DNA from: Nitrospirota bacterium
GTDB lineage: Bacteria > Nitrospirota > Nitrospiria > 2-01-FULL-66-17
Direction: 5' to 3'
NCBI GenBank assembly: GCA_049325335.1
Contig: JBMOMC010000002.1
Coordinates: forward strand, 160,001 to 224,000
Length of the DNA: 64,000 nucleotides
Part shown: positions 1 through 64,000 of the stretch, piece after piece
Layout: each line of letters begins with the position of its first letter
Position numbering within the stretch: the stretch's first letter is position 1
Made by a program: the position numbers and the translations under genes
The notes under the pieces: generated by a model
What the model was told of the DNA's origin: nothing
Database searches by the model: none
What the model saw: the letters and a program-made list of their open reading frames with translations, nothing else

Positions 1-137
1 GTGGCGAACGCGTCGGCTCCCCAGGGGCGCCAATCCACCGGGTTGTGCGCGTGTTGCAGGAGATAGGGACTGGTTTCGTGGATCAGCCGGTTGGTGTGTT
101 TGGGGGCCGGCGCCGGTTCGGTGGCAGGGGCTGACAT
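1..137 (-). CDS. yyaL: Thioredoxin-domain protein YyaL/DUF255 family, N-terminal part only (runs off window)
   Basis: Manual translation [40 protein letters not shown] matches the family N-terminus. Confidence 0.85.
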
Positions 138-217
138 GCAACGTCGTCTCCGATGGACCGTTATCTTAATACGCCGCGTCGCGGCGTGTAAACACGAACC
201 GGTTCGCGGATGAACGC

Positions 218-1639
218 GTGACGGGTTTTACATTCTCAAGCCGTAAACCGTTGCCCGCGTTTCCGGGGTGGCGCGCCGCGCTCGGTCCCGGCATCGTGTG
301 GATGGCGCTCGCTCAAGGCAGCGGTGAACTCATCTGGTGGCCGTACGTGGTGGCCAAGTACGGTCTGACGTTTCTCGTACTGCTCATTCCCGCCTGTTTC
401 CTGCAATATCCGCTGACGGTGGCGATCGGCCGCTACACGTTGCTGACGGGCGAGACGATTTTCCACGGGTTCTTCCGTCTCAATCGTTGGGTGGGGATCG
501 CGTTGTGGATCTTAATGACGTTGTCCTTTTTGTGGTTTGGCGCGTTCGCCTCGGCGGGCGGCACGGCGCTGGCTGCCCTGACCGGTTTCCCTTCCGGATG
601 GACGCCGCGCGGGCAGACATTGTTCTGGGGCTATGCGTCGATCGCGGTCTTTGTCCTCGCGATCGCGTTTAGCGGCGTGGTGTACACGCTGATCGAGCGG
701 GTCATGAAGGCGGTTGCGTTCGTCACGGTCGGGGGACTCCTGTGGGCGTGCCTACAGTCCGACGTCGTTGCCGTCGTGCCCGACTTCCTCGGCGGCCTCG
801 TGACGATATCGACGAGCATGCCGCGTCCGTGGGATTCCGCCGACGCGACCAAGCTGCTCACCGCGGTGACGTTCGCGGGGCTTGGCGGGTTTTGGATCCT
901 CTTCTATTCGTATTGGTTGCGCGACAAGGGCAGCGCGATGGCCGCGCACGTCGGCCGGATCACGGGCCCGCTCGCCGGCAAGCCCGAGGCGATTCCGGCT
1001 GATGGGGCGCTGCCGGTGGATTCGCCCGAAGGCGCGGCGCGGTGGGCGACGTGGCGGCGCTATCTGTCGGTGGACGCGCTGATCGGGATCGGAGGCAATC
1101 TCGCCACGACGCTCATGACGTGCCTGTTGGCCTACGCGCTGCTCTTTCCCAATGGTCTGTTGCCGCAGGACTATGAGTTGGCCGTGGTGCAGGCTCGGTT
1201 TTTTGAGGTGAGTTGGGGCGCGTTCGGGCGCGTGTTGTTTTTACTCGTAGCCGCTGCGTTTTTGACCGACACGTGGATGGCCACGGCCGACGCGGTCAGC
1301 CGCATCCAAGCCGATATCGTCTACACGCTGTTCCCCAGGGCGCGCCGGCTGGAGGTTCGGCAGTGGTACTACGTGTTTCTCGGCGTGCTCACGGTGATTA
1401 CGTCGCTGACCATGCTGGTGGCGGCTCCGGGTCCGCTGATCCTCACGAGCGCGGTCATCGGCTTCGTCGGGACCGTGATTTTCCCCGTCGCGTTATTCGC
1501 GCTCAACCGCAAACTGGCGCCCGTAGTTCCCGCGTGGGCCGCGGCAAGCCGGAGCTCGCAGTGGTTTTTGGGGATGGCGTTCGTGGCGTACGCCGCGCTC
1601 GCGCTGGCATACCTCGGCGTATTGGGCGGGTGGTGGTAG
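218..1639 (+). CDS. Nramp-like divalent metal transporter family membrane protein
   Basis: [22 protein letters not shown]-terminal motif; many TM segments. Confidence 0.75.
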
Positions 1640-1663
1640 GGGCGACCGGCCGGTCGCCCCTAC
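1636..1663. repeat. GTAG-type REP palindrome
   Basis: GTAGGGGCGACCGGCCGGTCGCCCCTAC perfect palindrome. Confidence 0.85.
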
Positions 1664-2478
1664 TGGATAATCGTGAGTTTCTTCGCTGCAGCCGTGACCG
1701 ACGCGACCTGTTCGATCACGGCGTTTGCCACCGCGCGAAACGCGTCGGCTTGGGCGGACGCCGGGTGGCTGTCCACCACGGGTCGGCCTTCGTCGCCGCC
1801 CACGCGGATGGCCAAGTCGATGGGGATCTCGCCCAGGAACGGCACGCCCAGGGCTTTCGCCGCGGTTTGTCCGCCGCCGTGGGAGAAGATGTCTGTGCGT
1901 TCCTTGCAGTGCGGGCAGAGAAACGAACTCATGTTTTCCACGATGCCCAACACCGGGACATGGACCTTTTGGAACATGGCCAGGCCCTTGCGCGAGTCGA
2001 GCAGCGAGACTTCTTGCGGGGTGGTGACGATCACCGCGCCCGTGAGCGGGATGAGTTGCGAGAGTGATAGTTGCGCATCGCCGGTTCCCGGCGGCAGATC
2101 CACGATCAGGTAATCGAGTTCTCCCCACTCCACGTCGCGCAGGAACTGCTGGATCGCGGAGTTGATCATGGGACCGCGCCAGACGATCGGGCTGTCTTCG
2201 GGCACGAAAAACCCGATCGACATCAACTTCACGCCATAACGAACCGGAGGCTGGAGTTTCTGTCCCTCGCTGCCGCGCAGGTCGGTTTGTTTCACGCCCA
2301 TCATCAAGGGCACGTTGGGGCCGTAGATATCGCAATCGAGCAAGCCCACCCGCAATCCGCGCTGGGCGAGCGCCGTCGCGAGGTTCACGGAGACGGTGGT
2401 TTTGCCCACGCCGCCCTTGCCGCTGCTGACCGCGACCGTGTGTTTGACGTGGGGGATGAGACTGTCCTGGTCCGGCAT
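1660..2478 (-). CDS. apbC: Mrp/ApbC (NBP35) Fe-S cluster carrier ATPase
   Basis: SGKGGVGKTT, DCDIYGPN, WRGPM, DLPPGTGD, CPHC motifs. Confidence 0.95.
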   Translation of the reverse strand: MPDQDSLIPHVKHTVAVSSGKGGVGKTTVSVNLATALAQRGLRVGLLDCDIYGPNVPLMMGVKQTDLRGSEGQKLQPPVRYGVKLMSIGFFVPEDSPIVWRGPMINSAIQQFLRDVEWGELDYLIVDLPPGTGDAQLSLSQLIPLTGAVIVTTPQEVSLLDSRKGLAMFQKVHVPVLGIVENMSSFLCPHCKERTDIFSHGGGQTAAKALGVPFLGEIPIDLAIRVGGDEGRPVVDSHPASAQADAFRAVANAVIEQVASVTAAAKKLTIIQ

Positions 2479-2678
2479 GTGGCGCTCCTTGTCGAGCTGC
2501 GGTTCGGCGGTTGATCATCCACGACGTATGACGGGGATTACTCGTCGAGCCGATGCAGCGGGACTGACATTATAGGGACGGCATTCCAGGGAAGTCAATT
2601 GACCGCCGCCCGTTACTCCGGGGCGATGGCGAGGGCTGTCCGTTCGCGGAATCGGATGGGGCGGTAACCGCGACCCGG

Positions 2679-3587
2679 TTATGAGGCCGGCGGAATGGGC
2701 GCGGTCGCGACCCGATTGCGTCCCTGGCGCTTGGCCGTGTACAACGCTTGATCTGCGGCTTCCATCAGGGTGTTGGGAGTCGTGGTTGAATTGCCGGCGA
2801 CGGAGGCGACGCCGATGCTTACGGTGATCGAGGATGGGGGTAATTGAGGCAATGGGTGGTTTTGGACCATCTCCCGGATTCGCTCGGCCAGGTAGGCCGC
2901 GCCCGATGGATTATTCTGCGCGAGAACGACCAAAAACTCGTCGCCGCCGTAACGCACCGCGAAATCGTAGCCGCGGAGCGTTGTCTGCAGGATCTTTCCC
3001 ACGGCGCGCAAGACCTCATCGCCGACCAAGTGGCCGTGCGTGTCATTGATGGACTTGAAGCGATCCACGTCGATCATCAAACACGAGAGACTGAGGTTGT
3101 ACCGCTGGCAACGTTTCATCTCCCGGGTAATCGCGCCGTTCAGGTAGTTCTGGTTGTATAGGCCGGTCAGCGGATCAAGAATGGCCTGCTGTTCGATGGC
3201 GCGCATTTGCGCCCGAAGGCGCAGCATCACGCGGGTGCGGGCGACCAGTTCGGCCGGGTGGTATGGTTTGTTGAGGAAGTCGTGCGCACCGTACTCGAAC
3301 GTCAACAGTTTTTCTTCGATTTGATTCTGCGACGTGACCATGATGACCGGCGTGTGCTGAAGGCGTTCGTCTTGCCGGATTGCGGCGAGGAGTTTGAGCC
3401 CGTCCATCCGCGGCATCACCATATCGGTGATGATGACGTCGACGTCCGAGTTGGCGAGGCACTTGAGCGCGTCGAGCCCGTCGTGCGCCTCGATAATTTC
3501 CATCAACGGATCCGCGGCCTTGAGAATCCTGATCATGTCCGTTCGCATGGCGGCGCTGTCATCCACGATCAGAACGCGATGCGGCAT
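2679..3587 (-). CDS. Response-regulator diguanylate cyclase (REC-GGDEF)
   Basis: N-terminal receiver (VDD, D-MVMP); DPLTGLYN, RxxD I-site (RGYD), GGDEF. Confidence 0.93.
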   Translation of the reverse strand: MPHRVLIVDDSAAMRTDMIRILKAADPLMEIIEAHDGLDALKCLANSDVDVIITDMVMPRMDGLKLLAAIRQDERLQHTPVIMVTSQNQIEEKLLTFEYGAHDFLNKPYHPAELVARTRVMLRLRAQMRAIEQQAILDPLTGLYNQNYLNGAITREMKRCQRYNLSLSCLMIDVDRFKSINDTHGHLVGDEVLRAVGKILQTTLRGYDFAVRYGGDEFLVVLAQNNPSGAAYLAERIREMVQNHPLPQLPPSSITVSIGVASVAGNSTTTPNTLMEAADQALYTAKRQGRNRVATAPIPPAS

Positions 3588-3616
3588 CCAACGACCCTCC
3601 TGATGGGAAGAAAAAA

Positions 3617-3693
3617 TGGCGCGCCCAGAGGGATTTGAACCCCCGACCTACGGATTCGTAGTCCGGCGCTCTATCCAGCTGAGCTATGGGCGC
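3617..3693 (-). tRNA. tRNA-Arg(ACG)
   Basis: Cloverleaf GCGCCCA..., anticodon loop CT-ACG-AA, GGTTCAAATCC T arm, encoded CCA. Confidence 0.95.
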
Positions 3694-3761
3694 GCAAAAA
3701 CAATTTGAATCTGAACCATCGGACGGTTCGATCCGCCAGCGGTCCGAGACGTTGGCGGACG

Positions 3762-4310
3762 TTAACCGGCCGGTATTCCCTCTTTAAGTGCCAACCCGTA
3801 GCGCGGATGCGTAAACGGGTGTACCGAGGGGTACATCGCGAACAGCCAGGCGTCGAACACTGCGGTCCCGTTGTCGAGCACCGTGACTTTGACCGCGGGA
3901 TTGTCGGGACGGTCCGTCACCGACGTAAACACCGAGTCCTGAATCGTGAAGTCGGGTAGGAATTCGCCGACCTCGAACACCAACGGCGAATTCGGCACTT
4001 CAAACCGACTGCGCAGCGGCACGGCATACTCGATGGCCGTTCCGCTCGATTTATCCTCCACCACCAGTCGCACGGCGCCCCACTTGCCCTTGACCGACTC
4101 GGGGACCACGACTACCCCGCCTCCCTCGATCTTCGGGATATCCGCCGGCATGCCGGTCTGCGGATGGCCGGACGGTAAACCCGGCGCACTCGGCATCGGG
4201 GACTCGGCGGTCGACAGGGGCGTCGGTTCAGGCGTTGATGGCGGCGCTGATTGGGATCGACACGCCGCAACCCCGACCATCGTTCCCGCGCACAGCAGCG
4301 CCGCGATCAT
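3762..4310 (-). CDS. DUF2155-like exported (lipo)protein; start uncertain
   Basis: Hydrophobic leader with VAAC, Pro-rich linker, NPAV...WLFAMYPSVHPFTHPRY C-terminus. Confidence 0.65.
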   Translation of the reverse strand: MIAALLCAGTMVGVAACRSQSAPPSTPEPTPLSTAESPMPSAPGLPSGHPQTGMPADIPKIEGGGVVVVPESVKGKWGAVRLVVEDKSSGTAIEYAVPLRSRFEVPNSPLVFEVGEFLPDFTIQDSVFTSVTDRPDNPAVKVTVLDNGTAVFDAWLFAMYPSVHPFTHPRYGLALKEGIPAG

Positions 4311-4344
4311 CGGTCGAACGGTCCAGGATCCACGCAAGGGAACG

Positions 4345-4438
4345 TGGCGGAGAGGGAGGGATTTGAACCCTCGGTAGAGGTTTAAGCCCCTACGACGGTT
4401 TAGCAAACCGTTGCCTTCAGCCACTCGGCCACCTCTCC
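4345..4438 (-). tRNA. tRNA-Ser(GCT)
   Basis: GGAGAGGTGGCCGAGTGG..., anticodon GCT, long variable arm, CCA. Confidence 0.95.
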
Positions 4439-4440
4439 TC

Positions 4441-4492
4441 CTCGCTTGCGTAGCGCAACATAGGGCCTGATTTCCCGGCCCGAGGCTGCGAG
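4441..4492 (-). ncRNA. Unassigned structured RNA motif, copy A (5' of tRNA-Ser GCT)
   Basis: CUCGC/GCGAG closing stem, GGGCC-GG-GAAA-UC-A-GGCCC hairpin, UUGCG-CUA-CGCAA hairpin; covaries with copy C. Confidence 0.6.
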
Positions 4493-4520
4493 ACGATGCT
4501 GCCTCTCGCCTTCCGTCAAT

Positions 4521-4571
4521 CTCGCTAGCGTAACCGAACGTAGCGGGGGTTTCCCGGCGCGAGGCTCGGAG
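4521..4571 (-). ncRNA. Unassigned structured RNA motif, copy B (degenerate tandem copy, 80-bp period)
   Basis: Aligns to copy A along its length and keeps the GG-GAAA-CC loop. Confidence 0.5.
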
Positions 4572-4626
4572 ACGCTTGTACTCTGCTGCGGTTCGCTCGC
4601 GTTAAGTGCGCCCCGCAAAGTCCCTG

Positions 4627-4679
4627 ATTGTAGGAAAATATGGTGTGATTTGCAATGGCCTGTTGGAACTTCCTATAAT
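4627..4679. promoter_or_regulatory. Divergent sigma70 promoters sharing a palindromic -35 (TTGCAA)
   Basis: Minus strand: TTGCAA-17-TACAAT toward tRNA-Ser. Plus strand: TTGCAA-18-TATAAT, 7 nt before ATG 4687. Confidence 0.7.
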
Positions 4680-4686
4680 TCGCCCC

Positions 4687-5841
4687 ATGTATACCCGAAT
4701 TCTCTTCCTGTCGGTGCTAGTGGTTGCCGCGGGCATCGCCTGCACCAAGGGCAAGAATCGCGAGCCGACGCCTGATTTGTTTCGTCCGAGCGGGGTTTAC
4801 CAGGTAGGGAACAACCCGACGTTCCTCGCGACCGCCGACTTTAACCGCGATCGCGTCCCGGATCTGGTCACCGCCAATATCAACGGCCAGAATGTCTCCG
4901 TGCTCCTCGGGACCGGCGACGGCACGTTCGCCGAGCGCGTCCGGTATCGGGTGGGGGAATTGCCGCGGATGCTGGTGGCCGTGGACCTCACGCAGGATGG
5001 GGCGCCCGACATGGTGGTGGCCAACAACGGGAGCAATTCGCTGTCGGTCCTGAAAAATCGCGGGGACGGCACGTTCGAGGACGCCGTGCACCGTCCGGTC
5101 GGGCAATCTCCGCTGGCGATCGCGGCGGGAGATTTTAACGGGGACACCCTCGTGGACGTGGCCGTGTGTCTGCGATTCGACCACTTGGTCATTTTGTTGG
5201 GGGATGGACTCGGCGGGTTCGTTGATGGGGAGATGTTTGACCCCGGCGATACACCGGCCTCCGTGGTGGCCGAAGACTTTAATCGCGATGGCCGGGTGGA
5301 TTTGGCGGTGGCGAACAGCGGCAACATGAAGGGCAATGTGACGATTTTTCTGGGCGACGGCGCCGGCCATTTTACGCGAGCCGGCGAATACGGCAACCAT
5401 ATACGGCCGATCTACATGACCATGGGCGATTTCAACGGCGACGGCCACTCGGATTTGGTCGAGACCGACGGCCCGAGAAATCTCCTGACCCTGTTTCTCG
5501 GAAAGGGCGACGGCGGATTCGATGAAGGGCACGGCTTTGCCGCGGAGAGCGGCCCGGTGTTCATTGCGCCCGGGGACTTTAACCGCGACGGCCGCCTGGA
5601 CGTGGCCGTCACCAACACGGTTAGCCACAGTCTATCGGTGGTGGTCGGCAACGGGGATGGCAGTTTTCAGTTCCCGCCGTTTGATTACCAAACCGACCGC
5701 GGGCCGTTTGCCGCGGTGGCGGCGGACTTAAACGCGGACGGCGTGCTCGATGTGGCGGTCGCGCACTTTCAAAGCGAAAACGTCATGGTGTGGTTGGGGC
5801 GGGGGGAGCAAGAGCGGCAGGGGCAGAAGACGACGGGGTGA
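4687..5841 (+). CDS. FG-GAP/VCBS repeat lipoprotein (beta-propeller)
   Basis: About seven DFNxDGxxD repeats; lipobox GIAC. Confidence 0.88.
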   Translation: MYTRILFLSVLVVAAGIACTKGKNREPTPDLFRPSGVYQVGNNPTFLATADFNRDRVPDLVTANINGQNVSVLLGTGDGTFAERVRYRVGELPRMLVAVDLTQDGAPDMVVANNGSNSLSVLKNRGDGTFEDAVHRPVGQSPLAIAAGDFNGDTLVDVAVCLRFDHLVILLGDGLGGFVDGEMFDPGDTPASVVAEDFNRDGRVDLAVANSGNMKGNVTIFLGDGAGHFTRAGEYGNHIRPIYMTMGDFNGDGHSDLVETDGPRNLLTLFLGKGDGGFDEGHGFAAESGPVFIAPGDFNRDGRLDVAVTNTVSHSLSVVVGNGDGSFQFPPFDYQTDRGPFAAVAADLNADGVLDVAVAHFQSENVMVWLGRGEQERQGQKTTG

Positions 5842-5983
5842 GGGGGCGATCGGGGGGAACAAGCAGTGTCAAAGGGGTTTTGCCGCCTCGGCACTGGAGT
5901 TCACTCATCCGTTAGACACCGCGCGCGCGGAGCGGAGGGGTAGGATTGCTGCGCCATCCTACCCAAGACCTCGGTTAGATTTT

Positions 5984-6069
5984 TGGCGGAGGGGGTAGGA
6001 TTCGAACCCACGTCCCTTTCGGGATACGGTTTTCAAGACCGTCGCCTTCGACCACTCGGCCACCCCTCC
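5984..6069 (-). tRNA. tRNA-Ser(TGA)
   Basis: GGAGGGGTGGCCGAGTGG..., anticodon TGA, variable arm, CCA. Confidence 0.95.
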
Positions 6070-6073
6070 CCAC

Positions 6074-6124
6074 CTCGCCTGCGTAGCGCCCCACAGCCCC
6101 TGGTTCCCCGGGGCCAGGAGCGAG
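6074..6124 (-). ncRNA. Unassigned structured RNA motif, copy C (5' of tRNA-Ser TGA)
   Basis: CUCGC/GCGAG, GCCCC-GG-GGAA-CC-A-GGGGC, GCG-CUA-CGC. Confidence 0.6.
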
Positions 6125-6142
6125 AGCATTAAGAGCTCGGTT

Positions 6143-7813
6143 TTAATACGTCCGTTCCTTCGGCGGATACTTCGTAATCGTGACCGGCAGGAACTCGAGC
6201 CGCGGACCCTCCGGCGTGTAATACGCCATTGTGTGTTTGAGCCAGTTCACGTCGTCGCGGGTCGGAAAATCCCGTCGGGCGTGGGCGCCGCGACTTTCCT
6301 GCCGCGCAATCGCGCCCGCCACAATGGTTTCGGCCAGATCCATCAGCGAGCCCAGTTCCAGGGCCGAGACCAACTCGGTGTTGAACACCCGGCTCTTGTC
6401 CTGAATCGCGACCGACTCCGCGCGCGGACGGATGCCGCGCAGCGCCTCGCGCGCGCGTTCTAATTTTTCGCGCGTGCGGAACACGCCTACGTCGTCGCTC
6501 ATGATCTGTCCCAACGCGTCGCGCACCGCGGCCACACGTTCGCCGGATTTGCGGCTGCGGAGCGCTTCGATCCGGTCGCGGTCTCGCGCCAGTTCGGTCC
6601 GGCCCACGTCCCGCGGCGCGGTGTTGCCTCGAATCTGTTTGAGCGCGTCCAACGCGCTGCGCCGCCCGAACACGATCGTGTCCAAGAGCGAGTTGCCGCC
6701 CAGTCGGTTGCCGCCGTGTACGCTCACGCACGCGCACTCGCCGGCCGCGTACAACCCGGGGATCGCGGTGCGTCCCCAGGAGTCGGTCTTGATTCCACCC
6801 ATGCTGTAGTGCGCGCCGGGGCGGATGGGGATCGGCGCCTCGATCGCGTCGACGCCGACGTAGGTCAGAGCCAACTCGCGGATTTGGGGGAGGCGCTCCA
6901 GAATTTTTTGCCGGCCTAAGTGCCGAAGATCCAACAGCACGCAGCCGTTTACTCCCCGTCCCGCGTCGATTTCTTCCTGCTCCGCGCGCGAGACCACGTC
7001 GCGGCTCGCCAGCTCTACCTTGTTGGGCGCATATTTCGCCATGAATCGCTCGCCAGCCGCGTTGAGCAGGTAGCCACCCTCGCCGCGCGCGCCTTCGCTG
7101 ATCAAGATGCCCGTGCGTTTGAGCGTGGTGGGGTGAAACTGCACCATCTCCATGTCCATCAGCGGCGCGCCCGCGCGGTAGGCCATGCTCATGCCGTCGC
7201 CGGTGTTGATCAATGCGTTGGTGCTGAGCGAGAACACGCGGCCGTAACCGCCCGTGGCCAGGATCACGGCGTTGGCCGCGATGGCCTCCATCTCGCCGGT
7301 CAGCACGTTCATGGCCACGCACCCGCGGCACGCGCCGTCTTCGATGATCAACGACGTGACGTACCACTCCGAATAGGTGCGTGCGTTTCGGCGCACCAGT
7401 TGTTCGTACATGACGTGTAACAGGGCGTGCCCGGTGCGGTCCGCCGCGTAGCAGGTGCGGGGAAAACTCGCGGCCCCGAACGGGCGTTGCGCGATCGTGC
7501 CCTCGGGCGTGCGGCTGAAGATCGCGCCCCGGCGTTCCAATTCGAAAATGTCTTCGGGCCCTTCCTGGCACATCACCTCGATGGCGTCCTGGTCCCCGAG
7601 GTAATCGCTGCCCTTGACCGTGTCGAACGTGTGCGACTCCCAGGAGTCCGCGGGGTCGACCGCGGCGTTGATCCCGCCCTGCGCCGCCACCGAATGGCTG
7701 CGCAGAGGGTGCACCTTGGAGATCAACGCCACGTCCAGGCCTTCCGGGACCTCGATCGCGGCGCGCATGCCCGCCAACCCGCCGCCGATAATCAAAATGT
7801 CGTGAGAGAACAT
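6143..7813 (-). CDS. sdhA: Succinate dehydrogenase/fumarate reductase flavoprotein subunit
   Basis: Start MFSHDILIIGGGLAG; RSHSVAAQGG covalent-FAD His; QFHPT, HYSMGG, HGGNRLGGNSL, ESRGAH. Confidence 0.92.
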   Translation of the reverse strand: MFSHDILIIGGGLAGMRAAIEVPEGLDVALISKVHPLRSHSVAAQGGINAAVDPADSWESHTFDTVKGSDYLGDQDAIEVMCQEGPEDIFELERRGAIFSRTPEGTIAQRPFGAASFPRTCYAADRTGHALLHVMYEQLVRRNARTYSEWYVTSLIIEDGACRGCVAMNVLTGEMEAIAANAVILATGGYGRVFSLSTNALINTGDGMSMAYRAGAPLMDMEMVQFHPTTLKRTGILISEGARGEGGYLLNAAGERFMAKYAPNKVELASRDVVSRAEQEEIDAGRGVNGCVLLDLRHLGRQKILERLPQIRELALTYVGVDAIEAPIPIRPGAHYSMGGIKTDSWGRTAIPGLYAAGECACVSVHGGNRLGGNSLLDTIVFGRRSALDALKQIRGNTAPRDVGRTELARDRDRIEALRSRKSGERVAAVRDALGQIMSDDVGVFRTREKLERAREALRGIRPRAESVAIQDKSRVFNTELVSALELGSLMDLAETIVAGAIARQESRGAHARRDFPTRDDVNWLKHTMAYYTPEGPRLEFLPVTITKYPPKERTY

Positions 7814-7821
7814 AACGGCCA

Positions 7822-7864
7822 CCCCCTCCCTTACCCTCCCCCTTTGTGGGGGAGGGATGGGTGG
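7822..7864. repeat. CCCTCCCC...GGGGAGGG palindromic repeat
   Basis: Hairpin similar to 10787-10821; overlaps the gcvPB 3' end. Confidence 0.6.
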
Positions 7865-9303
7865 GGAGACCATCGCACCACCGGCTTTCTGGCGGCCAAC
7901 ACTTCGTCTAGACGTGACCGCGGCGTGGTGTGCGGCGCACCCTTGACCAGATCGGGTTGCGCTTCGCACTCCTTCGCGATGGCCAACATTGCGTCGCAGA
8001 ACGCGTCGATGGTCTGGCGCGATTCGCTCTCGGGCGGCTCGACCATGATGGCCTCTTCCACCACCATCGGAAAGTTGATGGTGGGCGGGTAGATGCCGTA
8101 GTCGATCAGGCGTTTGGCGATGTCCCACGCGTGCACGCCCTTGGCGCGCTGGCGCTTGGCGGAGAAGATGCACTCGTGCATACACGCGCGATCGTACGCC
8201 ACCTGATACGCGCCGCCCAGGCGGGCGCGCACGTAGTTGGCGTTGATGATGGCGTGACGGCTGATGTCCGCGAGCCCGGTCGCGCCCAGCCGCCGCAGAT
8301 ACGTGTATGCGCGCACCAGGATGCCGAAGTTCCCGTAGAAACCGTGCAAGCGGCCGATGGATTGTGGGCGGTTGTCGTCGAAAAAGAAGCGGTCGCCGTC
8401 GCGTTCCACGGTGGGCGTCGGCAGATAGGAGATGAGCGGCGCTTTGACGCCGATCGGCCCCGCGCCTGGTCCTCCGCCGCCGTGCGGCGTGGAAAACGTC
8501 TTGTGCAGGTTGAAGTGCACCACATCGAATCCCATGTCCCCGGGCCGCACCAAGCCCAAGAGCGCGTTGAGGTTCGCCCCGTCCATGTACAGCAGCGCGC
8601 CCGCGTCGTGTACGATGCGCGCAATTTCGAGAATTTCCTTCTCGAACAATCCCAGTGTGTTGGGGTTGGTCAACATCAAGGCGGCGCACTCATGGTCGAT
8701 CAGCTTGGCCAGATCACCCACGTCCACCAACCCCTCGGCGTTGGAGTGCACGGTCTGGACTTCGTATCCGGCCAGTGCCGCGGTCGCGGGATTGGTGCCG
8801 TGCGCCGAGTCCGGGATCAACACGCGGCGGCGCGGCGAGCCCTTGGCCGCGTGATACGCGCGGATCATCAAAATGCCTGCGAACTCGCCCTGCGCGCCGG
8901 CCGCGGGTTGCAGCGACACTCGGTCCACGCCCGCGACTTCCTTCAATCCTTGTTCGAGTTCCCACATCAGGCGCAACGCGCCCTGCGACAGGGCTTCGCC
9001 TTGGAGCGGGTGCGCCAACGATGCACCCGGCTGTCGGGCCATTTCTTCGTTGATCTTGGGATTGTACTTCATGGTGCAGGACCCCAAGGGGTAGAAGCCC
9101 GTGTCCACGCCGTAATTCTCGCGCGAGAGGCGCGTGTAATGGCGGATCACGTCCACCTCGCTCAGTTGCGGCAACGCGGGCGGCATGGCGCGGCGCAGCG
9201 CGCGCGGAATCGCATCAACGGACGGCGCCGGCACGTCCAGAGCAGGCAAAACATACCCCCGGCGGCCGGGGGTGCTTTTCTCAAAAAGTAATAGTTCAGG
9301 CAT
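7831..9303 (-). CDS. gcvPB: Glycine dehydrogenase subunit 2
   Basis: YPLGSCTMKYNP, SAHGTNPA, NLHKTFSTPHGGGGPG (PLP Lys). Confidence 0.96.
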   Translation of the reverse strand: MPELLLFEKSTPGRRGYVLPALDVPAPSVDAIPRALRRAMPPALPQLSEVDVIRHYTRLSRENYGVDTGFYPLGSCTMKYNPKINEEMARQPGASLAHPLQGEALSQGALRLMWELEQGLKEVAGVDRVSLQPAAGAQGEFAGILMIRAYHAAKGSPRRRVLIPDSAHGTNPATAALAGYEVQTVHSNAEGLVDVGDLAKLIDHECAALMLTNPNTLGLFEKEILEIARIVHDAGALLYMDGANLNALLGLVRPGDMGFDVVHFNLHKTFSTPHGGGGPGAGPIGVKAPLISYLPTPTVERDGDRFFFDDNRPQSIGRLHGFYGNFGILVRAYTYLRRLGATGLADISRHAIINANYVRARLGGAYQVAYDRACMHECIFSAKRQRAKGVHAWDIAKRLIDYGIYPPTINFPMVVEEAIMVEPPESESRQTIDAFCDAMLAIAKECEAQPDLVKGAPHTTPRSRLDEVLAARKPVVRWSPHPSLPHKGGG

Positions 9304-9332
9304 CTTCGATCCTTGTTGTTCGTTGTGTATCT

Positions 9333-9408
9333 GTAGGGGCGCACGGCCGTGCGCCCCTACGAATGCGCAATAGCAACGTCTCTGTAGGGGCAGACGGCGT
9401 ATGCCCCC
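9333..9408. repeat. Two GTAG-type REPs
   Basis: GTAGGGGCGCACGGCCGTGCGCCCCTAC plus a degenerate copy at 9384. Confidence 0.8.
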
Positions 9409-9426
9409 GCGTTTATACGCCCCGGT

Positions 9427-10761
9427 TTATCCGGCCAACACCTCCACCAGCCGATCAATCTCTTGGCGCGTTCGTTTCTCGGTCACGCAGATCAACCACT
9501 GGTTGGCCCACGCGGCATCGAACCGCCCTAAGTCCAATCCCCCGATGATCCCGGCCTTCAACAGGGCCGCGTTCAGTTCCGCGGGCGGGCGAGGGGTGCG
9601 CAGCACGAATTCTTTAAAGAACGGGGCGGATGAGGCACGCGAAAATCCCTTCACGGCCGCGATCCGTTCGGCCGCGTAGTGTGACTTGGCCAGACACTGC
9701 TCGCCCACTTCGCGCAAACCGTTGGGGCCGAGCGTGGCGAGGTAAATCGACGCGGTGAGCGCCATCAACGCCTGGTTGGTGCAGATGTTCGACGTGGCGC
9801 GCTCGCGACGAATGTGCTGCTCGCGCGCCTGGAGCGTCAGGCAGTAGCCCGGGCGTCCCTTGGTGTCCACGGTGGCGCCCACGATCCGGCCCGGGATCTG
9901 CCGCATGAAGTCTTTCTTGGTCGCCATGAACCCCACAAACGGTCCGCCGAAGGACATGGCATTGCCGAGCGCCTGCCCCTCGCCCACGGCCACATCCGCG
10001 CCCCAGAGCCCGGGCGGGGCCAGCAAGCCGAGCGAGAGCGGATCAACCGACGCCACCGCGAGCGCGCCCCGGCCGTGCGCGGCCTCCGCGATCGCGGCCA
10101 CGTCTTCCAAGTTGCCCAGGAAGTTGGGGTGCTGGACCAGCACCGCGGCGGTGTCGTCGGTCAACGATCGACGAAGGTCGTCCAGGTCTGCGCGGCCGTC
10201 CGTGATCCGCACCGTGTGGACCGGGTGCGAGATGCCGGACAGATACGTGGTGAGCACCGCGCGGTGGTGCGGGTGGATGGTGCCCGCCACCACGATACGC
10301 GAACGTTTGGTGACGCGGCAGGCCATGAGCGCGGCTTCGGCGAGCGCGGACGCGCCGTCGTACATGGAGGCGTTGGCCACGTCCATGCCGGTCAATTCGC
10401 AGACCATGGTCTGGAACTCGAAAATGGTCTGCAGCAGGCCCTGGCTCATCTCCGCCTGATAGGGCGTGTAGGAGGTCGAAAACTCGGATCGCGACGCCAG
10501 GAACGGCACGATCGACGGGATCGCGTGATCGTACGCGCCCGCGCCGAGAAAACACGGCGAGCGGTCCGCGTGCGCGTTGCGGTCGAGCAGGCCGCCGATT
10601 TCTCGGCGGACTTCCAATTCGCTGAGCGCGGGCGGCAACGCCAGCGGGCGATTCAGCCGCGCGCGCGCGGGAATCTCCGTAAGCAAGTCCTCGAATCGCT
10701 CCACCCCGATGGTGGACAGCATGGCGCGGTGGTCGTCCGCGGTATTCGGTAGGTATTCCAT
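9427..10761 (-). CDS. gcvPA: Glycine dehydrogenase subunit 1
   Basis: YTPYQAEMSQG, ANASMYDG, REQHIRRERATSNICTN. Confidence 0.96.
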   Translation of the reverse strand: MEYLPNTADDHRAMLSTIGVERFEDLLTEIPARARLNRPLALPPALSELEVRREIGGLLDRNAHADRSPCFLGAGAYDHAIPSIVPFLASRSEFSTSYTPYQAEMSQGLLQTIFEFQTMVCELTGMDVANASMYDGASALAEAALMACRVTKRSRIVVAGTIHPHHRAVLTTYLSGISHPVHTVRITDGRADLDDLRRSLTDDTAAVLVQHPNFLGNLEDVAAIAEAAHGRGALAVASVDPLSLGLLAPPGLWGADVAVGEGQALGNAMSFGGPFVGFMATKKDFMRQIPGRIVGATVDTKGRPGYCLTLQAREQHIRRERATSNICTNQALMALTASIYLATLGPNGLREVGEQCLAKSHYAAERIAAVKGFSRASSAPFFKEFVLRTPRPPAELNAALLKAGIIGGLDLGRFDAAWANQWLICVTEKRTRQEIDRLVEVLAG

Positions 10762-10786
10762 CAAGAATCCTTTCGTCCCCAACTGT

Positions 10787-10821
10787 CCCCCCCACCCCTC
10801 CCCCCCGCAAGGGGGGAGGGG
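10787..10821. repeat. CCCTCCCC...GGGGAGGG palindromic repeat
   Basis: CCCCTCCCCCCC-GCAA-GGGGGGAGGGG hairpin. Confidence 0.6.
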
Positions 10822-11937
10822 TCAGGAAGGGAAGGTCCTCTTTTTATAGAAGGGCGGCTTTGTGATGACCGCCCGCTTATGTTTGCCGCGGATGTCGATT
10901 TCGATCAACGCTCCGTCCACGGCGTGGGCCGCATCCATATACCCCATTCCAACGCCCTTGTCGAGACTCGGCGACAAATTTCCGCTGGTCACCACGCCGA
11001 CCAACGCGCCGCCGGCCAGGATCGGGTGGCCCTGTCGCGGCACGCCTTTGTCGATGAGTTCGAATCCCACCAGCCGCCGGGTGAGGCCGCGGCTGCGCTG
11101 GGCCGACAACGCGGCTTTGCCGATAAAGTCCGTCTTGCCGAAATCCACGGCCCAGTCCAACCCCGCATCGAGCGGCGTGGTGGTCTCGTCGATTTCGTGG
11201 CCGTATAACGCGTAGCCCATCTCCAGCCGGAGCGTGTCCCGCGCGCCGAGCCCGACCGGGACCAGCCCCAGCTCCTTACCCTGGGTCAACGCGTCGTTCC
11301 ACAATGCCGCGATCACCGCGTGTTCGGCCATGACTTCCACGCCCCACTCGCCGGTGTACCCCGTGCGCGCGATCAGCACCGGGCGGTTGTTCCTGACGGT
11401 CTCGATGAACGTGTGTAGGCGAAACGGGGTGGGCAGCGGAATCCCCAGGCGCTCGATCACGTCCCGGCTGCGCGGGCCTTGAATCGCGATGAGCCCGGTT
11501 TCCAGGGTCCGATCTTCGACCGTGATGCCCATGGGCCGGTGTTGGTTCATCCACGCGACGATTTTGAGGCGGTTGGCTCCGTTGACGATCAGCAGCCAAT
11601 CGTCTTCGGCGTAACGGTACACGAAAATGTCGTCCAGGAGAGTACCCCGTTCGTTGCACACCAGCGCGTAGCGCGCCGCGCCGGACGCGAGGTCGCTCAC
11701 GGCGCGCGTCACCAGCGATTCGATGTACGCGGTCGCGCCCGGGCCGCGCACACGCAGCCGACCCATGTGGCCGATATCGAACGCGCCCGCGGCGCGCCGC
11801 ACCGCCAGGTGTTCGGCCACGGTGCCGGCGTACGAGATCGGCATCTCCCAACCGGCAAAATCCACCAGCCTGGCGCCCAGCGCCTCATGCGCCGCGTGCA
11901 GCGCGGTGGTCAACAATCCCTGTGTCGGCGTGCTCAC
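10822..11937 (-). CDS. gcvT: Glycine cleavage aminomethyltransferase T
   Basis: FAGWEMP, RTGYTGE, GLGARDTLRLEMGYALYG. Confidence 0.96.
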   Translation of the reverse strand: MSTPTQGLLTTALHAAHEALGARLVDFAGWEMPISYAGTVAEHLAVRRAAGAFDIGHMGRLRVRGPGATAYIESLVTRAVSDLASGAARYALVCNERGTLLDDIFVYRYAEDDWLLIVNGANRLKIVAWMNQHRPMGITVEDRTLETGLIAIQGPRSRDVIERLGIPLPTPFRLHTFIETVRNNRPVLIARTGYTGEWGVEVMAEHAVIAALWNDALTQGKELGLVPVGLGARDTLRLEMGYALYGHEIDETTTPLDAGLDWAVDFGKTDFIGKAALSAQRSRGLTRRLVGFELIDKGVPRQGHPILAGGALVGVVTSGNLSPSLDKGVGMGYMDAAHAVDGALIEIDIRGKHKRAVITKPPFYKKRTFPS

Positions 11938-12647
11938 TCCGTCTCCTCTCCCAGATACGCGGCGCGGACCTTCGGGTCTCGTCGGAGCACCTCGGCCGGT
12001 CCGTGTAGCACGATCCGTCCGGTTTCCATCACGTAGGCCCGATCCGCCAACGCCAGCGCCGTGTGCGCGTTCTGTTCGACCAGCAACATCGTGGTCCCCT
12101 CGCCATGAATGGCCCGAATGATCTCAAAAATTCGCTCAACCATCAATGGGGCCAGTCCCAACGACGGTTCATCCAACAACAGCAGGGCCGGGCGGGCCAT
12201 CAATGCGCGACCAATCGCCAACATTTGCTGCTCGCCGCCGCTGAGGGTGCCGCCGAGTTGTCCGCGTCGGTCGCGCAGCAGCGGAAAATACGCGAAGACC
12301 CGGTCGAACGATTCCGCGATCCCCGTGCGGTCCCGGCGTGCGAGGGCGCCGGTTCGCAAATTTTCCATGACCGTCATCCTTCGGAAGATCCGCCGCCCTT
12401 CCGGGACGTGCGCGAGACCTCGGCGCACGATGTCGTAGGCCGCGCGTCCGTGGATCGGCTCGCCCTGAAAGCGGATCGCCCCGCTGCTTGCCGGGTTCGC
12501 ACCGGAGATGGTCATCAACGTCGTGCTTTTTCCCGCGCCGTTTGCGCCGATGAGGGCCACGATCTCCCCCGCACGGACATCGAGGTCGATGCCTTTGACG
12601 GCGTCGATCGGTCCGTAGGCGACACGAAGCTGTTCGACCGTCAGCAT
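11934..12647 (-). CDS. livF: Branched-chain amino acid ABC ATPase
   Basis: GANGAGKST, LSGGEQQMLAIGRALM, DEPSLGLAP. Confidence 0.93.
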   Translation of the reverse strand: MLTVEQLRVAYGPIDAVKGIDLDVRAGEIVALIGANGAGKSTTLMTISGANPASSGAIRFQGEPIHGRAAYDIVRRGLAHVPEGRRIFRRMTVMENLRTGALARRDRTGIAESFDRVFAYFPLLRDRRGQLGGTLSGGEQQMLAIGRALMARPALLLLDEPSLGLAPLMVERIFEIIRAIHGEGTTMLLVEQNAHTALALADRAYVMETGRIVLHGPAEVLRRDPKVRAAYLGEETE

Positions 12648-13426
12648 GCCCGGTCGGTCGCGGTGCCCAGGTACGCCTCGATCACGGCCGGGTTGCGCTG
12701 GACGTCGGCCGGCGAACCCTCGGCGATCTTCACACCGTGGTCGAACACGATCACATGGTCCGAGACGCCCATCACGACCTTCATGTCGTGTTCGATGAGC
12801 AGCACGGTGACGCCGGTCTCGCGGATGCGACGGATCAGCGCGGACAGGGCCAATGTTTCGGTGGGGTTCATCCCGGCGGCGGGCTCGTCGAGCAGCAACA
12901 AGGCGGGGCGACTGGCGAGGGCTCTAGCGATTTCCAGGCGGCGCTGCACGCCGTACGCCAGTTCGCCCGCGGAGGCGTCCGCCGCGTCGGCGATGCCGAC
13001 GAATTCCAGCCACGCATCGGCGGCCTGCTCCGCGTCGCGCGTTTCGGCGCGCGCGTGTGCGGTCTTCAGAATCGAGCCCAGGAGCCCGGTCCGTTCGCGG
13101 CAATACGCGCCGACCATCACGTTCTCGCGCGCGGTGAGGGCTCCGAACAGGCGGACGTTCTGGAACGTGCGTGTGATGCCGCGATCCGCGACCGCGTGCG
13201 GCGCGAGCCCGTCGAGCGGCGCGCCGTCAAAGAGGATCGAGCCATGGTCGGGCCGAGCCAAGCCGGTCAAACAGTTAAACAAGGTGGTCTTGCCCGCGCC
13301 GTTGGGGCCGATGAGGGCTGTGATCATCCCGCGTTCGACCGCCACGCTCACGCCGTCGAGCGCGGTCAGGCCCCCGAACGTCTTGGTCACGCCGTGTGCG
13401 CGCAGCAATGGCCCTTGGTCGATCAC
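12641..13426 (-). CDS. livG: Branched-chain amino acid ABC ATPase
   Basis: GPNGAGKTT, RTFQNVRLF, DEPAAGMNP, EHDM; GTG start overlapping livM stop. Confidence 0.92.
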   Translation of the reverse strand: MIDQGPLLRAHGVTKTFGGLTALDGVSVAVERGMITALIGPNGAGKTTLFNCLTGLARPDHGSILFDGAPLDGLAPHAVADRGITRTFQNVRLFGALTARENVMVGAYCRERTGLLGSILKTAHARAETRDAEQAADAWLEFVGIADAADASAGELAYGVQRRLEIARALASRPALLLLDEPAAGMNPTETLALSALIRRIRETGVTVLLIEHDMKVVMGVSDHVIVFDHGVKIAEGSPADVQRNPAVIEAYLGTATDRAC

Positions 13427-14550
13427 GCGGGCCTCGCGCGACGTACCACGGCGCGGCGCCCCAGCCCTTCGGGCCGCCACGCCATCATCGCCACCAAGGC
13501 TGCGCCGAAGACGAGCATGCGATAGTCCGCGGCGCCGCGGAGCAGCTCGGGGAGGAGCACGATCGCCACCGCGCCAGCGGCCACGCCCCAGACGTTGCAC
13601 ATCCCGCCCAACACGACCATGGCGAGCACCACGACCGATTCGAAGAACGTGAAGCTCTCGGGCGACACGAACGCGTAGCGGGCCGCGAAACACACGCCCG
13701 CCACGCCGGCCCACGCCGCGCCCAACGCAAAGGCCAACACTTTGAGGCGCGTGGTGGGCACGCCCATCGACTCCGCGGCGAGTTCGTCGTCCCGAATCGC
13801 CATCAAGGCCCGGCCCACGCGCGAAGCGCGCAGACGGGTGTTGACGAGGATCGCCAGCAACGCGACCGCGAGCGTCACGTAATAAAATTGCGGCGGACTC
13901 GCCAGCGTGAAGGGGCCGATTTGCGGCCGGCCGATGCCGAGAATGCCGTTGGGTCCGTTGGTGACCGAGTCCCAATTGACCAACACGAGGTGGACGATTT
14001 GGATGAAGCCCAACGTGACGATCGCCAGGTAGTCCCCGCGCAGGCGCAACGTGATGACGCCGAGCAACACGCCGAACGCGGCCGCGACCAGCGCACCCAA
14101 CGGGAGTCCGGCCCAGAACGGCACGCCCCACGCGGTGGAGGCCAGGGCGTAGCTGTACGCGCCGATCGCGTAGAAGGAGACGTATCCGAGATCCAACAGT
14201 CCGGCCAAGCCTACCGTGATCTGCAACCCCAGTGCGAGCACGACGTACAACCACGCGAGCGTGAGCACGTCGAGCACGTAGTTGTTGAACGCGAACGGCG
14301 CGGCCAGCAATGCGACGAGGGCGATGGTGCGGACGGTACACTGGGAGCGCCGTGTCGCGTCCGCGAGGCGGGTGGTCGCGGGCCGCACGGCTCCCACGGC
14401 GCGCTCCACCCACGCGGGCCGGGCACGCGTGAGGGACCAGGCGGCCACGACCAGCCCGGTCGCGAGCCCGACGCCCGCGGCCTGGCGCCATCCGCCCAGC
14501 GGCAGCAGCAAGGCGGTGGCCACTCCCGAGGCGGCGAGCGCGGTTCTCAT
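13423..14550 (-). CDS. livM: Branched-chain amino acid ABC permease
   Basis: GLLDLGY, LRLRGDYLAIVTLGF, SPESFTF. Confidence 0.92.
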   Translation of the reverse strand: MRTALAASGVATALLLPLGGWRQAAGVGLATGLVVAAWSLTRARPAWVERAVGAVRPATTRLADATRRSQCTVRTIALVALLAAPFAFNNYVLDVLTLAWLYVVLALGLQITVGLAGLLDLGYVSFYAIGAYSYALASTAWGVPFWAGLPLGALVAAAFGVLLGVITLRLRGDYLAIVTLGFIQIVHLVLVNWDSVTNGPNGILGIGRPQIGPFTLASPPQFYYVTLAVALLAILVNTRLRASRVGRALMAIRDDELAAESMGVPTTRLKVLAFALGAAWAGVAGVCFAARYAFVSPESFTFFESVVVLAMVVLGGMCNVWGVAAGAVAIVLLPELLRGAADYRMLVFGAALVAMMAWRPEGLGRRAVVRRARPA

Positions 14551-15449
14551 ACCTTTTCCGGAATGCGTTCGCCCATCAGTCCGGTGGGGCGAACCAGCAA
14601 CACCACGATCAAGATCACGAAGGCGATCGCGTCTTTGTACTCGTTGGAGATGTAGCCTGCGCCGAGTCCCTCGGCCACACCCAAGATGACGCCGCCCAGC
14701 ATGGCGCCCGGGATGTTACCGATGCCGCCTAATACCGCGGCGGTGAACGCCTTCAACCCCGCTACGTAGCCGATGAAGAAATTCACGACGCCGTAGTACA
14801 TGGCCACCATCACGCCCGCGATCGCGGCCAGCGCGGAGCCGATCACGAACGTGGCGGTGATCACGCGGTTCACGTCGATGCCCACCAACCCGGCCATACG
14901 CGGATCCTGCGCCGTGGCGCGCATGGCCAGGCCCAGGTCAGTGCGGCGGATGACCAGGTGCAGTCCGGCCATCAGCGCGGCGGAGATGCCGATGATCGCG
15001 AGTTGCACTCCGGAGACGGTGGCCCCGCCGAGGGCGTACGTGGTCGGCGCGCCGATCGATGGGAATACCTTGTCGCCGGACCCCTGCGTGAGCATGACCA
15101 CGTTTTGCAGCAGGATCGAGACACCGATCGCGGAGATCAACGGGGTGAGGCGGTGCGTGCGGCGCAGCGGTCGATAGGCCACGCGCTCCATGGTGGCGCC
15201 CACCGCGCCGCAATACAGCGCGGCGATCAGCACCGCAACCACGAGCGAGAGCAGCGGCGCGGTCTGGGTCCAGCCCCAGATCGTCATGACGCCCAGCGAG
15301 AGAATCCCGATGTACGCGCCCAGCATGTAGATCTCGCCGTGGGCGAAGTTGATCAACTCCAGGATGCCGTAGACCATCGTATAGCCGAGCGCGACCAGGG
15401 CATACACGCCGCCGAGGGTCAAGCCATTTACGAGTTGCTGGAGGAACAT
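14547..15449 (-). CDS. livH: Branched-chain amino acid ABC permease
   Basis: MFLQQLVNGLTLGGVYALVALGYTMVYG, INFAHGE, KAFTAAVLGGIG. Confidence 0.93.
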   Translation of the reverse strand: MFLQQLVNGLTLGGVYALVALGYTMVYGILELINFAHGEIYMLGAYIGILSLGVMTIWGWTQTAPLLSLVVAVLIAALYCGAVGATMERVAYRPLRRTHRLTPLISAIGVSILLQNVVMLTQGSGDKVFPSIGAPTTYALGGATVSGVQLAIIGISAALMAGLHLVIRRTDLGLAMRATAQDPRMAGLVGIDVNRVITATFVIGSALAAIAGVMVAMYYGVVNFFIGYVAGLKAFTAAVLGGIGNIPGAMLGGVILGVAEGLGAGYISNEYKDAIAFVILIVVLLVRPTGLMGERIPEKV

Positions 15450-15451
15450 CA

Positions 15452-15652
15452 GCAGGCCGCTGAAAAAGTCCAACTGCTGCGTGCTCGGTCGTCGGAAACC
15501 GTACCGTGTCCCGTCGGGGACACGGAATACGATTTGCGTCGAAGACGCGACCACTCGGTTCGCCGTCTTCGGCAACTCCTCACGTACAACTCAGTACGCT
15601 CCGGGTTCCTTCTTCCTGCGCTCTTGCATTTGGAACTTTTTGAGCGGCCTGC
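15452..15652. mobile_element. MITE-like repeat with terminal inverted repeats, carrying an internal insert
   Basis: GCAGGCCGCTGAAAAAG...CTTTTTGAGCGGCCTGC; body homologous to the 46645 and 59649 copies. Confidence 0.8.
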
Positions 15653-15674
15653 GGAAACCAACACCGTCTTCGAC

Positions 15675-16829
15675 TTACGAGGCACCCGGTGTCCAGGATT
15701 GCTCGTACGCCCCGTTCTTCACGGTCCACACGATGTACGGGGCGTTGAGCACGTCGCCCTTGGCGTCGAACCGGATTTCGCCTTGCGCGCCGGAATGCGT
15801 CATGGCACGGATGGCCTCGGCGACGTTCGTCCCGTCGGTGGTGTTGGCCTGAACGATGGCGCTGAGCAATGCGTTGGCCGCGTCGTAGGCGTAAATCGAA
15901 TACGGCCCGTGCTGGCCGAACCGTTCATGGTACTTGGTCAAGAAGGTTTGCGCCTGGGGAATGCCGGACGGGTCAGGCCCGAACGTGAGGAACGTGCCCT
16001 CGGCCGCCGGCCCGGCGATCTCCAAGAACTTCTGATCGTACGTGCCGTCTCCGGAGACAAACGGCGCGGTCAGCCCCAACTCGCGCGCCTGCCGCACGAG
16101 CAGCCCGGCTTCGGGGTAGATGCCGCCGAAGAAGATCACATCGGGCTTGGCGGATTTGACCGTGGTCAGCACGGCGCGGAAGTCTTTGTCCCCCTGCGTG
16201 ACGCCCGACGAAAAGGCGATCTTGGCATCCGGTCCCAACGCATGCTGGAACTGTTCGGCCAACCCTTGACCGTACGTCGTTTTATCGTGCAGGATCGCGA
16301 CCGCGCCGGTGGGGAAGCGCTCGCGCACAAACCGCGCGGCCACCGGCCCCTGTTGATCGTCGCGGCCGCACACGCGAAAAATCGTCGGGAAGCCCTGCTC
16401 GGTGAGCTGCGGGTTGGTAGACGCGGGCGTAATCATGACCACCTTGGCCTGGTGGTACACGCCCGAGGCGGGGATCGACGCGCTGGAATTCCAATGCCCG
16501 ATCACGCCCACCGCGCCGGAATGGACGAATTTGTTGGCCACGGCCACGGCCTGTTTGGGATCGTGTTGATCGTCTTCCACTTGCAGGACGACCTTCTTGC
16601 CCAACACACCGCCCTTGGCGTTCCATTCCTCCACCGCGAGTTCGACGCCGTGGCGCAAATCCGTGCCCATCTTGCTCTGATCCCCGGTCATGGGGCCGGC
16701 CGCGCCGATCCTGATCTCGTTGGATGCCTTCGGGGTGCAGGCCAGCGTGCCGGCGATCAAGAACGCGATCAACAGGCCGAACAAGTGGTGTGGACGTGAG
16801 ACCATCATCATGATTGGCAGAGTGGGCAT
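15675..16829 (-). CDS. livK: Branched-chain amino acid ABC substrate-binding lipoprotein; start uncertain
   Basis: IGAAGPMTG, EDDQHDP, RDDQQG, HDKTTYGQGLA; lipobox TLAC. Confidence 0.9.
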   Translation of the reverse strand: MPTLPIMMMVSRPHHLFGLLIAFLIAGTLACTPKASNEIRIGAAGPMTGDQSKMGTDLRHGVELAVEEWNAKGGVLGKKVVLQVEDDQHDPKQAVAVANKFVHSGAVGVIGHWNSSASIPASGVYHQAKVVMITPASTNPQLTEQGFPTIFRVCGRDDQQGPVAARFVRERFPTGAVAILHDKTTYGQGLAEQFQHALGPDAKIAFSSGVTQGDKDFRAVLTTVKSAKPDVIFFGGIYPEAGLLVRQARELGLTAPFVSGDGTYDQKFLEIAGPAAEGTFLTFGPDPSGIPQAQTFLTKYHERFGQHGPYSIYAYDAANALLSAIVQANTTDGTNVAEAIRAMTHSGAQGEIRFDAKGDVLNAPYIVWTVKNGAYEQSWTPGAS

Positions 16830-17008
16830 CATCCTCCTCGGACGGCATCCGACCGGCACAAAATGCGGCCTAGATTACACAGCTGGGACGAACGGTGTCA
16901 ATGACGCGCCGAGTGTGTCGGGGATCCCTTTTGGGAGGCTTTCGCAATGGCAGTTCACGTGTTGTCCCGGCCACGAAGAGGCGACGGTCTACCGAACGGG
17001 AGGAGTAT

Positions 17009-17212
17009 CTATCCCCGTTTCTTTTTGAACCGAACGCCCTCCAAGTCGTCAGAATTCGCATCCTGCGTCCAGACCACGGCATGGTGGGCGCGGGCCGTGG
17101 CTAAGCCCACGCTATCGGCGAGCGGGAGCTTGTTCTGCAGCCCCACCTTCGCGGCGGCGACGGCGAGCGTCATATCCAAGTCGATCCACCCGCTTGAATG
17201 GACCACATTCAT
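17009..17212 (-). pseudogene. VapC/PIN toxin remnant with internal deletion
   Basis: MNVVHSSGWI fused directly to DLDMTLA...LPLADS..LATAR...WTQD; only 67 aa. Confidence 0.65.
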
Positions 17213-17310
17213 ACGCGGTCCTTGTCTCGCGGGACCGTCGTATCGATGCCCTTCAGAAAACCGCGCATCTCGGTGAGCTTTTTCACCGGGATGCATTCGA
17301 TCTTGTTGGA
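17209..17310 (-). pseudogene. AbrB/MazE-type antitoxin C-terminal remnant
   Basis: Manual frame reads KIECIPVKKLTEMRGFLKGIDTTVPRDKDRV*, with ATGA overlap onto the PIN start. Confidence 0.55.
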
Positions 17311-17356
17311 AGAGTGCCAACAAAGCAATACTCATGCCTCGCTCGTTCTCAAATTC

Positions 17357-18001
17357 TTAACGGGCAGCCCGGGTGAGAACGTCCAAATGTCGGGTGAAGT
17401 CCACGGGGTCATCTTGCGCGAGCAGGTCGGCCGAGGCGTCCTTAACCTGACGCACAAATTGGGGGTAATCCTGCGCCTCCGGAGTGAGCAGTCGATAATA
17501 TGACGCCAAGTAGGGTCCGTCGCCTTGGGCAATATCGCGGGTCAACGCCTGGTGGTTGTTCAAGACGAACATGAACCGCTCACTGCGGTTGCGATCAATG
17601 GACGTGCGCTCCTGGCCTGCGGGCTGAAGGTCCACGAAATAGGAGGTCGGTTCGTAGCGAATCATGGCGCCGGAGGAGGCGTCGATGCCCCAACTGGTCG
17701 CTCCCATTGTTGTCAGGCTGAACCCCAGATTGAAGAGGGCGATTAGGTCCAAGGTTCGCTGGAGGCTCAACTCATACGTGGTGAACCCCGGTGCTCGAAT
17801 TTGGAGGGTCTTCTGGACGAAGGCATCTCGTTTGAACGTGTGTGTCAGAGGAGTTTTCCCCAGGAGGACCACCCCGTCGTACACATCGGCGCCGTCAGGC
17901 ACCGTTTTGATGGTGATTGTATCCGAGCGTTTTGCAAACAGCGTTGCGCATCCGTTTACAAAGCATACGAACGCGAGGACCACCACGATTCTCGGCCGCA
18001 T
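17357..18001 (-). CDS. PEGA-domain lipoprotein with DUF3015-like C-terminal helical domain
   Basis: VNGC lipobox; TVPDGADVY..LGKTPL PEGA; NNHQALTRDIAQGDGPYL resembles neighbours' NNYADLAKEMASGNGERL. Confidence 0.65.
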   Translation of the reverse strand: MRPRIVVVLAFVCFVNGCATLFAKRSDTITIKTVPDGADVYDGVVLLGKTPLTHTFKRDAFVQKTLQIRAPGFTTYELSLQRTLDLIALFNLGFSLTTMGATSWGIDASSGAMIRYEPTSYFVDLQPAGQERTSIDRNRSERFMFVLNNHQALTRDIAQGDGPYLASYYRLLTPEAQDYPQFVRQVKDASADLLAQDDPVDFTRHLDVLTRAAR

Positions 18002-18189
18002 GAAAGTCTCCTTTTCGGAATGCTTCAAGATGGTAGGACTGCTCGGGCCGAGGGGAAGGTGCGCGGCAGTCCGATGGGTACGTAACGGAAGCCAATATAC
18101 CGAGTCGGGTGGAGGCCTGTCAACGGAACTGGATGAATGCGGCGATACGGAGCGCGACTCCCGGCCTGAATCTTGGCCCGTGATGGGGG

Positions 18190-18849
18190 CTACGGCATCA
18201 CGCGAGCGATCGAGCTGTTATACAGCAGCCCAACGTCGGTTTGCTCAACGAATAGCCCATAGGCAAACAACTCGAACAGGAACGCCGACTGGAAGGCGTA
18301 GGCGCCGTTGTTCGTGGCATCGCACGCGGGTTCTTTTTCCAGATCCATTTCCGGTTGCCGGGACGGGACGTAGGGGAACCCCTTGGGGCACCGGACGTGG
18401 TCATACCCATCGTCGTCTGAATGTCGAGCCTCGTGTACCAAGGTGTAAAGCCGTTCAAGGGGCGTGAGTTTGGTGAAGAATGCATCTCCTACGATGAAGT
18501 GGCCTTTATTCTGATTGAGGGCGACGGTCCATTTATTTTTCAGCGAAAGCCGGTGAATGCGGGACAGCAGCCAGTGAAAAAGGTCGGGGCCGTTGAACGA
18601 AAACCCGAACAACGGCTCGAAACGACTCAACCGCTGGTACGTCCGCCGGTTCATGCGCAGGTCGCCCGGTACGAGGGCCCTGAGTTGATTCAGCGTCGTT
18701 TCCAGGGCCAAGATTTGCGGTTCTGAAAACCCCGACAGTTCGATGTGATATTTCTCCCAGTAGGGTTCCTTGGCGGATGCCCAATGGGGATCGTTCAGCA
18801 AGAGTCCAAGAATCGTTACGACGAGTCCGGTGATGACACGCCGCTTCAC
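18190..18849 (-). CDS. Exported HExxH putative zinc metalloprotein
   Basis: Signal peptide ending ASA; TLVHEARH; two Cys. Confidence 0.55.
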   Translation of the reverse strand: MKRRVITGLVVTILGLLLNDPHWASAKEPYWEKYHIELSGFSEPQILALETTLNQLRALVPGDLRMNRRTYQRLSRFEPLFGFSFNGPDLFHWLLSRIHRLSLKNKWTVALNQNKGHFIVGDAFFTKLTPLERLYTLVHEARHSDDDGYDHVRCPKGFPYVPSRQPEMDLEKEPACDATNNGAYAFQSAFLFELFAYGLFVEQTDVGLLYNSSIARVMP

Positions 18850-18886
18850 GGCCGAAGCGATCCTGGTCGGTCGCGGGGAATCACCG

Positions 18887-20845
18887 TCAGAAATACCAGT
18901 TCGCGGCCAACAACCATTCCCATCGGTCATTAACGGAGGAGACGGACGCGCGAAGATCCACGTTGCGGCCGACCGCATACCGTTGATTCAGCGAAGCTCG
19001 CGTAAAGCGGGAGCGATTGCCCGCCGGGAAGCTTCGGTATTCAGCGGCCAATTGGATCCTCCACTGATCAGTGGGATTCACGAGCAATCCGATGGTTGGG
19101 CCTGCCCCCAGGCGGTATCGCGGGTCGAACCGGCTCGATAACTCCAGATCGAAATTGATGAGGGCATAGGCTAACACGGACAGGTAGCCGTCCGATTGAT
19201 GGCTCGCCCCGATCCCATATTGTCCCGTGAAGGCGCTGCAGTACCGACAATCGAGATCCTCAATCGGATCGACGCCGATGGCAAGCCGCCAGGATTTTTT
19301 CTTCAGCAACGGCTCATGCGGCGTGAACGACACGATGTCGATCAACCGGAATCGATGAAGTTGGAGCGTCTGTGTCTCGCGATAGTAACGTGCCGTGAAA
19401 TCCAAGAACAGGATTTGTGAGCCTCTGCTGTAGCCAGTATCCTGGGCCAGGAGATCGTGGTACGCGGGACGGATCGAGAGTTCGTGGAAGCTCTCGTTCT
19501 CATCGGCGCCGACTCCAACGGCTATTCTGGCGCTGTCATGGCCGAGTTCCGGCGGGGTCGAGAGGGGGGCGATGTCCGAGGCCTCTTCACCGCGATAGTC
19601 CAGCCGGCTTCGCTCCAACAGCAGGCTCCTCGTAGTCGCATCGATGGCCGTGGCCGTCCGTTCTTTTTGCATGTTTTGGTACTGGGCATAGTCGAGATAT
19701 GCGTCAAGAACCAAGGCTTGTTCGGGCACGCTCATGGTCCGGTACGCGTCGTCGTGAATAATCCCGGGGTCCTTGATCAGGCGGTATAAGAGTGCGCGCT
19801 GCGCGCGGGACATGCGAAGCCGTTTGTGATCCATGAGGCTGAGCAACGACGGACGGTAGATCCTCTTTGAGACGAGTCCCGGCTGTGTCGTCACCGCCTT
19901 GACCGTATCGGCGGGGATGACCTGGAAGCGGAATTGGTCCGTGAGGTGAAGGGCGGGATCAGCGACTTCCAGCAGCGAGAGGATGTGGTAGGAGCAGTTT
20001 TCCTGAAAGTAGTAATAGTGAAAATAGTTGCCCCCCAGCTCCCATAGATGGAGCAAGAGATACTGGGTTTGCTCTTCGTTCAGATGGAGTGCGTATTCCC
20101 AGAGATCGCGGCTTTCCAGGTTGCTGTACTCTTGCACCTTCACGTAATAGGGAAACAGCGAAAAGCGCCCTTTGAACGCGCCGAATAGTCCTTTGAGGGT
20201 ATACATCAACGGGTTGAGGGTGTCGGGGTCGGCGGCGTAGTTCACCCCGTAGGCGAGTAGTTGTTGTTGCGGGCCGCTGTGTTTTTTGTCGATTCGTAGG
20301 AAGGTGTGGCCGAACATCGAGGCGGGGTTGTTCATGTAGTACGCGGCGAACACCAACGTGATTTGGTCGGAATTTAAGTCCGTGAGCCATGCCGCGAGCC
20401 GGTCGCATCGCTGCTCCGGAAGTCGCGAGGGATCGAAGGATAGTTGCGCTTTGAGCCATTTGTATCGGGCGGGGAACACGCACTGCGGATGTTCCTCTCC
20501 GGGTGTTATTTGATCGGTCGGCGTGAAAAATCCTCTGAGCGTGGCAACGAGTTCCGCGTCCGGATCCGTTTTCCCGGTCGGCGAGGCAAAAAATCCTGGT
20601 CCATCTTCTTCGCTTTCATACGTGCCGAACACGGTTTGTTTATAGTGAACGAGAAGGTGCCAGTAGCGGGCGTGTGATAATCGTTGCCGGTCGGCTTGTT
20701 CGATCACGTGATCCGCGTAAGAGCGTTCCGGGACATCGACATCGGCGAAGGCTACGGACGTGGGTCCGCTAGAAGCCACGATCAACAAAAGGGCGAAGAG
20801 CAGTGTGACGAGGAAATCTCCGGTCTGGTTGAGGGGGGGCGTCAT
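18887..20845 (-). CDS. DUF4105 (Lnb N-terminal-like) protein with C-terminal beta-barrel
   Basis: CVFPARY, NNPASMFGHTFLRID, YYYFQENCSY; ends ANWYF. Confidence 0.85.
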   Translation of the reverse strand: MTPPLNQTGDFLVTLLFALLLIVASSGPTSVAFADVDVPERSYADHVIEQADRQRLSHARYWHLLVHYKQTVFGTYESEEDGPGFFASPTGKTDPDAELVATLRGFFTPTDQITPGEEHPQCVFPARYKWLKAQLSFDPSRLPEQRCDRLAAWLTDLNSDQITLVFAAYYMNNPASMFGHTFLRIDKKHSGPQQQLLAYGVNYAADPDTLNPLMYTLKGLFGAFKGRFSLFPYYVKVQEYSNLESRDLWEYALHLNEEQTQYLLLHLWELGGNYFHYYYFQENCSYHILSLLEVADPALHLTDQFRFQVIPADTVKAVTTQPGLVSKRIYRPSLLSLMDHKRLRMSRAQRALLYRLIKDPGIIHDDAYRTMSVPEQALVLDAYLDYAQYQNMQKERTATAIDATTRSLLLERSRLDYRGEEASDIAPLSTPPELGHDSARIAVGVGADENESFHELSIRPAYHDLLAQDTGYSRGSQILFLDFTARYYRETQTLQLHRFRLIDIVSFTPHEPLLKKKSWRLAIGVDPIEDLDCRYCSAFTGQYGIGASHQSDGYLSVLAYALINFDLELSSRFDPRYRLGAGPTIGLLVNPTDQWRIQLAAEYRSFPAGNRSRFTRASLNQRYAVGRNVDLRASVSSVNDRWEWLLAANWYF

Positions 20846-20864
20846 TCGGACCGACTTCAGAATA

Positions 20865-20917
20865 CGAGGGGGATACGATCCATCTTGCGACTAGGGCAAG
20901 TGATCGTATCCCCCTCG
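20865..20917 (-). terminator. Strong intergenic hairpin between DUF3015 and DUF4105 genes
   Basis: CGAGGGGGATACGATC...GATCGTATCCCCCTCG inverted repeat. Confidence 0.55.
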
Positions 20918-20936
20918 GGATTACAAAGACCGGATC

Positions 20937-21422
20937 TCAGTTCATGCAGGACGCGGTCAGCGTCGCGTCCTGCTCGACAACGCCTTTGACCGCGGTCAAC
21001 ACCGCGCCGGGGGAAGCCGCGTCGTCCGAAAAGATTTCTCCATAATGACGTTGGACGGCGGTGTTAAAGTGCTCCCGCCCGGTGGCGGGGCACCCGAGCA
21101 GTCCGGCCAACACCGTGAGGCGCTCGCCGTTGCCCGAGGCCATCTCCTTGGCGAGATCAGCGTAATTGTTCGCGACGAATTCTTCCTGTTGCTGTTGGGC
21201 CAACACGACCCCCTTCGCGTCACAGTTCGAGGTGCCGGAGGTGATTCCGAACGCTTGGCTGTAGGACGTGCCGTTCGTGGTCGCGGCAAACACTTGCACG
21301 AACCCCGGGGCGTCGCCGAACACGAGCGAGCCTAACCCACAGCCCGCGTCGCCGTAACCCGCGGCAAAGGCTGACGGGGAGATAAATAACGCTCCAGCAA
21401 CGGCTAAGAAGTACTTCTTCAT
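20937..21422 (-). CDS. DUF3015 family exported protein
   Basis: AFA signal; GCGLGS, AATTNGT, FGITSGTSNC, EMASGNGERL. Confidence 0.85.
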   Translation of the reverse strand: MKKYFLAVAGALFISPSAFAAGYGDAGCGLGSLVFGDAPGFVQVFAATTNGTSYSQAFGITSGTSNCDAKGVVLAQQQQEEFVANNYADLAKEMASGNGERLTVLAGLLGCPATGREHFNTAVQRHYGEIFSDDAASPGAVLTAVKGVVEQDATLTASCMN

Positions 21423-21502
21423 GGATCCCTCCTCTATGTTGAGCAATTTGGCGTTTGTTTAGTCGACGATATGGATGGGCTCGATGGCGCCGGTGCGGCG
21501 AT

Positions 21503-22003
21503 CTAGACTCGATTGCACGACGTGGAGAGGCCCGGGTCTTTGGCCAATTCCCGCTTCAACGTAATCAACATGGCCTGGGGATCGGTGTCGTTGCTGGGGA
21601 AAATCGTTTCGTAGTGTTCCTTGGTGAAGGAACCAAAACTCCCGGTCTGTTCGGCCGGGCATCCCAGGAGGCCGGCTAGGGTATTCAGGTACTCCCCTTC
21701 GCCAACCGCCATTTCTTTTGCCAAACCATTGAAGTTGTTTTCAGTAAAGATCTGTTGTTCCTGCTGGGCCAACACCGCTTTCTTGGCGCCACACTCCGAT
21801 GTACCGGAGGTAATCCCGAACGTCTGGTTCCCGAGGACGCCGTTCAATAACCAGGCGCCGATTTGAGGGAGGATCTTATTCTCCTTAATCAACATTCCCC
21901 CGAAACCGCAACCCGCCGCTCCATAACCGGCCGCGAGCGCCGCGGAACCGGTGACTAACGAAAAAGACACCAGTAGTGCAGCCACCACAGGAAACCTTCG
22001 CAT
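21503..22003 (-). CDS. DUF3015 family exported protein
   Basis: GCGFGG, NQTFGITSGTSEC, EMAVGEGEYL. Confidence 0.85.
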   Translation of the reverse strand: MRRFPVVAALLVSFSLVTGSAALAAGYGAAGCGFGGMLIKENKILPQIGAWLLNGVLGNQTFGITSGTSECGAKKAVLAQQEQQIFTENNFNGLAKEMAVGEGEYLNTLAGLLGCPAEQTGSFGSFTKEHYETIFPSNDTDPQAMLITLKRELAKDPGLSTSCNRV

Positions 22004-22189
22004 GGGTAACCTCCTTGTTATGAGAGTGAGTGGTTGTCTGCCGGACGGAACGGGACCAGTTCCCGCCATGAACACGTCCCGCGAAATTCGGACACAGACT
22101 TATACTGTGGTCCCCAGGCGATGTCAAGCGCAATTCGGGTACAGTGTGTTCGGCGTAGATTGAGGAATCCCGTTCACATGAGGTCGTGC

Positions 22190-23104
22190 GTGAAGAATCG
22201 TCGTGCGCAACGCGGCGCTCGAAGCGACGCCGCGTTGCTGATGGTCGTGGCGTCAACGCTCGCGGTCTTTTTGGGGGCTTGTGACAACTTGTTCTATCAT
22301 CCGTCTCGGACAATGTTTATCGACCCGGTATCGATCGGGTTTTCATATGAAGAGGCTCATTTCACGAGTCTGGACGGGACGCGGCTGCACGGATGGTTTT
22401 TCCCGGCGGATTTTCCGGAGGGGCATGAGGCCGCGGCGACGGTCATCCATTTTCACGGCAACGCCGAGAATATCTCCACGCATTTTCAAGCCGCCGCGTG
22501 GTTGGTCCGCGAAGGATTTAACGTATTTATCTTCGACTACCGCGGCTACGGACAATCATCCGGTCAACCGGACACAGACGCGATCCAATCCGACGCGACG
22601 GCTGCGGTGCGCTGGGTGCGCGCGCGTCCCGGTGTGGATCCGGATCGGCTCGTGTTTTTCGGCCAAAGCCTCGGCGTGGCGATTGCGGTGCACGCCGCGC
22701 GACATGAACGGGCGGGACTCCGGGCCTTGGTGCTGGAAAGCGGTTTTGCTGGGTATCGGCGGATTGCGCGGGAGAAACTGGCGTCAAGTTGGATCACCTG
22801 GCCTCTGCAATGGCCCCTTTCATTTTTGGTGTCCGATCGCTACAGACCTATCGACGACATCGCGAGGATCGGCCGAGTTCCGGTGTTGCTGATTCATGGC
22901 ACCGCGGACCCCGTGGTCCCCTACCATCACGCCGAGGCCTTGTTCGCCGCCGCCAATGAGCCGAAGCTGTTGTGGACGATTTCAGGAGGCGGCCACACCA
23001 GCGCGTTCGTGCGCCACGGTGACGAGTATCGGCCCCGCCTGGTGGCATTTCTCAACGAACACCTCGCCGACGCGGCATTAGAATCCGCGCACGCGCCGCG
23101 CTAG
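22190..23104 (+). CDS. Alpha/beta hydrolase lipoprotein; start uncertain
   Basis: LGAC lipobox; FHGNAEN, DYRGYG, GQSLG nucleophile, HGTAD, GGH. Confidence 0.88.
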   Translation: MKNRRAQRGARSDAALLMVVASTLAVFLGACDNLFYHPSRTMFIDPVSIGFSYEEAHFTSLDGTRLHGWFFPADFPEGHEAAATVIHFHGNAENISTHFQAAAWLVREGFNVFIFDYRGYGQSSGQPDTDAIQSDATAAVRWVRARPGVDPDRLVFFGQSLGVAIAVHAARHERAGLRALVLESGFAGYRRIAREKLASSWITWPLQWPLSFLVSDRYRPIDDIARIGRVPVLLIHGTADPVVPYHHAEALFAAANEPKLLWTISGGGHTSAFVRHGDEYRPRLVAFLNEHLADAALESAHAPR

Positions 23105-25017
23105 AAATATCGGTTCACGCCGAAAATGATTTCCGTTTGATTCAGCCTCCGGCTCCATTGCAGTCGGGCATCCCAATCCTTGGCAATGGTGTACCGTTGG
23201 TCCAAGCGAATCATGAGGTCGGACGAGCGGTGGCCGAGCAAAAAGCCGCGATGGATCGCCGCTACGTGTGCCCGCCATCTCGACGTGACATCCACCAACG
23301 CCCCCGCGGTGGCCCCGAATCCGGCGCGATAGCGATTATCAAACATGGCGCCGTACTGCGCGGAGGTCTCTCCCAGAAGATACCAGACTTCACGGCGCCA
23401 CCATCCACTCTGTGCCGCGCCTCCGACCCCGAGTTCGAACGTCGGCGCGCTGCGATCGTGGAACGAGAGATCCTCGACCGGAACAACGCCGGCGCTGATT
23501 TGCCAGGAGAGTTTCGAGATCAGACGATCGTAGGGCGTGAGCGAGATAATCCGAATCACGTCGAGGCGGTGAAGGCTGACTCGGGAGGCCCGGTTGTACC
23601 GTACTACGGCATTCATGAATTCGAGGTGCGTGTTCGGCGTGTAGCCGGTCTCGTCACCGAGGAGATCGTGGAGCGCCGGACGGATCGCCAGTTGGCCGAA
23701 CCATTCCCCGGCGGATCGTCCGCCGCCAACCCCAATACGCGTCGTGCTGTGACCGCGCTCCGGCGGTGGCGGGGCTGGTGGCGGGGAGTCGTCGGACGCC
23801 ACGCGCAATGCCGCGCGCTCCACCAGCAATCGTCGTTGTTGGGCGTTGTAGAGGTCGGTATGGTCCGGGTCATCGATCTTTTGGTACGCCAGGTATTCGG
23901 TCGCCACGTCGATGACCGCCGCGCGTCGGGCGTCGGGCAAGGCTTCGAACGGAGCGGTATCCGTGACCGCCGGGTCTCGGAGCACGCGAAACAGCCACCG
24001 GTCTTCGGGGCGGTTCAGTAGGGAACGATGGTGGATCAGTTGCGTGCTCAGAGCGGGGCGAAACGACACCCGCGTGACGAGGCCTGGGACATCGAGTATT
24101 GCCCGGACCGTGTCGGTTGGAATTGTCCATCCGGGAAAGCGATCCGCCAGGTGCAAGGCGGGGTCGGCCGCGTCAAGAAGCGCGAGGAGTTGATAGGAGC
24201 AATTTTGGGTAAAGAAATAATAGTCAAAGTGCGTGTTTCCTAATTCCCACGCGTGTCGGAGCATGTTCTCGATCTGTGCCCGGGAGAACGCGAGGCGATA
24301 TTCCCAGATATCCCGGCTTTGAAGGTCGTTGTACTCCTTGGCTTTGATGTAGTAGGGCGTGATGGAAAAGCGCCCCGGCAACCCTCCGGTTAGGCCGAGC
24401 ACGATCGAGCTGAACGCGGTCGGGTTGTCCGTGGCGGCCGCGAAATTGATCGTATAGTCCAAGAGCCGATTGGCGTCCGCGCGACCGGCGCGGTCGATGC
24501 GAAGCAGGGTGTGACCGAACATCGACGACGGGTTGTTGAGGTAAGCCGACGGGAAAATGAGCGTTGCGGATTCCGGATTGAGCGCGGCCATCCATTCCCG
24601 GAAGCGCGCACAGTCTTGCGTGGGAAGACGAGCGGGGTCGAATCCCAAACGAGTATTCAGCCACGCGTAGCGGGCCACGAACCGGCACTGCGGATGAAGG
24701 ACTAGGGGATCGTCCACGGGCGGCGAGAAAAACGCGGCCAGCGTGGCGTCCAACTCCGCTTCGGGGTCTCGCTTCCCGTCGGGCGCCAGGAAAAAATCCG
24801 CGCCATCGGCCTCGCTGACCACGCCGCCGACTATCGTCCGGTGGTAGTGGAGCAAGACCTCCCACTCCCGGGTTCGGGCTAACCGGTGTTCGCGCGCGTT
24901 GCCGACGAGCTCAGCGAGATACGGCGCGTTGACCGGGGCGACCTGTCCTTGTCCGCTGCCGGACCATCCGAGCCAGAGGATTGCGGCAAGCAACAGGGCA
25001 ACGAGGGATCGCGGCAC
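23101..25017 (-). CDS. DUF4105 (Lnb N-terminal-like) protein with C-terminal beta-barrel, paralog 2
   Basis: CRFVARY, NNPSSMFGHTLLRID, YYFFTQNCSY; ends VNRYF. Confidence 0.85.
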   Translation of the reverse strand: MPRSLVALLLAAILWLGWSGSGQGQVAPVNAPYLAELVGNAREHRLARTREWEVLLHYHRTIVGGVVSEADGADFFLAPDGKRDPEAELDATLAAFFSPPVDDPLVLHPQCRFVARYAWLNTRLGFDPARLPTQDCARFREWMAALNPESATLIFPSAYLNNPSSMFGHTLLRIDRAGRADANRLLDYTINFAAATDNPTAFSSIVLGLTGGLPGRFSITPYYIKAKEYNDLQSRDIWEYRLAFSRAQIENMLRHAWELGNTHFDYYFFTQNCSYQLLALLDAADPALHLADRFPGWTIPTDTVRAILDVPGLVTRVSFRPALSTQLIHHRSLLNRPEDRWLFRVLRDPAVTDTAPFEALPDARRAAVIDVATEYLAYQKIDDPDHTDLYNAQQRRLLVERAALRVASDDSPPPAPPPPERGHSTTRIGVGGGRSAGEWFGQLAIRPALHDLLGDETGYTPNTHLEFMNAVVRYNRASRVSLHRLDVIRIISLTPYDRLISKLSWQISAGVVPVEDLSFHDRSAPTFELGVGGAAQSGWWRREVWYLLGETSAQYGAMFDNRYRAGFGATAGALVDVTSRWRAHVAAIHRGFLLGHRSSDLMIRLDQRYTIAKDWDARLQWSRRLNQTEIIFGVNRYF

Positions 25018-25021
25018 GGCG

Positions 25022-25062
25022 AAAAAACGGGGGCTCGTGCAACGAACGTTGACGAGCCCCGT
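25022..25062 (-). terminator. Intrinsic terminator between DUF3015 and DUF4105 genes
   Basis: Minus-strand CGGGGCTCGT...ACGAGCCCCCG followed by T6, ending 4 nt before the GTG start. Confidence 0.7.
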
Positions 25063-25083
25063 GTCAATGAGATCGTAAGGGCG

Positions 25084-25644
25084 TTACGCGGGCGACGCCG
25101 TGCCGGCCAACACCGGGTTGGTCGCCAGAATCGCCTTCAACGCCGCGAGCATGGCGCTGGAGTCGTTCTGCGCGCCGGGGAACAATGTCGCGTAATGCTC
25201 CTGCGTCAACGCGAAGAACGCCGGCTGGAGATCAGCGGGCACGCCCATCAACGTGGCCAGCGACGCCAGGTGTTCACCGCGTCCCTGGGCCATTTCCTGC
25301 GAGAGGTTTTCGATCGTGGCTTGCGCGTAGATGGCGGTCTCGTGTTCGCGGCTGACGATCCCGTCCTGCGAGCAGCCGGATGTCCCGGTGGTCATCCCAA
25401 AAGTTTGGTTGCCGAACGTCGCGTTAGTGGTCGCAGCGAGCACTTGCGGCAGCACGCCGCGTTGTCCTTGAAAGAGCATGTAACCCAATCCGCAGCCCGG
25501 TCCGCTCTTGGCCATCGGCCCCCCGGCTCCGGGCAATTTGACCGATAAGGTTTTGTCGGCGGCCAATGCCGAGGTCCACGGCGCCGTGGACAACAGGACC
25601 GCGACCGAAGCCACAATCAAAATTGGTTGAGTCCGTTTCCGCAT
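25084..25644 (-). CDS. DUF3015 family exported protein
   Basis: GCGLGY, AATTN, NQTFGMTTGTSGC, EMAQGRGEHL. Confidence 0.85.
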   Translation of the reverse strand: MRKRTQPILIVASVAVLLSTAPWTSALAADKTLSVKLPGAGGPMAKSGPGCGLGYMLFQGQRGVLPQVLAATTNATFGNQTFGMTTGTSGCSQDGIVSREHETAIYAQATIENLSQEMAQGRGEHLASLATLMGVPADLQPAFFALTQEHYATLFPGAQNDSSAMLAALKAILATNPVLAGTASPA

Positions 25645-25737
25645 GAGTCCCTCCCTGTTGAGGTGAACCTTCAGCACGATGCGTGGCAGGGCTATACCAT
25701 AAGCGGGCGGAGAGGTTCAACCGATCGTGACGGCGGG

Positions 25738-26478
25738 TTAAGGGGTCTGGGAGATGGCCCTGGCGATTTCCTCCGTCACTCGATCGGCTGCTTCAGCGGG
25801 GTCTTTGGCCGCGCGGATCGGCCGGCCCACCACAATAAAGTCCGCGCCTGCGGCAATCGCCTCGGCCGGAGTCGTGGCGCGGCGCTGATCGTCCCCGGGA
25901 ACAGCGGCCCACGCCGGACGGATGCCGGGGGTGACAACCAGAAAGTCGGGACCGAATGTCTGCTTGATCGCGCGGACCTCGTGGCCGGAGCAGACCACGC
26001 CCGCGCAGCCCGCGTCGCGGGCGATGGCGGCGCGACGCAGCACCAACCCCTCGACGGTCAGGTCGGGCGCGTACCAACCGGTGGCGGCCATCTCGGTTTT
26101 CCCGAGGCTGGTCAAGGCCGTGACCCCGAGCAACTGGGGCGACGTCGCACGCGTGTCAGGACCCGAGAGGCTGTCGCTCTGCTCGCAGTGGACGGTGAGA
26201 AATCGCACGCGGGGTCTTGACGCGGCGGCGATGGCCGCGCGGACGGTGGCCGGGATGTCGTGCAGTTTCAGATCGAGGAACACGTCGGCGTCGCCGAGAT
26301 CCGCGATCGCGTCGATAAGGGACGGCCCGGTGCTCACGAACAATTCCAAGCCGACCTTGAACAGGCCAACGCGGCCTTTCAACGCGGTAACCAGGCGGCG
26401 GGCGTCCGCGGCAGACGGGACATCCAGCGCGACGATCAACGTGTTTTTGGCCGTGGCGCGAAGGTCGGTCACGGGCAT
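25738..26478 (-). CDS. pyrF: Orotidine-5'-phosphate decarboxylase
   Basis: IVALD, KVGLELF, FLDLKLHDIP, TPGIRP, VVGRPI. Confidence 0.95.
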   Translation of the reverse strand: MPVTDLRATAKNTLIVALDVPSAADARRLVTALKGRVGLFKVGLELFVSTGPSLIDAIADLGDADVFLDLKLHDIPATVRAAIAAASRPRVRFLTVHCEQSDSLSGPDTRATSPQLLGVTALTSLGKTEMAATGWYAPDLTVEGLVLRRAAIARDAGCAGVVCSGHEVRAIKQTFGPDFLVVTPGIRPAWAAVPGDDQRRATTPAEAIAAGADFIVVGRPIRAAKDPAEAADRVTEEIARAISQTP

Positions 26479-27092
26479 CACAGCGCGGGTGATGTGCCTT
26501 GTTGATCGCCCGCATAGTAGGGCGTGGAGCCGCTCGCGTGATCGGTGGTGTCCACCACGCCGGTGAGTTCGGGGAACTCGTGGGACAACACGCGCATGAT
26601 CCCGTCGCGCAAGGTCTTGGTCGCCATGCTGCACCCCTGGCAGCCGCCGGACATTTCCACGTAGGCGACCGTGTCTTGCAGATCCACGAGCCTGACCCGT
26701 CCCCCGTGTTGGGCGAGGCCCGGGTTGATGGTCTGATCGAAGACCGCGCTGATCCGGCGGGCAAGGTCGCTGTCCCACGCCGGGTTCGGGTTGTCGATGA
26801 CCCAGCCCTGCGTGAATCCCGATGACAGGTAGTCGATTTCCGCGCCGCGGATCCACTCCACGCTCGCGTGATTCAGATACAACGTCCGCGCGCCGCACGC
26901 GATGGTGGGGTCGCGCGGATCGATCTGATCAGGGGCCACGAAGTCGAACGTGTAGGTGAAACTGCCCTTCTCGCGTCCCACGGTCAGCCGGACTCCGATA
27001 TTTCGGCTCCCGGCTAAGGCGGACTCCACCTTGGCAATCGCCTGGTCGGTGAGCCGCACGATCGGGCGGCTCTCGGTGGCTGGTTCGGTCAT
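26478..27092 (-). CDS. nfuA: NfuA-like Fe-S carrier (degenerate A-type domain + NifU-C)
   Basis: IDNPN, INPGLAQHGG, GGCQGC, DTTDH. Confidence 0.85.
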   Translation of the reverse strand: MTEPATESRPIVRLTDQAIAKVESALAGSRNIGVRLTVGREKGSFTYTFDFVAPDQIDPRDPTIACGARTLYLNHASVEWIRGAEIDYLSSGFTQGWVIDNPNPAWDSDLARRISAVFDQTINPGLAQHGGRVRLVDLQDTVAYVEMSGGCQGCSMATKTLRDGIMRVLSHEFPELTGVVDTTDHASGSTPYYAGDQQGTSPAL

Positions 27093-27269
27093 GACGCGGT
27101 CCCTCGGGTTCGTCCGTCTGAACGTGCTGCGTTGGGGCATTGTCTCAGACCGGGCGGTGCGAAGCAAGCCGCCATGGGCAGGGCTCGGCGGTTTTGACGG
27201 CCCGTGGATTGGCGCATAGACTTTCCCGGTGGTCACGCGCCGGCGTTGATCCGGCAGAAAGGGCAAGCC

Positions 27270-27653
27270 ATGGAAAATCCTGCGAATCGTCGAGAGTTCA
27301 CGCGGGTCAACATCTCGGTGGCGGTCGAGTTGTCCCCGCCGAATCAGCCCAAGATCGCCGGCCAAGGCCGAAGCCTCAGCGTAAAAGGCGTCTACGTCGC
27401 GAGTCCGCGGACACTGGCTCCGGGGACGGACTGTCCAATCACGATCATCCTCACCGGCGGCGGGGAGCCCATGTCCGTGCGAGTTTCGGGGAAGGTCGTG
27501 TACACGAATAAAGAGGGCATGGGCATCGAGTTTTTCGAGATGGATACCGAGAGCTTCATCCACCTCCAGAATCTCGTGCTCTATAACTCGCTGGATACCG
27601 CGAAGGTGGAGCGCGAGTTTGAAGAACACAACGGGATCAAACGCAAGGGATAA
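27270..27653 (+). CDS. PilZ domain protein
   Basis: RREFTR RxxxR motif; SLSVKG variant of D/NxSxxG; GMGIEF. Confidence 0.8.
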   Translation: MENPANRREFTRVNISVAVELSPPNQPKIAGQGRSLSVKGVYVASPRTLAPGTDCPITIILTGGGEPMSVRVSGKVVYTNKEGMGIEFFEMDTESFIHLQNLVLYNSLDTAKVEREFEEHNGIKRKG

Positions 27654-27682
27654 CGCAGGTCGTCACCCTCATCGGAGGGAAA

Positions 27683-27757
27683 TGGTGGGCGATGCTGGTA
27701 TCGAACCAGCGGCCTCTTGCGTGTGAAGCAAGCGCTCTACCACTGAGCTAATCGCCC
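27683..27757 (-). tRNA. tRNA-Val(CAC)
   Basis: GGGCGATTAGCTCAGTGGTAGAGCG, anticodon CAC, encoded CCA. Confidence 0.95.
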
Positions 27758-27770
27758 GATCACGGCAAAA

Positions 27771-28901
27771 TCAAGAAGTTGCATTGTACTTATCCGCCCC
27801 GTCCGAGTCAATTGTGCTCGCCGTTGTGCTCGCCGGGGCCTCGGGGCCGACTATTCCGAGTAAGTTCCGCACCGTGGCGCGGTCTTGTGCGAGGGCGGTC
27901 AGCTTCGTGCGTGCCACGTCCAAATCGCGGGCACTGACAATCGCATAGCGGTCGAACACACTGCGCGTCTTATGCCCGGACATCCGCATGGCCACCACGT
28001 CCGGAATCCCGGCCTGCACCATGTTCCGCACCGCGCTGCGCCGCAAATCGTGAAACAACCGTCCCTCCTGCCCCGCCTTCTTTGTGCCGTCGGTCCACGC
28101 GCGCCGAAAGTGGGTGATTCGCTTCCCGCGGAAATGACACACCCACGGACAATCGGGATACTCGGCCCGCGTCATGCGCCGCCACTCCATCAGGAGGGCG
28201 TGGACCTCGGGAATCAACGGGGCCTCGCGGCCCTCGTTATTTTTCGTCGTGCCCGGCTCCAGCCGGATCGTGCCGTGTTCCAACTCCACCTGGTCCCAGC
28301 ACAACCCGAGTATTTCCCCTTGCCGCAGCCCGGTCCAAAAGGCAATGGCCACCGCTACCCGCACGTGGGGAAGCACCACTGCCATCAGCGTGCGGTAGTC
28401 CTCTTCCTCAAAAAAGCCCTTCCGGACGTTCTCGCCCTTAAGCAGCGGAATGTAGGGGGTGCTGGCCACCAACGGCGGCTGGGCGCGCGCGCCCAGCGAG
28501 AACATGCGCTTCAGGGCGGTCAGCTCCCGGTTAATCGTGGCGGTGGCGCGGCCCTCCGCGCGCCGTCGCGCGATGTGCTCGCGAATCCGCATCGTGCCGA
28601 GTTCAGACGCCAAGAGGCCGCGGAACGTCTTCGTGAGATTGACCACGTGCGCCGACGCCGTATCCAGGCTGCGCCGGTTGTTCAGGCGGTAGTCATCCAG
28701 ATACAAGGCCGCCAGTTCGTCGAGCGTCGTGCGTTCGGCCTGCACTGCGGGCGCGCGGCCGTTGGCCACGTCGCCTTCGCGCCGTTTCAGCAGTGTCGAT
28801 GCGACGGATTTGAGGTCAGCGCCGGACGACTCCCGGAATAACTGGCCGCGGCGGTAGTACTGCACCCACCACACCCGGCCGCGTTTGTAGACACGTCCCA
28901 T
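27771..28901 (-). CDS. Tyrosine recombinase (integrase)
   Basis: TGLRQGE, TKN, HDLRR, SGHKT, RY catalytic set. Confidence 0.95.
   Translation of the reverse strand: MGRVYKRGRVWWVQYYRRGQLFRESSGADLKSVASTLLKRREGDVANGRAPAVQAERTTLDELAALYLDDYRLNNRRSLDTASAHVVNLTKTFRGLLASELGTMRIREHIARRRAEGRATATINRELTALKRMFSLGARAQPPLVASTPYIPLLKGENVRKGFFEEEDYRTLMAVVLPHVRVAVAIAFWTGLRQGEILGLCWDQVELEHGTIRLEPGTTKNNEGREAPLIPEVHALLMEWRRMTRAEYPDCPWVCHFRGKRITHFRRAWTDGTKKAGQEGRLFHDLRRSAVRNMVQAGIPDVVAMRMSGHKTRSVFDRYAIVSARDLDVARTKLTALAQDRATVRNLLGIVGPEAPASTTASTIDSDGADKYNATS
27783..27811 (-). promoter_or_regulatory. Element-encoded sigma70 promoter for tRNA-Val, inside the integrase 3' end
   Basis: TTGACT-17 bp-TACAAT on the minus strand, ~25 nt before the tRNA. 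Confidence 0.75.
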
Positions 28902-28932
28902 AAGCGATCGATCGCTCCGCGCGGGCCAAAAG

Positions 28933-29130
28933 TCAAGACCCGTGCGAGTTTTTGAGCCGCCCGATATAGGTATCGAGGTCGGCCCGGTCGATCAGCACGC
29001 GCCGCTTGATGCGGAGATAGGGCAGGTCGCCCCGGAATATCAGGTCGCGTAGTGTCCAGTACGACACCCCGAGATAGGTCGCGGCTTCGTGTTGAGACAG
29101 GAGACGAGGCGTCAAGGTTTCAGCCTTCAC
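28933..29130 (-). CDS. Excisionase-type HTH DNA-binding protein
   Basis: LLSQHEAATYLGVSYWTLRDLIFRGDLP...VLIDRADLD. Confidence 0.85.
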   Translation of the reverse strand: MKAETLTPRLLSQHEAATYLGVSYWTLRDLIFRGDLPYLRIKRRVLIDRADLDTYIGRLKNSHGS

Positions 29131-29704
29131 GGTGTGCCTCCCGCAGACGACGGCGCGCGGTGGATCGGCTGCAATGTAGCCGACGCGCAATCACCCCGAA
29201 GGACAGCCCCTCGGCCCGCAACCGCGCGACCTCGTCCGGCTGCGCCTCGTTGACCGGCCGTCCCAGCCGCACCCCACGGGCGCGCGCCGCATCGAGTCCG
29301 GCCTTGACCCGTTCGCGGATGATGTCGCGTTCAAGCTGCGCCATCGCGCCGATGATGGTAAACATGGCGAGGCCAATCGGCGTGGACGTGTCGAACTGTT
29401 CTTGCAGCGAGACAAAGCCCACGTTCAGGCTGCGGAACTGTTCCAGCCCCGTGATGAGGTGCTTAACCGACCGGGCGAAGCGGTCAAAGCGCCAGACCGC
29501 CACGGCCTGAAACTGCCCGGCCCACGCGGCCGTGAGCATCCGGTCGAGGGCGGGCCGCCGTTCCCTCGCGCCGGAGTAGCCGCGGTCCACAAATTCTTCG
29601 ACAATGCTCCAGCCCCGCGCCGCCGCGTGCGTCCGCAACGCGACTAACTGGACTTCCGGTTCCTGCCCCTCGGTACTCACGCGGGCGTACAGTGCAACCT
29701 TCAC
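29120..29704 (-). CDS. Serine recombinase (resolvase/invertase) with C-terminal HTH
   Basis: ALYARVST, DRFARS, ERVKAGL, GRP, HTH tail. Confidence 0.93.
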   Translation of the reverse strand: MKVALYARVSTEGQEPEVQLVALRTHAAARGWSIVEEFVDRGYSGARERRPALDRMLTAAWAGQFQAVAVWRFDRFARSVKHLITGLEQFRSLNVGFVSLQEQFDTSTPIGLAMFTIIGAMAQLERDIIRERVKAGLDAARARGVRLGRPVNEAQPDEVARLRAEGLSFGVIARRLHCSRSTARRRLREAHREG

Positions 29705-30921
29705 GGTGTCCCTCCTTTGAAAATCAATACGTATTCGTGCAACGTGGGAATGAAGCGCGCGGGGCCGTAGCGGAAGTGCTGCGCGTGGCGTTCGTGCTGG
29801 CCGTCCTTAATCAACACGGCCTCAAGCGGCAACACGTTCCAGCGAATCAGGTCGGAGTGAATCGGGAAGAACACGCCATTTTTGCGGCCGTCGCCGATGA
29901 GGATTACCACGCGGCCCGTGGGCGTGACGACCGTAGCAAGCCGCTCGAATCCCGCGCGCAAGCGTGCCGCGAAATCGTCATAGCCGCGCGCGTTCGACAA
30001 ATCATTCGGATGGTCGCTGTACTGAAATCCCGGCCAGTAAGGCGGGTGCCAGAACACCACGTCGAAGCGGCGGTCCGGCAACGGCGAGGACAACAGGTCG
30101 AATCCGGCCGTCAGGTCCCGGCCCTCGTACTCAATCTTGAGGTCGGCGCACACCTCGCGCGTGGTCCCGCCGCCTTCCATCGGGTCGAAGACCGACGCGG
30201 GCTTGTAGTAGTCGAACACGTCAATGAGCAGATACCCCGAGGCATTCCCGAAGTACTTCGCCTTGCCCCACGGCCCGCGTTCGGGATAGCGCAGCAGCGA
30301 CGTGAAGCCCGACCGGGTTTGCAGGTGTCGCCGGATCGCCTCTTGCCGGGCCTTGGCCTCAACCACGGCGCGCTCGAGCGTGGACTTCGGGACCCCGGTA
30401 GCTGTCTCCGCCTCGCGCAGCGACGCGCCGTTATCTATGAGGCGCAGCGCCGCGGCCAAGCCCTCGCGCGTGACGGTGTCCCGTTTATAAGCGGCTAATA
30501 TCTGGGCCACCCGTGCTTGGGAGAGGCCCGCGGCCGTCGCGATCTCGGCTTGCGTGAGGCCTTGCGCCGCGAGTTGCGCGAGCACGCGGTTGCGCTGCGC
30601 GGTCGGAATCGGCGCGCCGTGCCGGTTCAGTTCCAAGGCGCGCGCCAAGTGGCGCTCGGGCGGGCAGTCCTCGAAGATGACGGGCACGGTGTCGGCTCCC
30701 GCGGCGTGGTGGGCGCTCAAGCGGTGGAAGCCGTCCAGCAAGACACCGGTTGCTCGGTCTACGCGCAGCGGGGGCAAGCCCTCGCGGTCTTCGCGGTAAC
30801 GGGCGAGCGCGTCCTCGTCATACTCGGCCCGCGGCCAGGCCGTGCGGTCTTGCCGAATGGCGGACAGCGGGACCGCCTCTACGCGCCCCGGAGCCGGGCG
30901 TTCGTCGGGTGCGGGCATCAT
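29701..30921 (-). CDS. ParB-like/HTH/DNA amino-methyltransferase fusion
   Basis: LLDGFHRL (ParB-like), HTH segments, DPMEGGGT (motif I), HPPY (motif IV). Confidence 0.75.
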   Translation of the reverse strand: MMPAPDERPAPGRVEAVPLSAIRQDRTAWPRAEYDEDALARYREDREGLPPLRVDRATGVLLDGFHRLSAHHAAGADTVPVIFEDCPPERHLARALELNRHGAPIPTAQRNRVLAQLAAQGLTQAEIATAAGLSQARVAQILAAYKRDTVTREGLAAALRLIDNGASLREAETATGVPKSTLERAVVEAKARQEAIRRHLQTRSGFTSLLRYPERGPWGKAKYFGNASGYLLIDVFDYYKPASVFDPMEGGGTTREVCADLKIEYEGRDLTAGFDLLSSPLPDRRFDVVFWHPPYWPGFQYSDHPNDLSNARGYDDFAARLRAGFERLATVVTPTGRVVILIGDGRKNGVFFPIHSDLIRWNVLPLEAVLIKDGQHERHAQHFRYGPARFIPTLHEYVLIFKGGTP

Positions 30922-32579
30922 CGGGCGGGCTCCACGGCGTTCGGTGCGCCATAATCCCCGCCCGTCGAAGTGGCCGCCGTTACGCGTGCGGTTGAGCGGG
31001 CGTGGGACTGGCAGAGGGCGCGCGCGCCGTAGGTGGTCCACGTCCCGGCCCCGCAGTCGGCGCAGCGGCCGAAAGCCCTCACGTGCTTCGGCCCGAGTCC
31101 CGGAATCTCGCGCGGCCAGCCGGTGCCGTCGTCCGCCCCTAGATAGCTAGCTAGGGTATCTATGGGCTGGGCGGTAGATATATCTCCGGGCGGTGAGCCC
31201 GGCTCAGAGTCCGTAGCTATATAGCTATGGGAACACCCCTCGGCGTTCTGTGCCGTCTCCCTCGCGTCGTGTTTCTTGTGTGGACGGGATTCATCCAGAA
31301 CATCCGGAACAAGTCTGTTGTTTCCAGGAGTTGCGTCATAATTGCGATCCGGAACAACGGGCCGATGTTCCGGATCGCAAACCGCGATAACCGTCTGATT
31401 TAACGGAGTTGTTCCGGATGTTCCGGATAAACGGCCCCCGGAAGGAGAAGGACCCGACGGGAGATACCGCGACCAGGTCTCACGGAATTGGTCCCGGCGG
31501 TAGCTCTGCCGGGTGTCCTTGCCGGTCCGGACCTTCTGCGGGCGGATGTTGAACCCCTTGAGCCGGTCCGCGAGGTGGCGGGGTGTGATGGCCTTCCCGT
31601 ACCAGTCGCCCCACGGCGCGTCTTCGATCGCCGCTAGCGCGTGACACAATTCTTCGGAGGTCATGTAGTCCGACGGCGCGTCGGCAAACAGGCTCCGAAT
31701 ATCCGCCAGCAGGCGAACCGCGATCGACGCCTCGTCCGGGGCGGTGTGGCCATCCAGCGCGAGGACCGCCGCGCGGGCGCGGCCCGGCCACTCACCCCCC
31801 GCAGCGTCGGCAATCGCGAGCAGCGGTTCGGCTCCGTCTTGCGTGCGGTCACTCAGTGCCGGCGGGAGGTCGGGTGTGGCGTCCTTGAGTGTGGCGACGT
31901 GCGCCGCGGCCCACTCGGCGATTTGTTCCCGGATCACTGCGGCGTCCACCTCGGCGCGCCGCCGCGTGGGACCGCCGAATCCTTCCATCGGTTCCTCGCG
32001 GGTGCGGCGCACCATGCGGAGCGGAATCGACCGGTCGGCAATCGTGTCGGGCAACCGCCCGATCCCCGCGAGCGCGCGAGGGCCGAACACCGCAAAGTCT
32101 TTCAAGTCAAACTGTTTCCCAACGCATCGGGACACGGACGCGCCCCGCCGATTGCCGGAGTTCAGGAGCGCGCGCAAGCCCTCATGGTCCTTCGCCTTCG
32201 GCCCGAACACGGCGTCTACCTCGTCGAGCAGGAGCGTGGGCCGGTCGCGGTCGAGTTTGCGAAACAGGACCGCTTCGCTCGGCGCGACGGCGCGCCAGGG
32301 GCGCGCGACAAGCAGTTCCAGTATTTCCAGCAGCCGGGTCTTGCCCGATCCCTTCTCGGGCGAGGTCACGTCAAGGAAGGGGGTCGCCTCCGCGGCGTCG
32401 ATGGCGTGGGTATGCACGATCCACAAGGCGATCACGCACACTTGATCGGGCGACAGCACCACGAAGCGGCGGACGAACTGCATCAGGTCGTGCAATAGCG
32501 GTCCCACGTGGGGCGCGTGTGCGGGCGGGTCCAGCGGCCGCCCGGCTTCCCCTTCAAGGGCGTCAATGTCGTCGGACAT
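30918..32579 (-). CDS. DUF3631-containing P-loop replication protein
   Basis: ALWIVHTH, SPEKGSGKT, LLLDEVD, LPDTIADRSI, EDAPW. Confidence 0.8.
   Translation of the reverse strand: MSDDIDALEGEAGRPLDPPAHAPHVGPLLHDLMQFVRRFVVLSPDQVCVIALWIVHTHAIDAAEATPFLDVTSPEKGSGKTRLLEILELLVARPWRAVAPSEAVLFRKLDRDRPTLLLDEVDAVFGPKAKDHEGLRALLNSGNRRGASVSRCVGKQFDLKDFAVFGPRALAGIGRLPDTIADRSIPLRMVRRTREEPMEGFGGPTRRRAEVDAAVIREQIAEWAAAHVATLKDATPDLPPALSDRTQDGAEPLLAIADAAGGEWPGRARAAVLALDGHTAPDEASIAVRLLADIRSLFADAPSDYMTSEELCHALAAIEDAPWGDWYGKAITPRHLADRLKGFNIRPQKVRTGKDTRQSYRRDQFRETWSRYLPSGPSPSGGRLSGTSGTTPLNQTVIAVCDPEHRPVVPDRNYDATPGNNRLVPDVLDESRPHKKHDARETAQNAEGCSHSYIATDSEPGSPPGDISTAQPIDTLASYLGADDGTGWPREIPGLGPKHVRAFGRCADCGAGTWTTYGARALCQSHARSTARVTAATSTGGDYGAPNAVEPAR
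31293..31428. repeat. Symmetric iteron array, putative replication origin
   Basis: ATCC(A/G)GAAC x3 facing GTTCCGGAT x3 around a 15-bp inverted repeat. Confidence 0.65.
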
Positions 32580-33090
32580 GGTCCCTCGTGCTGAGCCGGT
32601 GTTCGCGGAACGCGAACGTGAGGCGGTGCAGGTGCTCCGCTATCCGTAAATCGTCGTAGCCGCGGCAGACGGCGCGCATGGCGCGGTCAACATCGGCCGC
32701 GCTCCACCCGGACACGTCCAGGCCGCGCGCCCGATCGAGCACCGCAAGGCCGCGCAACTCGCGGGCGATCGCACCGCGCCAGAGGCCGTATTCCGCCGCG
32801 CGCAGAAACTCCCGCGGAGTGAACGGCCGCGGGTCAGGAACCCGGCGCGTGCTGCGTGGGGACGGGTGGTCAAACAACTCGTGCGGCGTGAGCCCGAGGG
32901 CTGCACAAATCGCGTCAAGTGAGCATCCCGTAAAGCAATGCAGGAGCACTCCGCGTTCTCCCGCACGGATGGACAGCGACGGGCTCCGGTCGTTGTGCGC
33001 GGGACACGGGGCAGTCCAGCCGTCGCCCGAAGGTTTCGCGTGGGGCAACCGATTGAGCACCCGTTGAACCGGAAGAGACGCCATCGCCAC
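32563..33090 (-). CDS. Primase-type zinc-binding domain protein
   Basis: CPAHNDRSPSLSI...LLHCFTGC. Confidence 0.75.
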   Translation of the reverse strand: MAMASLPVQRVLNRLPHAKPSGDGWTAPCPAHNDRSPSLSIRAGERGVLLHCFTGCSLDAICAALGLTPHELFDHPSPRSTRRVPDPRPFTPREFLRAAEYGLWRGAIARELRGLAVLDRARGLDVSGWSAADVDRAMRAVCRGYDDLRIAEHLHRLTFAFREHRLSTRDHVRRH

Positions 33091-33093
33091 CCC

Positions 33094-33381
33094 TTACGGC
33101 TCCCGCGGTCCGGCCGACAGTCCGGCGGCCTGGGCCACGCGGTCGATCCACGCCCGCACGGCGGCGACCGGCCGCGCGCCGCGCCAAATCCACCCGCCCG
33201 TGGTGAGTCGGAGATAGGCGGTCTTGGTCCCGAAGGACCGCACCTCGCAGCGCCAACACCGCCAGTACGGGCGGCCCTTCACGTCAAAATGCACGTCAAG
33301 CTCGGCGAGACAGTACGGACACGCCCCGGTGAGACTGTCCCCTTGTATTCTGGTATGTGCTGCGCTATCGTCCATGCTCAC
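33094..33381 (-). CDS. Small zinc-ribbon protein
   Basis: CPYC...CWRC; RBS-like GGGGAGAG upstream. Confidence 0.55.
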   Translation of the reverse strand: MSMDDSAAHTRIQGDSLTGACPYCLAELDVHFDVKGRPYWRCWRCEVRSFGTKTAYLRLTTGGWIWRGARPVAAVRAWIDRVAQAAGLSAGPREP

Positions 33382-33545
33382 TCTCCCCTGTGGCCGTTGT
33401 TCTATCTATATGCACGCGACTGTATAAGAGGGGATATCCCGGAACCAGGCGAAAAACGCGTGGCCGTGCAAAAAACATGAGTTGTGTGTTTTGATGTCCC
33501 CGCGAAGCCGCACTAGGAGCGGGCCGGATGAGTTTCTGGTTTTAG

Positions 33546-34355
33546 ATGGTGAAATTCATGCAAGTAGATTGGGGAAAATGGATCGCGGACTACTACCCAC
33601 GCTGGACTGACCGGCGCTGGAGAGCGTGCGTCACGGAGATTCGAGAGCAGCGGAGACTGTCCGTCGAGGAGTTCCAGTACGTCGTGCTTGGGTGCGGATA
33701 CTACTTCCACGTCCACCGACCCTCTGCGGACGACGTGGTGTCACGGCTGAAGCAAGCGATCAACGGCCTCGACGGGGAGGATATCGCCGAGTTCATATTG
33801 AATGAACAGGCCATTCGGCGACGGGTCGGAAAACTTGGGTGGGAGGTGGGGCCGGATCGGGTCCGCCTGAGCAGCACGCCCAAGCGTGGGCCGGTGGTTA
33901 ATCCGGCTCCAAGAATCGCGGCGCTATCGGTGTACGCTTGGATTAAGCGGCGGAGGCCGGAGACGGACCCGACGGGGTTTGTCTGCGCGGTCTATCACGC
34001 GCTATCCGGTCGGGGGATCAGTGACGTGACGTTCGGCCGGATGCAAAAGGCTGCGGCTGCGGTCCATGTGCTCCGGTACGTGCCAGAGGAGCGGAACGTG
34101 TCCGCGATTGAGGCGTGGCTCGGGATGCTTGAGAGCCGGTACAAGGGGTTTCGTCGCGCGGAGGATGAAGCCAAGCAGGCTGAGCGAGCGTCGGTCACGA
34201 AGCCCCTGGAGAAAGACGACATTCCGAACCTGTATCCGATCAGCGGGATGGCGGCCGTTGTGCTGCGGGCCGTCGGGGTGACGGTCGAGCCGAGAAGACG
34301 CGCGGACGGGCGCTTCTTACCCAGGGGTCAAAAACTGTCTCACGTTGTGAGGTAA
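33546..34355 (+). CDS. Hypothetical protein
   Basis: 269-aa ORF divergent from the replication operon; no motif recognised. Confidence 0.5.
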   Translation: MVKFMQVDWGKWIADYYPRWTDRRWRACVTEIREQRRLSVEEFQYVVLGCGYYFHVHRPSADDVVSRLKQAINGLDGEDIAEFILNEQAIRRRVGKLGWEVGPDRVRLSSTPKRGPVVNPAPRIAALSVYAWIKRRRPETDPTGFVCAVYHALSGRGISDVTFGRMQKAAAAVHVLRYVPEERNVSAIEAWLGMLESRYKGFRRAEDEAKQAERASVTKPLEKDDIPNLYPISGMAAVVLRAVGVTVEPRRRADGRFLPRGQKLSHVVR

Positions 34356-34445
34356 AAAGGGCTGAATTTTCAGGGATGCGCGGGGCAGTTTGGCGCGAGG
34401 TCAAAAACAAATCTTAATGCGCGATTGATAGGTTGGATCACGACG

Positions 34446-35078
34446 ATGTACTACGACGAAGAAGACTACAGCGCGGAGGCCTATCTCGACGACGCGCTAA
34501 AGAGTATTTCCGAAGATAATACAAGGGCCTATCTAGGAGTCTACGGAGACGCGATAGAAGAAAGGGTTCAGGATTGCCTAAAACAAGCTGAAGAGTTGCT
34601 GTCCACAGGCTATAACGGACCAGCCCTGGCTCTTGCTGCAACCGCTGTTGAACTAATGATCCGATTCATGTTACTGCGTCCCCTAATTGAAGGCGCCTTC
34701 CTGTCAGAGGAATGGGCAGAGATTCTGGCGACGCGTGTGGCTACTGGGCGCTCCGCGGAGGACCGCGAACTTTTACCTGCGGTTCTGCAGCGATGGCGAA
34801 TCGACATTGCGACGATCAGGACCCCTGGAGGCTTCCCTCTCTGGGAGTTTGTGTTGAAAGAACTGTGGCCGAAACGTCATAACTTCGTACATAAAGGTGA
34901 GCGACCGTCGAGGGAGATTGCTGCGACGGCAATCGAGTGTGCTCGCTGTTTCAAAGAAACGGTCATCGGAGCGATAGCGATGAAGCTAGGATTTACGCGC
35001 GCAAGAACTGGAAAATGGTGCGAGATTGATAGCGAAGACGGGAGTATGAGGAGATTTGGCCCCCAGAGTCCATTCTAA
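34446..35078 (+). CDS. HEPN-like protein (RxxxxH)
   Basis: ALAATAVE N-terminal helix and KRHNFVH motif; AT-richer codon usage. Confidence 0.6.
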   Translation: MYYDEEDYSAEAYLDDALKSISEDNTRAYLGVYGDAIEERVQDCLKQAEELLSTGYNGPALALAATAVELMIRFMLLRPLIEGAFLSEEWAEILATRVATGRSAEDRELLPAVLQRWRIDIATIRTPGGFPLWEFVLKELWPKRHNFVHKGERPSREIAATAIECARCFKETVIGAIAMKLGFTRARTGKWCEIDSEDGSMRRFGPQSPF

Positions 35079-35188
35079 GGTCAATATGTGTTCTTTTTGA
35101 CCCTGGATGTGGCGATTCCGATGTGCCTTGTAAATTGGGGGGCTTTGGATGATGAGGGTGTCGGGTTATTGCCCCCCGCGCAAATGAC

Positions 35189-35602
35189 CTACTCGCGAAC
35201 GTCATTAACGAATGTTTTCCCTGCCAAAGCGCCAAGAAAGATAGCTCCAGACTGGAGCACGAAAATAAGAAACTTTCCAATTCCCGATCCCTCAAGCACC
35301 ATGCGCTCAAAATCATAAATGAAAAACAGAATCACCAGGACCGCCGCGACGGACACAAAACTGACATAGATTGTAGAAATGGGGACCGAACGGAAGAGGA
35401 GTGCTGTAACGTAAACTGCAAAAAAACCTCCTACCCCTGGGCTAAGGACCCACATCAAGAAAATGTTAACCAGAGGGAATACACCAACTTCTGGTCGGGC
35501 CCGGCTGGCAATGATACCGATAACAGCTAAAATCGTCGCCATCAGTACCCAGCCGAGCACTAAGATAATCACGCTCGAAAGGGTTGAGAGGATGGCTTTC
35601 AA
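35189..35602 (-). CDS. Small multi-pass membrane protein
   Basis: About four hydrophobic segments. Confidence 0.6.
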   Translation of the reverse strand: MKAILSTLSSVIILVLGWVLMATILAVIGIIASRARPEVGVFPLVNIFLMWVLSPGVGGFFAVYVTALLFRSVPISTIYVSFVSVAAVLVILFFIYDFERMVLEGSGIGKFLIFVLQSGAIFLGALAGKTFVNDVRE

Positions 35603-35605
35603 CGG

Positions 35606-35881
35606 TCAGCGCTCCGAATCTTTGTCGATGGCTGCGCCGATGGCATGGAGAACGCCTCCAGCAATTCCGCTCCCGTAAACAAGCAGACAAGGGAACCAGT
35701 TGCCATGAGCTAACGCTTCATACCAAGGGGCAAAGGCCAACGTGACGGGCCATAAAAAGAACGAAATTATCCCTCCAAGGAATCCAAGGTTGTCAATAGC
35801 TATATCGAGGGAAATGAAAAATCCCCAGAGGCCGGCGACAACAAAAATGATGACCGCTGGTGTTTTGAATATTATTCCCAT
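35606..35881 (-). CDS. Small membrane protein
   Basis: Hydrophobic 91-aa ORF, GGAG RBS, 3 nt from the next gene. Confidence 0.6.
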   Translation of the reverse strand: MGIIFKTPAVIIFVVAGLWGFFISLDIAIDNLGFLGGIISFFLWPVTLAFAPWYEALAHGNWFPCLLVYGSGIAGGVLHAIGAAIDKDSER

Positions 35882-36229
35882 CGTGGATTCTCCGACGTAG
35901 ATCAGAGGGTACCAAGGGTAGGCCTATACCTTTTGAAGGATGGCATCCAGATTTCAGCACGAGCAGAAAATATTGTCAACAACAGGGGTGATGAGGGCCT
36001 TGTCGTCGTTGACATCATGGAACGACGAGGGGTCAGCCCCTGACTTGCAACAAGCGAGTCCGGCCTGGGCCTGGGTTCACCCCACCGAATTGTGCTCGGA
36101 ATGTGCTCAAGCCCACCGGTCTCCAGCCCATTCAGGCCTATTCAGGCCAAAGTCGCCCGAACGCGAATCTCTTGGCTGGAGTGGGATTTAGTGACGTGGA
36201 GTGGGCTGGGGTAGGTAGGCTCTACCCGA

Positions 36230-36274
36230 GTGTGAAGCAAGCGCTCTACCACTGAGCTAATCGCCCGATCACGG
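36230..36274 (-). repeat. att repeat: 5' half of tRNA-Val plus 8 nt leader
   Basis: Identical to 27721-27765. Confidence 0.93.
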
Positions 36275-36290
36275 TCCGGAAGGGTGTCGC

Positions 36291-36319
36291 AGTATAACGA
36301 TCCGAAGTTGGCGAGTCAA
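36291..36319 (-). promoter_or_regulatory. Native sigma70 promoter of tRNA-Val, now reading into the element
   Basis: TTGACT-17 bp-TATACT. Confidence 0.75.
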
Positions 36320-36386
36320 TTGCGCTCGGCCTACACACGAGCCGGTGGAGCTCCGCTCCACCGGCTCGTGCCGTCTCATGGCGTCA

Positions 36387-37097
36387 CTAAAACGTGGTGC
36401 CGGCGCTGACGCTGATCGCGGTCTGGTCCACCAACCGCAGTTCCACGCCGAAGGTGACGTTGCCCTGGGCCTTGGCGTTGAGACCCGCAAACAGGCCGAA
36501 CGCGTTGTCTTCAGCCGCGCCGCCGTCAATATCGAGTCCGGACCAGGCGAATCCGCCGTACGGCACCAAGCCGAACTCGGTTTGGCGCCGTTTGGGGTCG
36601 CGGGCGCCGGCCATGTCGAGCGACACTCCGAGTGCGGCATCGTGCTCGGTCCATCCGAGACGGCCAAAGGCGTCGTTTTCCGTCCTCGTATGTGTGGTTT
36701 GGAACACGCTGCCGATTTTGAGATTTGCCGAGGGGACGGTGGCCCAGGTCACGCGCATGCCCACGCCGAACGAGGGACCAATGTCCGAATCGAACGTGCT
36801 CCCCGGGTCGACGCCGAAATCGCCGAACCCGAGCCGAAAATCCAGGTCAAGCCGCTCGTCGATCCCCAACGTGCCCTTGGCGAAGATCTGTGAGCCTTCG
36901 GCTTCTCCTCCCCCCGTCAAGTCTCGGTCCACCAACACGTTCACTTCCGCGCCGAGGGCGGTTTTGCCCGCGCCGGTGGTGGCGGCCGGCACACCGAGCG
37001 GGGCCGCGTGGGCGGTTGCGGCCAAGCCGCCCGCCAGCACGATGGTGATCACGGCCAGGCGCATCCCTCGCGCCCTGAAGATGGTTCTGTGGTTCAT
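36387..37097 (-). CDS. Outer-membrane beta-barrel protein
   Basis: AHA signal peptide, alternating beta strands, C-terminal Phe. Confidence 0.7.
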   Translation of the reverse strand: MNHRTIFRARGMRLAVITIVLAGGLAATAHAAPLGVPAATTGAGKTALGAEVNVLVDRDLTGGGEAEGSQIFAKGTLGIDERLDLDFRLGFGDFGVDPGSTFDSDIGPSFGVGMRVTWATVPSANLKIGSVFQTTHTRTENDAFGRLGWTEHDAALGVSLDMAGARDPKRRQTEFGLVPYGGFAWSGLDIDGGAAEDNAFGLFAGLNAKAQGNVTFGVELRLVDQTAISVSAGTTF

Positions 37098-37238
37098 GAG
37101 TCCTCCTGGGTGAAAATGATGGTGTTCTTTCCCACGGTCGTCCCGACCGCGCGACGTGTATAGCAAATTAGGAACGGGAATACAATTGGAGGGTCCCGGG
37201 AACGTGTTGCCCGGGACGCCGGTCTTGCGGTGAACCGG

Positions 37239-38885
37239 TTACCGATTGTCCGCGTGTCTGGTGAGCAGCATGACCGGCAGCAGGCCGACCAACACCAGCG
37301 CCAAGGCGGGGAGGGCGGCATGGTCCCATTGGCCTTCCGAGGTGAGTTCGAAGATGCGCACCGACAGGGTGTCCCAGCCAAATGGGCGGGTCATCAAGGT
37401 CGCGGGCATTTCCTTCATCACGTCCACGAAGACCAGGGTGGCGGCGGTCAACACGCCGCCGCGGATGATGGGGATGTGCACGCGGCGGAGGAGACGGCGT
37501 CCGCTCACCCCCAACCCGCGCGCGGCTTCTTCGAGGTTCGGCGTGACGCGGTGCATGGCGCTGTTGATGGGGCCGAAGCCCGCGGCCAGGAAACGGGCCA
37601 GGTACGCGAGCAGCATGGCGAGCGGCGTGCCGAGGATCACCAGCCCGACCTCGCGTTGCAACAATGGGAGGCCGGCGGCCACCTGCCGATCCAGCCATGC
37701 GAGCGGGATGAACGTGCCCACCGCCAAGACCGAGCCCGGCAGGGCGTACCCGAGGGTGGAAACGCGCGTGGCGAGGCGCACCATGCCGTTGCCGTGTCGT
37801 TGCGCGTAGGTCAACACCAACGCGCACGCGCAGGTCAGCACCGCCGCGGCGGCGCCCAAGAACGTGGAGTGCCAGAGAAACCCGACGGCTCGCGCGTCCA
37901 CGTCGCTCCCCAGCCGGGGCAGCCCCCATGCCAGGAGTTGGAGGACCGGGACTCCGAAGGCCAACGCCAGCACCGCGGCGCACGCGCCGAACGCGAGCCG
38001 CGCCGGGACGGTGGTGAGCCGGATGCGTTGGTCCGCGACGTCGTGTTTGCCGGCGGTGGTGTAACGGCCGCCAGCGTGCCAGCGTTGTTCCAGGACGAGC
38101 AGGGCGAACACGATCACGATCAGCACCGAGGCCAATTGCGCCGCGGCGTTCAGCGAAAACATGCCGAACCACGCTTTATAAATCGCGGTGGTGAACGTAT
38201 CGTAGTTGAACACCGATACCGTGCCGAAGTCCGCCAGGGTTTCCATGACCACCAACGCGAGTCCGCCCACGATCCACGGCCGCGCCATGGGCACGGCCAG
38301 GCCAAAAAATCCGGACCAAGGGCCGTGCCCCAGGGCTTGCGCAGCCTCCATCGCGCGTTTGCCTTGGGTGAGAAATGCCTGGCGGGTCAGCAAATACACG
38401 TACGGATAGAGCGCCAGACTCATGACGAGAATCACCCCGCCTTGGGATCGAATCGAGGGGAGGCTTGCCCATTCGGCCGGGAGGGCGTCGCGCATGAGGC
38501 GCTGAATCGGCCCCGTGTAGTCGAGCAGCCCGATCGCCACAAACGCGGTCACGTACGCGGGGATTGCCAGGGGCAACATGAGCGCCCACTCGAATAGACG
38601 GCGGCCCGGAAACTCGCAGACCGCGGTGAGCCACGCCAAGCCGACTCCGAGGACTCCCGTGGTTACGGCGACCCCCGCAACCAGCCAGAAGGTGTTGCGG
38701 AGCAGGTCGCCGAGCACCGTGTTCGCGAGATGACGCCATACCTCGTCCGCGGGAGCGAACACGGATGATAGCACGACGACCAACGGGAACACCACGATTC
38801 CGGCGATCGCGAACGCGCCGAGGCGCCACGCATCCACATCCTGCTTCCGTGGTACTGTCAGGACGTTGCCGGAATAGCTTGTCAT
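37239..38885 (-). CDS. fbpB: Fe3+ ABC transporter permease
   Basis: PLAIPAYV, ETLADFG, EEAARGLG, KEMPAT. Confidence 0.9.
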   Translation of the reverse strand: MTSYSGNVLTVPRKQDVDAWRLGAFAIAGIVVFPLVVVLSSVFAPADEVWRHLANTVLGDLLRNTFWLVAGVAVTTGVLGVGLAWLTAVCEFPGRRLFEWALMLPLAIPAYVTAFVAIGLLDYTGPIQRLMRDALPAEWASLPSIRSQGGVILVMSLALYPYVYLLTRQAFLTQGKRAMEAAQALGHGPWSGFFGLAVPMARPWIVGGLALVVMETLADFGTVSVFNYDTFTTAIYKAWFGMFSLNAAAQLASVLIVIVFALLVLEQRWHAGGRYTTAGKHDVADQRIRLTTVPARLAFGACAAVLALAFGVPVLQLLAWGLPRLGSDVDARAVGFLWHSTFLGAAAAVLTCACALVLTYAQRHGNGMVRLATRVSTLGYALPGSVLAVGTFIPLAWLDRQVAAGLPLLQREVGLVILGTPLAMLLAYLARFLAAGFGPINSAMHRVTPNLEEAARGLGVSGRRLLRRVHIPIIRGGVLTAATLVFVDVMKEMPATLMTRPFGWDTLSVRIFELTSEGQWDHAALPALALVLVGLLPVMLLTRHADNR

Positions 38886-38900
38886 CTCAGGCTGTCGCGT

Positions 38901-38928
38901 GTAAGGGCGTACGGCCGTACGCCCTTAC
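38901..38928. repeat. REP palindrome variant
   Basis: GTAAGGGCGTACGGCCGTACGCCCTTAC. Confidence 0.75.
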
Positions 38929-38969
38929 GAAAAAAAAAGCGTAAGGACCATCGACAGCCTCCGGAGTCA

Positions 38970-39974
38970 TCAGCGGTAGCCCGCGCGGTCCATCAGCATC
39001 ACGGCCGCGCGCTGCAACTCTCCGGCTTTGGCTACGTTGATCGTATCGGATTTGAACGTTCCCCAGGCCGCGACCGCGGGCGATGGGCTGACGGCGGGAT
39101 TCGCGGGGTACTCGAAGTCGATGTCCGTGAAGATTTTCTGGGCTGGAGGCGACGAGAGCCACTCCAGCAATCGAACTGCGGCCTCGGGGTGTTTGCTGTG
39201 GCGCGTAACGCCCCCCCCCGACACGTTGACGTGGACGCCGCGGTCGGTTTGGTTGGGCCAGAAGAGCGCGACCGTCGCGTCGGGGTGTTTCTGTTTGTAG
39301 CGGCCGAAATAATACGTGTTGGCGATGCCCACGTCGCAGAGGCCCGAGGCGATCGCCTCGATCATGGCCGTGTCGTCGGCGAACACGTCGGCGGCGAGGT
39401 TGCCGACCCACGAACGTACCACGGCTTCGGTCTTGGGTTCTCCGAGGGCCGCGATCATCATAGCGACCATGGACTGGTTGTACACCTTTTTCGAGGTGCG
39501 CAGGCACACGCGCTTTTTCCACTTCGGGCTGCCGAGGTCTTCGTAGGTCGAGAGCTCCACGGGTTTCATGCGGGTGGTGTTGTACACGAGGGTCCGCGCG
39601 CGCACCGTGAGCGCGAACCATCGGGATTCGGGGTCGCGTAGGGCCTCCGGGACGTTGGCGCGGAGCGCGGCGGAATCAATCGGGCGCAGCAGCCCTTCCT
39701 GCGCCGCGTACCACAGATTGCCCGCGTCCACCGTGATCAACAGATCCGCGGGCGTGTTCGCGCCCTCGGCCTTGAGTCGTTCGACCAGGGGGCCTTCCTT
39801 ATCGGTGATGAACCGCACCGACACGCCGGTGGTTTTGGTATACGCGTCGAACAGCGGCTTAATGAGTTGCTCGTTGCGCGCGCTGTACACGACGACCTCC
39901 TCGGCCGCGGCCGGAAGGGAGGCAACGAGACTCGCGGTGATGGTGAACACGGACAGAACGCGGAAGAGGGACAT
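38970..39974 (-). CDS. fbpA: Fe3+ ABC substrate-binding protein (FbpA/FutA)
   Basis: VYSAR, TVDAGNL, NTYY, GVHVNVSG, FEYP. Confidence 0.9.
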   Translation of the reverse strand: MSLFRVLSVFTITASLVASLPAAAEEVVVYSARNEQLIKPLFDAYTKTTGVSVRFITDKEGPLVERLKAEGANTPADLLITVDAGNLWYAAQEGLLRPIDSAALRANVPEALRDPESRWFALTVRARTLVYNTTRMKPVELSTYEDLGSPKWKKRVCLRTSKKVYNQSMVAMMIAALGEPKTEAVVRSWVGNLAADVFADDTAMIEAIASGLCDVGIANTYYFGRYKQKHPDATVALFWPNQTDRGVHVNVSGGGVTRHSKHPEAAVRLLEWLSSPPAQKIFTDIDFEYPANPAVSPSPAVAAWGTFKSDTINVAKAGELQRAAVMLMDRAGYR

Positions 39975-40013
39975 GGCGGCCTCGCAGCGGATGAACGCGA
40001 CGAGTGTATAGCA

Positions 40014-40032
40014 ATTGAAAACGATTTGCAAT
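40014..40032. promoter_or_regulatory. Fur-box-like palindrome
   Basis: ATTGAAAAC-G-ATTTGCAAT 9-1-9 imperfect palindrome upstream of fbpA. Confidence 0.6.
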
Positions 40033-40045
40033 ATCTCGATAGGAG

Positions 40046-40088
40046 AAAAACGAGGCGCGCGGGATCGCCACCTCCCGCGCGCCTCGTT
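40046..40088 (-). terminator. Intrinsic terminator
   Basis: AACGAGGCGCGCGGGA...TCCCGCGCGCCTCGTT with A-run on the plus strand. Confidence 0.7.
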
Positions 40089-40111
40089 CGCGATCGTTCT
40101 TGGAGCCGGGA

Positions 40112-41068
40112 CTACGGCACGACCTTGACCACGTCTCCGCTCTGAAAGCCCTTGCCGGACACGATCGTGGTGGTGGACAGGCGCTCGTTTTGGTGTTCGC
40201 TAATTCGGACCACGCCGATCTTGGTTTCCTTGGTTCCCAAGAGCTCTCCGCTGTCCGGGTCGCGGATTTCCGCGCCGCGGCGATACACGTCGAGTTCCGT
40301 GCCTTCGGAGAGGTGGGAACGCGTGCCCGCGCGGATCACGACGCTGTCGGGGTCCGCCAGCACGACCTTGCCGCGAAACGGCTGGCTGCTGAGTTTGGCG
40401 ACCATTTTGTTCATGGCCTTGGCCAGCGCGTCGCGCAGGGCGCCGTCTCGCAGGTTGGGGTCGAACGAGGATTTGGCGCCCAGGCCCAACGCGCCCGTGG
40501 TTTTTTTGCGGTACTCGCCCGCGCCGGATTCGGCCACCAAGGACTTGCCCGTGACCACGTCCACCAGCGCGTAGTCCACGGTCACGCGCGCCACCCGCGA
40601 CTTGCTCTGGTAGACCACCGCGTCCACGCCCTCCTCGACTTCGGAGTAGGCGGTAATGGCGCCGGAGAGCCGGTAGTCCACGGCGTCGAATCCCTCGTCG
40701 GCCCGTTTCTTTCCGGCCTTGACGACCCCGGATTGCTGCAAATCCACCATCTGTTTTTGCTGTTTGAGTTCTCCCTCGTCCAGCAACAGGGCGTTGAGTC
40801 CTGCGGCTTCGACCTGGGTTCGCAGGATCGTGGTGGCGGCTTCGCCGATGCCCAGGACCTTGGACGGCGTCTTGTTGTCGAACGTGATGATGCCGACCGT
40901 GTATTCCGGGCCCGTGTACCGCGCGCCGGCGTCGGCCAGTCGCTGGGTCTCTCCGGTCAGCGTGGTGTCGTCCTTGACCACCCCGGTGGAACTGATGCTG
41001 CAGGCCGCGAGGGCCGCGCTGATAAGCCCGATGCCGATCAACCGTCCTGCGTGTCGTGAGGTGTCCAT
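40112..41068 (-). CDS. CsgG/HfaB-like lipoprotein with FlgT-like C-terminal domain
   Basis: LAAC lipobox; SGAITAY, LVDVVTG; DPDSGELLG. Confidence 0.7.
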   Translation of the reverse strand: MDTSRHAGRLIGIGLISAALAACSISSTGVVKDDTTLTGETQRLADAGARYTGPEYTVGIITFDNKTPSKVLGIGEAATTILRTQVEAAGLNALLLDEGELKQQKQMVDLQQSGVVKAGKKRADEGFDAVDYRLSGAITAYSEVEEGVDAVVYQSKSRVARVTVDYALVDVVTGKSLVAESGAGEYRKKTTGALGLGAKSSFDPNLRDGALRDALAKAMNKMVAKLSSQPFRGKVVLADPDSVVIRAGTRSHLSEGTELDVYRRGAEIRDPDSGELLGTKETKIGVVRISEHQNERLSTTTIVSGKGFQSGDVVKVVP

Positions 41069-41110
41069 CCGTGTCTCCTTTCGATCAGTATGCCTTCATG
41101 TCCGCCGTGG

Positions 41111-41758
41111 TCAGTCAACGGCGCGTCTGACCGGAATCGCCCCGGCTCCGGACGGCAGACGCGGCGTCATGCGCCGATAGAACTGGGTGACGACGGACCC
41201 CAGTGGTTTGCCTGATCCGCGCTCAATCACGCTCGCGATCAACCCCACGGCCAATGTCGCGGAGTTGGACTCGCGTCGGCCCAGGGCCGTGTCTTCCTTC
41301 ACGTGATCGTGATACTCCCAAATTTTCCGGCCGGAGCCGGATTCGTACATGGCAAACCCCGCCTCCACCTCGCTGTAGAGCGCCAACACGGTGCCGAATT
41401 TTTGCACCGTGCCGGTCAGCACCGCGTCCACGCCGAGCATGGCGCCGACCTTGGGGATCATCTCTTCGGTGACCTGCCCGCCCAGCGACACGCCGAATTG
41501 GTCGGACAACGCGCGATCTACCTCCTCCAGCGGCCGCGGTTCGTACCCCGCTTCTTTCAGGTGGTCGTGCATGGTCTCGCGCAAGTAGAGCGCGCCAGGC
41601 ACCGAGTTGGTTTGGTTGTCGAACGGGAGCACCGCGATCGTGCGCGGCGGCGTGATCCCTTCTCCGAACGGCACGTACGGACGGTGCCCGGCGCAGGCCG
41701 CCAGCGTGAGTGCGACGGCCGCGACCATGATCGCCTGGTGTCGTGGTGTGACGTACAT
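41111..41758 (-). CDS. DUF799/GNA1162-like lipoprotein
   Basis: LAAC lipobox; IAVLPFDN; LGVDAVLTGTV. Confidence 0.65.
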   Translation of the reverse strand: MYVTPRHQAIMVAAVALTLAACAGHRPYVPFGEGITPPRTIAVLPFDNQTNSVPGALYLRETMHDHLKEAGYEPRPLEEVDRALSDQFGVSLGGQVTEEMIPKVGAMLGVDAVLTGTVQKFGTVLALYSEVEAGFAMYESGSGRKIWEYHDHVKEDTALGRRESNSATLAVGLIASVIERGSGKPLGSVVTQFYRRMTPRLPSGAGAIPVRRAVD

Positions 41759-41940
41759 GTGGACCCCCATTGACGGGGCAAGCATAGGGGCACTCCCCCG
41801 GATTTGTAAAGGCCGATGGGCGTGGGTGGCGTGGGTCGGGGTATGGAGCATCCCGATACTCGGTCCGCTGACGGTGACGAGTATCATGACTCGTGTTGAC
41901 TTCGGGCAGCGCGCGGCCGTAGAATCCAACCCTCATATGC

Positions 41941-42024
41941 GCTGGGGGAGCCCTTTGGGGCTGAGAGTCCGCCGAGTCGGACAACCCTTTGAACCTGATC
42001 TGGATTATGCCAGCGAAGGGAAGC
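41941..42024 (+). ncRNA. TPP riboswitch
   Basis: GGGG..GCTGAGA...ACCC TTTGAACCTGATCTGGATTATGCCAGCGAAGGGA, upstream of thiC. Confidence 0.95.
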
Positions 42025-42040
42025 GGGATCTGTGATACAC

Positions 42041-42075
42041 AACCGCACCCAGGCCGGCGCGGTTGTTTTGTTTTG
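42041..42075 (+). terminator. Riboswitch expression-platform terminator
   Basis: AACCGC...GCGGTT hairpin followed by GTTTTGTTTTG. Confidence 0.55.
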
Positions 42076-42093
42076 TGCCCACGCGACGGATGA

Positions 42094-44046
<1,953 letters not shown>

Positions 44047-44054
44047 CGCCGCGG

Positions 44055-44115
44055 TGGTTCGACAGGCTCACCACGAACGGAGCGACGCTCCGTCTGCCCT
44101 GAGCGCGTCGAAGGG
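44055..44115. repeat. TTCGAC-AGGCTCA type intergenic repeat pair
   Basis: TGGTTCGACAGGCTCACCACGAACG and inverted CCCTGAGCGCGTCGAAGGG. Confidence 0.5.
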
Positions 44116-44138
44116 CCGCCGCACACGAGGTCACTGAC

Positions 44139-44957
44139 ATGAATCAAACACGCGCGATAGCATCCACCCGCGAACGCGACATCACCCGGGCGATTGCCCG
44201 CGAATATTTTCGTCAGTTCGACGACATGATCGAATCCGACGCAATCATCGTCGGCTCCGGCCCGTCGGGTCTGGTGTGCGGACGCGATCTGGCGCTGGCG
44301 GGTTTTAAGGTCGTCATCGTCGAGCAGATGAATCATTTGGGCGGCGGGTTCTGGAACGGCGGGTATCTCATGACCAAAGCCACCATCGCGGCGCCGGCGC
44401 ACGCGATTCTCGAAGAAGTCGGCGCGCCGTGCCAGGAGGTGGGGCCCGACATGTACATCGTGGACCCGCCACACGCCACCGCGAAGTTGATCGGCGCGGC
44501 GTACGACGCGGGCGTGAAAGTGATGAACTTCACCAAGGTCGTGGACCTGGTTTACCGTGCCGATCGCCTCGAAGGCGTGGTCGTGAACTGGACCCCGCTG
44601 GAAATGGTGGGCCACGACGTGGCGCACGTGGATCCCATCGCGCTGGAATCGCGGGTGGTGGTGGACGCCACGGGCCACGACGCGGTGGCGGTGGAGATGC
44701 TCGCCAAACGAGGCCTTCATCAGCCCGTGCCCGGCAACGGCGCGATGTGGGTGGATCAGTCCGAAGAAATCGTGATCAACAAAACCGGGGAGGTGTACCC
44801 GAATCTGTTCCTGGTCGGCTTGTCGGTCGCGGCCGTGTACGGTACGCCCCGCATGGGCCCGGCGTTCGGCGCGATGTTGTTATCCGGCCGCAAGGGGGCG
44901 GGGCAAATTGCGGCGAAATTGGCTGCGCAGTCGGGCGTTCAATCCCACCGCGGGTAA
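44139..44957 (+). CDS. thi4: THI4-type thiazole synthase (non-Cys, sulfide-dependent)
   Basis: VGSGPSGL, GGGFWNGG, HVDP, DATGHDA, RMGPAFGAMLLSG. Confidence 0.92.
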   Translation: MNQTRAIASTRERDITRAIAREYFRQFDDMIESDAIIVGSGPSGLVCGRDLALAGFKVVIVEQMNHLGGGFWNGGYLMTKATIAAPAHAILEEVGAPCQEVGPDMYIVDPPHATAKLIGAAYDAGVKVMNFTKVVDLVYRADRLEGVVVNWTPLEMVGHDVAHVDPIALESRVVVDATGHDAVAVEMLAKRGLHQPVPGNGAMWVDQSEEIVINKTGEVYPNLFLVGLSVAAVYGTPRMGPAFGAMLLSGRKGAGQIAAKLAAQSGVQSHRG

Positions 44958-44966
44958 GTCCGAACC

Positions 44967-45082
44967 GGGGCGTACGGCCGTACGCCCCTACGAAAATCGA
45001 AGACGGACGTTTTGAGCAGCCAGCAGGGATTGTGGAGTTCTGAGGTTTTATGAACCTGTAGGGGCGTATCGCATATGCCCCT
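44967..45082. repeat. REP pair plus MITE end fragment
   Basis: REPs at 44967 and 45058; GGACGTTTTGAGCAGCC at 45005. Confidence 0.65.
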
Positions 45083-45086
45083 CGGT

Positions 45087-45824
45087 CTAGTTGGCCAAAC
45101 CGAAACCGAACGACGACGTCGCCCAATCACCGATCGCGGCAAACGAGTTGGTCATCAGCAGCAGCCCGATGACGATCAGCAACACCGCGGTGACTCGGGT
45201 GACCACCGGCATATACGGCGCGAGGCGGCGGTATGAGGTTAAAAATCGCTCCACCGCGATCGCGGAGAGAAACAGCGGAACGCCCAGTCCCAACGAGTAG
45301 GCGAGCAACAATGTGGCGCCGGCTTCGGTGGATTCGGTCGAGGCGGCCATGGTCAAAATGCCCGCGAGCACCGGTCCCACACAGGGGGTCCACCCCGCGG
45401 CAAAGATCATCCCGACCAGAAACGTGCCCAACATGCCCGCGGGCCGCGCGGAAAGGTGAACCCGCCGCTCGCGCGCGAGCCAGTGTAATGGAAGCCACCC
45501 GCCCACGTAGAGCCCGAACAACACCACCAACCCGCCGCCGATCATCCGGATAATGTGTTGGTAGTCGAGCAACCACTGGCCGAACGCGCTGGCGGACAAT
45601 CCCAAGAGCGCGAACATGGTGGAGAAGCCGGCGATAAAGAGGAGCGAGTTCACAATGGTCTTGGTGCGCACGCGCGCGGTGTGGCCCTGGGTGGTGAGCT
45701 CCTCGAACGAGAGTCCGGTGATATATCCCACGTAGGAGGGCACCAATGGCAATACGCAGGGCGACGCGAACGACAACAGCCCCCCGGAAAACGCCATGGC
45801 CAATGAAACCGATTGTCCGTCCAT
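45087..45824 (-). CDS. ccdA: Cytochrome c biogenesis protein CcdA
   Basis: SFASPCVLPLVP and GWTPCVGP. Confidence 0.93.
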   Translation of the reverse strand: MDGQSVSLAMAFSGGLLSFASPCVLPLVPSYVGYITGLSFEELTTQGHTARVRTKTIVNSLLFIAGFSTMFALLGLSASAFGQWLLDYQHIIRMIGGGLVVLFGLYVGGWLPLHWLARERRVHLSARPAGMLGTFLVGMIFAAGWTPCVGPVLAGILTMAASTESTEAGATLLLAYSLGLGVPLFLSAIAVERFLTSYRRLAPYMPVVTRVTAVLLIVIGLLLMTNSFAAIGDWATSSFGFGLAN

Positions 45825-45836
45825 TAGGAGCCTTTC

Positions 45837-46622
45837 TTAGAGCATGCCAAAGGCGTGGGCGCCCGAGAACACATAGTTCACGCCGATAAACGTGAACAAG
45901 GTCAGCGGCACGCCCACCACCATCCACACCGCGAACCGGCGCACATCCACCGAGCCGACGTGAAACGCCGCGGCGTAGTACAACCACGTGATCAACGCCC
46001 AGGTCTCTTTGGGATCCCAGGCCCAAAAACTGCCCCACACCGTGTACGCCCAGATCGCGCCCAAGACGATGCCGGCTGAAAACAACGGAAACCCCACGCG
46101 CAACAGTCGGCCGATCGACAATGCGTAGTCGTCGCTGTTGCCGCCGCGTCGCCGCGCGCACAATGCGCACGCGCCGGTGAGCCCGGCCACCAGAAACGCG
46201 GCGTAGCCCAATACAGTCACGGGCACGTGGATCTGAATCCAAATGCTGTTGAGCGAGGGTAACAACGGTTTGAGGTCCGCGCCGCCCGTGGCCTGCGCGT
46301 ATGCCAGCAGCCCGGCCAGCGGGGTCAGCACCACCAATGCGGTGGTGGCCACCACCCCCGGCAAGCGCCGTCCCACCCACAACATGAGCCCCACGCAAAA
46401 CACGGTCATCAACGCCACGGCTTCGAACAAGTTCGCGGACGGGAAGTGGCCGTACCCTTGGAGCCAACTCTCCCACGCGCGCATGGACAGGCCGCCCACT
46501 CCGAACAAGAACGTAAAACCCGCGATCGGAACCTGGATCGTTCGCAGCCGCGGGATGAAGGCCGACGCGGCCAGCGCCACGCAGCCGAACAACATCACGT
46601 TCAATAACCAGAGGTGGGTCAT
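45837..46622 (-). CDS. ccsA: System II cytochrome c assembly protein CcsA/ResC
   Basis: WIQIHV, GAIWA..WGSFWAWDPKETW (WWD domain). Confidence 0.92.
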   Translation of the reverse strand: MTHLWLLNVMLFGCVALAASAFIPRLRTIQVPIAGFTFLFGVGGLSMRAWESWLQGYGHFPSANLFEAVALMTVFCVGLMLWVGRRLPGVVATTALVVLTPLAGLLAYAQATGGADLKPLLPSLNSIWIQIHVPVTVLGYAAFLVAGLTGACALCARRRGGNSDDYALSIGRLLRVGFPLFSAGIVLGAIWAYTVWGSFWAWDPKETWALITWLYYAAAFHVGSVDVRRFAVWMVVGVPLTLFTFIGVNYVFSGAHAFGML

Positions 46623-46644
46623 CGCGTCATCCTCCCTCCTGGGC

Positions 46645-46763
46645 AGGCTGCTGAAAACGTCCATCTGCGGCGTTCTCGGTCGTCGGAAATCCTCACGTAC
46701 GAGTTAGTACGCTCCGGTTTCCTCCTCCCTGCGGCCTTGCATCTGGGACGTTTTGAGCAGCCT
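46645..46763. mobile_element. MITE-like repeat, shortest form
   Basis: AGGCTGCTGAAAACGTCC...GGACGTTTTGAGCAGCCT. Confidence 0.8.
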
Positions 46764-46793
46764 ATTAGCATCACCGTATCTGTCAGCGTCCTG

Positions 46794-48026
46794 TTAAAGT
46801 AGACCAACGGCAGCCCCTTCCCGTTCCCTGACCACCACAGGGGCTGAAGCCGCGGGCCGGGTAGTCTGCTCTCTATTGCCAGTCAGATCGAGTGCTTTAA
46901 TCGGCGGGCGCGCCCGCATCGGCGCGCCGGTGGTTGGCGGTTTCCAGAACGCCAGCATCCACGCCACGCCCAGCACCACCAGCGTGCCGGACGCGAGCAA
47001 GACCATCAACCCGGGATAATACCGAATCTGAAGCCCGATGGCCTTACGCGGGTCGATCGAGCTCACCGTCAAATATTCGGAAAACGGCAGGGCCAGGGCC
47101 GCGTCGCGATCCGCCAACACGTGCACGGATTCAAACTCGCGTCCGCCCACGGGCCGGTAATCCACCACGTGTGACGCGGACTCATAACTCATCACCTCAT
47201 ACACACGGCCGTCGCGTCCCGTCACCTGGTACACAATGGCCCGGCCCACGTCGCGATCCCCGTCCGGCGTGCGGCGCGTGGCGTGCTCCTCGATGGTCAG
47301 CAACGAGATGGCGCCGGAAGTCGGCGCCTCGATGGTGCCACCCACCTCACCGGTATACGTCACCGACTGCATGGGGTCGGCAATCGAGCGGATACGGCCT
47401 TCCACGCGCGTCCCCACGAACCCAAACCGAAACAAGGAGAAACGATACCCGCGATAATCCAGCGGCGCCCCGACCCCTACGGCGGATGATCTGACCACCA
47501 TGTCACCTTCGGTCAGTTCCACACCGCCCACGAACTGTTTGACCTCGCCGGTTTCATAGTGCTCGGTGTTGAACGCGGTGGCCCGGACCGTGAACGGTAA
47601 GGTCAAGCGCCGCCCGTCATCGAGCCGCGCTTCGCGGCTCTCCGCGCCGATGGGCAATTCCATCACCGCTTCGACCGATCCGGACTTGGCGTAGCCGAAC
47701 GCGGCGATCAACACGACCAACCCGCCGTGCAGCACAAAAAATGCGCCGTGCGGCGTCTTCACCAGCAACCGCGCCAATTCACGCCGCGGGCGCTCGCCGG
47801 CGTGAGCCGCTTGTGCCACCATCACGGCCCGTTGAATCAGACTCATGGCCAACACAACGAGCAGGAGTGCAAACAATCCCCGTTCAACCATCACCACGCC
47901 GGTGAACACCCAGCGCGGCCAATCGGCCGGAAGGATCACTTCCACGCCAATGGCCGCCCCGAGCAGGGCCAGGAGCATCAGCCCCTGGCGCATGGTGGCT
48001 CGGTAGGTGAGCGGCGCAATACGCAT
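46794..48026 (-). CDS. resB: ResB/CcsB-like cytochrome c biogenesis protein
   Basis: VLHGGLVVLI conserved His, LPFTVR, PLDYRGYRF, GLQIRYYPG plus TM; adjacent to ccsA. Confidence 0.75.
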   Translation of the reverse strand: MRIAPLTYRATMRQGLMLLALLGAAIGVEVILPADWPRWVFTGVVMVERGLFALLLVVLAMSLIQRAVMVAQAAHAGERPRRELARLLVKTPHGAFFVLHGGLVVLIAAFGYAKSGSVEAVMELPIGAESREARLDDGRRLTLPFTVRATAFNTEHYETGEVKQFVGGVELTEGDMVVRSSAVGVGAPLDYRGYRFSLFRFGFVGTRVEGRIRSIADPMQSVTYTGEVGGTIEAPTSGAISLLTIEEHATRRTPDGDRDVGRAIVYQVTGRDGRVYEVMSYESASHVVDYRPVGGREFESVHVLADRDAALALPFSEYLTVSSIDPRKAIGLQIRYYPGLMVLLASGTLVVLGVAWMLAFWKPPTTGAPMRARPPIKALDLTGNREQTTRPAASAPVVVREREGAAVGLL

Positions 48027-48028
48027 TG

Positions 48029-49045
48029 TTAGTGACCTTCCGGTCCCGCAGCGCCTTCTTGAATCCAACGCAAGAGTGTCTGATAGTCCCGGTCGTTCCG
48101 GCTCGTGGCGATCTTTCCGCCACCGTGGGATGTTTCAGGACCGAGCATTTTAGCCAGTAAGAGGCTATCCTCCGGATGATCGAGGTTGATCAACGGACGT
48201 CCGCTGATTCCGTGCCGAGGGAGCCCGGTTGCTTTGTCGATCACGGAGTCGTATTCAACGAGATCGAACTCGGCGGTGTAATCGTATTTTGTACCGGCGG
48301 CCTTGAGATCATCCGCGAGGAGCCGCTCCGCATTCGTCGGCGCGTGGCACGGGAGACACTTGGCACCGAAGATCGGTAAGACATCCCGATTAAACGAGAC
48401 TTTGCTGTTGGTATCCGACGGCAATGGCGCTTTGGGAGCCGCGGACCACGACCCTGCCCACATCGCGCCACGCCACACGAACGGCGTATGGTGCTGGTTA
48501 CACGAGCCGCTGGTCATCGTCACCATTGGCAACACCGTTCCATCCACCCCTAGGATCCAGGTTTTGTATGTGCGGGCCTTGGGGGTAGCGGTGCTGTTGG
48601 GATCCTCTGCGATAGGGGTTTGTGTCATGAAGTTGCCCGCGGCATTGGTGGTCATCGAAATTACATGACCCGCACCGTCGAGTAAGACGACTTCGGCGCC
48701 TGCGAGTGGTTCAGACCCGAGAAGGTCTTTGTAGACCGTTCCCGCCATCGTGAATGGGACCACGGCTGCCTTGGCGTTCGCCGTGTGGCACCTCAGACAG
48801 TCTTTCCCTTGGTAATGAAATTCGTTTGAGCCCTGCGTGTTATTTCCCTTCGCTTTATAGTTGTCGAACCCTACTCCGTTCGGCCGGTCGGGGACCGCCG
48901 CCACCGCCATATCCGAGGGTGTAAAGAGGGTCTGTAAGGCGACGGGCTCTTCCTCCCGTTGTTGAACGTCTCCTTCGGAGCTCGAAGCACATGCCGTGCA
49001 CAGCCAGATCAGGGCGAGGGCTGCAAGATAGTTGTTGCGTCGCAT
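48029..49045 (-). CDS. Multi-heme c-type cytochrome lipoprotein
   Basis: CLRCH, CLPCH and atypical CNQHH; SFNRDVLPIF...SLLLAK...HGGG C-terminal cytochrome domain. Confidence 0.8.
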   Translation of the reverse strand: MRRNNYLAALALIWLCTACASSSEGDVQQREEEPVALQTLFTPSDMAVAAVPDRPNGVGFDNYKAKGNNTQGSNEFHYQGKDCLRCHTANAKAAVVPFTMAGTVYKDLLGSEPLAGAEVVLLDGAGHVISMTTNAAGNFMTQTPIAEDPNSTATPKARTYKTWILGVDGTVLPMVTMTSGSCNQHHTPFVWRGAMWAGSWSAAPKAPLPSDTNSKVSFNRDVLPIFGAKCLPCHAPTNAERLLADDLKAAGTKYDYTAEFDLVEYDSVIDKATGLPRHGISGRPLINLDHPEDSLLLAKMLGPETSHGGGKIATSRNDRDYQTLLRWIQEGAAGPEGH

Positions 49046-49056
49046 GAACGTCCTCC

Positions 49057-50793
49057 TTACGGCTGGAACGACTGGATCACCGCCGCCCCGCTGTTGTCGT
49101 TGGAATTGGTGCCCGGCACGTCCGTAACCGTATCGACGGCGGTGGGGTCGCGATCCGGTACGCCTACGACCAAATCGGGAAGTGTCGATGAGGTCAAGTC
49201 ACCGGCCGCCAACGCCTGCCCCATTCGATCGTTGCCCCGTCCCATGAGTTCAACCCAGTCGTCATTGGCATCTTTGACGAGAATGTCATCGCCATGTGTT
49301 TCAATTTTCCACGCGAGGCTGGTCGGAAGATTGGTGTTGGTCAGGGCGCCCGGCGTGGGTTGCAGCACATTCGCTCCCGAGACGACATACACCCTTCCGG
49401 CGATGATCGAACCGAGGAGGACTCCATCCGCCCATGGCGCGCCCACCGCAAAATCAGGAACATCGTCGCCGTTGAGATCGTCGAGATTCACGGCGGAAGT
49501 TCCAAATTTATCCTGCAGTTTTTCTCCGGAAATAGCCGCCAGCGCGACCTTGGTCAGTTTGTTAATGCTGGTGATACTGGTGTGGTCGAAGGGCGTGAAC
49601 TTCGCCGAATTCAGAAGGTTTCCGTCGACGATGTACAGCCCGCCGGCCGTGATGGTATCTACTCGCACAAACGAGCTATTGGGCCCAGTGCGGCCCGGCA
49701 TCGTGATCTCGCGCCAGCCGTCTCCGTTCAGATCGCCAATCAGCGCCGGCGTCCCCTCTCCCAATGAACTCGTGCCGTCTCCAGTGATTGCGACCCGGGG
49801 TTCTCCAAATCCAACCGGATCTCCGTCCGGAAGGGGATCTTCGCTCCAACTCGTAAAGAAGGCGGACCCTGGGCGGGTGTGCCCGCCGGCTCCGGCTCCA
49901 GACGCCCAGATCATCAGATCGTCCTGTGTATCGGTTGTCATGGGATCTTGGATCTTATCGAGATTACCCAGGTTGAGTAAGCTGATACCGTAGAACGCCA
50001 GGTAACCTTCTCCGGGAGTGAGTTCGACCATCAGTTCGTGCTCAGGATCTGTTGCGAGCGCGTCAAGATGTTCAGCAATGGCCGAACCAGTAATAAGCGA
50101 CACGGCGCCGGTCATCTGGCCGTCTTCGGGGTGCATCCCCTCTTCCACGTGGCCGTGACCAGCGGTATACCAGGGCGACCCCACCACGATGTCTTGGAGG
50201 TCGTCACCGTCAAAGTCTCCAACTTCAATTGCCCTCCCGAAATGCTCGCGGTATTGCGTTCCGCAGGCTTCGACCGTGGCCTCATGAGCCTCAATGACAC
50301 CCGGCATGATCGGTCCTTCGAATATGTAGACGCACCCCGATCGATAACTGTCGTGCCCGGAGGCGAACATTGCCGAGACAATGACATCCGGCGAGCCGTT
50401 GCCGACCACGTTCGCAACCTTGATCGCGGTTCCAAACCGATCGTCGGGGTCTTCGCCATGGATAATGGTGGAGGGAGTGGAGCCCAAGCCACCGGGATCG
50501 CCGGTGTAGATCAAGACCCGCCCTTTTGGTCCGCTGGGTTCAGCACTCGCCGTGTTTTGGTTGGCTCCGTCGGTATGCGGAGCACCGGCATCGTACGCCG
50601 GAGCGCCGACGAGTAAATCTTGCACCGAGTCCCCAGTGACGTCGGCCACTGCGACCGCGTACCCTGCTCGGCCTTGTGGGTCTGGACCCTGGAGGAATAT
50701 GGCTGGGAGCATGGTCAGCGCCCATGCGGTGCCGGCTGCAAGGCCGACGATCGCGGCGCCCAGGCCCAGGTGTGTGGTGGTACGAGTCTTCAT
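49057..50793 (-). CDS. Integrin-alpha-like FG-GAP repeat exported protein
   Basis: AWA signal; DVTGD..DLLVGAP, DFDGD..DIVVGSP, DLNGD..DFAVGAP. Confidence 0.85.
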   Translation of the reverse strand: MKTRTTTHLGLGAAIVGLAAGTAWALTMLPAIFLQGPDPQGRAGYAVAVADVTGDSVQDLLVGAPAYDAGAPHTDGANQNTASAEPSGPKGRVLIYTGDPGGLGSTPSTIIHGEDPDDRFGTAIKVANVVGNGSPDVIVSAMFASGHDSYRSGCVYIFEGPIMPGVIEAHEATVEACGTQYREHFGRAIEVGDFDGDDLQDIVVGSPWYTAGHGHVEEGMHPEDGQMTGAVSLITGSAIAEHLDALATDPEHELMVELTPGEGYLAFYGISLLNLGNLDKIQDPMTTDTQDDLMIWASGAGAGGHTRPGSAFFTSWSEDPLPDGDPVGFGEPRVAITGDGTSSLGEGTPALIGDLNGDGWREITMPGRTGPNSSFVRVDTITAGGLYIVDGNLLNSAKFTPFDHTSITSINKLTKVALAAISGEKLQDKFGTSAVNLDDLNGDDVPDFAVGAPWADGVLLGSIIAGRVYVVSGANVLQPTPGALTNTNLPTSLAWKIETHGDDILVKDANDDWVELMGRGNDRMGQALAAGDLTSSTLPDLVVGVPDRDPTAVDTVTDVPGTNSNDNSGAAVIQSFQP

Positions 50794-50861
50794 TGCATTC
50801 TCCTCTGAGTTGGCTTCCAGACCACCTTGCTCGGCGTTTTCTTCACTTTCGGTCCTCGCGG

Positions 50862-51296
50862 TCAAAAGATCCGTCCGGTGGTGTCAGGATCTGTCACATC
50901 AATTGGTACGTGGCACGTGTTGCAGGGTGCGCGGTCCGGCATGGGGTGCGGCCCGCTGCTGGGTCCGGATCCCACCCGGAAAAGGTAATCGCCCGAATAG
51001 GTTCCCATGCTCCAGAAATTGGCCTGCTCGTCGGCCACAATGCCGACCTCAGGGCCGCTGGGCGGGGTGACCCAGAGGGTGGCACCCGGCACGCGCGCGC
51101 TGCCAGCCAAGCCGTCGTATACCGTGCCCCCGATCGTAAAGCCGGCGTGGCACGCGGATTGTGTACAGTTCGGGCCGACCATATGAATGGCGGTCAGTTC
51201 GGCGTTGAACGAGTTCTGATCGCCGCAGCCGACCAATGCCACGGCCATGATCAGGCCGGCGGTTCCAAGTCCTAGTCGTCTTGTCATGGTCTCCAT
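50862..51296 (-). CDS. Small c-type cytochrome lipoprotein
   Basis: LVGC lipobox; CTQSACH and CNTCH. Confidence 0.7.
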   Translation of the reverse strand: METMTRRLGLGTAGLIMAVALVGCGDQNSFNAELTAIHMVGPNCTQSACHAGFTIGGTVYDGLAGSARVPGATLWVTPPSGPEVGIVADEQANFWSMGTYSGDYLFRVGSGPSSGPHPMPDRAPCNTCHVPIDVTDPDTTGRIF

Positions 51297-51298
51297 CG

Positions 51299-52429
51299 CT
51301 AAAACCTCGTCATGAGGCCGACTTCAATGACCTTGGCGTTCAAGCCGGGCCGCTGTTCGTAGGCATCGATTTTGGCGTTAAATTCGGTCCGGTCGAACCA
51401 TGGGAGTTGCCAGGCCGAGGTGCTGACCTTGATCCCGTAGAGATGGGCTCGGAACGGACGCAGTTTGCCGTCGATGGTCTTGAATCCCGCGGCCGGATCC
51501 GGGCTGACGACCCAGAAGTCCGCGCCGGATTGGTCGTACCAACGGTATTCCAGCCGCCCGACCCAGAAGTCGCCGAAGTATTGATACCAGGACGCCCCGG
51601 CGGTGTGGGATGAGATACCCCACGTGTCGCGGTAGTAGCGGTAATGGGTGTGTAGGGCCGAGCGGCTTTCAAAATACCGGATTAGCCGTCCCACCATGGC
51701 CGCGCGTTGTCGCTCGGTCGGGTGGACCTCTTCGGACCAGGTGCCGTCTGAATTGGTCACGATGTTCTCCGGGTGCGCCAGGTAGCCTTGCTGACGAGCC
51801 CAGTACACGTTGCCTTGGGCCACCATCTTGGGCGAGAGCACTTGCGCCACGGTGACCACCACCGCATCCAGCGATACATCTTGCGGGAACGGCCGGGTGT
51901 CCGCGATCTTGAGCGTGTCGATCTCGTCGCGGTTGATGGTGTAGGCCAAGCCGAGCGTGGTGTTGCGCTCGAAAAATTCGCGTTGTACGGAGAGGGTCGC
52001 GAAGTCGGAATTGTAGTTGGGCTCCCGACTCACCCCGCCGCTGATGCCGAAGACGTTCACGCCAGACGTGTACGTGGCGCCCAAGCCGCCTTCGTGGCGG
52101 TACTCCCATTGCGTGGCCGGGGTGGCGCCGGTCACGCCGTCCACGCGCCACGTGGCGGACGTGACCCCATCCACCCCGTAGTGCGCGTTGACCTCCACGC
52201 GTTCCGTCACACCCTGTTTGTACGTGACCAAGGTCTGCGGGGTCGTGTTGCCTTCGGACGCCCCGAAAAAGATGCTCTGGTTGTCGGAAAAGTAACTGTA
52301 CTTAATGACCAATTGCGCCTGCGGAACCGACTGGGCGAACGCAGGCGCGGGGGACAGAAACAGTATGGTTGTGAGGAACAGGAGCGTTCCAGATGACAGG
52401 AGTCTTCCGGTCCGGTTGACGGTCGGCAC
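51299..52429 (-). CDS. DUF3570 outer-membrane beta-barrel; start uncertain
   Basis: AFA signal; SREPNYNS, NTTLGL, YRYYRDTWGISSHT; C-terminal Phe; follows DUF4266. Confidence 0.8.
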   Translation of the reverse strand: MPTVNRTGRLLSSGTLLFLTTILFLSPAPAFAQSVPQAQLVIKYSYFSDNQSIFFGASEGNTTPQTLVTYKQGVTERVEVNAHYGVDGVTSATWRVDGVTGATPATQWEYRHEGGLGATYTSGVNVFGISGGVSREPNYNSDFATLSVQREFFERNTTLGLAYTINRDEIDTLKIADTRPFPQDVSLDAVVVTVAQVLSPKMVAQGNVYWARQQGYLAHPENIVTNSDGTWSEEVHPTERQRAAMVGRLIRYFESRSALHTHYRYYRDTWGISSHTAGASWYQYFGDFWVGRLEYRWYDQSGADFWVVSPDPAAGFKTIDGKLRPFRAHLYGIKVSTSAWQLPWFDRTEFNAKIDAYEQRPGLNAKVIEVGLMTRF

Positions 52430-52484
52430 GTTCCGTGTCGGTTCGGGCGCACAGCCGTGCGCCCGCCCAGCGGACCTATGGCGA

Positions 52485-52703
52485 CTAATTGCAGCCACAG
52501 CCGCCTCCTCCTCCCCCATACCCCCCGACGCTCCCTTCTCGCGTGCCGAGCACGTGCTGGCGCATGGTGTTTTCTTCCGGGTCAGGGTCCATTTGCATAA
52601 TCGGGTCGGCCAAATACTCGCGTTCATATGGCGAGACCCGCGCGCAGCCCACGGTGGACAATGCGCCGAGCAAGAGCGCAAGAACAACCAGACGTCGTGT
52701 CAT
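52485..52703 (-). CDS. DUF4266 small lipoprotein
   Basis: VGC lipobox, VSPYEREYLADPIM, ends GGGGGGCGCN. Confidence 0.88.
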   Translation of the reverse strand: MTRRLVVLALLLGALSTVGCARVSPYEREYLADPIMQMDPDPEENTMRQHVLGTREGSVGGYGGGGGGCGCN

Positions 52704-53221
52704 GGCGTGGGGCCCTCCGCCAGCAATTTGGTGATCTCCTCGCGATAGGCGGCGAGGTAGCTTTTTTGGTACCCAAGGTGGACGAACCGCACCATGCCCT
52801 TCTGGTCGATCACGTAGGCGGTTGGCATGGCGCGCGGTTTGTATCGGTCCGCGATGGAGCGGTCCTGATCATGGACCACGGTGAACGTGACCGGGTGTTT
52901 GGCCACGAATTCCAGGGCGTTTTCGCGCTTACGGTCCACGGAGACCGCCACGATTTCGACGCCTCGGTCGCGGAACTCCTTGTACATGGCTTCAAACTCC
53001 GGGAATTCCTCGCGGCAGGGCTCGCACCAGCTCGCCCAAAAGTCCATCAGCAACACTTTGCCCTTCAGGTCGGCGAGCGCTACCGGCTGCCCCGCGAGGG
53101 TCTTGGCCTCGAAGAGGGGGGCGGCGCGCCCCACATCGGCGCGCTCGGCCCGCGCGGGCGCGGCCGCGAGCACCACCACGGCGATGACAGCGATCAACAG
53201 TGCGCGTAATCGGTCCGTCAT
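52700..53221 (-). CDS. TlpA-family thiol-disulfide oxidoreductase
   Basis: DFWASWCEPC, MPT cis-Pro loop. Confidence 0.9.
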   Translation of the reverse strand: MTDRLRALLIAVIAVVVLAAAPARAERADVGRAAPLFEAKTLAGQPVALADLKGKVLLMDFWASWCEPCREEFPEFEAMYKEFRDRGVEIVAVSVDRKRENALEFVAKHPVTFTVVHDQDRSIADRYKPRAMPTAYVIDQKGMVRFVHLGYQKSYLAAYREEITKLLAEGPTP

Positions 53222-54261
53222 AACGTGAAGCTCACTTTCTCCTTCAGCGCCGGCGAAACGTGGAGGCCTCCGGTGTCGTCGATGAAAATGCCTTGCAGGT
53301 TCTGCGCGTGCAGCACTTCGAGTCCTCGTGCCGGGCCCAACACGAACGCGCCGGTGGCCAGCGCATCGGCGCGCGCGCCGGTTCCCGAAATCACGGTCAC
53401 GCTGCGCGTTTTACGCGCCGGGCTCAGGGTGTCCGGGTCCAGGATATGGTGGTACCGAATGCCGTTTTCAAAGAACATGCGTTCGTAGTCGCCGGAGGTG
53501 GAAATCGCGGTATCGGTCAGATCCAGCGTGGCCAGGAACCCGTCTTGGCGCCGGGGGTGCCGCACGCCGATTCGCCAGGGCGTGCCGTCGGGCCGGGCGC
53601 CGAACACGATGATGTCTCCCGCAGCCGCGATGAGTCCGCCGGACATGCCGTGCGCGGTCAACACCTGTTTGGCGCGCTCAGTCAACGCGCCTTTGCCGAT
53701 CCCGCCTGGATCGAGCTTCATGCCGGTGTGGGTCAAGAACGCCGCGCTCGCGGATTTGTCGATCTGCACGCGTCCGCCGTGCACCAGGGGACGGAGCGCA
53801 GACAACTCCTGCTTATCCGGCACGTGGCGTTTGCCCAGCACGTCCCAGGCCGAAATCGCGGGGCCCAACGCCATGTGGAATCCGCCATTGGTCAGTTGGG
53901 TCATGGCCAACCCGTCTTCCAGCACGTCGATCGTGGCCGGGCTGACCGTCACCGGCCGCTTACCCGCAGCCTGGTTGAGCCGAGACATTTCGCTGGACGG
54001 GTTGTAGATCGACAGCAACTGCTCCAACCGCTCCATTTCTGCAAACGCCGCGTTGAGCGCCCGGTCCGCGTCGGTTTCTCGTTCTGCGACCACGGTCAAA
54101 CTCACCGGGATCCCGCCCATCATGGTGCGCGTCTGTTTGAACAGACCCAGGTTGCTCGCACCAGACTGCTCGGCGGCCAACAGGCGTGATGGACGCCCGA
54201 TGGTCAGACTCACGAGACTCAACCCCACGAGCTGTAACAGGTCTCGTCGGTCGATCGACAT
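53218..54261 (-). CDS. apbE: FAD:protein FMN transferase with Tat-like signal
   Basis: DRRDLL; DPGGIGKG, STSGDYER, HHILDP, ADALATG. Confidence 0.93.
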   Translation of the reverse strand: MSIDRRDLLQLVGLSLVSLTIGRPSRLLAAEQSGASNLGLFKQTRTMMGGIPVSLTVVAERETDADRALNAAFAEMERLEQLLSIYNPSSEMSRLNQAAGKRPVTVSPATIDVLEDGLAMTQLTNGGFHMALGPAISAWDVLGKRHVPDKQELSALRPLVHGGRVQIDKSASAAFLTHTGMKLDPGGIGKGALTERAKQVLTAHGMSGGLIAAAGDIIVFGARPDGTPWRIGVRHPRRQDGFLATLDLTDTAISTSGDYERMFFENGIRYHHILDPDTLSPARKTRSVTVISGTGARADALATGAFVLGPARGLEVLHAQNLQGIFIDDTGGLHVSPALKEKVSFTL

Positions 54262-54380
54262 AGACACTCCTTCCCTGGCGGCGGATGCCGCATGTATGAA
54301 AGTGCGCCCCGGCCCACACACGGGGTTGGCACGATAACTACGTTAGGAAACGAAAGCCGAAAACGACTGGAACGGAAGAA

Positions 54381-54740
54381 CTACAGGACGGGCGGAGCTC
54401 GGGACGGGGTGATGCGTACTCGGTTGGAAACCGTTAACGTGAAGTCGTCAACCGCAACATGGGCGGTCGGCGCTAGGACCGGAAGCGGCGCTGAGGCATG
54501 GGCGTTGACCGTGACCGACCCGCTGTGGTTGGCCACCAGGCAGTGTATCTTATGGTCCGTGGTGGCTCGATCAGACGAGGAGGAATGGTCGCCATGTTCG
54601 GCGTGCGACGGTGTAAGATATTGACAATGAATGGTTTCTCCAGCGAGCGCGACATAGGCCAGAATGAGGGCCGCGAACGTGAAGCGGATTACTCCTGAGG
54701 AACAACGCCAAAACATCAGCCGATGGATGGAGTGATTCAT
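54381..54740 (-). CDS. DUF2946-like leader protein with C-terminal RAPP motif
   Basis: N-terminal TM, His/Cys-rich middle, ends SRAPPVL. Confidence 0.6.
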   Translation of the reverse strand: MNHSIHRLMFWRCSSGVIRFTFAALILAYVALAGETIHCQYLTPSHAEHGDHSSSSDRATTDHKIHCLVANHSGSVTVNAHASAPLPVLAPTAHVAVDDFTLTVSNRVRITPSRAPPVL

Positions 54741-54779
54741 TACCCGCTAAACCGGTAACCGTAATGTAATATTCCGCTT

Positions 54780-57700
54780 CTAGTCAGCCCGGAAGTATTT
54801 GGCCTCAGGATGGTGAAAGACGAGTGCTGAGACCGAGGCTTCAGGGTCCATCATATCCCCGTCTGTCAGCTCAATGCAAATGTCTTGTGGCCTGATGAGC
54901 GAGAAGAGCTTGCGCTGATCTGCCAAGTTCGGGCACGCGGGGTAGCCGAAGCTCACGCGGATGCCCTGGTATTTGTTCTTGAGCACGTCGTGAATCGTCG
55001 TGGTCGGCGGGTCGGGGAAGCCCCACGTTGTTCGCAACCGGCGGTGCAACCACTCGGCCATGCCTTCGGCGGCTTCGACCGCAATGGCTTGCAGCGCGTG
55101 CGAGCGCAGGTATTCGCCCGCGTCTTTCCAGCGTTGCGACAGCTCGCGCACGCCCACTCCGCAGGTGACCGCGAAGAGGGCGATGGCGTCGCGCTCGTTC
55201 GATCCGGCGTCCCGCACATAGTCGGCCAGACATAAGCGTTCGCCCGCGGCTTGTCGGGGAAAGTGAAATCGTTCGATCGCGCGGTCCGGCGTCGCCGGGT
55301 CATAGATGATCACGTCGTCGCCGTCAGCTTGGCAGGGGAAGAAACGCCACACCGCGTGGGCGGACAGGAGCTTGTGCTCCATGATCTCGCGCTTCAAGGC
55401 TTCCACCGTGTCGTGGAGCTTGATCGCTTTTTCGTCCTTGTCCGCGAGCAACTTGTCGATCTGGCCGCGCAGCCCGAGGTGTTTGCCGTACAACATGATC
55501 GGGTTGATATAGGCGAAGATTTCGCCCAGCGGCGCGTCGCGGATCACGTGACGCTCGAAGTCGGGAGCCGGGGACAGCGGCGCGTCGCGCCGCACCGCTG
55601 AGCGGGTCGCAACCGGGGCGGACGGCGAGGCAACAGGTTTGGGCGTGGCCGCGCCCCGGACCAAGGACTGTTGCTCCTCGCGGATGCGCGCGATGAGGGC
55701 CTGTCGTTCTTGTTCGTCGGTCAGGCGGTTGGCGAGGTCCAGTCCGCTCATGGCGTCCTTGGCGTAGAGCACGATTCCGGGATACTCCGGCGCGATCTTG
55801 GTGGCGGTGAACTTGTTCGACAATGCGGCGCCGCCCACGAGGATCGGCACGTCGATGCCCGCGGCGCGCAGGTCCTGCGCGGTGATGACCATCTGCTGGG
55901 CCGACTTGACCAGCAGCCCGGAGAGCCCGATCGCGTCCGGCTTCTCGCGCCGGTACGCGTCGATTAGGACTTCCGGCGCCACTTTGATGCCCAGGTTCAC
56001 GATATGATAACCGTTGTTGCCCAGAATGATTTCCACGAGGTTTTTGCCGATGTCGTGAACGTCGCCCTTGACCGTCGCAAGCAGGATCTTGGCCTTGGAC
56101 GTGGTCTCGGATTTTTCCATGAACTGTTCAAGGTGCCGCACCGCGGCCTTCATGGCCTCGGCGCTCTGCAGCACTTCGGCGACGATCAACTCGTTGTTGT
56201 TGAAGAGGCGTCCCACCTGATCCATTCCGGCCATCAGCGGGCCGTTGATGATGTCCAGCGGCGCGCGCGTGGTGAGGGCTTCGTCGAGATCAGCCACCAA
56301 CCCGTCGCGCGACCCTTCCACGATGTACCGCGCCAAACGATCGTCCAGGGGCAAGTCCGCCGCGGCGGTTCGGACCTTGGTCTGTTTGCCTTTGAAGTGC
56401 GCGGCAAACGCGGCGACCGGATCGTCACCGCGCCAGAAGATCAAATCCTCCGCCAACCGACGTTCGTCCTCGGGAATCGACGGGTACCGCTCTAAACGTT
56501 CGGCGTTCACGATCGCCAAATCAAGCCCGGCCTTGACGTTGTGGTACAGGTACACCGCGTTTAAGACCTCGCGGCCTGCGGGCGGGAGGCCGAACGAGAC
56601 GTTGCTGACCCCGAGAATGGTTTTGGTGTCGGGGAGCGCGGCCTTGATCAGCTTGATGCCCTCGATGGTTTCGATCGCGGAGCCGATGTAGTTCGCGTCG
56701 CCGGTGCCGACCGGAAAAACCAGCGCGTCGAAGATGATGTCGCGCGGGGGGAGGCCGTACTTCTTCACCAGCAAATCGTATGAGCGTTTGGCGATGTCCA
56801 ATTTTCTCTGGCGCGTGACCCCCATGCCTTGTTGCGGGTCCTCGTCGATGCAGCCCACCACCACCGCGCCGCCGTAGCGTTTGATCAAGGGCACGACGTG
56901 TTCGAACCGTTCCTCGCCGTCTTCCAGATTGATCGAATTGATGATGCACTTGCCTTGGCAACGTTTGAGCGCGGCCTCGATGACGATGTGGTCGGTGGAG
57001 TCGATCATCAACGGCAGTTTGGTCTTTTTCGTCAAGACATGGATGAAGGCCTCCATGTCGGCCAGTTCGTTGCGGTCGGGGTTGGCCATACACACGTCCA
57101 AGATCTGCGCGCCGTTCTTGGCCTGGGCGCGACCGATTTCTCCGGCTTCTTCGATCTTGCCGTCGATGATCATCTCTTTGAACTTGCGGCTGCCGATGAC
57201 GTTGGTGCGCTCGCCTACGATGAGCGGCCGGTTGTCGTCTTCGATCGGCACGAAGTCAACGCCGGACACCGCGGGTTTGAGCGCGTGTTGCGGCGTGCGC
57301 GGGCGTTTGCCATGCACCATCGCGACGATCGCGGCGATGTGCGCGGGCGTGGTGCCGCAGCACCCGCCGATGATGTTGATCCAGCCCTCGTCCACGAAGC
57401 GGGAGAGTTTGGCGGCCAGACTTTGGGGCGTTTCCGCGTAGCGACCTTCTTCGTCCGGCAACCCCGCGTTGGGGTAGACCGAGACGAAACACGTGGCCAG
57501 GCCGGCGAGCGAACGCACGTGGTCGGTCATGAACTCGGGGCCGGTGGCGCAGTTCAGCCCGATCGAAAACAGGTTGAGGTGTTCGAGCGACGTGTAGAGG
57601 GCCTCGACCCCTTGGCCCGCCAGCATAGTGCCCATGGGCTCGATCGTACCCGACACCATCAACGGCACTCGTGAGCCCAACGCCTGCTGCGCGGCCGCGA

Positions 57701-58241
57701 TGCCGATGGCCGCGGCCTTGAGGTTGAGCGTGTCCTGCGCGGTTTCCAACAACAGGAGATCTACGCCGCCTTCGATCAACCCCTTGGCCTGGATCGTGAA
57801 CGATTCGATCAACTGGTCGAACGTGACCCCGCCCGTGACCGTGATGGTCTTGGTCGTGGGTCCCATCGAGCCCGCCACGAATCGCGGCTTGTCCGTCGTT
57901 GATCGCGTGTCCGCCACTCTGCGCGCGAGCGCGGCGCTGGCACGGCTGATCTCCAGCGCCTTATCGGCCAAGCCGTATTCCGCGAGCACGAGCGGCGTGC
58001 TCCCGAACGTGTTGGTCTCGATGATGTCCGCGCCCGCGTCGAAATACGCTTCGAACACGCTGGAGATCACGTCGGGCCGCGTTAGATTGAGATGTTCGTT
58101 GCACCCCTCGTATTCCGGCCCGCCGAAGTCGGCCGCGGTCAGATTCTTGGTCTGCAACACGGTGCCCATGGCGCCGTCCAGCACCAGGATGCGGCGGCCG
58201 AGCAGGGCGCGTAATTGATCAGCGGAGTCACGGATAGTCAT
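54780..58241 (-). CDS. metH: Cobalamin-dependent methionine synthase
   Basis: LDGAMGT, GGCCGT, GERTN, GDVHDIGKN, GYPACP. Confidence 0.97.
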   Translation of the reverse strand: MTIRDSADQLRALLGRRILVLDGAMGTVLQTKNLTAADFGGPEYEGCNEHLNLTRPDVISSVFEAYFDAGADIIETNTFGSTPLVLAEYGLADKALEISRASAALARRVADTRSTTDKPRFVAGSMGPTTKTITVTGGVTFDQLIESFTIQAKGLIEGGVDLLLLETAQDTLNLKAAAIGIAAAQQALGSRVPLMVSGTIEPMGTMLAGQGVEALYTSLEHLNLFSIGLNCATGPEFMTDHVRSLAGLATCFVSVYPNAGLPDEEGRYAETPQSLAAKLSRFVDEGWINIIGGCCGTTPAHIAAIVAMVHGKRPRTPQHALKPAVSGVDFVPIEDDNRPLIVGERTNVIGSRKFKEMIIDGKIEEAGEIGRAQAKNGAQILDVCMANPDRNELADMEAFIHVLTKKTKLPLMIDSTDHIVIEAALKRCQGKCIINSINLEDGEERFEHVVPLIKRYGGAVVVGCIDEDPQQGMGVTRQRKLDIAKRSYDLLVKKYGLPPRDIIFDALVFPVGTGDANYIGSAIETIEGIKLIKAALPDTKTILGVSNVSFGLPPAGREVLNAVYLYHNVKAGLDLAIVNAERLERYPSIPEDERRLAEDLIFWRGDDPVAAFAAHFKGKQTKVRTAAADLPLDDRLARYIVEGSRDGLVADLDEALTTRAPLDIINGPLMAGMDQVGRLFNNNELIVAEVLQSAEAMKAAVRHLEQFMEKSETTSKAKILLATVKGDVHDIGKNLVEIILGNNGYHIVNLGIKVAPEVLIDAYRREKPDAIGLSGLLVKSAQQMVITAQDLRAAGIDVPILVGGAALSNKFTATKIAPEYPGIVLYAKDAMSGLDLANRLTDEQERQALIARIREEQQSLVRGAATPKPVASPSAPVATRSAVRRDAPLSPAPDFERHVIRDAPLGEIFAYINPIMLYGKHLGLRGQIDKLLADKDEKAIKLHDTVEALKREIMEHKLLSAHAVWRFFPCQADGDDVIIYDPATPDRAIERFHFPRQAAGERLCLADYVRDAGSNERDAIALFAVTCGVGVRELSQRWKDAGEYLRSHALQAIAVEAAEGMAEWLHRRLRTTWGFPDPPTTTIHDVLKNKYQGIRVSFGYPACPNLADQRKLFSLIRPQDICIELTDGDMMDPEASVSALVFHHPEAKYFRAD

Positions 58242-58334
58242 GGGTCGGCATCATATCAGAACGGCAAGTCCTCGTCAGTTGGACGGTGGTTGCTACGCCA
58301 CCTCTATGGAACGGAGCGATTACAGGGCCTCCTT

Positions 58335-58784
58335 TCAGTCGGCTGGCGGTTCAAAATGTCCGGGGGGACGACTTTCCCATGGAACAGTTGTTTTCGGAAT
58401 CTGTTTCACCAGGCTCCGGAGGCTGACCTCCGCGGCGCGGATCAGGCGCGGTTCACCGGCCCAGACGAGTTGCGTCAATAAGGTAAAGATCTCGCGTTCG
58501 GTTCCTGCCGCGGCCAACATCCGGGCGGTGACGGGATCGGGTTCGGCGCACGGTTCGCTGTCGGTTTCGATCAGGGCCAGCAACCGCTTGGGGTCGTCGT
58601 ACAACCAACCGGGAGGGATGCCTAGTGCGGCCGCGAGCGTTTCAATGTCCGCGCTCGACGCGTCCGTATCGCCCTGTTCAACGGCGGTGAGGCGCTCGGG
58701 GACAATCCCGGCGCGGGTTGCCAACTCGTCGGGCGTTACGCGGCGCGCGACGCGCCACGCGGCGATGCGTTCTCCCAAGGTCAC
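58335..58784 (-). CDS. XRE-family HTH protein
   Basis: LGERIAAWR...ELATRAGI...VEQG...LAAALGI. Confidence 0.75.
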   Translation of the reverse strand: MTLGERIAAWRVARRVTPDELATRAGIVPERLTAVEQGDTDASSADIETLAAALGIPPGWLYDDPKRLLALIETDSEPCAEPDPVTARMLAAAGTEREIFTLLTQLVWAGEPRLIRAAEVSLRSLVKQIPKTTVPWESRPPGHFEPPAD

Positions 58785-58826
58785 GACGTTGGCGATTGTA
58801 ACGAAATCCCGTCGTGGATCACAGCG

Positions 58827-59093
58827 TTATTTGGAGTCGTCGGGGTCGGCCGCGCCGTCTTCGGCGTCGGGTTCAATCGAGTCCGGGTGCACCGGCCGAT
58901 AGTCGTCGCTCGGGATCAACACGATTTCCACGAGGTTCACGTCGTCGCGAACAGAGACCAAGGGGGGCGAGTCCGTATCCACGATTAGCCGCTGCGGCGC
59001 GGCCGGAAAGGTCGGTGACTCGGCGGCGCCGGCGGCCAACGGAAACGCCGCCAGCAAGCCGGCAATGAGTAGGCGAGTCCAAGGTGCATACAT
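58827..59093 (-). CDS. Small exported acidic hypothetical protein
   Basis: AAGGAG RBS, signal peptide. Confidence 0.5.
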   Translation of the reverse strand: MYAPWTRLLIAGLLAAFPLAAGAAESPTFPAAPQRLIVDTDSPPLVSVRDDVNLVEIVLIPSDDYRPVHPDSIEPDAEDGAADPDDSK

Positions 59094-59314
59094 GGGTGGT
59101 GCTCCTTATATAATTAACACCGTGGGGCGGACTGCCCCGGAGTGGCGCCGTTGATGGAAAAACCGCTGAACACGGGTGTTTATTGCGTGTGATGGAACAA
59201 ATCGGTTGATTGGCCGGATGAAAACTCGCTACAATACCATTCTGGTCGGGGGTGAGTGGTGCTGTTTTTCATGAGAATGAAGGATGGGATGGTCCGCATG
59301 TCTCGGAGGGGGCG

Positions 59315-59650
59315 ATGAGTGAGATCGAACAGAAGGTGGCGGTTGCGGCGAACGATGATTGCAGCGTGGCGGATTCGGGGGACGCGCCGCCCTTGGTCGT
59401 GGTGTACGATATGAAGGGCAGCGAAGTGGTGTTCCGCACGATCCGGTACTACGACAACAGCCTCATTGAAGCGGTGAATGACTGCAAAATGGTCATCGGC
59501 AAATCGTTCGGGGACGCCATCAAGACGGACCTGGCATCGCGCGGGATTGAGACCCGCGTGACCACCCTGGACTCATCCGACGACGCCGTGGGCCAGGTGT
59601 TCGGGATCAAGCGGGGCGACACGAAGGTGGAGATGAAGATCCAGCATTAG
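59315..59650 (+). CDS. Hypothetical protein
   Basis: GGAGG RBS; host-like codon usage. Confidence 0.55.
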   Translation: MSEIEQKVAVAANDDCSVADSGDAPPLVVVYDMKGSEVVFRTIRYYDNSLIEAVNDCKMVIGKSFGDAIKTDLASRGIETRVTTLDSSDDAVGQVFGIKRGDTKVEMKIQH

Positions 59651-59817
59651 CAGGCTGCTGAAAAAGCCCATCTGCGGCGTGCTCGGTCGTCGGAAATCCT
59701 CACGTACGACCCAGTACGCTTCGGTTTCCTCCTCCCTGCGGCCTTGCGACCCACCGTCGAAACTCAAATGCCGGAAGTCCCCGAAGGGGGCATCTGGGGC
59801 TTTTTGAACAGCCTGCT
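59649..59817. mobile_element. MITE-like repeat with internal insert
   Basis: AGCAGGCTGCTGAAAAAG...CTTTTTGAACAGCCTGCT. Confidence 0.8.
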
Positions 59818-59860
59818 GGTTTTGTCGAGTTTTTCAGCGTTCGGCCAATGTGTCGTGTGG

Positions 59861-60733
59861 CTACGAAGATCTCCCGCCCTCGGTCCCCCGCACCGTTAAA
59901 TAGACTCCCGACAGCATGACCAAGAGCGCGCCCGCGAGAAAATGCGGGGTCGCGACCTCGCCGAGAACCATGATCCCCAACGCGCTGCCCACCACCGCGC
60001 CGAACATCGATAAGACGCCGCCCTCGACTGCGGTGGTAAAGCGATACGCATAGGTCGTCCCGAGTTGTCCTAAGATCGAAAACAGGAGGACCGCCAACAA
60101 CAGGGGAAGGTGTTCGACCGTCGGCGTTGTCCAGTACGCGGGCAGCAACGGCGCGGTCACCAGCATGCCCGCAATGTTGTAGTAGTGGAACACGGTCCAG
60201 GATGTTTCGGTGGCGCGGGAGATTTTGAGCGACACCAGCGCGCCGCCAGCGGCCATCGCGGCCAGCAATCCGAACACGTCTCCGGACGCCGCCGTGTCGA
60301 ACGAGGGTTGCACGATCAAGTACACGCCCACGAACGACGCGGCGAACGCGCCGACCATTGCCGTGGACAGCGCCGCGCCATGGGTCACCCGGATGGTCAA
60401 CGCCATAAACACGGGGTAGGTGTAGAACAACACCACCGCGTTGGACAGGCGCGTGTGCGTGACGGCCAGAAACAGCAGCAGGCTTCCGACGCCTCCGAGC
60501 AGGCCGCGAATCCAGAGGATGCGCCGGTTGGTGGGGCGCACGTCGATCCACCCCGCCGTGATCGCGGCTCGCATCAGGGCGTAGCTGACCGCGAATCTGA
60601 GGAACGCCAACGTGACCGGATGAATGTCGCGGCCCGCGAGTTTCACGAAGAACCCTTGCACGCCGATGCAGGCGGCGGCCGCGAGCATCAGGACCATACC
60701 AAGACGGTGTGCAGTGGATGACGAGCCGGTCAT
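59861..60733 (-). CDS. DMT/EamA family transporter
   Basis: About ten TM segments, FLRF, YTYPVF, LGEV. Confidence 0.85.
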   Translation of the reverse strand: MTGSSSTAHRLGMVLMLAAAACIGVQGFFVKLAGRDIHPVTLAFLRFAVSYALMRAAITAGWIDVRPTNRRILWIRGLLGGVGSLLLFLAVTHTRLSNAVVLFYTYPVFMALTIRVTHGAALSTAMVGAFAASFVGVYLIVQPSFDTAASGDVFGLLAAMAAGGALVSLKISRATETSWTVFHYYNIAGMLVTAPLLPAYWTTPTVEHLPLLLAVLLFSILGQLGTTYAYRFTTAVEGGVLSMFGAVVGSALGIMVLGEVATPHFLAGALLVMLSGVYLTVRGTEGGRSS

Positions 60734-60859
60734 GGGAGCGCGATCCTAGTACGCGGGGCCGGTAAAGTCAAAATCGGAGCTGTCGGTCCGATACGCCCAT
60801 GAATAATCCCGGTCCCCGGCCGTCTGACCGGTTGTCGGGTGATTCATCCGGAGGCGGCG

Positions 60860-61615
60860 ATGAAAGCGGTTGGAGTTGTGTTGGTCGGTGTCCTCGCGTT
60901 GGCGGCGTCGGCATGCGGGCGGGTGGTGGAGCCGGTGGGCGTGGTGCCGTGCTCCTCCGGAGAATGCTGGGATCTCTCGGCGGGAACCGATGTGTTCGTC
61001 AATGACGAGCCCGCCGCGGCGGAGGTGGGACCCCACGACGCGCATGCCTGGCGTTTTGCCACGGTACCGGGACATCGGTACCTCGTTCTGACCAGAGTCT
61101 TTTCCGGCGGCGCGGATACGTACGTGTCCTTCTCACCCGTCATCGATCCGCTGACGCACGGGATGGTGGACCTGGGATCGGCCACGGGGATGACGTTTAC
61201 GGCCGCTGATACGGCAGCCTATATCGCGGTGGCCGGCCGCGGGAGCCCCACGCGAACGGAGTACACGGTTCGCGTGGTCTCGTACGATGAGTCCCTGGAC
61301 CCGCTGCCAGGGACAACTCGGCTCACAGTCAACGGATTCCCCGCGCCCCGCGCGTTGGCGTCCGGTGAACTCGCGCGGTTTGTGTTCGACGCGGTGCGCG
61401 GCGTGGATTACACGATCCGCGTGACCACGACCCGGGGAGTGACCGACACCATGGCGTCGTTGATCCCGTCGGTGGACGATGATTTCTTCGACGTGAGCGG
61501 TCCGTCCGGGACCATTGTCTTCCGCGCGACCGAGACCGGGCGTTACTACGTGGCGGTTGTTGACCGCTCCGACTCTGCAGGGGCTGATGCGATTGTACGG
61601 GTCACGAGCCCGTGA
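60860..61615 (+). CDS. Lipoprotein with two PPC-like beta-sandwich repeats
   Basis: ASAC lipobox; repeated F-x-x-V-x-G-x-x-Y...D...YIAV/YYVAV units. Confidence 0.6.
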   Translation: MKAVGVVLVGVLALAASACGRVVEPVGVVPCSSGECWDLSAGTDVFVNDEPAAAEVGPHDAHAWRFATVPGHRYLVLTRVFSGGADTYVSFSPVIDPLTHGMVDLGSATGMTFTAADTAAYIAVAGRGSPTRTEYTVRVVSYDESLDPLPGTTRLTVNGFPAPRALASGELARFVFDAVRGVDYTIRVTTTRGVTDTMASLIPSVDDDFFDVSGPSGTIVFRATETGRYYVAVVDRSDSAGADAIVRVTSP

Positions 61616-61654
61616 TGCGGGGCAGTGGTCCTGGCGGTGGAGCGCTGCCCGCTG

Positions 61655-61671
61655 TGTCGAAGAAAATTACA
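61655..61671. promoter_or_regulatory. Possible enhancer-binding-protein UAS (TGT-N11-ACA)
   Basis: TGTCGAAGAAAATTACA ~210 bp upstream of the sigma54-like site, AT-rich spacer between. Confidence 0.35.
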
Positions 61672-61881
61672 GGGCGATTCGATCCATATTATATTGATTA
61701 ATATGAGTAAAACACGAATTTTTAGTGGAGGTCGTGGTTATATAGTGACTGATTTTTTTACACATACCGATCTTAACCTGACAGTAATGGAAAATATGGC
61801 CATGAACGATTGTTCGCGTAACTATTTGGAAAGTAAATAAATTCTTTCTCAGACGAGACTATTCTGACGATGAAGTGTTGG

Positions 61882-61896
61882 TGGCACGAGACTTGA
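61882..61896 (+). promoter_or_regulatory. Sigma54 -24/-12 promoter
   Basis: TGGCAC-GAGAC-TTGA, one mismatch to TGGCAC-N5-TTGC. Confidence 0.6.
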
Positions 61897-61966
61897 ATAA
61901 CACTGGAACAGCAGCGTGCGAAATTGTGTCGGTTTCACTGTGGTCACTGGTGGGAAGGAGAATTCC

Positions 61967-62713
61967 GTGGTTAAGGGGCAGCGTCTTGAGGTATTCGCAG
62001 TCGGCATGGCACTTTTGGGGTTGGTGGCATTCGGAGGTCGCGACGCATCGGCGTATCCGCTGCTGCAGTTGGATATCGGCGGTGGGGTATACGACTCGGC
62101 GACCCAGACGATTGTCGGAACATCCGACCCGTTTACGTTATACGCCATTCTGACCCCGCGCGAAGGTATGAATGACCAACAGGTGTCTGCGTTGTTGGCT
62201 CAGACCTACTATGTTTCCGCGGCGCTCACTCCGCAGACGGCACCTCCCGGAGGTGACCTTGGAAGTTTTGTATTCAACGGGACGACGGTCAATGCCACTT
62301 CCGACATGTCATTCGGCGTACCGCCGTTGGAGACAAACATCGCGTTTGACTCGGGAGACCTATCCCGGCACGGGATTTTCGAAACGTATTTCAGCGAATT
62401 CGCGTTCACCTTCAATCCGCTCAACACCGCGTTGTCGTACAATACGGCGGAAACGCCGGGCGGCCCGACTGCGGGTTCCGGTTCGTACGTTGCGGCGTTC
62501 ACGGTGGACAGCCGTCTGCTTGCCGGCGGGTATAACTTGCACTTCGACCTGTACGACACGTATCTCAAACAAGGCGACACCGACCGGGATCACTTTGCGC
62601 CGTTTTCGCACGACGCGGAGTGCTGCGTGGAGCGGGTGCCGGAACCCGCCAGCTTGCTGTTGCTCGGTTCCGGGATCGTGGCCTTGGGCGCGTGGAGACG
62701 CTGGAGCGCATAA
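61967..62713 (+). CDS. PEP-CTERM sorting domain protein (choice-of-anchor N-like)
   Basis: ASA signal; FAPFSHDAE; VPEPASLLLLGSG..WRR tail. Confidence 0.88.
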   Translation: MVKGQRLEVFAVGMALLGLVAFGGRDASAYPLLQLDIGGGVYDSATQTIVGTSDPFTLYAILTPREGMNDQQVSALLAQTYYVSAALTPQTAPPGGDLGSFVFNGTTVNATSDMSFGVPPLETNIAFDSGDLSRHGIFETYFSEFAFTFNPLNTALSYNTAETPGGPTAGSGSYVAAFTVDSRLLAGGYNLHFDLYDTYLKQGDTDRDHFAPFSHDAECCVERVPEPASLLLLGSGIVALGAWRRWSA

Positions 62714-62760
62714 GCCGGATTCGCTGGATTGCTCACCGGGTACGTTACCGGATGTTTTCG

Positions 62761-62793
62761 GGCAGGGGACTTCGGTCCCCTGCCTTGTTTTTT
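62761..62793 (+). terminator. Intrinsic terminator
   Basis: GGCAGGGGAC-TTCG-GTCCCCTGCC followed by a T-run. Confidence 0.8.
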
Positions 62794-62899
62794 GCGCGCG
62801 CCATGTACACCGCGTCAACATGGGCCGGATATCCGTGCGCCCACGCGTTGCGCGGGCTGAAAATCGCGTGGTACAGTGCAGGCTCACCGGGGACGGGGC

Positions 62900-63832
62900 A
62901 TGCGCTGTCGTTCGCTCGGTACAACGGGTCTGACGGTCTCTGAAATCGGCTTCGGCGGCTGGTCCATCGGCGGGCGGGATTATGGGCCCACGTACGACCG
63001 TGAGTCCGTGGCCGCGATCCGGCGGGCGCTCGAGCTGGGCGTGACGTTCTTCGACACCGCGGACATGTACGGCGACGGCCGTAGCGAGCGGTTGTTCGGC
63101 GAAGCGCTCTCCGGCCTGGCGGGTAAGGTCGTGGTGGCGACCAAGGGCGGGTACGATGTGGCGCGCGGCATGGTGAAGGATTTTTCGCGCGCCCATCTGG
63201 AAAGAGCCGTGGCCGCGAGCCTTCAGCGCCTCAAGGTCGATGTCATCGACCTGTATCAGTTGCACAACCCGTCGATTGAGTTGCTCAAGGGCGCGGAGGT
63301 ATTCGAGATCGTGGAGGATTTTCAGCGACGCGGCCTGATCCGGCACTACGGGGTCTCGGTGAGCGACGCGGAGTCTGCGCGGCTGGTCATGGGCCGCGGG
63401 AGCGCGGCCACGCTGCAACTGGTCCACAACTTGTTGCGACCGCAGATCCTGCACACGATTGCTCCGGACGTGGAGCGCGCGGGCATCGGGATCATCGTGC
63501 GCACCCCCATTGAATACGGAATGCTCTCGGGCAAATACCGGGTGGGCGCGCACTTTCACGCCGCAGATCATCGCGCCGCGCGCTGGACGCCTGAGCAGTT
63601 CGCCGCGTTGCTCGCGCGAGTCGAGCAGTTCCAATTTCTGGTCCACGGCGCGGTCAAGACCTTAGCGGAGGCGGCGGTGCGGTACGTGTTGACGTCGCCG
63701 ATGGTATCGACCGTGATTCCCGGCATCAAAACGCCGACGCAGATCGAAGAGTTCGTCCGCGCGAGCGATCCGCCGTACGTTGCCGGCGACGAATTGCATC
63801 GCATCGCGGTTCTTCAAGGGAGGGCATCGTAG
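62900..63832 (+). CDS. Aldo/keto reductase
   Basis: GFGGW, FDTADMYG, ATKGG, DLYQLH, IPG. Confidence 0.92.
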   Translation: MRCRSLGTTGLTVSEIGFGGWSIGGRDYGPTYDRESVAAIRRALELGVTFFDTADMYGDGRSERLFGEALSGLAGKVVVATKGGYDVARGMVKDFSRAHLERAVAASLQRLKVDVIDLYQLHNPSIELLKGAEVFEIVEDFQRRGLIRHYGVSVSDAESARLVMGRGSAATLQLVHNLLRPQILHTIAPDVERAGIGIIVRTPIEYGMLSGKYRVGAHFHAADHRAARWTPEQFAALLARVEQFQFLVHGAVKTLAEAAVRYVLTSPMVSTVIPGIKTPTQIEEFVRASDPPYVAGDELHRIAVLQGRAS

Positions 63833-63907
63833 AACAAAATGGGACAATGGATGGTCCGTCTTATGGAGTGCGATGACCGCGCACACGCTCCATCCCGAGG
63901 ACGCGCC

Positions 63908-64000
63908 ATGAAAACCGTGAACGTTGGATGGTGGATGCTGGCCGGAGCCCTACTGGCGTCCGCCGGTTGTACGACCCAACCCGAGACTGCGGCAAACAGC
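63908..64000 (+). CDS. Lipoprotein, N-terminus only
   Basis: GAGG RBS; MKTVNVGWWMLAGALLASAGC lipobox. Confidence 0.55.
   Translation, partial: MKTVNVGWWMLAGALLASAGCTTQPETAANS

Follow-up and report, generated by a model that had tools for sequence, protein, structure and literature searches.

A family-restricted structured repeat flush with tRNA ends and upstream of protein genes in Nitrospirota

Both tRNA-Ser genes in the region studied are directly preceded by the same structured element, which raises the question of whether it belongs to serine tRNAs or has a wider role. The window is the whole stretch of 64,000 nucleotides that was analysed. The earlier note had read the element as a leader RNA specific for tRNA-Ser, folded as a three-way junction and possibly a self-cleaving ribozyme. 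Our results indicate that it is most likely a general RNA "punctuation mark" and not a serine-tRNA switch or a ribozyme, because it lies flush with many tRNA ends and ahead of many protein genes. We establish here its placement, the covariation of its hairpin, its restriction to one family and the predicted promoters upstream of it. A role in processing or stability is our best guess.

Copies in the window and their fold

Three copies (Table 1) were found where they had been claimed, with gaps of 0-3 nt to the tRNA 5' ends according to ARAGORN and the covariance model. Copy A abuts tRNA-Ser(GCT). Copy B is a tandem copy upstream of A, with stems that differ in sequence from those of A and retain the pairing. 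Copy C lies between tRNA-Ser(TGA) and the stop codon (6143-6145) of a gene encoding a succinate dehydrogenase/fumarate reductase flavoprotein (Pfam on the ORF). Mean column identity across the alignment of A, B and C is 77%. The covariance-model scan agreed with the earlier observation that tRNA-Arg and tRNA-Val are not preceded by a copy. Among the DNA contigs of four runs, which were mostly tRNA cross-mapping, one minor contig lacked copy B.

Table 1. Coordinates of the element copies and adjoining features in the window
Feature	Position	Strand	Parts	Basis
tRNA-Ser(GCT)	4345..4438	-		ARAGORN; Rfam tRNA, 60.7 bits
tRNA-Ser(GCT) trailer, resembling a decayed antisense tail	4330..4344	-		By eye; one case, weak
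Copy A	4436..4504	-	5' flank 4491-4504; long hairpin 4454-4490; conserved tail 4439-4453	Covariance model, 79.7 bits; alignment; pair counts
Copy B	4516..4583	-	Hairpin 4534-4569; tail 4519-4533	Covariance model, 66.2 bits; alignment
Sigma-70-type promoter-like site	4627..4655	-	TTGCAA-17-TACAAT	Consensus scan; prediction
tRNA-Ser(TGA)	5984..6069	-		ARAGORN; Rfam tRNA, 62.9 bits
Copy C	6069..6136	-	Hairpin 6087-6122; tail 6072-6086	Covariance model, 66.3 bits; stem types

The element is about 70 nt long. Its purine/A-rich 5' flank is followed by a 12-bp hairpin, capped by a loop of the GGGAA type, and then by a conserved tail, a single strand of about 17 nt with the core GC-W-AGC-NN-GG. In the long stem a conserved 3x3 internal loop separates 6 bp from 5 bp, and the stem also takes up the bases that had been assigned to the closing stem and third hairpin of the junction. 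Pairs were counted in 16 copies from the same genome and, more widely, in 83 distinct copies from 7 genomes. In one count 94.7% of the long stem is paired and both sides change at 8 of the 12 pairs. In the 83 copies, 96.5% of hairpin cells are paired, against 75.9% in shuffles and at most 47.9% when partner columns are slid, with changes on both sides in 144 cells where shuffles give 37.8. The compensated swaps described for the inner hairpin, GGGCC/GGCCC in copy A versus GCCCC/GGGGC in copy C, were also recovered. Of the fold proposed earlier, one hairpin therefore stands, with strong compensatory changes, while the closing stem and the GCG-CUA-CGC hairpin do not: both-side changes occur at 0 of 5 and 0 of 3 of their pairs, respectively, in the 16 copies, and over the 83 copies the paired fraction of the junction helices, 74.8%, is below the mean of the shuffles, 76.8%, with 500 of 500 shuffles equal or better. 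Structural support comes from covariation and placement and not from energy, since folding of the three window copies as single sequences is unremarkable (z = -0.69, -0.39 and -2.07). The sense strand outfolds the antisense strand in 70 of 79 copies.

Stem and tail variants fall into few discrete types, which form 38 combinations and recur at unrelated loci. Much of the covariation therefore reflects a few events that then spread, as in repeat subfamilies. The stem of copy C differs from a common type by two G-C to C-G flips and is absent from every other copy examined, which argues for compensation at the copy C locus itself. Pairs of the G.T kind on the element's own strand make up 0.129 of pairs in antisense copies and 0.142 in sense copies. 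The antisense copies thus show no adaptation to being read in antisense within a tRNA transcript, and this is easier to reconcile with recognition of DNA or of the own strand than with the element working as RNA in both orientations. The core of the tail is nearly palindromic over 8 bp, and its outer pair covaries (C-G 58, A-T 16). A second tail variant (AGCAAGCTCGG) is present in 13 of the 83 copies; genome-specific, concerted tail variants were discarded, both variants occurring together in 5 of 7 genomes.

Rfam gave no match to the element at any setting used. At gathering thresholds the window contains only a TPP riboswitch and four tRNAs; at E up to 1, the element remained without a match at five loci with copies; at E up to 10, the 190-nt leader gave only a chance miRNA match of 11.9 bits; and the loci of relatives were likewise without an element match. 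The families without a match on the element include the T-box, riboswitches, hammerhead, twister, hatchet and pistol; the earlier note had not recognized it as a T-box, riboswitch or known ribozyme. The ribozyme idea is unsupported, because no Rfam ribozyme was matched and the junction on which it relied is absent. A likeness to group II intron domain V, with AGC paired with GUU and a GNRA loop, was rejected: the two differ in bulge and stem geometry, and the surroundings showed neither an intron nor a reverse transcriptase.

Placement in the genome and among relatives

A census of the whole genome G000 gave 22 copies, 15 of which adjoin a tRNA or tmRNA end at -5 to +11 nt. Nine are in sense orientation and flush with a 5' end (four tRNA-Ser, two tRNA-Glu, tRNA-Tyr, an Ile2-type tRNA with CAU anticodon, and tmRNA), and six are antisense and flush with a 3' end (after tRNA-Pro, Thr, Asp and Ser). 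Two are tandem copies, and five lie just upstream of the ribosome-binding sites of genes for GroES, MetK, PPDK, cytochrome b and DUF420. None of the 22 lies within a gene or in other intergenic DNA. Of the 13 element-bearing tRNA/tmRNA genes, 4 are each bracketed by two copies. Copies unlinked to tRNAs had been named beforehand as evidence against a tRNA leader; many copies are indeed dispersed in the genome, but most still stand at tRNA ends. The similar census of genome G004 covered stretches around 37 of its 47 matches and yielded 43 copies. Seven of these are sense copies at the 5' end of a tRNA and another 7 are antisense copies at a tRNA 3' end; 17 precede an ORF start, 8 are tandem or partial copies, and 4 fall into none of these classes. 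Among the 83 distinct copies of the 7 genomes, a scripted classification placed 22 in sense at a 5' end and the same number in antisense at a 3' end, and the printed contexts added 2 tRNA cases, 13 copies before ORFs and 15 tandem copies.

The tail always faces the functional RNA, namely a tRNA/tmRNA 5' end or a Shine-Dalgarno sequence when the copy is sense and a tRNA 3' end when it is antisense. Before protein genes 13 copies are sense and 1 is antisense. The sequence after the tail is G-rich in every context. Protein genes behind the element are often internal to operons, and copies are also found in the spacers tRNA-Lys/tRNA-Glu, tRNA-Thr/tRNA-Tyr, rpoD-like gene/tRNA and smpB-like gene/tmRNA; in the tRNA-Thr/tuf spacer the copy leaves only about 35 nt to the tuf start. 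The company is one of housekeeping genes (GroES/GroEL, the EF-Tu spacer, L19, tRNAs), some of them typically highly expressed. The idea that antisense copies serve convergent genes in their 3' UTRs was considered and dropped, the neighbours being co-directional (tRNA-Thr followed by tuf, tRNA-Pro followed by a surE-like gene).

These data bear directly on the Ser-specific leader. It is true that all four tRNA-Ser genes of G000 carry a sense copy at the 5' end and that unpaired nucleotides are conserved. However, nine other tRNA/tmRNA ends and five protein genes carry the element in the same genome, half of the tRNA-linked copies are antisense, and neither the junction helices nor Rfam lend it support. 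We consider this reading very improbable.

The element is present in 7 of 7 genomes of one Nitrospirota family, comprising two genera, with 10-47 matches per genome. Outside the family, one weak copy was found among 24 genomes of the class. This stray copy belongs to a lower-GC genome of another family, where it stands beside a sub-threshold tRNA-like sequence and its neighbours are ORFs resembling toxin-antitoxin genes. Several tRNA ends are occupied in both genera (e.g. Tyr 5', Ser 5', Pro(GGG) 3' and Thr(GGT) 3'), while the Gln 3', Ala 3' and Gly 5' ends are filled in relatives and empty in G000. The length of the tandem array at a given tRNA differs between genomes, with 1-4 units. The ordinary tRNA-Gln/prs spacer is unalignable even within a genus. 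Plasmids, phages and viral contigs gave no element match. In the literature, outside the subscription journals, we did not find any bacterial repeat described as abutting tRNA genes at both ends.

Transcription signals and repeat features

The promoter-like site listed in Table 1 lies upstream of copies B and A and would start a transcript with B, A and tRNA-Ser(GCT). Its first hexamer is shared with a divergent promoter-like site of an FG-GAP gene. The consensus scan gave 3 sites against 0.5 expected. A promoter is also predicted upstream of the groES copy, where 16 nt separate the end of the -10 box from the element, and a consensus one upstream of the tRNA-Lys/Glu pair; promoter-like sites upstream of the tRNA-Glu(CTC) copy and metK were seen by eye. 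By prediction, then, the copies lie within transcribed spacers between cistrons, and a place of the window copies in a transcribed tRNA leader is still tenable. Inside the window copies, a scan found neither sigma-70-like hexamers at 16-18 nt spacing nor terminator-like sites. Most copies have no U-tract after the hairpin in either orientation, the antisense flank having at most 3-4 U about 6 nt past the stem. Since their signals are missing, readings of the element as a promoter or a terminator were rejected.

A broader explanation at the DNA level would have the element act at heavily transcribed borders as a promoter, a terminator or insulator, or as a site for a nucleoid or topology protein formed by the near-palindrome of the tail. 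Such a signal fits the mirrored placement, in which a polymerase coming from either side of a tRNA gene meets the element in the same orientation, and it fits the covarying outer pair of the palindrome and the highly expressed neighbours. However, the promoter-like sites lie upstream of the copies, the would-be -35 falls in a variable loop that tolerates a 60-nt insert, and the column for the invariant A of the -10 is A in only 42% of copies. Moreover, the stems covary and have G.T pairs on one strand, which suggests that the folded form is single-stranded. We regard this explanation as unlikely.

The conserved unpaired positions (internal loop, loop and tail, at 0.9-1.0) are what a protein site predicts, and a regulatory leader bound by a protein, e.g. 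at a CsrA-type site, was considered; tandem arrays released from tRNA leaders by RNase P might serve as protein sponges. The GGGAA-like loop and the GGA-containing tail (...GAGGAUGG) resemble the CsrA SELEX core, the genome has a csrA gene, and arrays of 2-4 units precede some tRNAs. On the other hand, GGA is missing from the second tail variant and from many loops, and CsrA is widespread whereas the element is limited to one family. We consider a protein-bound leader of this kind distinctly improbable.

A serious rival is that the element is a selfish, non-autonomous mobile repeat (MITE/REP-like) with no host function, whose insertion targets tRNA-like borders and G-rich Shine-Dalgarno-like sites. 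Its machinery may recognize the foot of the acceptor-stem inverted repeat, which looks alike from both sides, and this would explain the mirrored orientation. The spread of copy number from 10 to 47, the arrays of varying length at one tRNA, the unequal occupancy of orthologous tRNA ends, the discrete subfamilies at unrelated loci, the own-strand G.T pairs retained in both orientations, the stray copy in another family and the G-rich sequence after the tail are all consistent with it. In addition, a second dispersed repeat sits in the hairpin loop of four copies, and such nesting is typical of mobile DNA. Several observations argue against it. Four Y1-transposase (PF01797) genes are present in the genome and none adjoins a copy. 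The 3-kb loci of these genes gave no match to the profiles of the element and of module X, and at two of them (L051 and L053) other, unrelated inverted repeats lie on both sides of the transposase gene. The REP/RAYT link was thus discarded, as the Y1-transposase genes are not flanked by the element. Neither a target-site duplication nor a clean filled/empty pair was seen in three comparisons of filled and empty tRNA ends, where the spacers are too diverged to align. No copy was found on plasmids, phages or viral contigs, and the G000 census found none in genes or neutral intergenic DNA. The near-constant sense orientation before protein genes, the identical tRNA ends occupied in two genera, and copy C, a unique variant compensated at its own locus, also speak against a selfish repeat. 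We hold it possible, with appreciable but limited weight. As to terminal inverted repeats of the MITE kind, flank and tail share only an imperfect match of 5-7 bp, which does not covary.

The REP/BIME and REPIN repeats of proteobacteria are strictly extragenic, transcribed in operons and lineage-specific; they affect mRNA stability, and REPs lie mostly 3' of genes. Like these repeats (on which see PMC12306157), the element is a short imperfect extragenic palindrome, here a 12-pair hairpin with all G000 copies extragenic, that occurs in both orientations, in clusters and in one lineage. In contrast to them, it has tens of matches per genome and not hundreds, and no conserved GTAG-type tetranucleotide: CTNC follows the hairpin, with A at the matching variable position in 42% of copies. 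Also unlike REPs, it does not flank the Y1 (RAYT-like) genes, and its conserved tail is turned in every case towards a tRNA end or a Shine-Dalgarno sequence. The Correia elements (CREE) of Neisseria yield RNA processed by RNase III and have long terminal inverted repeats and a TA duplication, and mycobacterial MIRUs are intercistronic, fixed in orientation to the operon genes and carry a small coupling ORF. Both resemble the element in being small structured repeats within transcription units near gene starts, but the element has no long terminal inverted repeats or TA duplication and no coupling ORF, and to our knowledge neither CREE nor MIRU hugs tRNA ends in mirrored orientation. The retrotransposons TRE5/TRE3 of Dictyostelium and Ty3 of yeast find their targets through the Pol III machinery and integrate tens of bases away from tRNA genes. 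They share position and orientation specificity at both sides of tRNA genes with the element, which however is bacterial, 70 nt long, directly abuts the mature ends and is linked to no known enzyme.

A proposed role at cistron borders

The reading that we prefer, with a probability of about 0.4, is a lineage-specific, REP/MITE-like structured repeat whose hairpin would act in the RNA, serving processing or stability where cistrons meet. We infer the following steps. The stable hairpin would block exonucleases and RNases that depend on the 5' end, and would keep the adjoining tRNA or ribosome-binding site free of mispairing. An endonuclease of the RNase E/G type, or RNase III, may cut the single-stranded flank or tail and so separate the cistrons, after which RNase P would strip the 5' module from tRNAs. 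Genes for RNase P RNA, RNase III and RNase E/G are present in the genome. It counts against this scheme that the hairpin, with its 12-14 bp, is short by the standard of classical RNase III sites. Origin and continuing turnover of the family are probably those of a REP/MITE-type repeat, with tandem expansion, gain and loss, and nesting with the second repeat.

A more specific and rather doubtful form of the idea is a dedicated hairpin-plus-tail signal with a specific reader that may mark tRNA, tmRNA and cistron borders. The reader could be an endonuclease or RNA-binding protein, or a mobilization machinery that homes to the foot of the acceptor stem from both sides. With a protein reader, this would be a bacterial "punctuation code", a mirror image of the tRNA punctuation of mitochondria; with homing, it would be the first bacterial counterpart of the eukaryotic tRNA-targeted elements.

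If the element is functional, the lineage would have invented a reusable RNA module that sets the limits of tRNAs and cistrons in long transcripts, and RNA engineering would gain a compact natural "insulator" hairpin. Should the element be selfish, the flush and mirrored placement at tRNA ends would point to a new kind of target recognition in bacteria. Under either reading, a covarying hairpin beside a tRNA is, alone, no evidence of a tRNA-specific regulator. For the annotation of these uncultured Nitrospirota, the element accounts for dozens of conserved intergenic blocks.

Two copies around one tRNA might also pair with each other, giving a leader-trailer helix of about 55 bp comparable to the processing stems of rRNA operons. 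Folding of two-copy-bracketed precursors predicted such a long helix around a correct cloverleaf. Copies that bracket the same tRNA do not resemble each other more closely than copies in general and their stem types differ, so the helix does not seem to be specifically maintained, and specific selection on it is not supported. The bracketed tRNAs share with the leader-trailer stems of rRNA operons (PMC10250234) the predicted long helix and the presence of an RNase III gene. They differ in that only 4 of 13 element-bearing genes are bracketed, the arms are not specially matched, and the element also stands ahead of protein genes. The trailer of tRNA-Ser(GCT) (Table 1) contains a stretch of 9 nt complementary to the copy A tail, and in the predicted fold of the whole precursor the trailer pairs with the leader.

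The element in the window and its fold

The four tRNA genes of the window all lie on the minus strand, with ARAGORN and Rfam in agreement. Each tRNA-Ser gene is preceded, on the tRNA strand, by a block of ~70 nt that stops at the gene's 5' end, and a third block lies in tandem upstream of that of tRNA-Ser(GCT). The mean column identity of the three aligned copies is 77%. The alignment and the covariance model confirmed the coordinates that an earlier note had given for them, and its flush junctions with the tRNA-Ser 5' ends and compensated differences in the inner hairpin are also correct.

Coordinates of features (positions in the window unless a contig, C, or extracted locus, L, is named)
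Feature	Location	Strand	Evidence
tRNA-Arg(ACG)	3617-3693	-	ARAGORN, Rfam
tRNA-Ser(GCT)	4345-4438	-	ARAGORN, Rfam
Copy A	4436-4504	-	covariance model
Minor-contig joint	4495-4607		contig joins 4495 to 4607
Copy B	4516-4583	-	covariance model
Divergent promoter-like sites	4627-4679		sigma-70-type
Site TTGCAA-17-TACAAT	4655 to 4627	-	sigma-70-type, predicted
Hexamer TTGCAA	4650-4655		palindromic
FG-GAP repeat protein gene (384 aa)	4687-5841		Pfam FG-GAP_3, 4.2e-55
9-bp hairpin	~5940-5968		perfect, GC-rich
tRNA-Ser(TGA)	5984-6069	-	ARAGORN, Rfam
Copy C	6069-6136	-	covariance model
tRNA-Val(CAC)	27683-27757	-	ARAGORN, Rfam
TPP riboswitch	41934-42038	+	76.1 bits vs gathering score 54.3
Module X	~58290-58324	-	weak match
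Module X	G000 C1:58940-59001; C1:36571-36634; C44:38773-38837; C2:421243-421305; others		
Tail-only remnant	G000 C43:308140	-	
Copy outside the family	L027 (G019:C2) 1501-1627		
Y1-transposase inverted repeats	L051 1359-1381 / 2432-2454		
Y1-transposase inverted repeats	L053 1388-1419 / 2440-2471		

Since single-sequence folding of the three copies was unremarkable (z = -0.69, -0.39 and -2.07 against shuffles), structures were tested on homologues. In 16 copies from G000, the genome of the window, pairing in one long hairpin reaches 94.7%, compared with 73.8% in shuffles and no more than 46.3% with partner columns slid, and 8 of its 12 pairs change on both sides. Over 83 distinct copies from seven genomes its pairing is 96.5%, and 144 cells are doubly changed where 37.8 would be expected. 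A 6-bp segment leads through a 3x3 internal loop, in which U.G or U-A forms the central pair, to a 5-bp segment capped by a loop beginning GGGAA. The closing stem and third hairpin that would complete a three-way junction show no two-sided change in the 16 copies and are 74.8% paired in the 83, slightly below the shuffles' 76.8%. Their bases form the outer half of the long hairpin, where changes of CGC to GGC or CCG have their co-changing partner in the hairpin and not in the tail. The element is therefore a flank, a hairpin and a tail instead of a three-way junction. The tail (~17 nt) that follows the hairpin is largely unpaired and shows high conservation, with covariation in one flanking pair (C-G in 58 copies, A-U in 16). 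Both strands of the element fold (~-19 vs ~-16 kcal/mol).

Distribution at tRNA ends and protein starts

BLAST, nhmmer and the covariance model detected 22 copies in the 3.25-Mb G000 genome. Nine are sense and flush with a 5' end: all four tRNA-Ser genes, both tRNA-Glu genes, tRNA-Tyr, a CAU-anticodon tRNA beside an rpoD-like gene, and tmRNA. Six are antisense and flush with a 3' end (tRNA-Pro(GGG), Thr(GGT), Asp, Ser(CGA), Ser(GGA) and CAU tRNA), the tail running directly into the complement of CCA or of the discriminator base. Two are tandem partners, and five end 9-13 nt upstream of a protein start codon with only the Shine-Dalgarno sequence between; four of these genes are Pfam-confirmed (GroES, MetK, DUF420, PPDK) and the fifth is read as cytochrome b from its likeness to a Pfam-confirmed relative. 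The genome census found no copy outside these settings. Chance cannot account for 15 of 22 copies falling within ~12 nt of a tRNA end, since such zones cover about 0.05% of the genome. (Without its linear option, ARAGORN overlooked four tRNA genes, Thr, Tyr, Gly and Thr, in the multi-contig file; they lie at the start of a contig, G000 C45:215-714.) With Glu, Tyr, CAU, Pro, Thr and Asp tRNAs, tmRNA and five protein genes also occupied, the proposed specificity for serine tRNAs is lost; the specific regulatory or catalytic reading does not hold, and a Ser-specific junction or ribozyme is very improbable. A tail-only remnant (…CGCAAGCGAGG, then GGGAGG) stands without a hairpin before a long ORF, presumably RNase Y; the tail may be longer-lived than the hairpin.

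The model matched all six other genomes of the family, which spans two genera, and each of the seven holds 10-47 matches at E up to 1e-4. Ten other families of the class, sampled with 24 genomes, gave a single weak match, in a lower-GC genome (G019). This only copy found outside the family has the same flank and tail with a shorter hairpin. It directly adjoins, in antisense, a Glu-like tRNA candidate that scores below threshold (23.3 bits), and lies downstream of ORFs resembling toxin-antitoxin genes; it may be a horizontally moved fragment. A degenerate pattern scan of one genome for each of 185,579 species returned 60 stretches: 29 in five MAGs labelled Nitrospirae, Nitrospirota or Nitrospiria, and 31 single matches in as many unrelated records, probably chance in GC-rich DNA.

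A script scored 22 of the 83 distinct copies as sense at a tRNA/tmRNA 5' end and 22 as antisense at a tRNA 3' end. That left 39 to be sorted by printed sequence context: another copy follows 15, a Shine-Dalgarno sequence and ORF follow 13, three lie beside a second repeat, module X, two more belong to tRNAs but have a variant tail, two continue into masked bases, one stands antisense after a stop codon, one is the other strand of a palindromic copy and two were not assigned. In a genome of the second genus, stretches covering 37 of 47 matches hold 43 copies. Seven are sense at 5' and seven antisense at 3' tRNA ends, 17 precede an ORF start, 8 are tandem or partial, and 4 have other settings. 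Pfam families were matched by 14 of 15 submitted ORFs behind these copies, including GroEL, Lon, ribosomal protein L19, cytochrome b, Rieske protein, CheW, FlgD, FliL and T2SS-M; NusA and FtsA genes also stand behind copies in relatives. Many of these genes are typically operon-internal.

Transcript context and a putative role

By prediction, the copies lie inside transcripts. One sigma-70-type site is predicted upstream of copies B and A. It is one of two divergent sites sharing a palindromic hexamer, of which one would serve the tRNA-Ser(GCT) leader and the other the FG-GAP repeat protein gene. Some 20 nt beyond tRNA-Ser(TGA), a hairpin GGGTAGGAT...ATCCTACCC that lacks a U-tract may mark where that transcript ends. 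A consensus scan found no promoter-like or terminator-like sites within the window copies, and DNA-level signals are an improbable explanation. Elsewhere, copies fill or sit in spacers of co-directional genes (tRNA-Lys/tRNA-Glu, tRNA-Thr/tRNA-Tyr, smpB-like gene end/tmRNA and, for copy C, flavoprotein gene end/tRNA-Ser(TGA)). In two genera tuf starts within ~35 nt after the antisense copy behind tRNA-Thr(GGT), and a surE-like gene follows, on the same strand, that behind tRNA-Pro(GGG). Because these neighbours are co-directional, antisense copies are ruled out as 3' UTR elements of convergent genes; if transcribed, they would be antisense RNA in the tRNA trailer.

We tentatively propose, at a probability of about 40%, that the element is an RNA-level punctuation module. 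A stable hairpin with conserved unpaired positions, its tail touching the functional RNA and its A/U-rich flank toward the neighbouring cistron, would both block RNases and give them a landmark, and would insulate the folding of the tRNA or ribosome-binding site next to it. We infer every processing step; genes for RNase P RNA, RNase III and RNase E/G are present in G000. Two copies bracket the tRNA in 4 of 13 element-bearing genes of G000, and the predicted fold of such a precursor has a leader-trailer helix of ~55 bp around a correct cloverleaf; it is reminiscent of rRNA processing stems, although its two arms are not specially matched. A protein-binding leader, such as a CsrA site, is less probable still than DNA-level signals; G000 has a csrA gene.

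The mobile-repeat rival and module X

The main rival of the punctuation module, a non-autonomous mobile repeat homing to tRNA borders, is possible but doubtful; it ranks above DNA-level signals, a protein-binding leader and a Ser-specific junction or ribozyme. Signs that the repeat is dynamic include a roughly fivefold spread of copy number within the family and arrays of 1, 2 or 3.5 units before tRNA-Ser(TGA) in three genomes. Some tRNA ends that are empty in G000 are filled in relatives, where divergence of the spacers is too great to reveal clean borders of an insertion or a duplication. A small set of discrete stem and tail types, in 38 combinations, is found again and again at unrelated loci; four copies carry module X in the loop, and own-strand G.T pairs are as frequent in antisense as in sense copies. 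Other observations speak against a simple selfish repeat. None of the four Y1-transposase genes has a copy beside it, searches of plasmids, phages and viral contigs gave no match, and no gene is interrupted by a copy. Copies before protein genes are nearly all in sense orientation, members of both genera carry copies at the same tRNA ends, and the stem variant of copy C is unique and compensated at that locus. A weak hint of a co-occurring relative without tandem copy B comes from a minor contig (depth 36.7 vs ~380), with 29 other letters at its joint, in a sequencing run that may represent the source sample; the likeness of this contig is low and the shorter side of the joint has only 34 letters.

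The closest known kinds are REP/BIME, Correia and MIRU-type intergenic repeats, with which the element has in common its size, hairpin, extragenic and operon-internal position, and lineage restriction. It departs from the REP definition in RAYT linkage, conserved tetranucleotide and copy number, and from all three kinds in its conserved tail and flush, mirrored placement at tRNA/tmRNA ends. Full-text searches of the literature turned up no bacterial case of this placement. The curious observation is real, and the element is therefore filed as a variant among such repeats, which it resembles and from which tail and tRNA-end placement set it apart.

Module X (~62 nt) is a second dispersed structured repeat, which starts with GGAACCTGCAC, has a covarying GC-rich hairpin and ends with CAGGTGGCGAAGCAA; it has no match in Rfam. 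It occurs alone in at least ten places (matches at E < 0.1), as a ~62-nt structured insert within the loop of the hairpin in four 'long' copies (tmRNA 5', Glu(CTC) 5', Ser(CGA) 3' and Asp 3') and, in relatives, between the element tail and the tRNA/tmRNA end. Inverted repeats of 23-32 bp, with no relation to the element, enclose two of the four Y1-transposase (PF01797) genes of G000, in what looks like a separate REP/RAYT or IS200-like system. The window also contains a full-length TPP riboswitch.

Follow-up and report, generated by a model that had tools for sequence, protein, structure and literature searches.

An element that enters a tRNA gene in its 3′ part leaves the host promoter in charge of that gene. 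One that enters the 5′ part has to supply the transcription signals of an essential-type host gene itself. Islands that leave a 5′ fragment are a known minority: in Islander, 3,760 tDNA islands have 3′ fragments and 159 of 3,919 have a 5′ fragment, and in the available part of that source the transcription of the rebuilt tRNA is not mentioned, the word 'promoter' appearing 0 times (PMC4383910). In Thermococcales elements of the pTN3/TKV4 type, as far as the available texts go, the 5′ half of a tRNA gene serves as attB and the tRNA, parted from its original promoter, is expressed from an element promoter; att lies inside int, so that integration splits int, and expression of the tRNA is attributed to the integrase promoter (PMC8371274, PMC5495485). 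Among bacterial elements, Klebsiella islands at arg2 (integrase clade I.d) are inserted upstream of their target tRNA gene, at a D-loop sublocation, and the accessible portion of their description gives no replacement promoter (10.1101/2020.11.02.365908). IMEVchUSA3 at dusA and SXT at prfC insert in the 5′ end of protein-coding genes, which are restored with altered N-termini, and bring a new promoter; that of dusA was demonstrated by a lacZ fusion (PMC8409611, in the part available). In Mx8 and SSV, the int coding sequence overlaps att DNA (PMC4383910, likewise).

The locus analysed here lies in a stretch of 64,000 nucleotides (the window) and shares traits with all of these. As in the 5′-fragment islands of Islander, an intact tRNA gene and an upstream 5′ fragment of the same orientation bracket a tyrosine-integrase island, with att centred on the anticodon loop; unlike in the available part of that account, there is a conserved promoter-leader cassette, arm sites occur on both arms, and polarity switches within one integrase family. 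As in the archaeal elements, attB is a tRNA 5′ half and the tRNA is parted from its original promoter, but the host is a bacterium, int is whole, and its last codons contain a separate sigma-70-type site. The likeness to the arg2 islands is in the insertion upstream of the target tRNA gene of a bacterium, and the target is the anticodon loop instead of the D-loop. Unlike dusA and prfC, the tRNA is restored exactly, and the activity of the promoter is predicted rather than demonstrated. In contrast to Mx8 and SSV, the int ORF overlaps the P′ arm and promoter only and stops before the core, so that integration leaves the Int protein unaltered. A sequence-only reading of this DNA had singled out the duplicated tRNA end as unusual; it is indeed the 5′ half instead of the 3′ half, but since 5′-fragment islands and pTN3-type promoter separation were already known, the reversed layout is less surprising, and the case, while instructive, is not of a new kind.

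The element and its attachment sites

One family of 45-nt direct repeats was detected by a repeat finder, its two copies being identical (45/45) and spaced 8509 nt apart (Table 1). Comparison of the repeat coordinates with the ARAGORN tRNA call showed the repeat to be tRNA nt 1–37 plus 8 nt of leader, in line with the sequence-only reading. Identity stops precisely at the last base of the anticodon loop, and this loop would be the crossover (overlap) region. The tRNA-proximal copy was contributed by the element. The displaced copy is a fragment in which neither ARAGORN nor Rfam called a tRNA; it sits 8.5 kb upstream of the intact gene (in the tRNA direction) and corresponds to its 5′ part. The two flank the island in the same orientation, with int between them, as in a 5′-fragment tDNA island. 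No RNA family besides tRNA-Val was found by Rfam in 26500–37500. The CAC gene is the sole one in the genome, Val CAC, GAC and TAC being present once each among 51 tRNAs (genome-wide ARAGORN). The interval 27766–36274 (8,509 bp) is a site-specific integrative element of the tyrosine-integrase type in which the tRNA 5′ half is duplicated. No assembled contig from four runs joined 27720 to 36230, contigs being prone to drop rare forms, and the flank upstream of tRNA-Val was different or rearranged in all four genomes of the genus, none providing an isogenic empty site, so that the right boundary is drawn from the repeat and the arm sites.

Table 1. Features of the tRNA-Val(CAC) locus (window coordinates)
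Feature	Position	Strand	Support or remark
tRNA-Val(CAC), intact	27683-27757	minus	ARAGORN; Rfam tRNA 73 bits
Anticodon loop, 7 nt, inner repeat edge	27721-27727	minus	repeat identity ends at loop 3′ edge
tRNA-proximal repeat copy (tRNA nt 1-37 + 8 nt leader)	27721-27765	minus	100% identity to 36230-36274
Tyrosine integrase (Int), 376 aa	27771-28901	minus	PF00589 (Phage_integrase) E 8.6e-19; PHROG 1 integrase 1.2e-54
Element-borne sigma-70-like promoter TTGACT-17-TACAAT, in last int codons	27783-27811	minus	10/12
P′ arm: two exact GAGCACAA repeats, offset 12 nt	27812-27831	minus	second copy adjoins -35 hexamer
Excisionase-like HTH_17 protein (Xis)	28933-29190	minus	PF12728 8.1e-10; PHROG 66 excisionase 9.5e-9
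Small serine recombinase (resolvase)	29120-29704	minus	PF00239 1.6e-45
ParB-like/HTH protein fused to N6/N4 DNA methyltransferase	29701-31041	minus	
DUF3631 protein	30918-32579	minus	PF12307 1.1e-46
CHC2 zinc-finger, primase-like protein	32563-33090	minus	PF01807 1.9e-4; PHROG 6088 DNA primase 6e-13
Low-GC cargo	33546-35881	mixed	49-58% GC vs ~65%
Cargo ORFs	33546-34355, 34425-35078, 35189-35602, 35606-35881	plus, plus, minus, minus	
P arm: GAGCACAT + GAGCACAA, offset 11 nt	36090-36108	minus	~125 nt inside displaced repeat
Displaced repeat copy: tRNA 5′ half (36230-36266) + 8 nt leader	36230-36274	minus	repeat finder
Displaced promoter TTGACT-17-TATACT	36291-36319	minus	10/12

The int gene is co-oriented with tRNA-Val and lies directly upstream of it; its TGA stop (27771–27773) falls outside the repeat, 14 nt short of the tRNA. 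Residues R193, K220, H284, R287, H310 and Y319, the catalytic set of a tyrosine recombinase, are invariant in a 16-sequence alignment. A 'suicidal' integrase of the pTN3/SSV type was ruled out, the ORF being whole and its stop outside the repeat. The genes for Int, Xis, resolvase, ParB/methylase, DUF3631 and CHC2 proteins are all on the tRNA strand; the true start of ParB/methylase probably lies downstream of the ORF start, and the DUF3631 protein is probably part of a replication module. None of the four ORFs in the cargo gave a family match.

Exact copies of GAGCACAA occur four times in the 64 kb, and three of them are in the two element arms. These paired 8-mers on both arms are, by sequence, predicted arm sites, and they give attP a classical anatomy, with paired arm repeats on both sides of the core. 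Similar pairs adjoin the tRNA in 53 of 57 loci of the integrase family, the arm repeats are also present at Arg, Thr, Ser and Leu tRNAs, and a tRNA-Met element (G028) has a two-arm layout like the present one.

Promoter-like sites at the two ends

Region 27000–37000 was scanned for sigma-70-like promoters and compared with shuffled sequence, which rendered six sites as against 2.2 ± 1.4 in the shuffles. The best two of the six were 27811–27783 and 36319–36291. When the 80 nt upstream of the tRNA were shuffled 200 times, one shuffle reached 10/12. The -10 hexamers end 25 nt (27783 site) and 24 nt (36291 site) before the 5′ end of the tRNA and of the fragment, respectively. The sequence-only reading had described the two promoters as near-identical: both were found where it placed them, at a similar distance from the tRNA and with the same -35 hexamer and 17-nt spacing, but their -10 hexamers differ and they are 61% alike over 60 nt. 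Its claim that the intact tRNA is severed from its upstream promoter was borne out, site 36291–36319 lying beyond the displaced fragment with the element in between.

The ∼54 nt from the arm repeats to the tRNA 5′ end contain the element-borne site and a leader. Its 17-nt spacing falls within the 16–18 nt asked of a sigma-70 promoter, and its distance is usual for the tRNA genes of this genome; TTGAC-type sites lie 20–22 nt upstream of those for tRNA-His, Lys, Arg-CCT, Val-GAC and Ala-CGC. The element-borne site is very probably functional, judging from comparison with relatives (see below). Ahead of the displaced promoter there are now the P arm and minus-strand cargo ORFs, and read-through into these ORFs would be expected; on the minus strand, the scan gave no terminator-like site from 36230 to 35259. 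An arm-like GAGCGCAA 8-mer (36320–36327) adjoins the -35 hexamer of the displaced promoter, whose GATCG-TATACT form is also present in the element-borne cassette of a relative (L132); this 'native' promoter may itself come from an earlier element.

Polarity and promoter segment in the integrase family

Relatives of Int at E ≤ 1e-40 were present in 101 of 401 genomes of the bacterial class; matches at 49–51% identity carry the names Nitrospirales or Nitrospira. Of 57 int-tRNA pairs examined, 45 were convergent (3′-type) and 12 co-oriented (5′-type). Related genomes are non-independent samples, and three loci (L057, L081 and L099) nearly duplicate each other. From P′ arm to core, the window's element has the tRNA 5′ half in sense, while most relatives have the 3′ half in antisense. 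The element is thus of reversed polarity, carrying the tRNA 5′ half instead of the 3′ half. This polarity recurs among its relatives, with several switches inside one integrase family on a tree that was a quick one, not a finished careful search. Displaced 5′ fragments were found at 5′-type loci 5.5 kb (G028, Met), 15.3 kb (G142, Thr), 27.3 kb (G366, Arg-TCT) and 14.8 kb (G135, Met) away, and a further genome (G009) has four displaced Val fragments; all end at the anticodon loop or a few nt beyond.

In eight of eight aligned upstream regions, TTGAC, the 17-nt spacing and TAnAnT are invariant while the spacer varies. Among Int homologues of 67–98% identity, the tail residues that the arm repeats, -35 and -10 encode are retained, with a constant six-residue gap, in eight of the 11 closest. 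Within the 80 nt adjoining the tRNA, TTGAC occurred at seven of 12 5′-type loci of the class genomes as against 0/45 3′-type loci; at metagenome loci the corresponding values were 3/14 and 0/23. Since five of the 12 class loci and 11 of the 14 metagenome loci of the 5′-type are without TTGAC, a dedicated consensus promoter is not universal to such elements. Under a strict criterion (at least 4/6 per hexamer and at least 9/12 overall), the window's locus alone passed among the 12. The element-borne site is kept in L131, G003 and G001, and L132 (Int 72%), located 5′ of tRNA-Glu(CTC), has TTGACC-17-TATACT and a similar leader.

The sequence-only reading had proposed a dual-coded promoter rescue. 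The promoter is backed by these comparisons; the dual coding is no special adaptation, int ORFs of the family routinely crossing the P′ arm. The int ORF of 3′-type relatives extends past the tRNA start by up to 460 nt, and in the int tail conservation falls on the residues that arm repeats or the two hexamers encode, while spacer-encoded ones vary. The overlap looks like a by-product of this family habit.

Transcription of the rebuilt tRNA-Val gene

We assign a probability of about 0.7 to the whole account, namely, an 8.5-kb integrative element of reversed polarity, with tRNA-Val rebuilt from the element's 5′ half and most likely transcribed from an element promoter. Its attP follows the usual plan of the family, from int through two arm repeats (P′ arm) and ∼85–90 nt to a predicted core in the tRNA anticodon loop, with a second pair on the P arm. 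Because the element's attP segment is the tRNA 5′ half in sense, integration into tRNA-Val(CAC) pushed what had been the promoter, leader and 5′ half of this gene out to the far end (36230–36319). The gene was rebuilt from the element-supplied half and is most likely transcribed from the 27783–27811 sigma-70-type promoter and leader, the int ORF simply reading through arm repeats and promoter to its TGA.

An unlikely alternative is that read-through, started at the promoter of int or at another element promoter upstream, accounts for most of the tRNA transcription, TTGACT-17-TACAAT being incidental or kept for another reason such as binding of integrase or a host factor in the P′ arm. As int is co-oriented and ends directly upstream, its promoter could also supply tRNA-Val; such read-through is reported for pTN3-type archaeal elements, the -35 hexamer does adjoin an arm repeat, and TTGAC is missing in the five relatives mentioned. 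However, two congeneric genomes (G003 and G001) have lost int but kept both hexamers at their 17-nt spacing, while the first arm repeat of G001 has decayed. Further, 3′-type relatives with the same arm repeats never have TTGAC, and the site resembles the genome's other tRNA promoters in form and distance.

In these two genomes, neither an Int relative nor a displaced fragment was found, and tRNA-Val is preceded solely by the arm and promoter segment of the element type; the 60 nt upstream are 90% (G003) and 87% (G001) identical to the element side, against 45–56% for the 60 nt downstream. The segment might then be the genus's ancestral chromosomal tRNA-Val promoter, captured once by the element, with both genomes virgin sites rather than scars and no portable cassette involved; its presence there without an integrase, and the alignment of all tRNA-Val upstream regions of the family (sharing TTGAC, GAT and TAnAnT), agree with this. 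We regard it as quite improbable, since G003 retains the two GAGCACAA arm repeats along with the int tail frame and stop, and the arm repeats are a family feature shared with other tRNAs. Moreover, the beta-propeller-type gene that G002 has upstream is cut short in G003 immediately next to the segment, the segment is 87–90% identical between genomes with an unalignable downstream flank and PilZ of 57–70% identity, and the same cassette serves tRNA-Glu in L132. There is very little to recommend the idea of a decayed element, no longer mobile, in which repeat and int persist by chance and tRNA-Val(CAC) is perhaps poorly expressed. Poor expression would be tolerable since tRNA-Val(TAC) can read GUG, Val-TAC and Val-GAC genes being present, and neither an excised form nor an empty site was seen in the contigs of the four runs; but the int ORF is intact with complete catalytic residues, the repeat is identical throughout, and paired sites are kept on both arms. 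In addition, contigs from another study's metagenome (run X2) match 27730–33377 with ∼7–8% differing letters, the low-GC cargo being absent from this related element, and L131 carries the same module (Int 87%, resolvase 84%, ParB/methylase 77% identical) 5′ of tRNA-Val(CAC) in a different host, with PilZ and NifU merely 44% and 51% identical to the window's.

Beyond the element-borne promoter favoured here, members of the family could have, joined to the 3′ end of int, a portable cassette of tRNA promoter and leader, which would permit repeated switching between 3′ and 5′ halves and between tRNAs (Val, Glu, Met, Thr, Arg, Leu), and would stay as the resident promoter upon decay of the element; we see the chances for and against this wider proposal as even. 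The comparative set offers a test system: a single integrase family occurs in either polarity, the cassette is conserved, relatives sit at other tRNAs, and there are scars that lack an integrase. It raises the questions of how a host tRNA stays expressed, whether a displaced host promoter is used for cargo, and whether tRNA promoters can undergo horizontal replacement. For annotators, it is a warning that the promoter of a tRNA gene may consist of element DNA. If the portable-cassette reading is true, three of the four genomes of the genus would run tRNA-Val(CAC) from element-derived DNA, the displaced promoter may be an older scar, and mobile elements would drive horizontal turnover of chromosomal tRNA promoters.

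The element and its attachment site

The 45-nt direct repeat described in the sequence-only reading proved to be exact, and the single such family in the window. From its position relative to the tRNA-Val(CAC) gene, the repeat comprises, as had been claimed, tRNA nucleotides 1–37 plus 8 nt of leader; its inner edge is the last base of the anticodon loop. The interval 27766–36274 is a real 5′-type tRNA integrative element (that is, with the integrase gene, int, upstream of the tRNA and co-oriented with it), of a kind that is rare and already known. Arm-type sites are predicted on both the P′ arm (the int-tail side, near the tRNA) and the P arm (the far side), around the core, which is the classical attP plan and fixes both ends of the 8,509-bp element. 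The 8-mer involved, GAGCACAA, has only four exact copies in the 64 kb. The stretch that separates the P-arm repeats from the core holds two copies of GGCCTGAAT, which may be a site for an excisionase or a host bending protein. No RNA run was listed as covering 27100–37000, and a search confined to the contigs of four DNA runs returned no empty-site or circle joint. Downstream of tRNA-Val, the PilZ gene is kept in three congeners and two genomes of the same family, the upstream synteny being different in each.

From the tRNA outward, the genes are those for Int, an Xis-like protein, a resolvase, a ParB/methylase, a DUF3631 protein and a CHC2 protein, and the int stop codon lies 14 nt before tRNA-Val. 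The ORFs of the cargo beyond them had no match in Pfam, PHROG or PADLOC. Nested inverted repeats rich in the TCCGGAAC motif stand just after the DUF3631 domain, within the long ORF, and could serve as an origin of replication or as an operator. On the other side of the tRNA, ORFs for NifU-domain and PilZ proteins overlap by ∼425 nt, and one of them has probably been given a start too far upstream.

Features of the element and its flanks (window coordinates)
Feature	Position	Strand	Remarks
NifU-domain ORF (383 aa) and PilZ ORF (149 aa)	26478–27653	minus (NifU), plus (PilZ)	overlapping
tRNA-Val(CAC)	27683–27757	minus	Rfam 73 bits
Direct repeat, two copies	27721–27765 and 36230–36274		45 nt
Int, tyrosine integrase, 376 aa	27771–28901	minus	catalytic residues all invariant among 16 relatives
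Promoter-like site of the element	27811–27783	tRNA strand	TTGACT-17-TACAAT, 10/12
P′ arm: two GAGCACAA copies, offset 12 nt	27812–27831		in int tail; second adjoins −35 hexamer
HTH_17 excisionase-like protein	2nd gene from tRNA	tRNA strand	
Resolvase	3rd gene from tRNA	tRNA strand	
ParB-like/HTH protein fused to N6/N4 methyltransferase	4th gene from tRNA	tRNA strand	
DUF3631 protein	5th gene from tRNA	tRNA strand	
CHC2 zinc-finger, primase-like protein	6th gene from tRNA	tRNA strand	
Nested inverted repeats	31290–31431		30-nt arms 87%, 19-nt arms 95%
Low-GC cargo	33.5–36.2 kb		beyond CHC2 gene; without family matches
P arm: GAGCACAA and one-mismatch partner, offset 11 nt	36090–36108		∼125 nt inside far repeat
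Two GGCCTGAAT copies, offset 10 nt	36130–36148		
Displaced promoter	36319–36291	tRNA strand	TTGACT-17-TATACT, 10/12

The probable promoter upstream of tRNA-Val

Both promoter-like sites were found where the sequence-only reading had placed them. A promoter scan of positions 27000–37000 returned six sites, compared with 2.2 ± 1.4 in shuffled sequences, and these were the two best. Many tRNA genes in the window's genome have TTGAC(A/T)-17/18-TAnnnT ending 6–25 nt upstream; in the element the distance is 25 nt. An alignment was made of eight upstream regions, namely the window's element side (now upstream of the intact tRNA-Val) and displaced copy (the far repeat with its promoter), together with those of the loci L131 and L132 and of the same-class genomes G001, G002, G003 and G005. 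TTGAC, a GAT triplet, TAnAnT and the spacing were invariant, and the spacer variable. Of the 11 closest Int homologues (60–98% identity), 8 share C-terminal residues with the window's Int, the remaining three having other tails. The residues kept are those encoded by the arm repeats, by the −35 (T-I/V-D or T-V-E) and by the −10 (Y-N or Y-T); the gap is fixed at six residues and variable in sequence. Such a pattern fits a constraint on the DNA and not on the protein. In L132 the same arm-promoter-leader arrangement (positions 2586–2746) is used for tRNA-Glu(CTC).

Neither an Int relative nor a displaced fragment was found in G003 or G001, and the 60 nt upstream of their tRNA-Val match the element side at, respectively, 90% and 87% identity, while the 60 nt downstream are 45–56% identical. 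In G003 the two arm repeats are still present, as is the reading frame of the int tail with its stop, and most of the beta-propeller-type gene found upstream in G002 is missing. TTGAC within 80 nt of the tRNA was seen at 7 of 12 5′-type loci and at none of 45 3′-type loci (int convergent with the tRNA 3′ end), relatives not being independent samples; among metagenome loci the figures were 3/14 and 0/23. When a strict 9-of-12 promoter test was applied to the 12 5′-type loci the window's alone passed, and many 5′-type relatives are without TTGAC; tRNA-Val may instead be supplied by read-through from int. The element-borne promoter is, all the same, very probably functional.

Displaced promoter, upstream flank and module exchange

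An arm-like GAGCGCAA adjoins the −35 hexamer of the displaced promoter, the −10 region of which matches the L132 cassette (its element-borne arm-promoter-leader segment) and the promoters of G002 and G005. This promoter lies directly after the terminator stem of a gene for a 259-aa outer-membrane-like protein, whose hairpin has no T-run in the window and has one in relatives. The same gene and an ABC permease gene, neighbours in the window, are separated by ∼50 kb in both G001 and G002 (the stretches involved in the window being 36329–36400 and 37170–37240). Across the four genomes of the genus, what lies upstream of tRNA-Val differs each time, and we infer that elements have inserted and decayed here repeatedly. 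On the minus strand, no terminator-like site was called from 36230 to 35259, and the first sizeable ORFs past the displaced promoter are those at 35606–35881 and 35189–35602; in G028, the element is nearly all co-oriented with its tRNA. It is plausible that the displaced promoter drives expression of the cargo.

Related elements were met in other hosts and at another tRNA. That of L131, 5′ of tRNA-Val(CAC), has an Int 87% identical to that of the window, a resolvase at 84%, a ParB/methylase at 77% and an Xis at 58%, the host PilZ and NifU being merely 44% and 51% identical. Contigs of a groundwater run from a separate study matched 27730–33377 with ∼7–8% differing letters, the cargo not being matched. 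In L132, sited 5′ of tRNA-Glu(CTC), the resolvase and ParB/methylase are 89% identical and Int 72%, values that would mean modules are exchanged between elements and that point to an exchange of the int/att module.

Polarity among related integrases

Of 401 genomes belonging to the same class, 101 hold an Int relative (E ≤ 1e-40); a single-Int search of genome contigs had returned just one, at 36%. The 57 int-tRNA pairs drawn from 70 fetched loci comprised 45 of the 3′-type, the usual layout, and 12 of the 5′-type, as in the window. Same-type paired 8-mers, offset 11–12 nt and 37–76 nt from the tRNA end, occur in 53 of the 57 pairs and in both polarities; the arm-to-core distance is therefore kept and the tRNA segment alone reversed. 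Among 80 metagenome loci, 14 were 5′-type and 23 3′-type; in 13 the int 3′ end was truncated, and in 30 there was no neighbouring tRNA. For 71 integrases, a quick ML tree required at least four changes of the 5′ label, and placed a 3′-type tRNA-Arg(CCT) clade as sister of the window's Int (SH-aLRT 95). In many 3′-type relatives (loci L074–L126), the int ORF has no stop until 64–460 nt past the tRNA start, so the C-termini would change on integration.

Displaced 5′ fragments of tRNA-Met (G028, which has an arm pair on each arm, and G135), tRNA-Thr (G142) and tRNA-Arg(TCT) (G366), and four displaced tRNA-Val halves in succession in G009, confirm that the reversed layout exists elsewhere. No 5′ fragment was found within 20 kb upstream of tRNA-Arg(CCT) in G091, where int is co-oriented, nor any displaced fragment in G018, whose contig extends just 4.4 kb upstream. 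The G009 halves lie on contig C91 (L048, 6313 and 19933; L049, 3028 and 8834), and the intact gene on C106 (L050). All four have the same orientation and terminate after the anticodon loop. Each is preceded by a promoter-like sequence of its own and accompanied by a similar element-end sequence, and the last two are separated by an int fragment; the array has the look of successive insertions on the 5′ side. Integrases of the family flank single tRNAs on both sides in G142:C1:2632595-2654461 (Thr-TGT), G366:C17:11353-55472 (Arg-TCT) and G091:C2:346664-364060 (Arg-CCT); in the first two, a displaced 5′ fragment is found upstream and a 3′ one downstream, and in G091 the 3′ fragment only.

In Islander, islands with a 5′ tDNA fragment number 159 and those with a 3′ fragment 3,760 (PMC4383910), and a review citing Williams 2002 describes use of the 5′ half as seldom met in bacteria (PMC8371274). 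According to the latter, pTN3-like archaeal integrases use the 5′ half, the recombinant tRNA being expressed from the integrase promoter; Cossu et al. report a rebuilt tRNA-Leu cut off from its promoter (PMC5495485). Islands upstream of arg2 appear in a Klebsiella preprint (10.1101/2020.11.02.365908). That an element can bring a gene a new promoter is shown at dusA, and is cited for prfC (PMC8409611). The window element works like the Islander 5′ islands, pTN3, the Klebsiella arg2 islands and the dusA/prfC elements, but is not of the pTN3/SSV type since its int is not split. No described bacterial element-borne tRNA promoter was found in the openly accessible articles searched. What the present element adds is a conserved cassette, switches of polarity within one integrase family, and probable integrase-less scars.

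Follow-up and report, generated by a model that had tools for sequence, protein, structure and literature searches.

Among described leader peptides, CruR (Bp2923) of Bordetella pertussis and CutF of Rhodobacter capsulatus come closest to the ORF analysed here. DUF2946 was defined by Roy 2022 (PMC9426467) through a CXXC and an RAPP motif that lie 45 residues apart, and in CruR the second Cys of CXXC (residue 93) is placed 46 residues ahead of Arg139. Mutations of RAPP abolish expression of bfrG, the receptor gene downstream of cruR, mutations of CXXC abolish the copper response, and five additional residues of spacing weaken regulation; Roy 2022 proposed that the RAPP-stalled ribosome blocks Rho, which would act via a C>G-rich stretch in cruR (PMC9426467). 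Arrest of CruR was demonstrated in vitro, its two Pro codons occupying the P and A sites in the toeprint (Fujiwara 2025, PMC12992588). The same study reported that RAPP and RGPP, both arrest-competent, are among the most avoided tetrapeptides of bacterial proteomes, that RSPP is underrepresented too and partly arrest-permissive, and that small secreted peptides with RAPP are found ahead of genes for metal homeostasis, DsbA and thioredoxin (PMC12992588). For CutF, copper-induced stalling opens a stem over the cutO ribosome-binding site, and CutF-like peptides form 29 sequence clusters with differing Cys/His motifs and neighbours (PMC9973294; bioRxiv 10.1101/2025.02.05.636593). Because these 29 clusters have been described, variation of ligand motif and cargo is already recognised, and the principle that RAPP leaders carry varied Cys/His motifs and head varied cargo is published.

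Here we analysed a leader ORF in 64,000 nt of DNA from an uncultured Nitrospirota bacterium (this whole stretch is referred to as the window), which is the first gene in front of a 119-nt spacer and apbE. ApbE flavinylates DUF3570, a protein whose function is stated to be uncertain (Meheust 2021, PMC8238504), and both are encoded behind this leader. We consider it rather probable that the ORF is a CruR/CutF (DUF2946)-class regulatory leader peptide, and that a metal-tuned RAPP arrest would decide expression of the operon.

The leader ORF and its relatives

The leader is an ORF of 119 aa on the minus strand (54381..54740, from the ORF list), starting with ATG and having Met9 as an alternative start; the gene upstream is metH, which ends 39 nt before it. 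A sequence-only reading of this DNA had described a 119-aa frame with an N-terminal hydrophobic segment, His/Cys strings and an SRAPPVL end, about 120 nt ahead of apbE, and each of these points was borne out: the strings HCQY, HAEHGDH, DHKIHC and NH are all in the translation, the end reads TPSRAPPVL and stop, and 119 nt separate the leader stop from the ATG of apbE at 54261. The hydrophobic segment (residues ∼17–34, codons at 54639..54692 on the minus strand; Kyte–Doolittle mean of 2.17 over 17 residues) has three Arg ahead of it (Arg7, Arg12 and Arg19), and it is predicted to be a signal anchor or signal peptide with its N-terminus inside and the conserved LAGE at its end. Just past this segment is the His38-Cys39 dyad of HCQY (54624..54629, minus) with the first of two Cys that are invariant in a 35-row alignment, and the second is found in the group His63...His66-Cys67...Ala70...His72 (54525..54554, minus), where Cys67 stands 47 residues ahead of Arg114, in place of CruR's CXXC. 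RAPP occupies residues 114–117 of 119 (54390..54401, minus), the predicted arrest point, and is followed only by Val, Leu and TAG (54381-54389, minus), two residues being left ahead of the stop.

A word-indexed search returned 9 proteins at E <= 0.001, one of them being the window's own, and an exhaustive profile search of 1.84 billion representatives gave only 29 matches at that threshold. In the 35-row alignment, which has a mean column identity of 33%, Cys39, Cys67, Arg114, Pro116 and Pro117 are invariant, and Leu32, Gln40, Tyr41, His66 and Ala70 are kept in at least 90% of rows; among 9 close relatives A33, G34 and E35 are invariant as well. The sequence-only reading had depended on conservation of RAPP, and the motif is indeed kept: R[AGS]PP occurs in 35/35 relatives (30 RAPP, 3 RGPP and 2 RSPP), always 1–7 residues before the stop and exactly 2 residues before it in 26/35. 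The distance from the second Cys to Arg is 47 residues in 25/35 and 46 in the remaining 10/35, whereas the distance between the two Cys varies from 22 to 28 residues, and the ∼45 residues ahead of R[AGS]PP vary freely with their length kept. Because R[AGS]PP and a Cys-to-Arg distance of 46–47 residues are both found in 35/35 relatives despite the 33% identity, the observation goes beyond chance. Moreover, the fixed distance from Cys2 to Arg, beside the variable distance from Cys1 to Cys2, suggests that the position of Cys2 relative to the ribosome matters.

In comparison with PF11162 (DUF2946), leader residues 43–117 align to profile positions 41–117. The tie to DUF2946 expected by the sequence-only reading was upheld by a score of 24.3 bits against a gathering cut-off of 23.7 (E 5.8e-05), which is marginal, but the defining CXXC is absent, its aligned place being His66-Cys67-x-x-Ala70, and the profile reaches only 11/35 subfamily members at E <= 0.01, with no other family appearing. 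Three genomes of the same genus gave no PF11162 match at E <= 0.001. Judged by sequence, the leader is a member of a small fringe subfamily of DUF2946 (CruR/CutF class), and in the window leader the spacing ruler is kept though CXXC is replaced by His-Cys-x-x-Ala. Other Nitrospirota DUF2946-like leaders, which carry CPIC, CKC, CAWAC, a lone Cys or SCLMAC as their motif, also have a Cys at -46/-47 from Arg when counted by hand.

We also asked how often such a tail occurs in the window's own genome. Among 18,801 six-frame ORFs of 50–250 aa, 27 have R[AG]PP in the last 12 residues, and only 2 of these 27 have a hydrophobic N-terminus too; in the same set the control tail motifs A[AG]PP and PP[AG]R occur 29 and 26 times, and two further controls 46 and 38 times. 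Rarity of the RAPP tail within the genome was accordingly rejected as an argument, control motifs being equally frequent.

The operon in the window and the cargo of related leaders

All genes of the operon are on the minus strand. ApbE, an FAD:protein FMN transferase (53218..54261; PF02424, 7.3e-77), begins with a twin-arginine-type signal (MSIDRRDLL...). Its longest frame starts at GTG 54321, and ATG 54261 is the likelier start, because GGGAAGGAG lies upstream with a 5-nt spacer and the protein then opens with the twin-arginine-type signal. It is followed, with an overlap of 4 nt, by a TlpA/ResA-like thiol-disulfide oxidoreductase with CEPC (52700..53221; AhpC-TSA 4.9e-32), which matches the ResA subfamily at 3.7e-38, below that subfamily's cut-off, then by a DUF4266 lipoprotein with a C-terminal Cys-Gly-Cys-Asn (52485..52703; PF14086, 5.2e-22) and by DUF3570 (51299..52687; PF12094, 4.4e-35), whose real start is probably near 52430. 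DUF3570 has its TGAT site, residue 186 in the long frame, next to a TSAT repeat, and its C-terminal residue is Phe. The next stretch (48029..51296) encodes a 144-aa lipoprotein with one CXXCH, a 602-aa FG-GAP protein (7.5e-26) and a 338-aa lipoprotein with two CXXCH, with gaps of 2, -4 and 11 nt around these genes; neither CXXCH lipoprotein matched a Pfam family. The last of the run are a ResB-like protein, CcsA (System II cytochrome c maturation) and CcdA/DsbD_TM (45087..48068; ResB 4.3e-20, Cytochrom_C_asm 1.9e-31, DsbD_TM 9.9e-20). Most junctions of the operon measure -4 to +12 nt; ResB, which overlaps its predecessor by 40 nt, and CcsA, with 129 nt ahead of it, are exceptions, as is the DUF4266/DUF3570 junction with its uncertain DUF3570 start. 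The Pfam matches and CXXCH counts confirm the flavinylation-cytochrome operon that had been read from the letters, and the full DsbD-type set is present, i.e. ApbE, DUF3570 with TGAT, the CEPC TlpA-like protein, DUF4266 with CGC and the DsbD_TM protein. No recognised cuproprotein was found in the operon cargo in the window.

To see what related leaders head, we scanned 401 sampled Nitrospirota genomes. The subfamily profile matches 5 of them, namely the window's genome, which has one copy of the subfamily leader, every other genome of its genus (3) and a single genome from a different family; metH directly precedes the first leader in four genomes. In seven genomic copies the leader is followed by apbE only twice, in the window and at copy 2 of a second genome of the genus (G108), where ApbE is followed by TlpA, DUF4266, DUF3570 and CcdA. 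A three-gene cassette opening with a 279-297-aa protein without a Pfam family follows 3/7 copies, TonB-ExbB-ExbD-PepSY_TM-receptor (TBDT) follows 1/7, and receptor (TBDT)-BNR-TlpA-PepSY_TM another 1/7; a sec or yidC gene follows 0/7. A metagenome scan with a 9-row alignment gave 5 loci, of which two carry the cassette, two more proved too short for reading, and the fifth runs CopD, leader, Phenol_MetA_deg-type outer-membrane channel, beta-propeller and TlpA. The two receptor/PepSY_TM operons and this channel locus next to CopD belong to kinds of cargo that have been described with CruR. Conserved synteny of the leader with apbE, which the sequence-only reading had looked to, failed with these 2/7 genomic copies and was rejected. 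Because only 2/7 copies are with apbE and the rest head TonB, receptor, PepSY or channel cassettes, we regard the leader as a portable head of envelope operons.

Approached from the other side, DUF3570 is present in 28/401 Nitrospirota genomes. At 20 further DUF3570 loci, a small same-strand ORF with R[AG]PP near its stop was found in 2 (L058 and L061), inside or heading the cluster, and no small ORF with R[AG]PP in the remaining 18, the second DUF3570 cluster of the window's own genome included. Other RxPP frames at DUF3570 loci are on the opposite strand or downstream and look like arginine-rich shadow frames.

The window's genome has a second candidate leader (G000:C6:106144-106596), which is His-rich, has no Cys and ends with RGPP, and precedes an outer-membrane-like protein and a ZnuA/ABC importer. 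Two leaders of different ligand chemistry in front of different metal systems would fit ligand-specific sensors.

Coupling to expression, proposed arrest and alternatives

The leader and apbE are separated by the 119-nt spacer (54262..54380, minus), and spacer lengths are 88–138 nt across the 9 leader loci measured. A scan of 53900-55100 for the sigma-70 consensus only gave 0 promoter-like sites, in line with the sequence-only reading, which an independent promoter directly before apbE would have refuted, and no Rfam element or riboswitch was found at E <= 1 in 54150-54850. An intrinsic attenuator was rejected: the spacer contains, at 54355-54368, a single weak hairpin of 5 bp followed by a T-run, and the 2 terminator-like sites found against 0.9 ± 0.9 expected are not significant.

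We then considered whether a stalled ribosome could expose the Shine–Dalgarno (SD) sequence of apbE, GGGAAGGAG, which was read from the DNA at 54267..54275 (minus), 5 nt before ATG 54261. A ribosome stalled with Pro116 in the P site was modelled with a footprint of -15 to +14 nt. In the predicted fold 8.8 of the 12 bases of the SD window are paired overall, and in the minimum-energy fold 6.1 of the 12 are paired with codons 111–114 inside the footprint; the C-rich codons Thr111-Pro-Ser113 with the first base of Arg114 (54401..54410, minus) form a candidate anti-SD that is not significant. Such pairing exceeds 2 of 12 bases in 5/9 loci and is near 0 in 4/9, and at the other apbE-linked locus it is only 0.24 of 12. 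Shuffle controls were run on minimum-energy structures for 4 loci, and the native SD pairing was matched in 30/100 shuffles of the interior and 17/100 shuffles of the footprint; folding of the whole spacer region does not surpass that of shuffled sequence (z -0.37). SD pairing is no evidence by itself, because proline and serine codons are natural SD complements. Hence SD sequestration was rejected as a demonstrated mechanism, since shuffles match it and the other apbE-linked locus is unpaired, and was kept as a candidate route.

Base composition bears on the other route. The value of C minus G stays positive all along the leader and peaks at +25% in its final 60 nt, at the 99th percentile of 60-nt windows for this strand, and the C>G skew is positive over the last 200 nt of the leader in 9/9 loci; the skew may merely reflect the Pro/Ala/Ser/Thr codon composition. 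With a rho gene present in the genome, the C>G-rich 3′ part of the leader would fit a Rho route of the CruR type. Keeping Rho off the C-rich leader mRNA, as in CruR, has in our estimate slightly less than an even chance of being the coupling route, SD unmasking at apbE, as in CutF and SecM, is possible with a chance nearer to a third, and another route, or Rho and SD unmasking together, would account for the rest.

By analogy with CruR and CutF, the leader probably switches the flavin/cytochrome operon in response to a metal, and the following steps may be envisaged. The hydrophobic N-terminus would direct the nascent leader to the membrane, and the ribosome would pause with Pro116 and Pro117 of RAPP in the P and A sites, an arrest site that we took from the CruR toeprint (Fujiwara 2025, PMC12992588). 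At arrest, His-Cys67 would be 49 residues from the peptidyl-transferase centre, just beyond the exit tunnel, and His38-Cys39 would already have reached the membrane's outer face. A thiophilic metal bound by these Cys/His ligands would alter the duration of arrest, and the arrested ribosome would determine expression of the ApbE-TlpA-DUF4266-DUF3570-cytochrome c-Ccs-CcdA genes. For the window leader we infer arrest, ligand, polarity and coupling route alike. Copper as the sensed metal is a guess from analogy and one CopD neighbour, with roughly an even chance within the metal-tuned reading. As to polarity, the uptake-type cargo of paralogous leaders suggests that the operon is on at metal scarcity, and this polarity is favoured.

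Cytochrome c assembly is a periplasmic target of copper, and the cytochrome-maturation and thiol-reductant cargo of the window would also fit a copper-stress response. With polarity reversed in this way, metal would induce the arrest and turn the operon on as a defence, so that extra thiol reductants and a private cytochrome c maturation would shield c-type cytochrome assembly from copper. The presence of ResB/CcsA, CcdA and TlpA among the cargo agrees with such a defence, as does the pairing of the apbE SD (8.8 of 12 bases) in the predicted fold, and CutF works in this manner through an SD-shielding stem (PMC9973294). However, the SD pairing does not go beyond shuffles, paralogous leaders precede uptake operons (receptor, TonB, PepSY) that would be expected off at metal plenty, and RAPP is found at the CruR spacing, whereas the proline-rich motif of CutF is described as slightly different from that of CruR (PMC9973294). 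We hold induction by metal to be unlikely.

A bolder alternative concerns the ligand itself. The redox state of Cys39 and Cys67 in the periplasm could set the folding force on the nascent chain and with it the arrest duration, as for SecM, and the leader, instead of sensing a metal, would then serve the thiol-reducing and flavin electron-transfer pathway (CcdA-TlpA-DUF4266-DUF3570) as its monitoring substrate, reporting the capacity of the CcdA-TlpA-DUF4266 reducing pathway encoded after it. Exactly two Cys are invariant and CXXC is lacking, TlpA-like genes occur in most cargo operons (window, L014, L015, L019 and L061), and the same idea was put forward by Fujiwara 2025 for a RAPP peptide of Streptomyces that has a Cys pair and lies upstream of a gene with a thioredoxin domain (PMC12992588). 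On the other hand, each Cys has a conserved His beside it, resembling a metal ligand set, and metal uptake is suggested by the TonB-ExbBD-PepSY and receptor operons that the leader also heads. The variable Cys1–Cys2 distance (22-28) against the fixed Cys2–Arg distance suggests that a Cys1–Cys2 disulfide is not what matters, and Cys67, only 49 residues from the catalytic centre at arrest, is unlikely to be in the periplasm. Redox monitoring is in our view quite improbable; if true, the principle known from SecM, a nascent chain that reports how active the downstream-encoded machinery is, would reach beyond protein export to extracytoplasmic redox homeostasis. Very improbable is a reading without any regulation, in which the ORF encodes a finished, stable envelope metallochaperone or membrane-anchored metal-binding protein whose RAPP tail has no regulatory role. 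The product is His/Cys-rich and predicted to be exported, its gene is co-oriented with those of redox proteins, and the R[AG]PP tail is as frequent as control motifs in the own genome (27 vs 26-46), yet an invariant R[AGS]PP near the stop, behind 45 residues of variable sequence and kept length, is what an arrest ruler would look like, and not a folded domain. Moreover, the avoidance of RAPP and RGPP in bacterial proteomes (PMC12992588) speaks against a tail without function, and neither CruR (Roy 2022, PMC9426467) nor CutF was seen as a protein in cells.

A metal-tuned arrest leader would be a concrete handle on DUF3570 flavinylated electron transfer, for the signal that releases the arrest would tell when the cell wants the DUF3570 system, and hence its purpose. 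A less bold variant of the redox reading would make the leader a copper sensor and place the DUF3570 system in a regulon for copper scarcity, serving copper sparing or the reductive uptake of copper.

Comparison with known systems

What appears to be new is the pairing of such a leader with an ApbE/DUF3570/cytochrome c cluster, its two-dyad ligand set, and its phylum. ApbE and flavin are absent from the main texts of Fujiwara 2025 (PMC12992588) and Ozturk 2023 (PMC9973294) and from the small supplements of Roy 2022 and Ozturk 2023, the large tables of which may list an ApbE neighbour, and our literature search found no paper joining ApbE with a stalling term. The class is extended to Nitrospirota, where DUF2946 is rare: PF11162 itself matches 5/401 sampled genomes at E <= 0.001, 3 of them above the cut-off.

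The cargo of the window is best compared with the DsbD-type DUF3570 clusters (PMC8238504). They share ApbE, DUF3570 with [S/T]GA[S/T], a thioredoxin-like protein, DUF4266 with a C-terminal CXC and a DsbD-family protein. The window cluster differs by the addition of two c-type cytochrome lipoproteins, an FG-GAP protein and ResB/CcsA, and by the arrest-type leader at its head, of which none is mentioned in the available parts of PMC8238504; DUF2946 and PF11162 are likewise absent from the small supplementary files of Meheust 2021 (PMC8238504).

ApdA and ApdP (Sakiyama 2021, PMC7897499; Morici 2024, PMC10951233) resemble the window leader in being small secreted or membrane peptides with a C-terminal RAPP upstream of a regulated gene. 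As described there, they precede Sec/YidC pathway genes and monitor protein localisation, whereas the window leader precedes apbE, and they have neither the Cys/His ligand set nor a ruler from Cys to RAPP.

CutF, too, is a DUF2946-like peptide that has Cys/His ligands and a proline motif at its C-terminus; it is exported, sits directly upstream of its target and acts in cis only (PMC9973294). The CXXXC of CutF is absent from the window leader; copper induces the stalling of CutF, whose target is a multicopper oxidase, and a defined stem-loop covers the cutO ribosome-binding site, whereas the SD pairing in the window is indistinguishable from chance.

With CruR the agreement covers more points. 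Both are small peptides encoded by the first gene, exported in CruR and predicted to be so in the window, with a spacer of 162 nt in CruR and 119 nt in the window; in both, 2-3 residues separate RAPP from the stop and a Cys precedes the Arg by 46-47 residues; both have a C>G-rich leader mRNA, with rho present; and paralogs of the window leader head receptor/PepSY_TM operons as CruR does. In contrast, CruR has CXXC where the window leader has two separated His-Cys dyads with His72 and a marginal Pfam score, the cargo of CruR is a TonB-dependent receptor where that of the window is ApbE/DUF3570 with cytochromes c and maturation genes, and Nitrospirota are not among the phyla listed by Roy 2022 (PMC9426467). 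That the CruR ruler is kept with two His-Cys dyads supports the view that what matters is where one Cys stands with respect to the ribosome.

Downstream end of the operon and its DUF3570 protein

Beyond CcdA, the minus strand of the window (41884-44720) holds ORFs of 227 aa and 690 aa that are rich in Arg, His and Val, a composition typical of shadow frames. The real genes in this stretch are probably the plus-strand ORFs at 42115-44046 and 44139-44957, and therefore the operon likely stops at CcdA (45087). Further upstream in the operon, the DUF3570 protein (51299-52687, minus strand) ends in an alternating pattern followed by a terminal Phe, and this C-terminal end resembles those of outer-membrane beta-barrels. 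The same protein has a DGVT[SG]AT stretch duplicated at the flavinylation-type site. Should it be a flavoprotein of the outer membrane, this would be consistent with a function in the reduction of a metal outside the cell.

Leader-headed modules behind metH

Each of the four genomes of the genus has its first leader within a few tens of bases 3′ of metH, while the cargo behind this leader differs. Two sister genomes carry a tandem pair of leader-headed cassettes right behind metH, with leaders at 4720-5136 and 7461-7802 in locus L013 (G171:C28) and at 5082-5456 and about 7790-8108 in locus L014 (G108:C6), the start of this last leader being tentative since its reading frame is open far upstream (303 aa). 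The stretch behind metH has the appearance of a variable island made up of leader-plus-cargo modules.

Leaders and DUF3570 clusters outside the window

A second TlpA-DUF3570-ApbE cluster in the genome from which the window comes (L073, G000:C2:81400-96100) has no leader of the kind seen in the window; of the DUF3570 clusters of this genome, a leader heads just the one that also includes cytochromes and Ccs genes.

Elsewhere in this genome, a second candidate arrest leader was observed at G000:C6:106144-106596 (plus strand; L075:2145-2597), which encodes 150 aa with a hydrophobic N-terminus and the C-terminus SRGPPFLLV, is very rich in His and Asp, contains zero Cys and matched no Pfam family. 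A P-type ATPase gene lies upstream of it, and an 86-nt spacer, a 418-aa outer-membrane-like protein, ZnuA (PF01297, 1.9e-51), an ABC ATPase and a probable permease follow in this order.

Further small, unrelated-looking ORFs whose products have RGPP or RAPP close to the C-terminus were observed at DUF3570 loci of other Nitrospirota genomes, L058 (G277:C27, 5929-6156) and L061 (G341:C54, 14407-14715 and 10967-11311), all on the minus strand. They sit within or head DUF3570/DUF4266/TlpA clusters of another Nitrospirota family, and the L061 leader with CxxxC and RAPPVLI lies upstream of a Phenol_MetA_deg-type outer-membrane channel and a beta-propeller. Counted by hand, a Cys stands 46-47 residues N-terminal to the Arg in each of these ORFs, which is the spacing of the CruR ruler.
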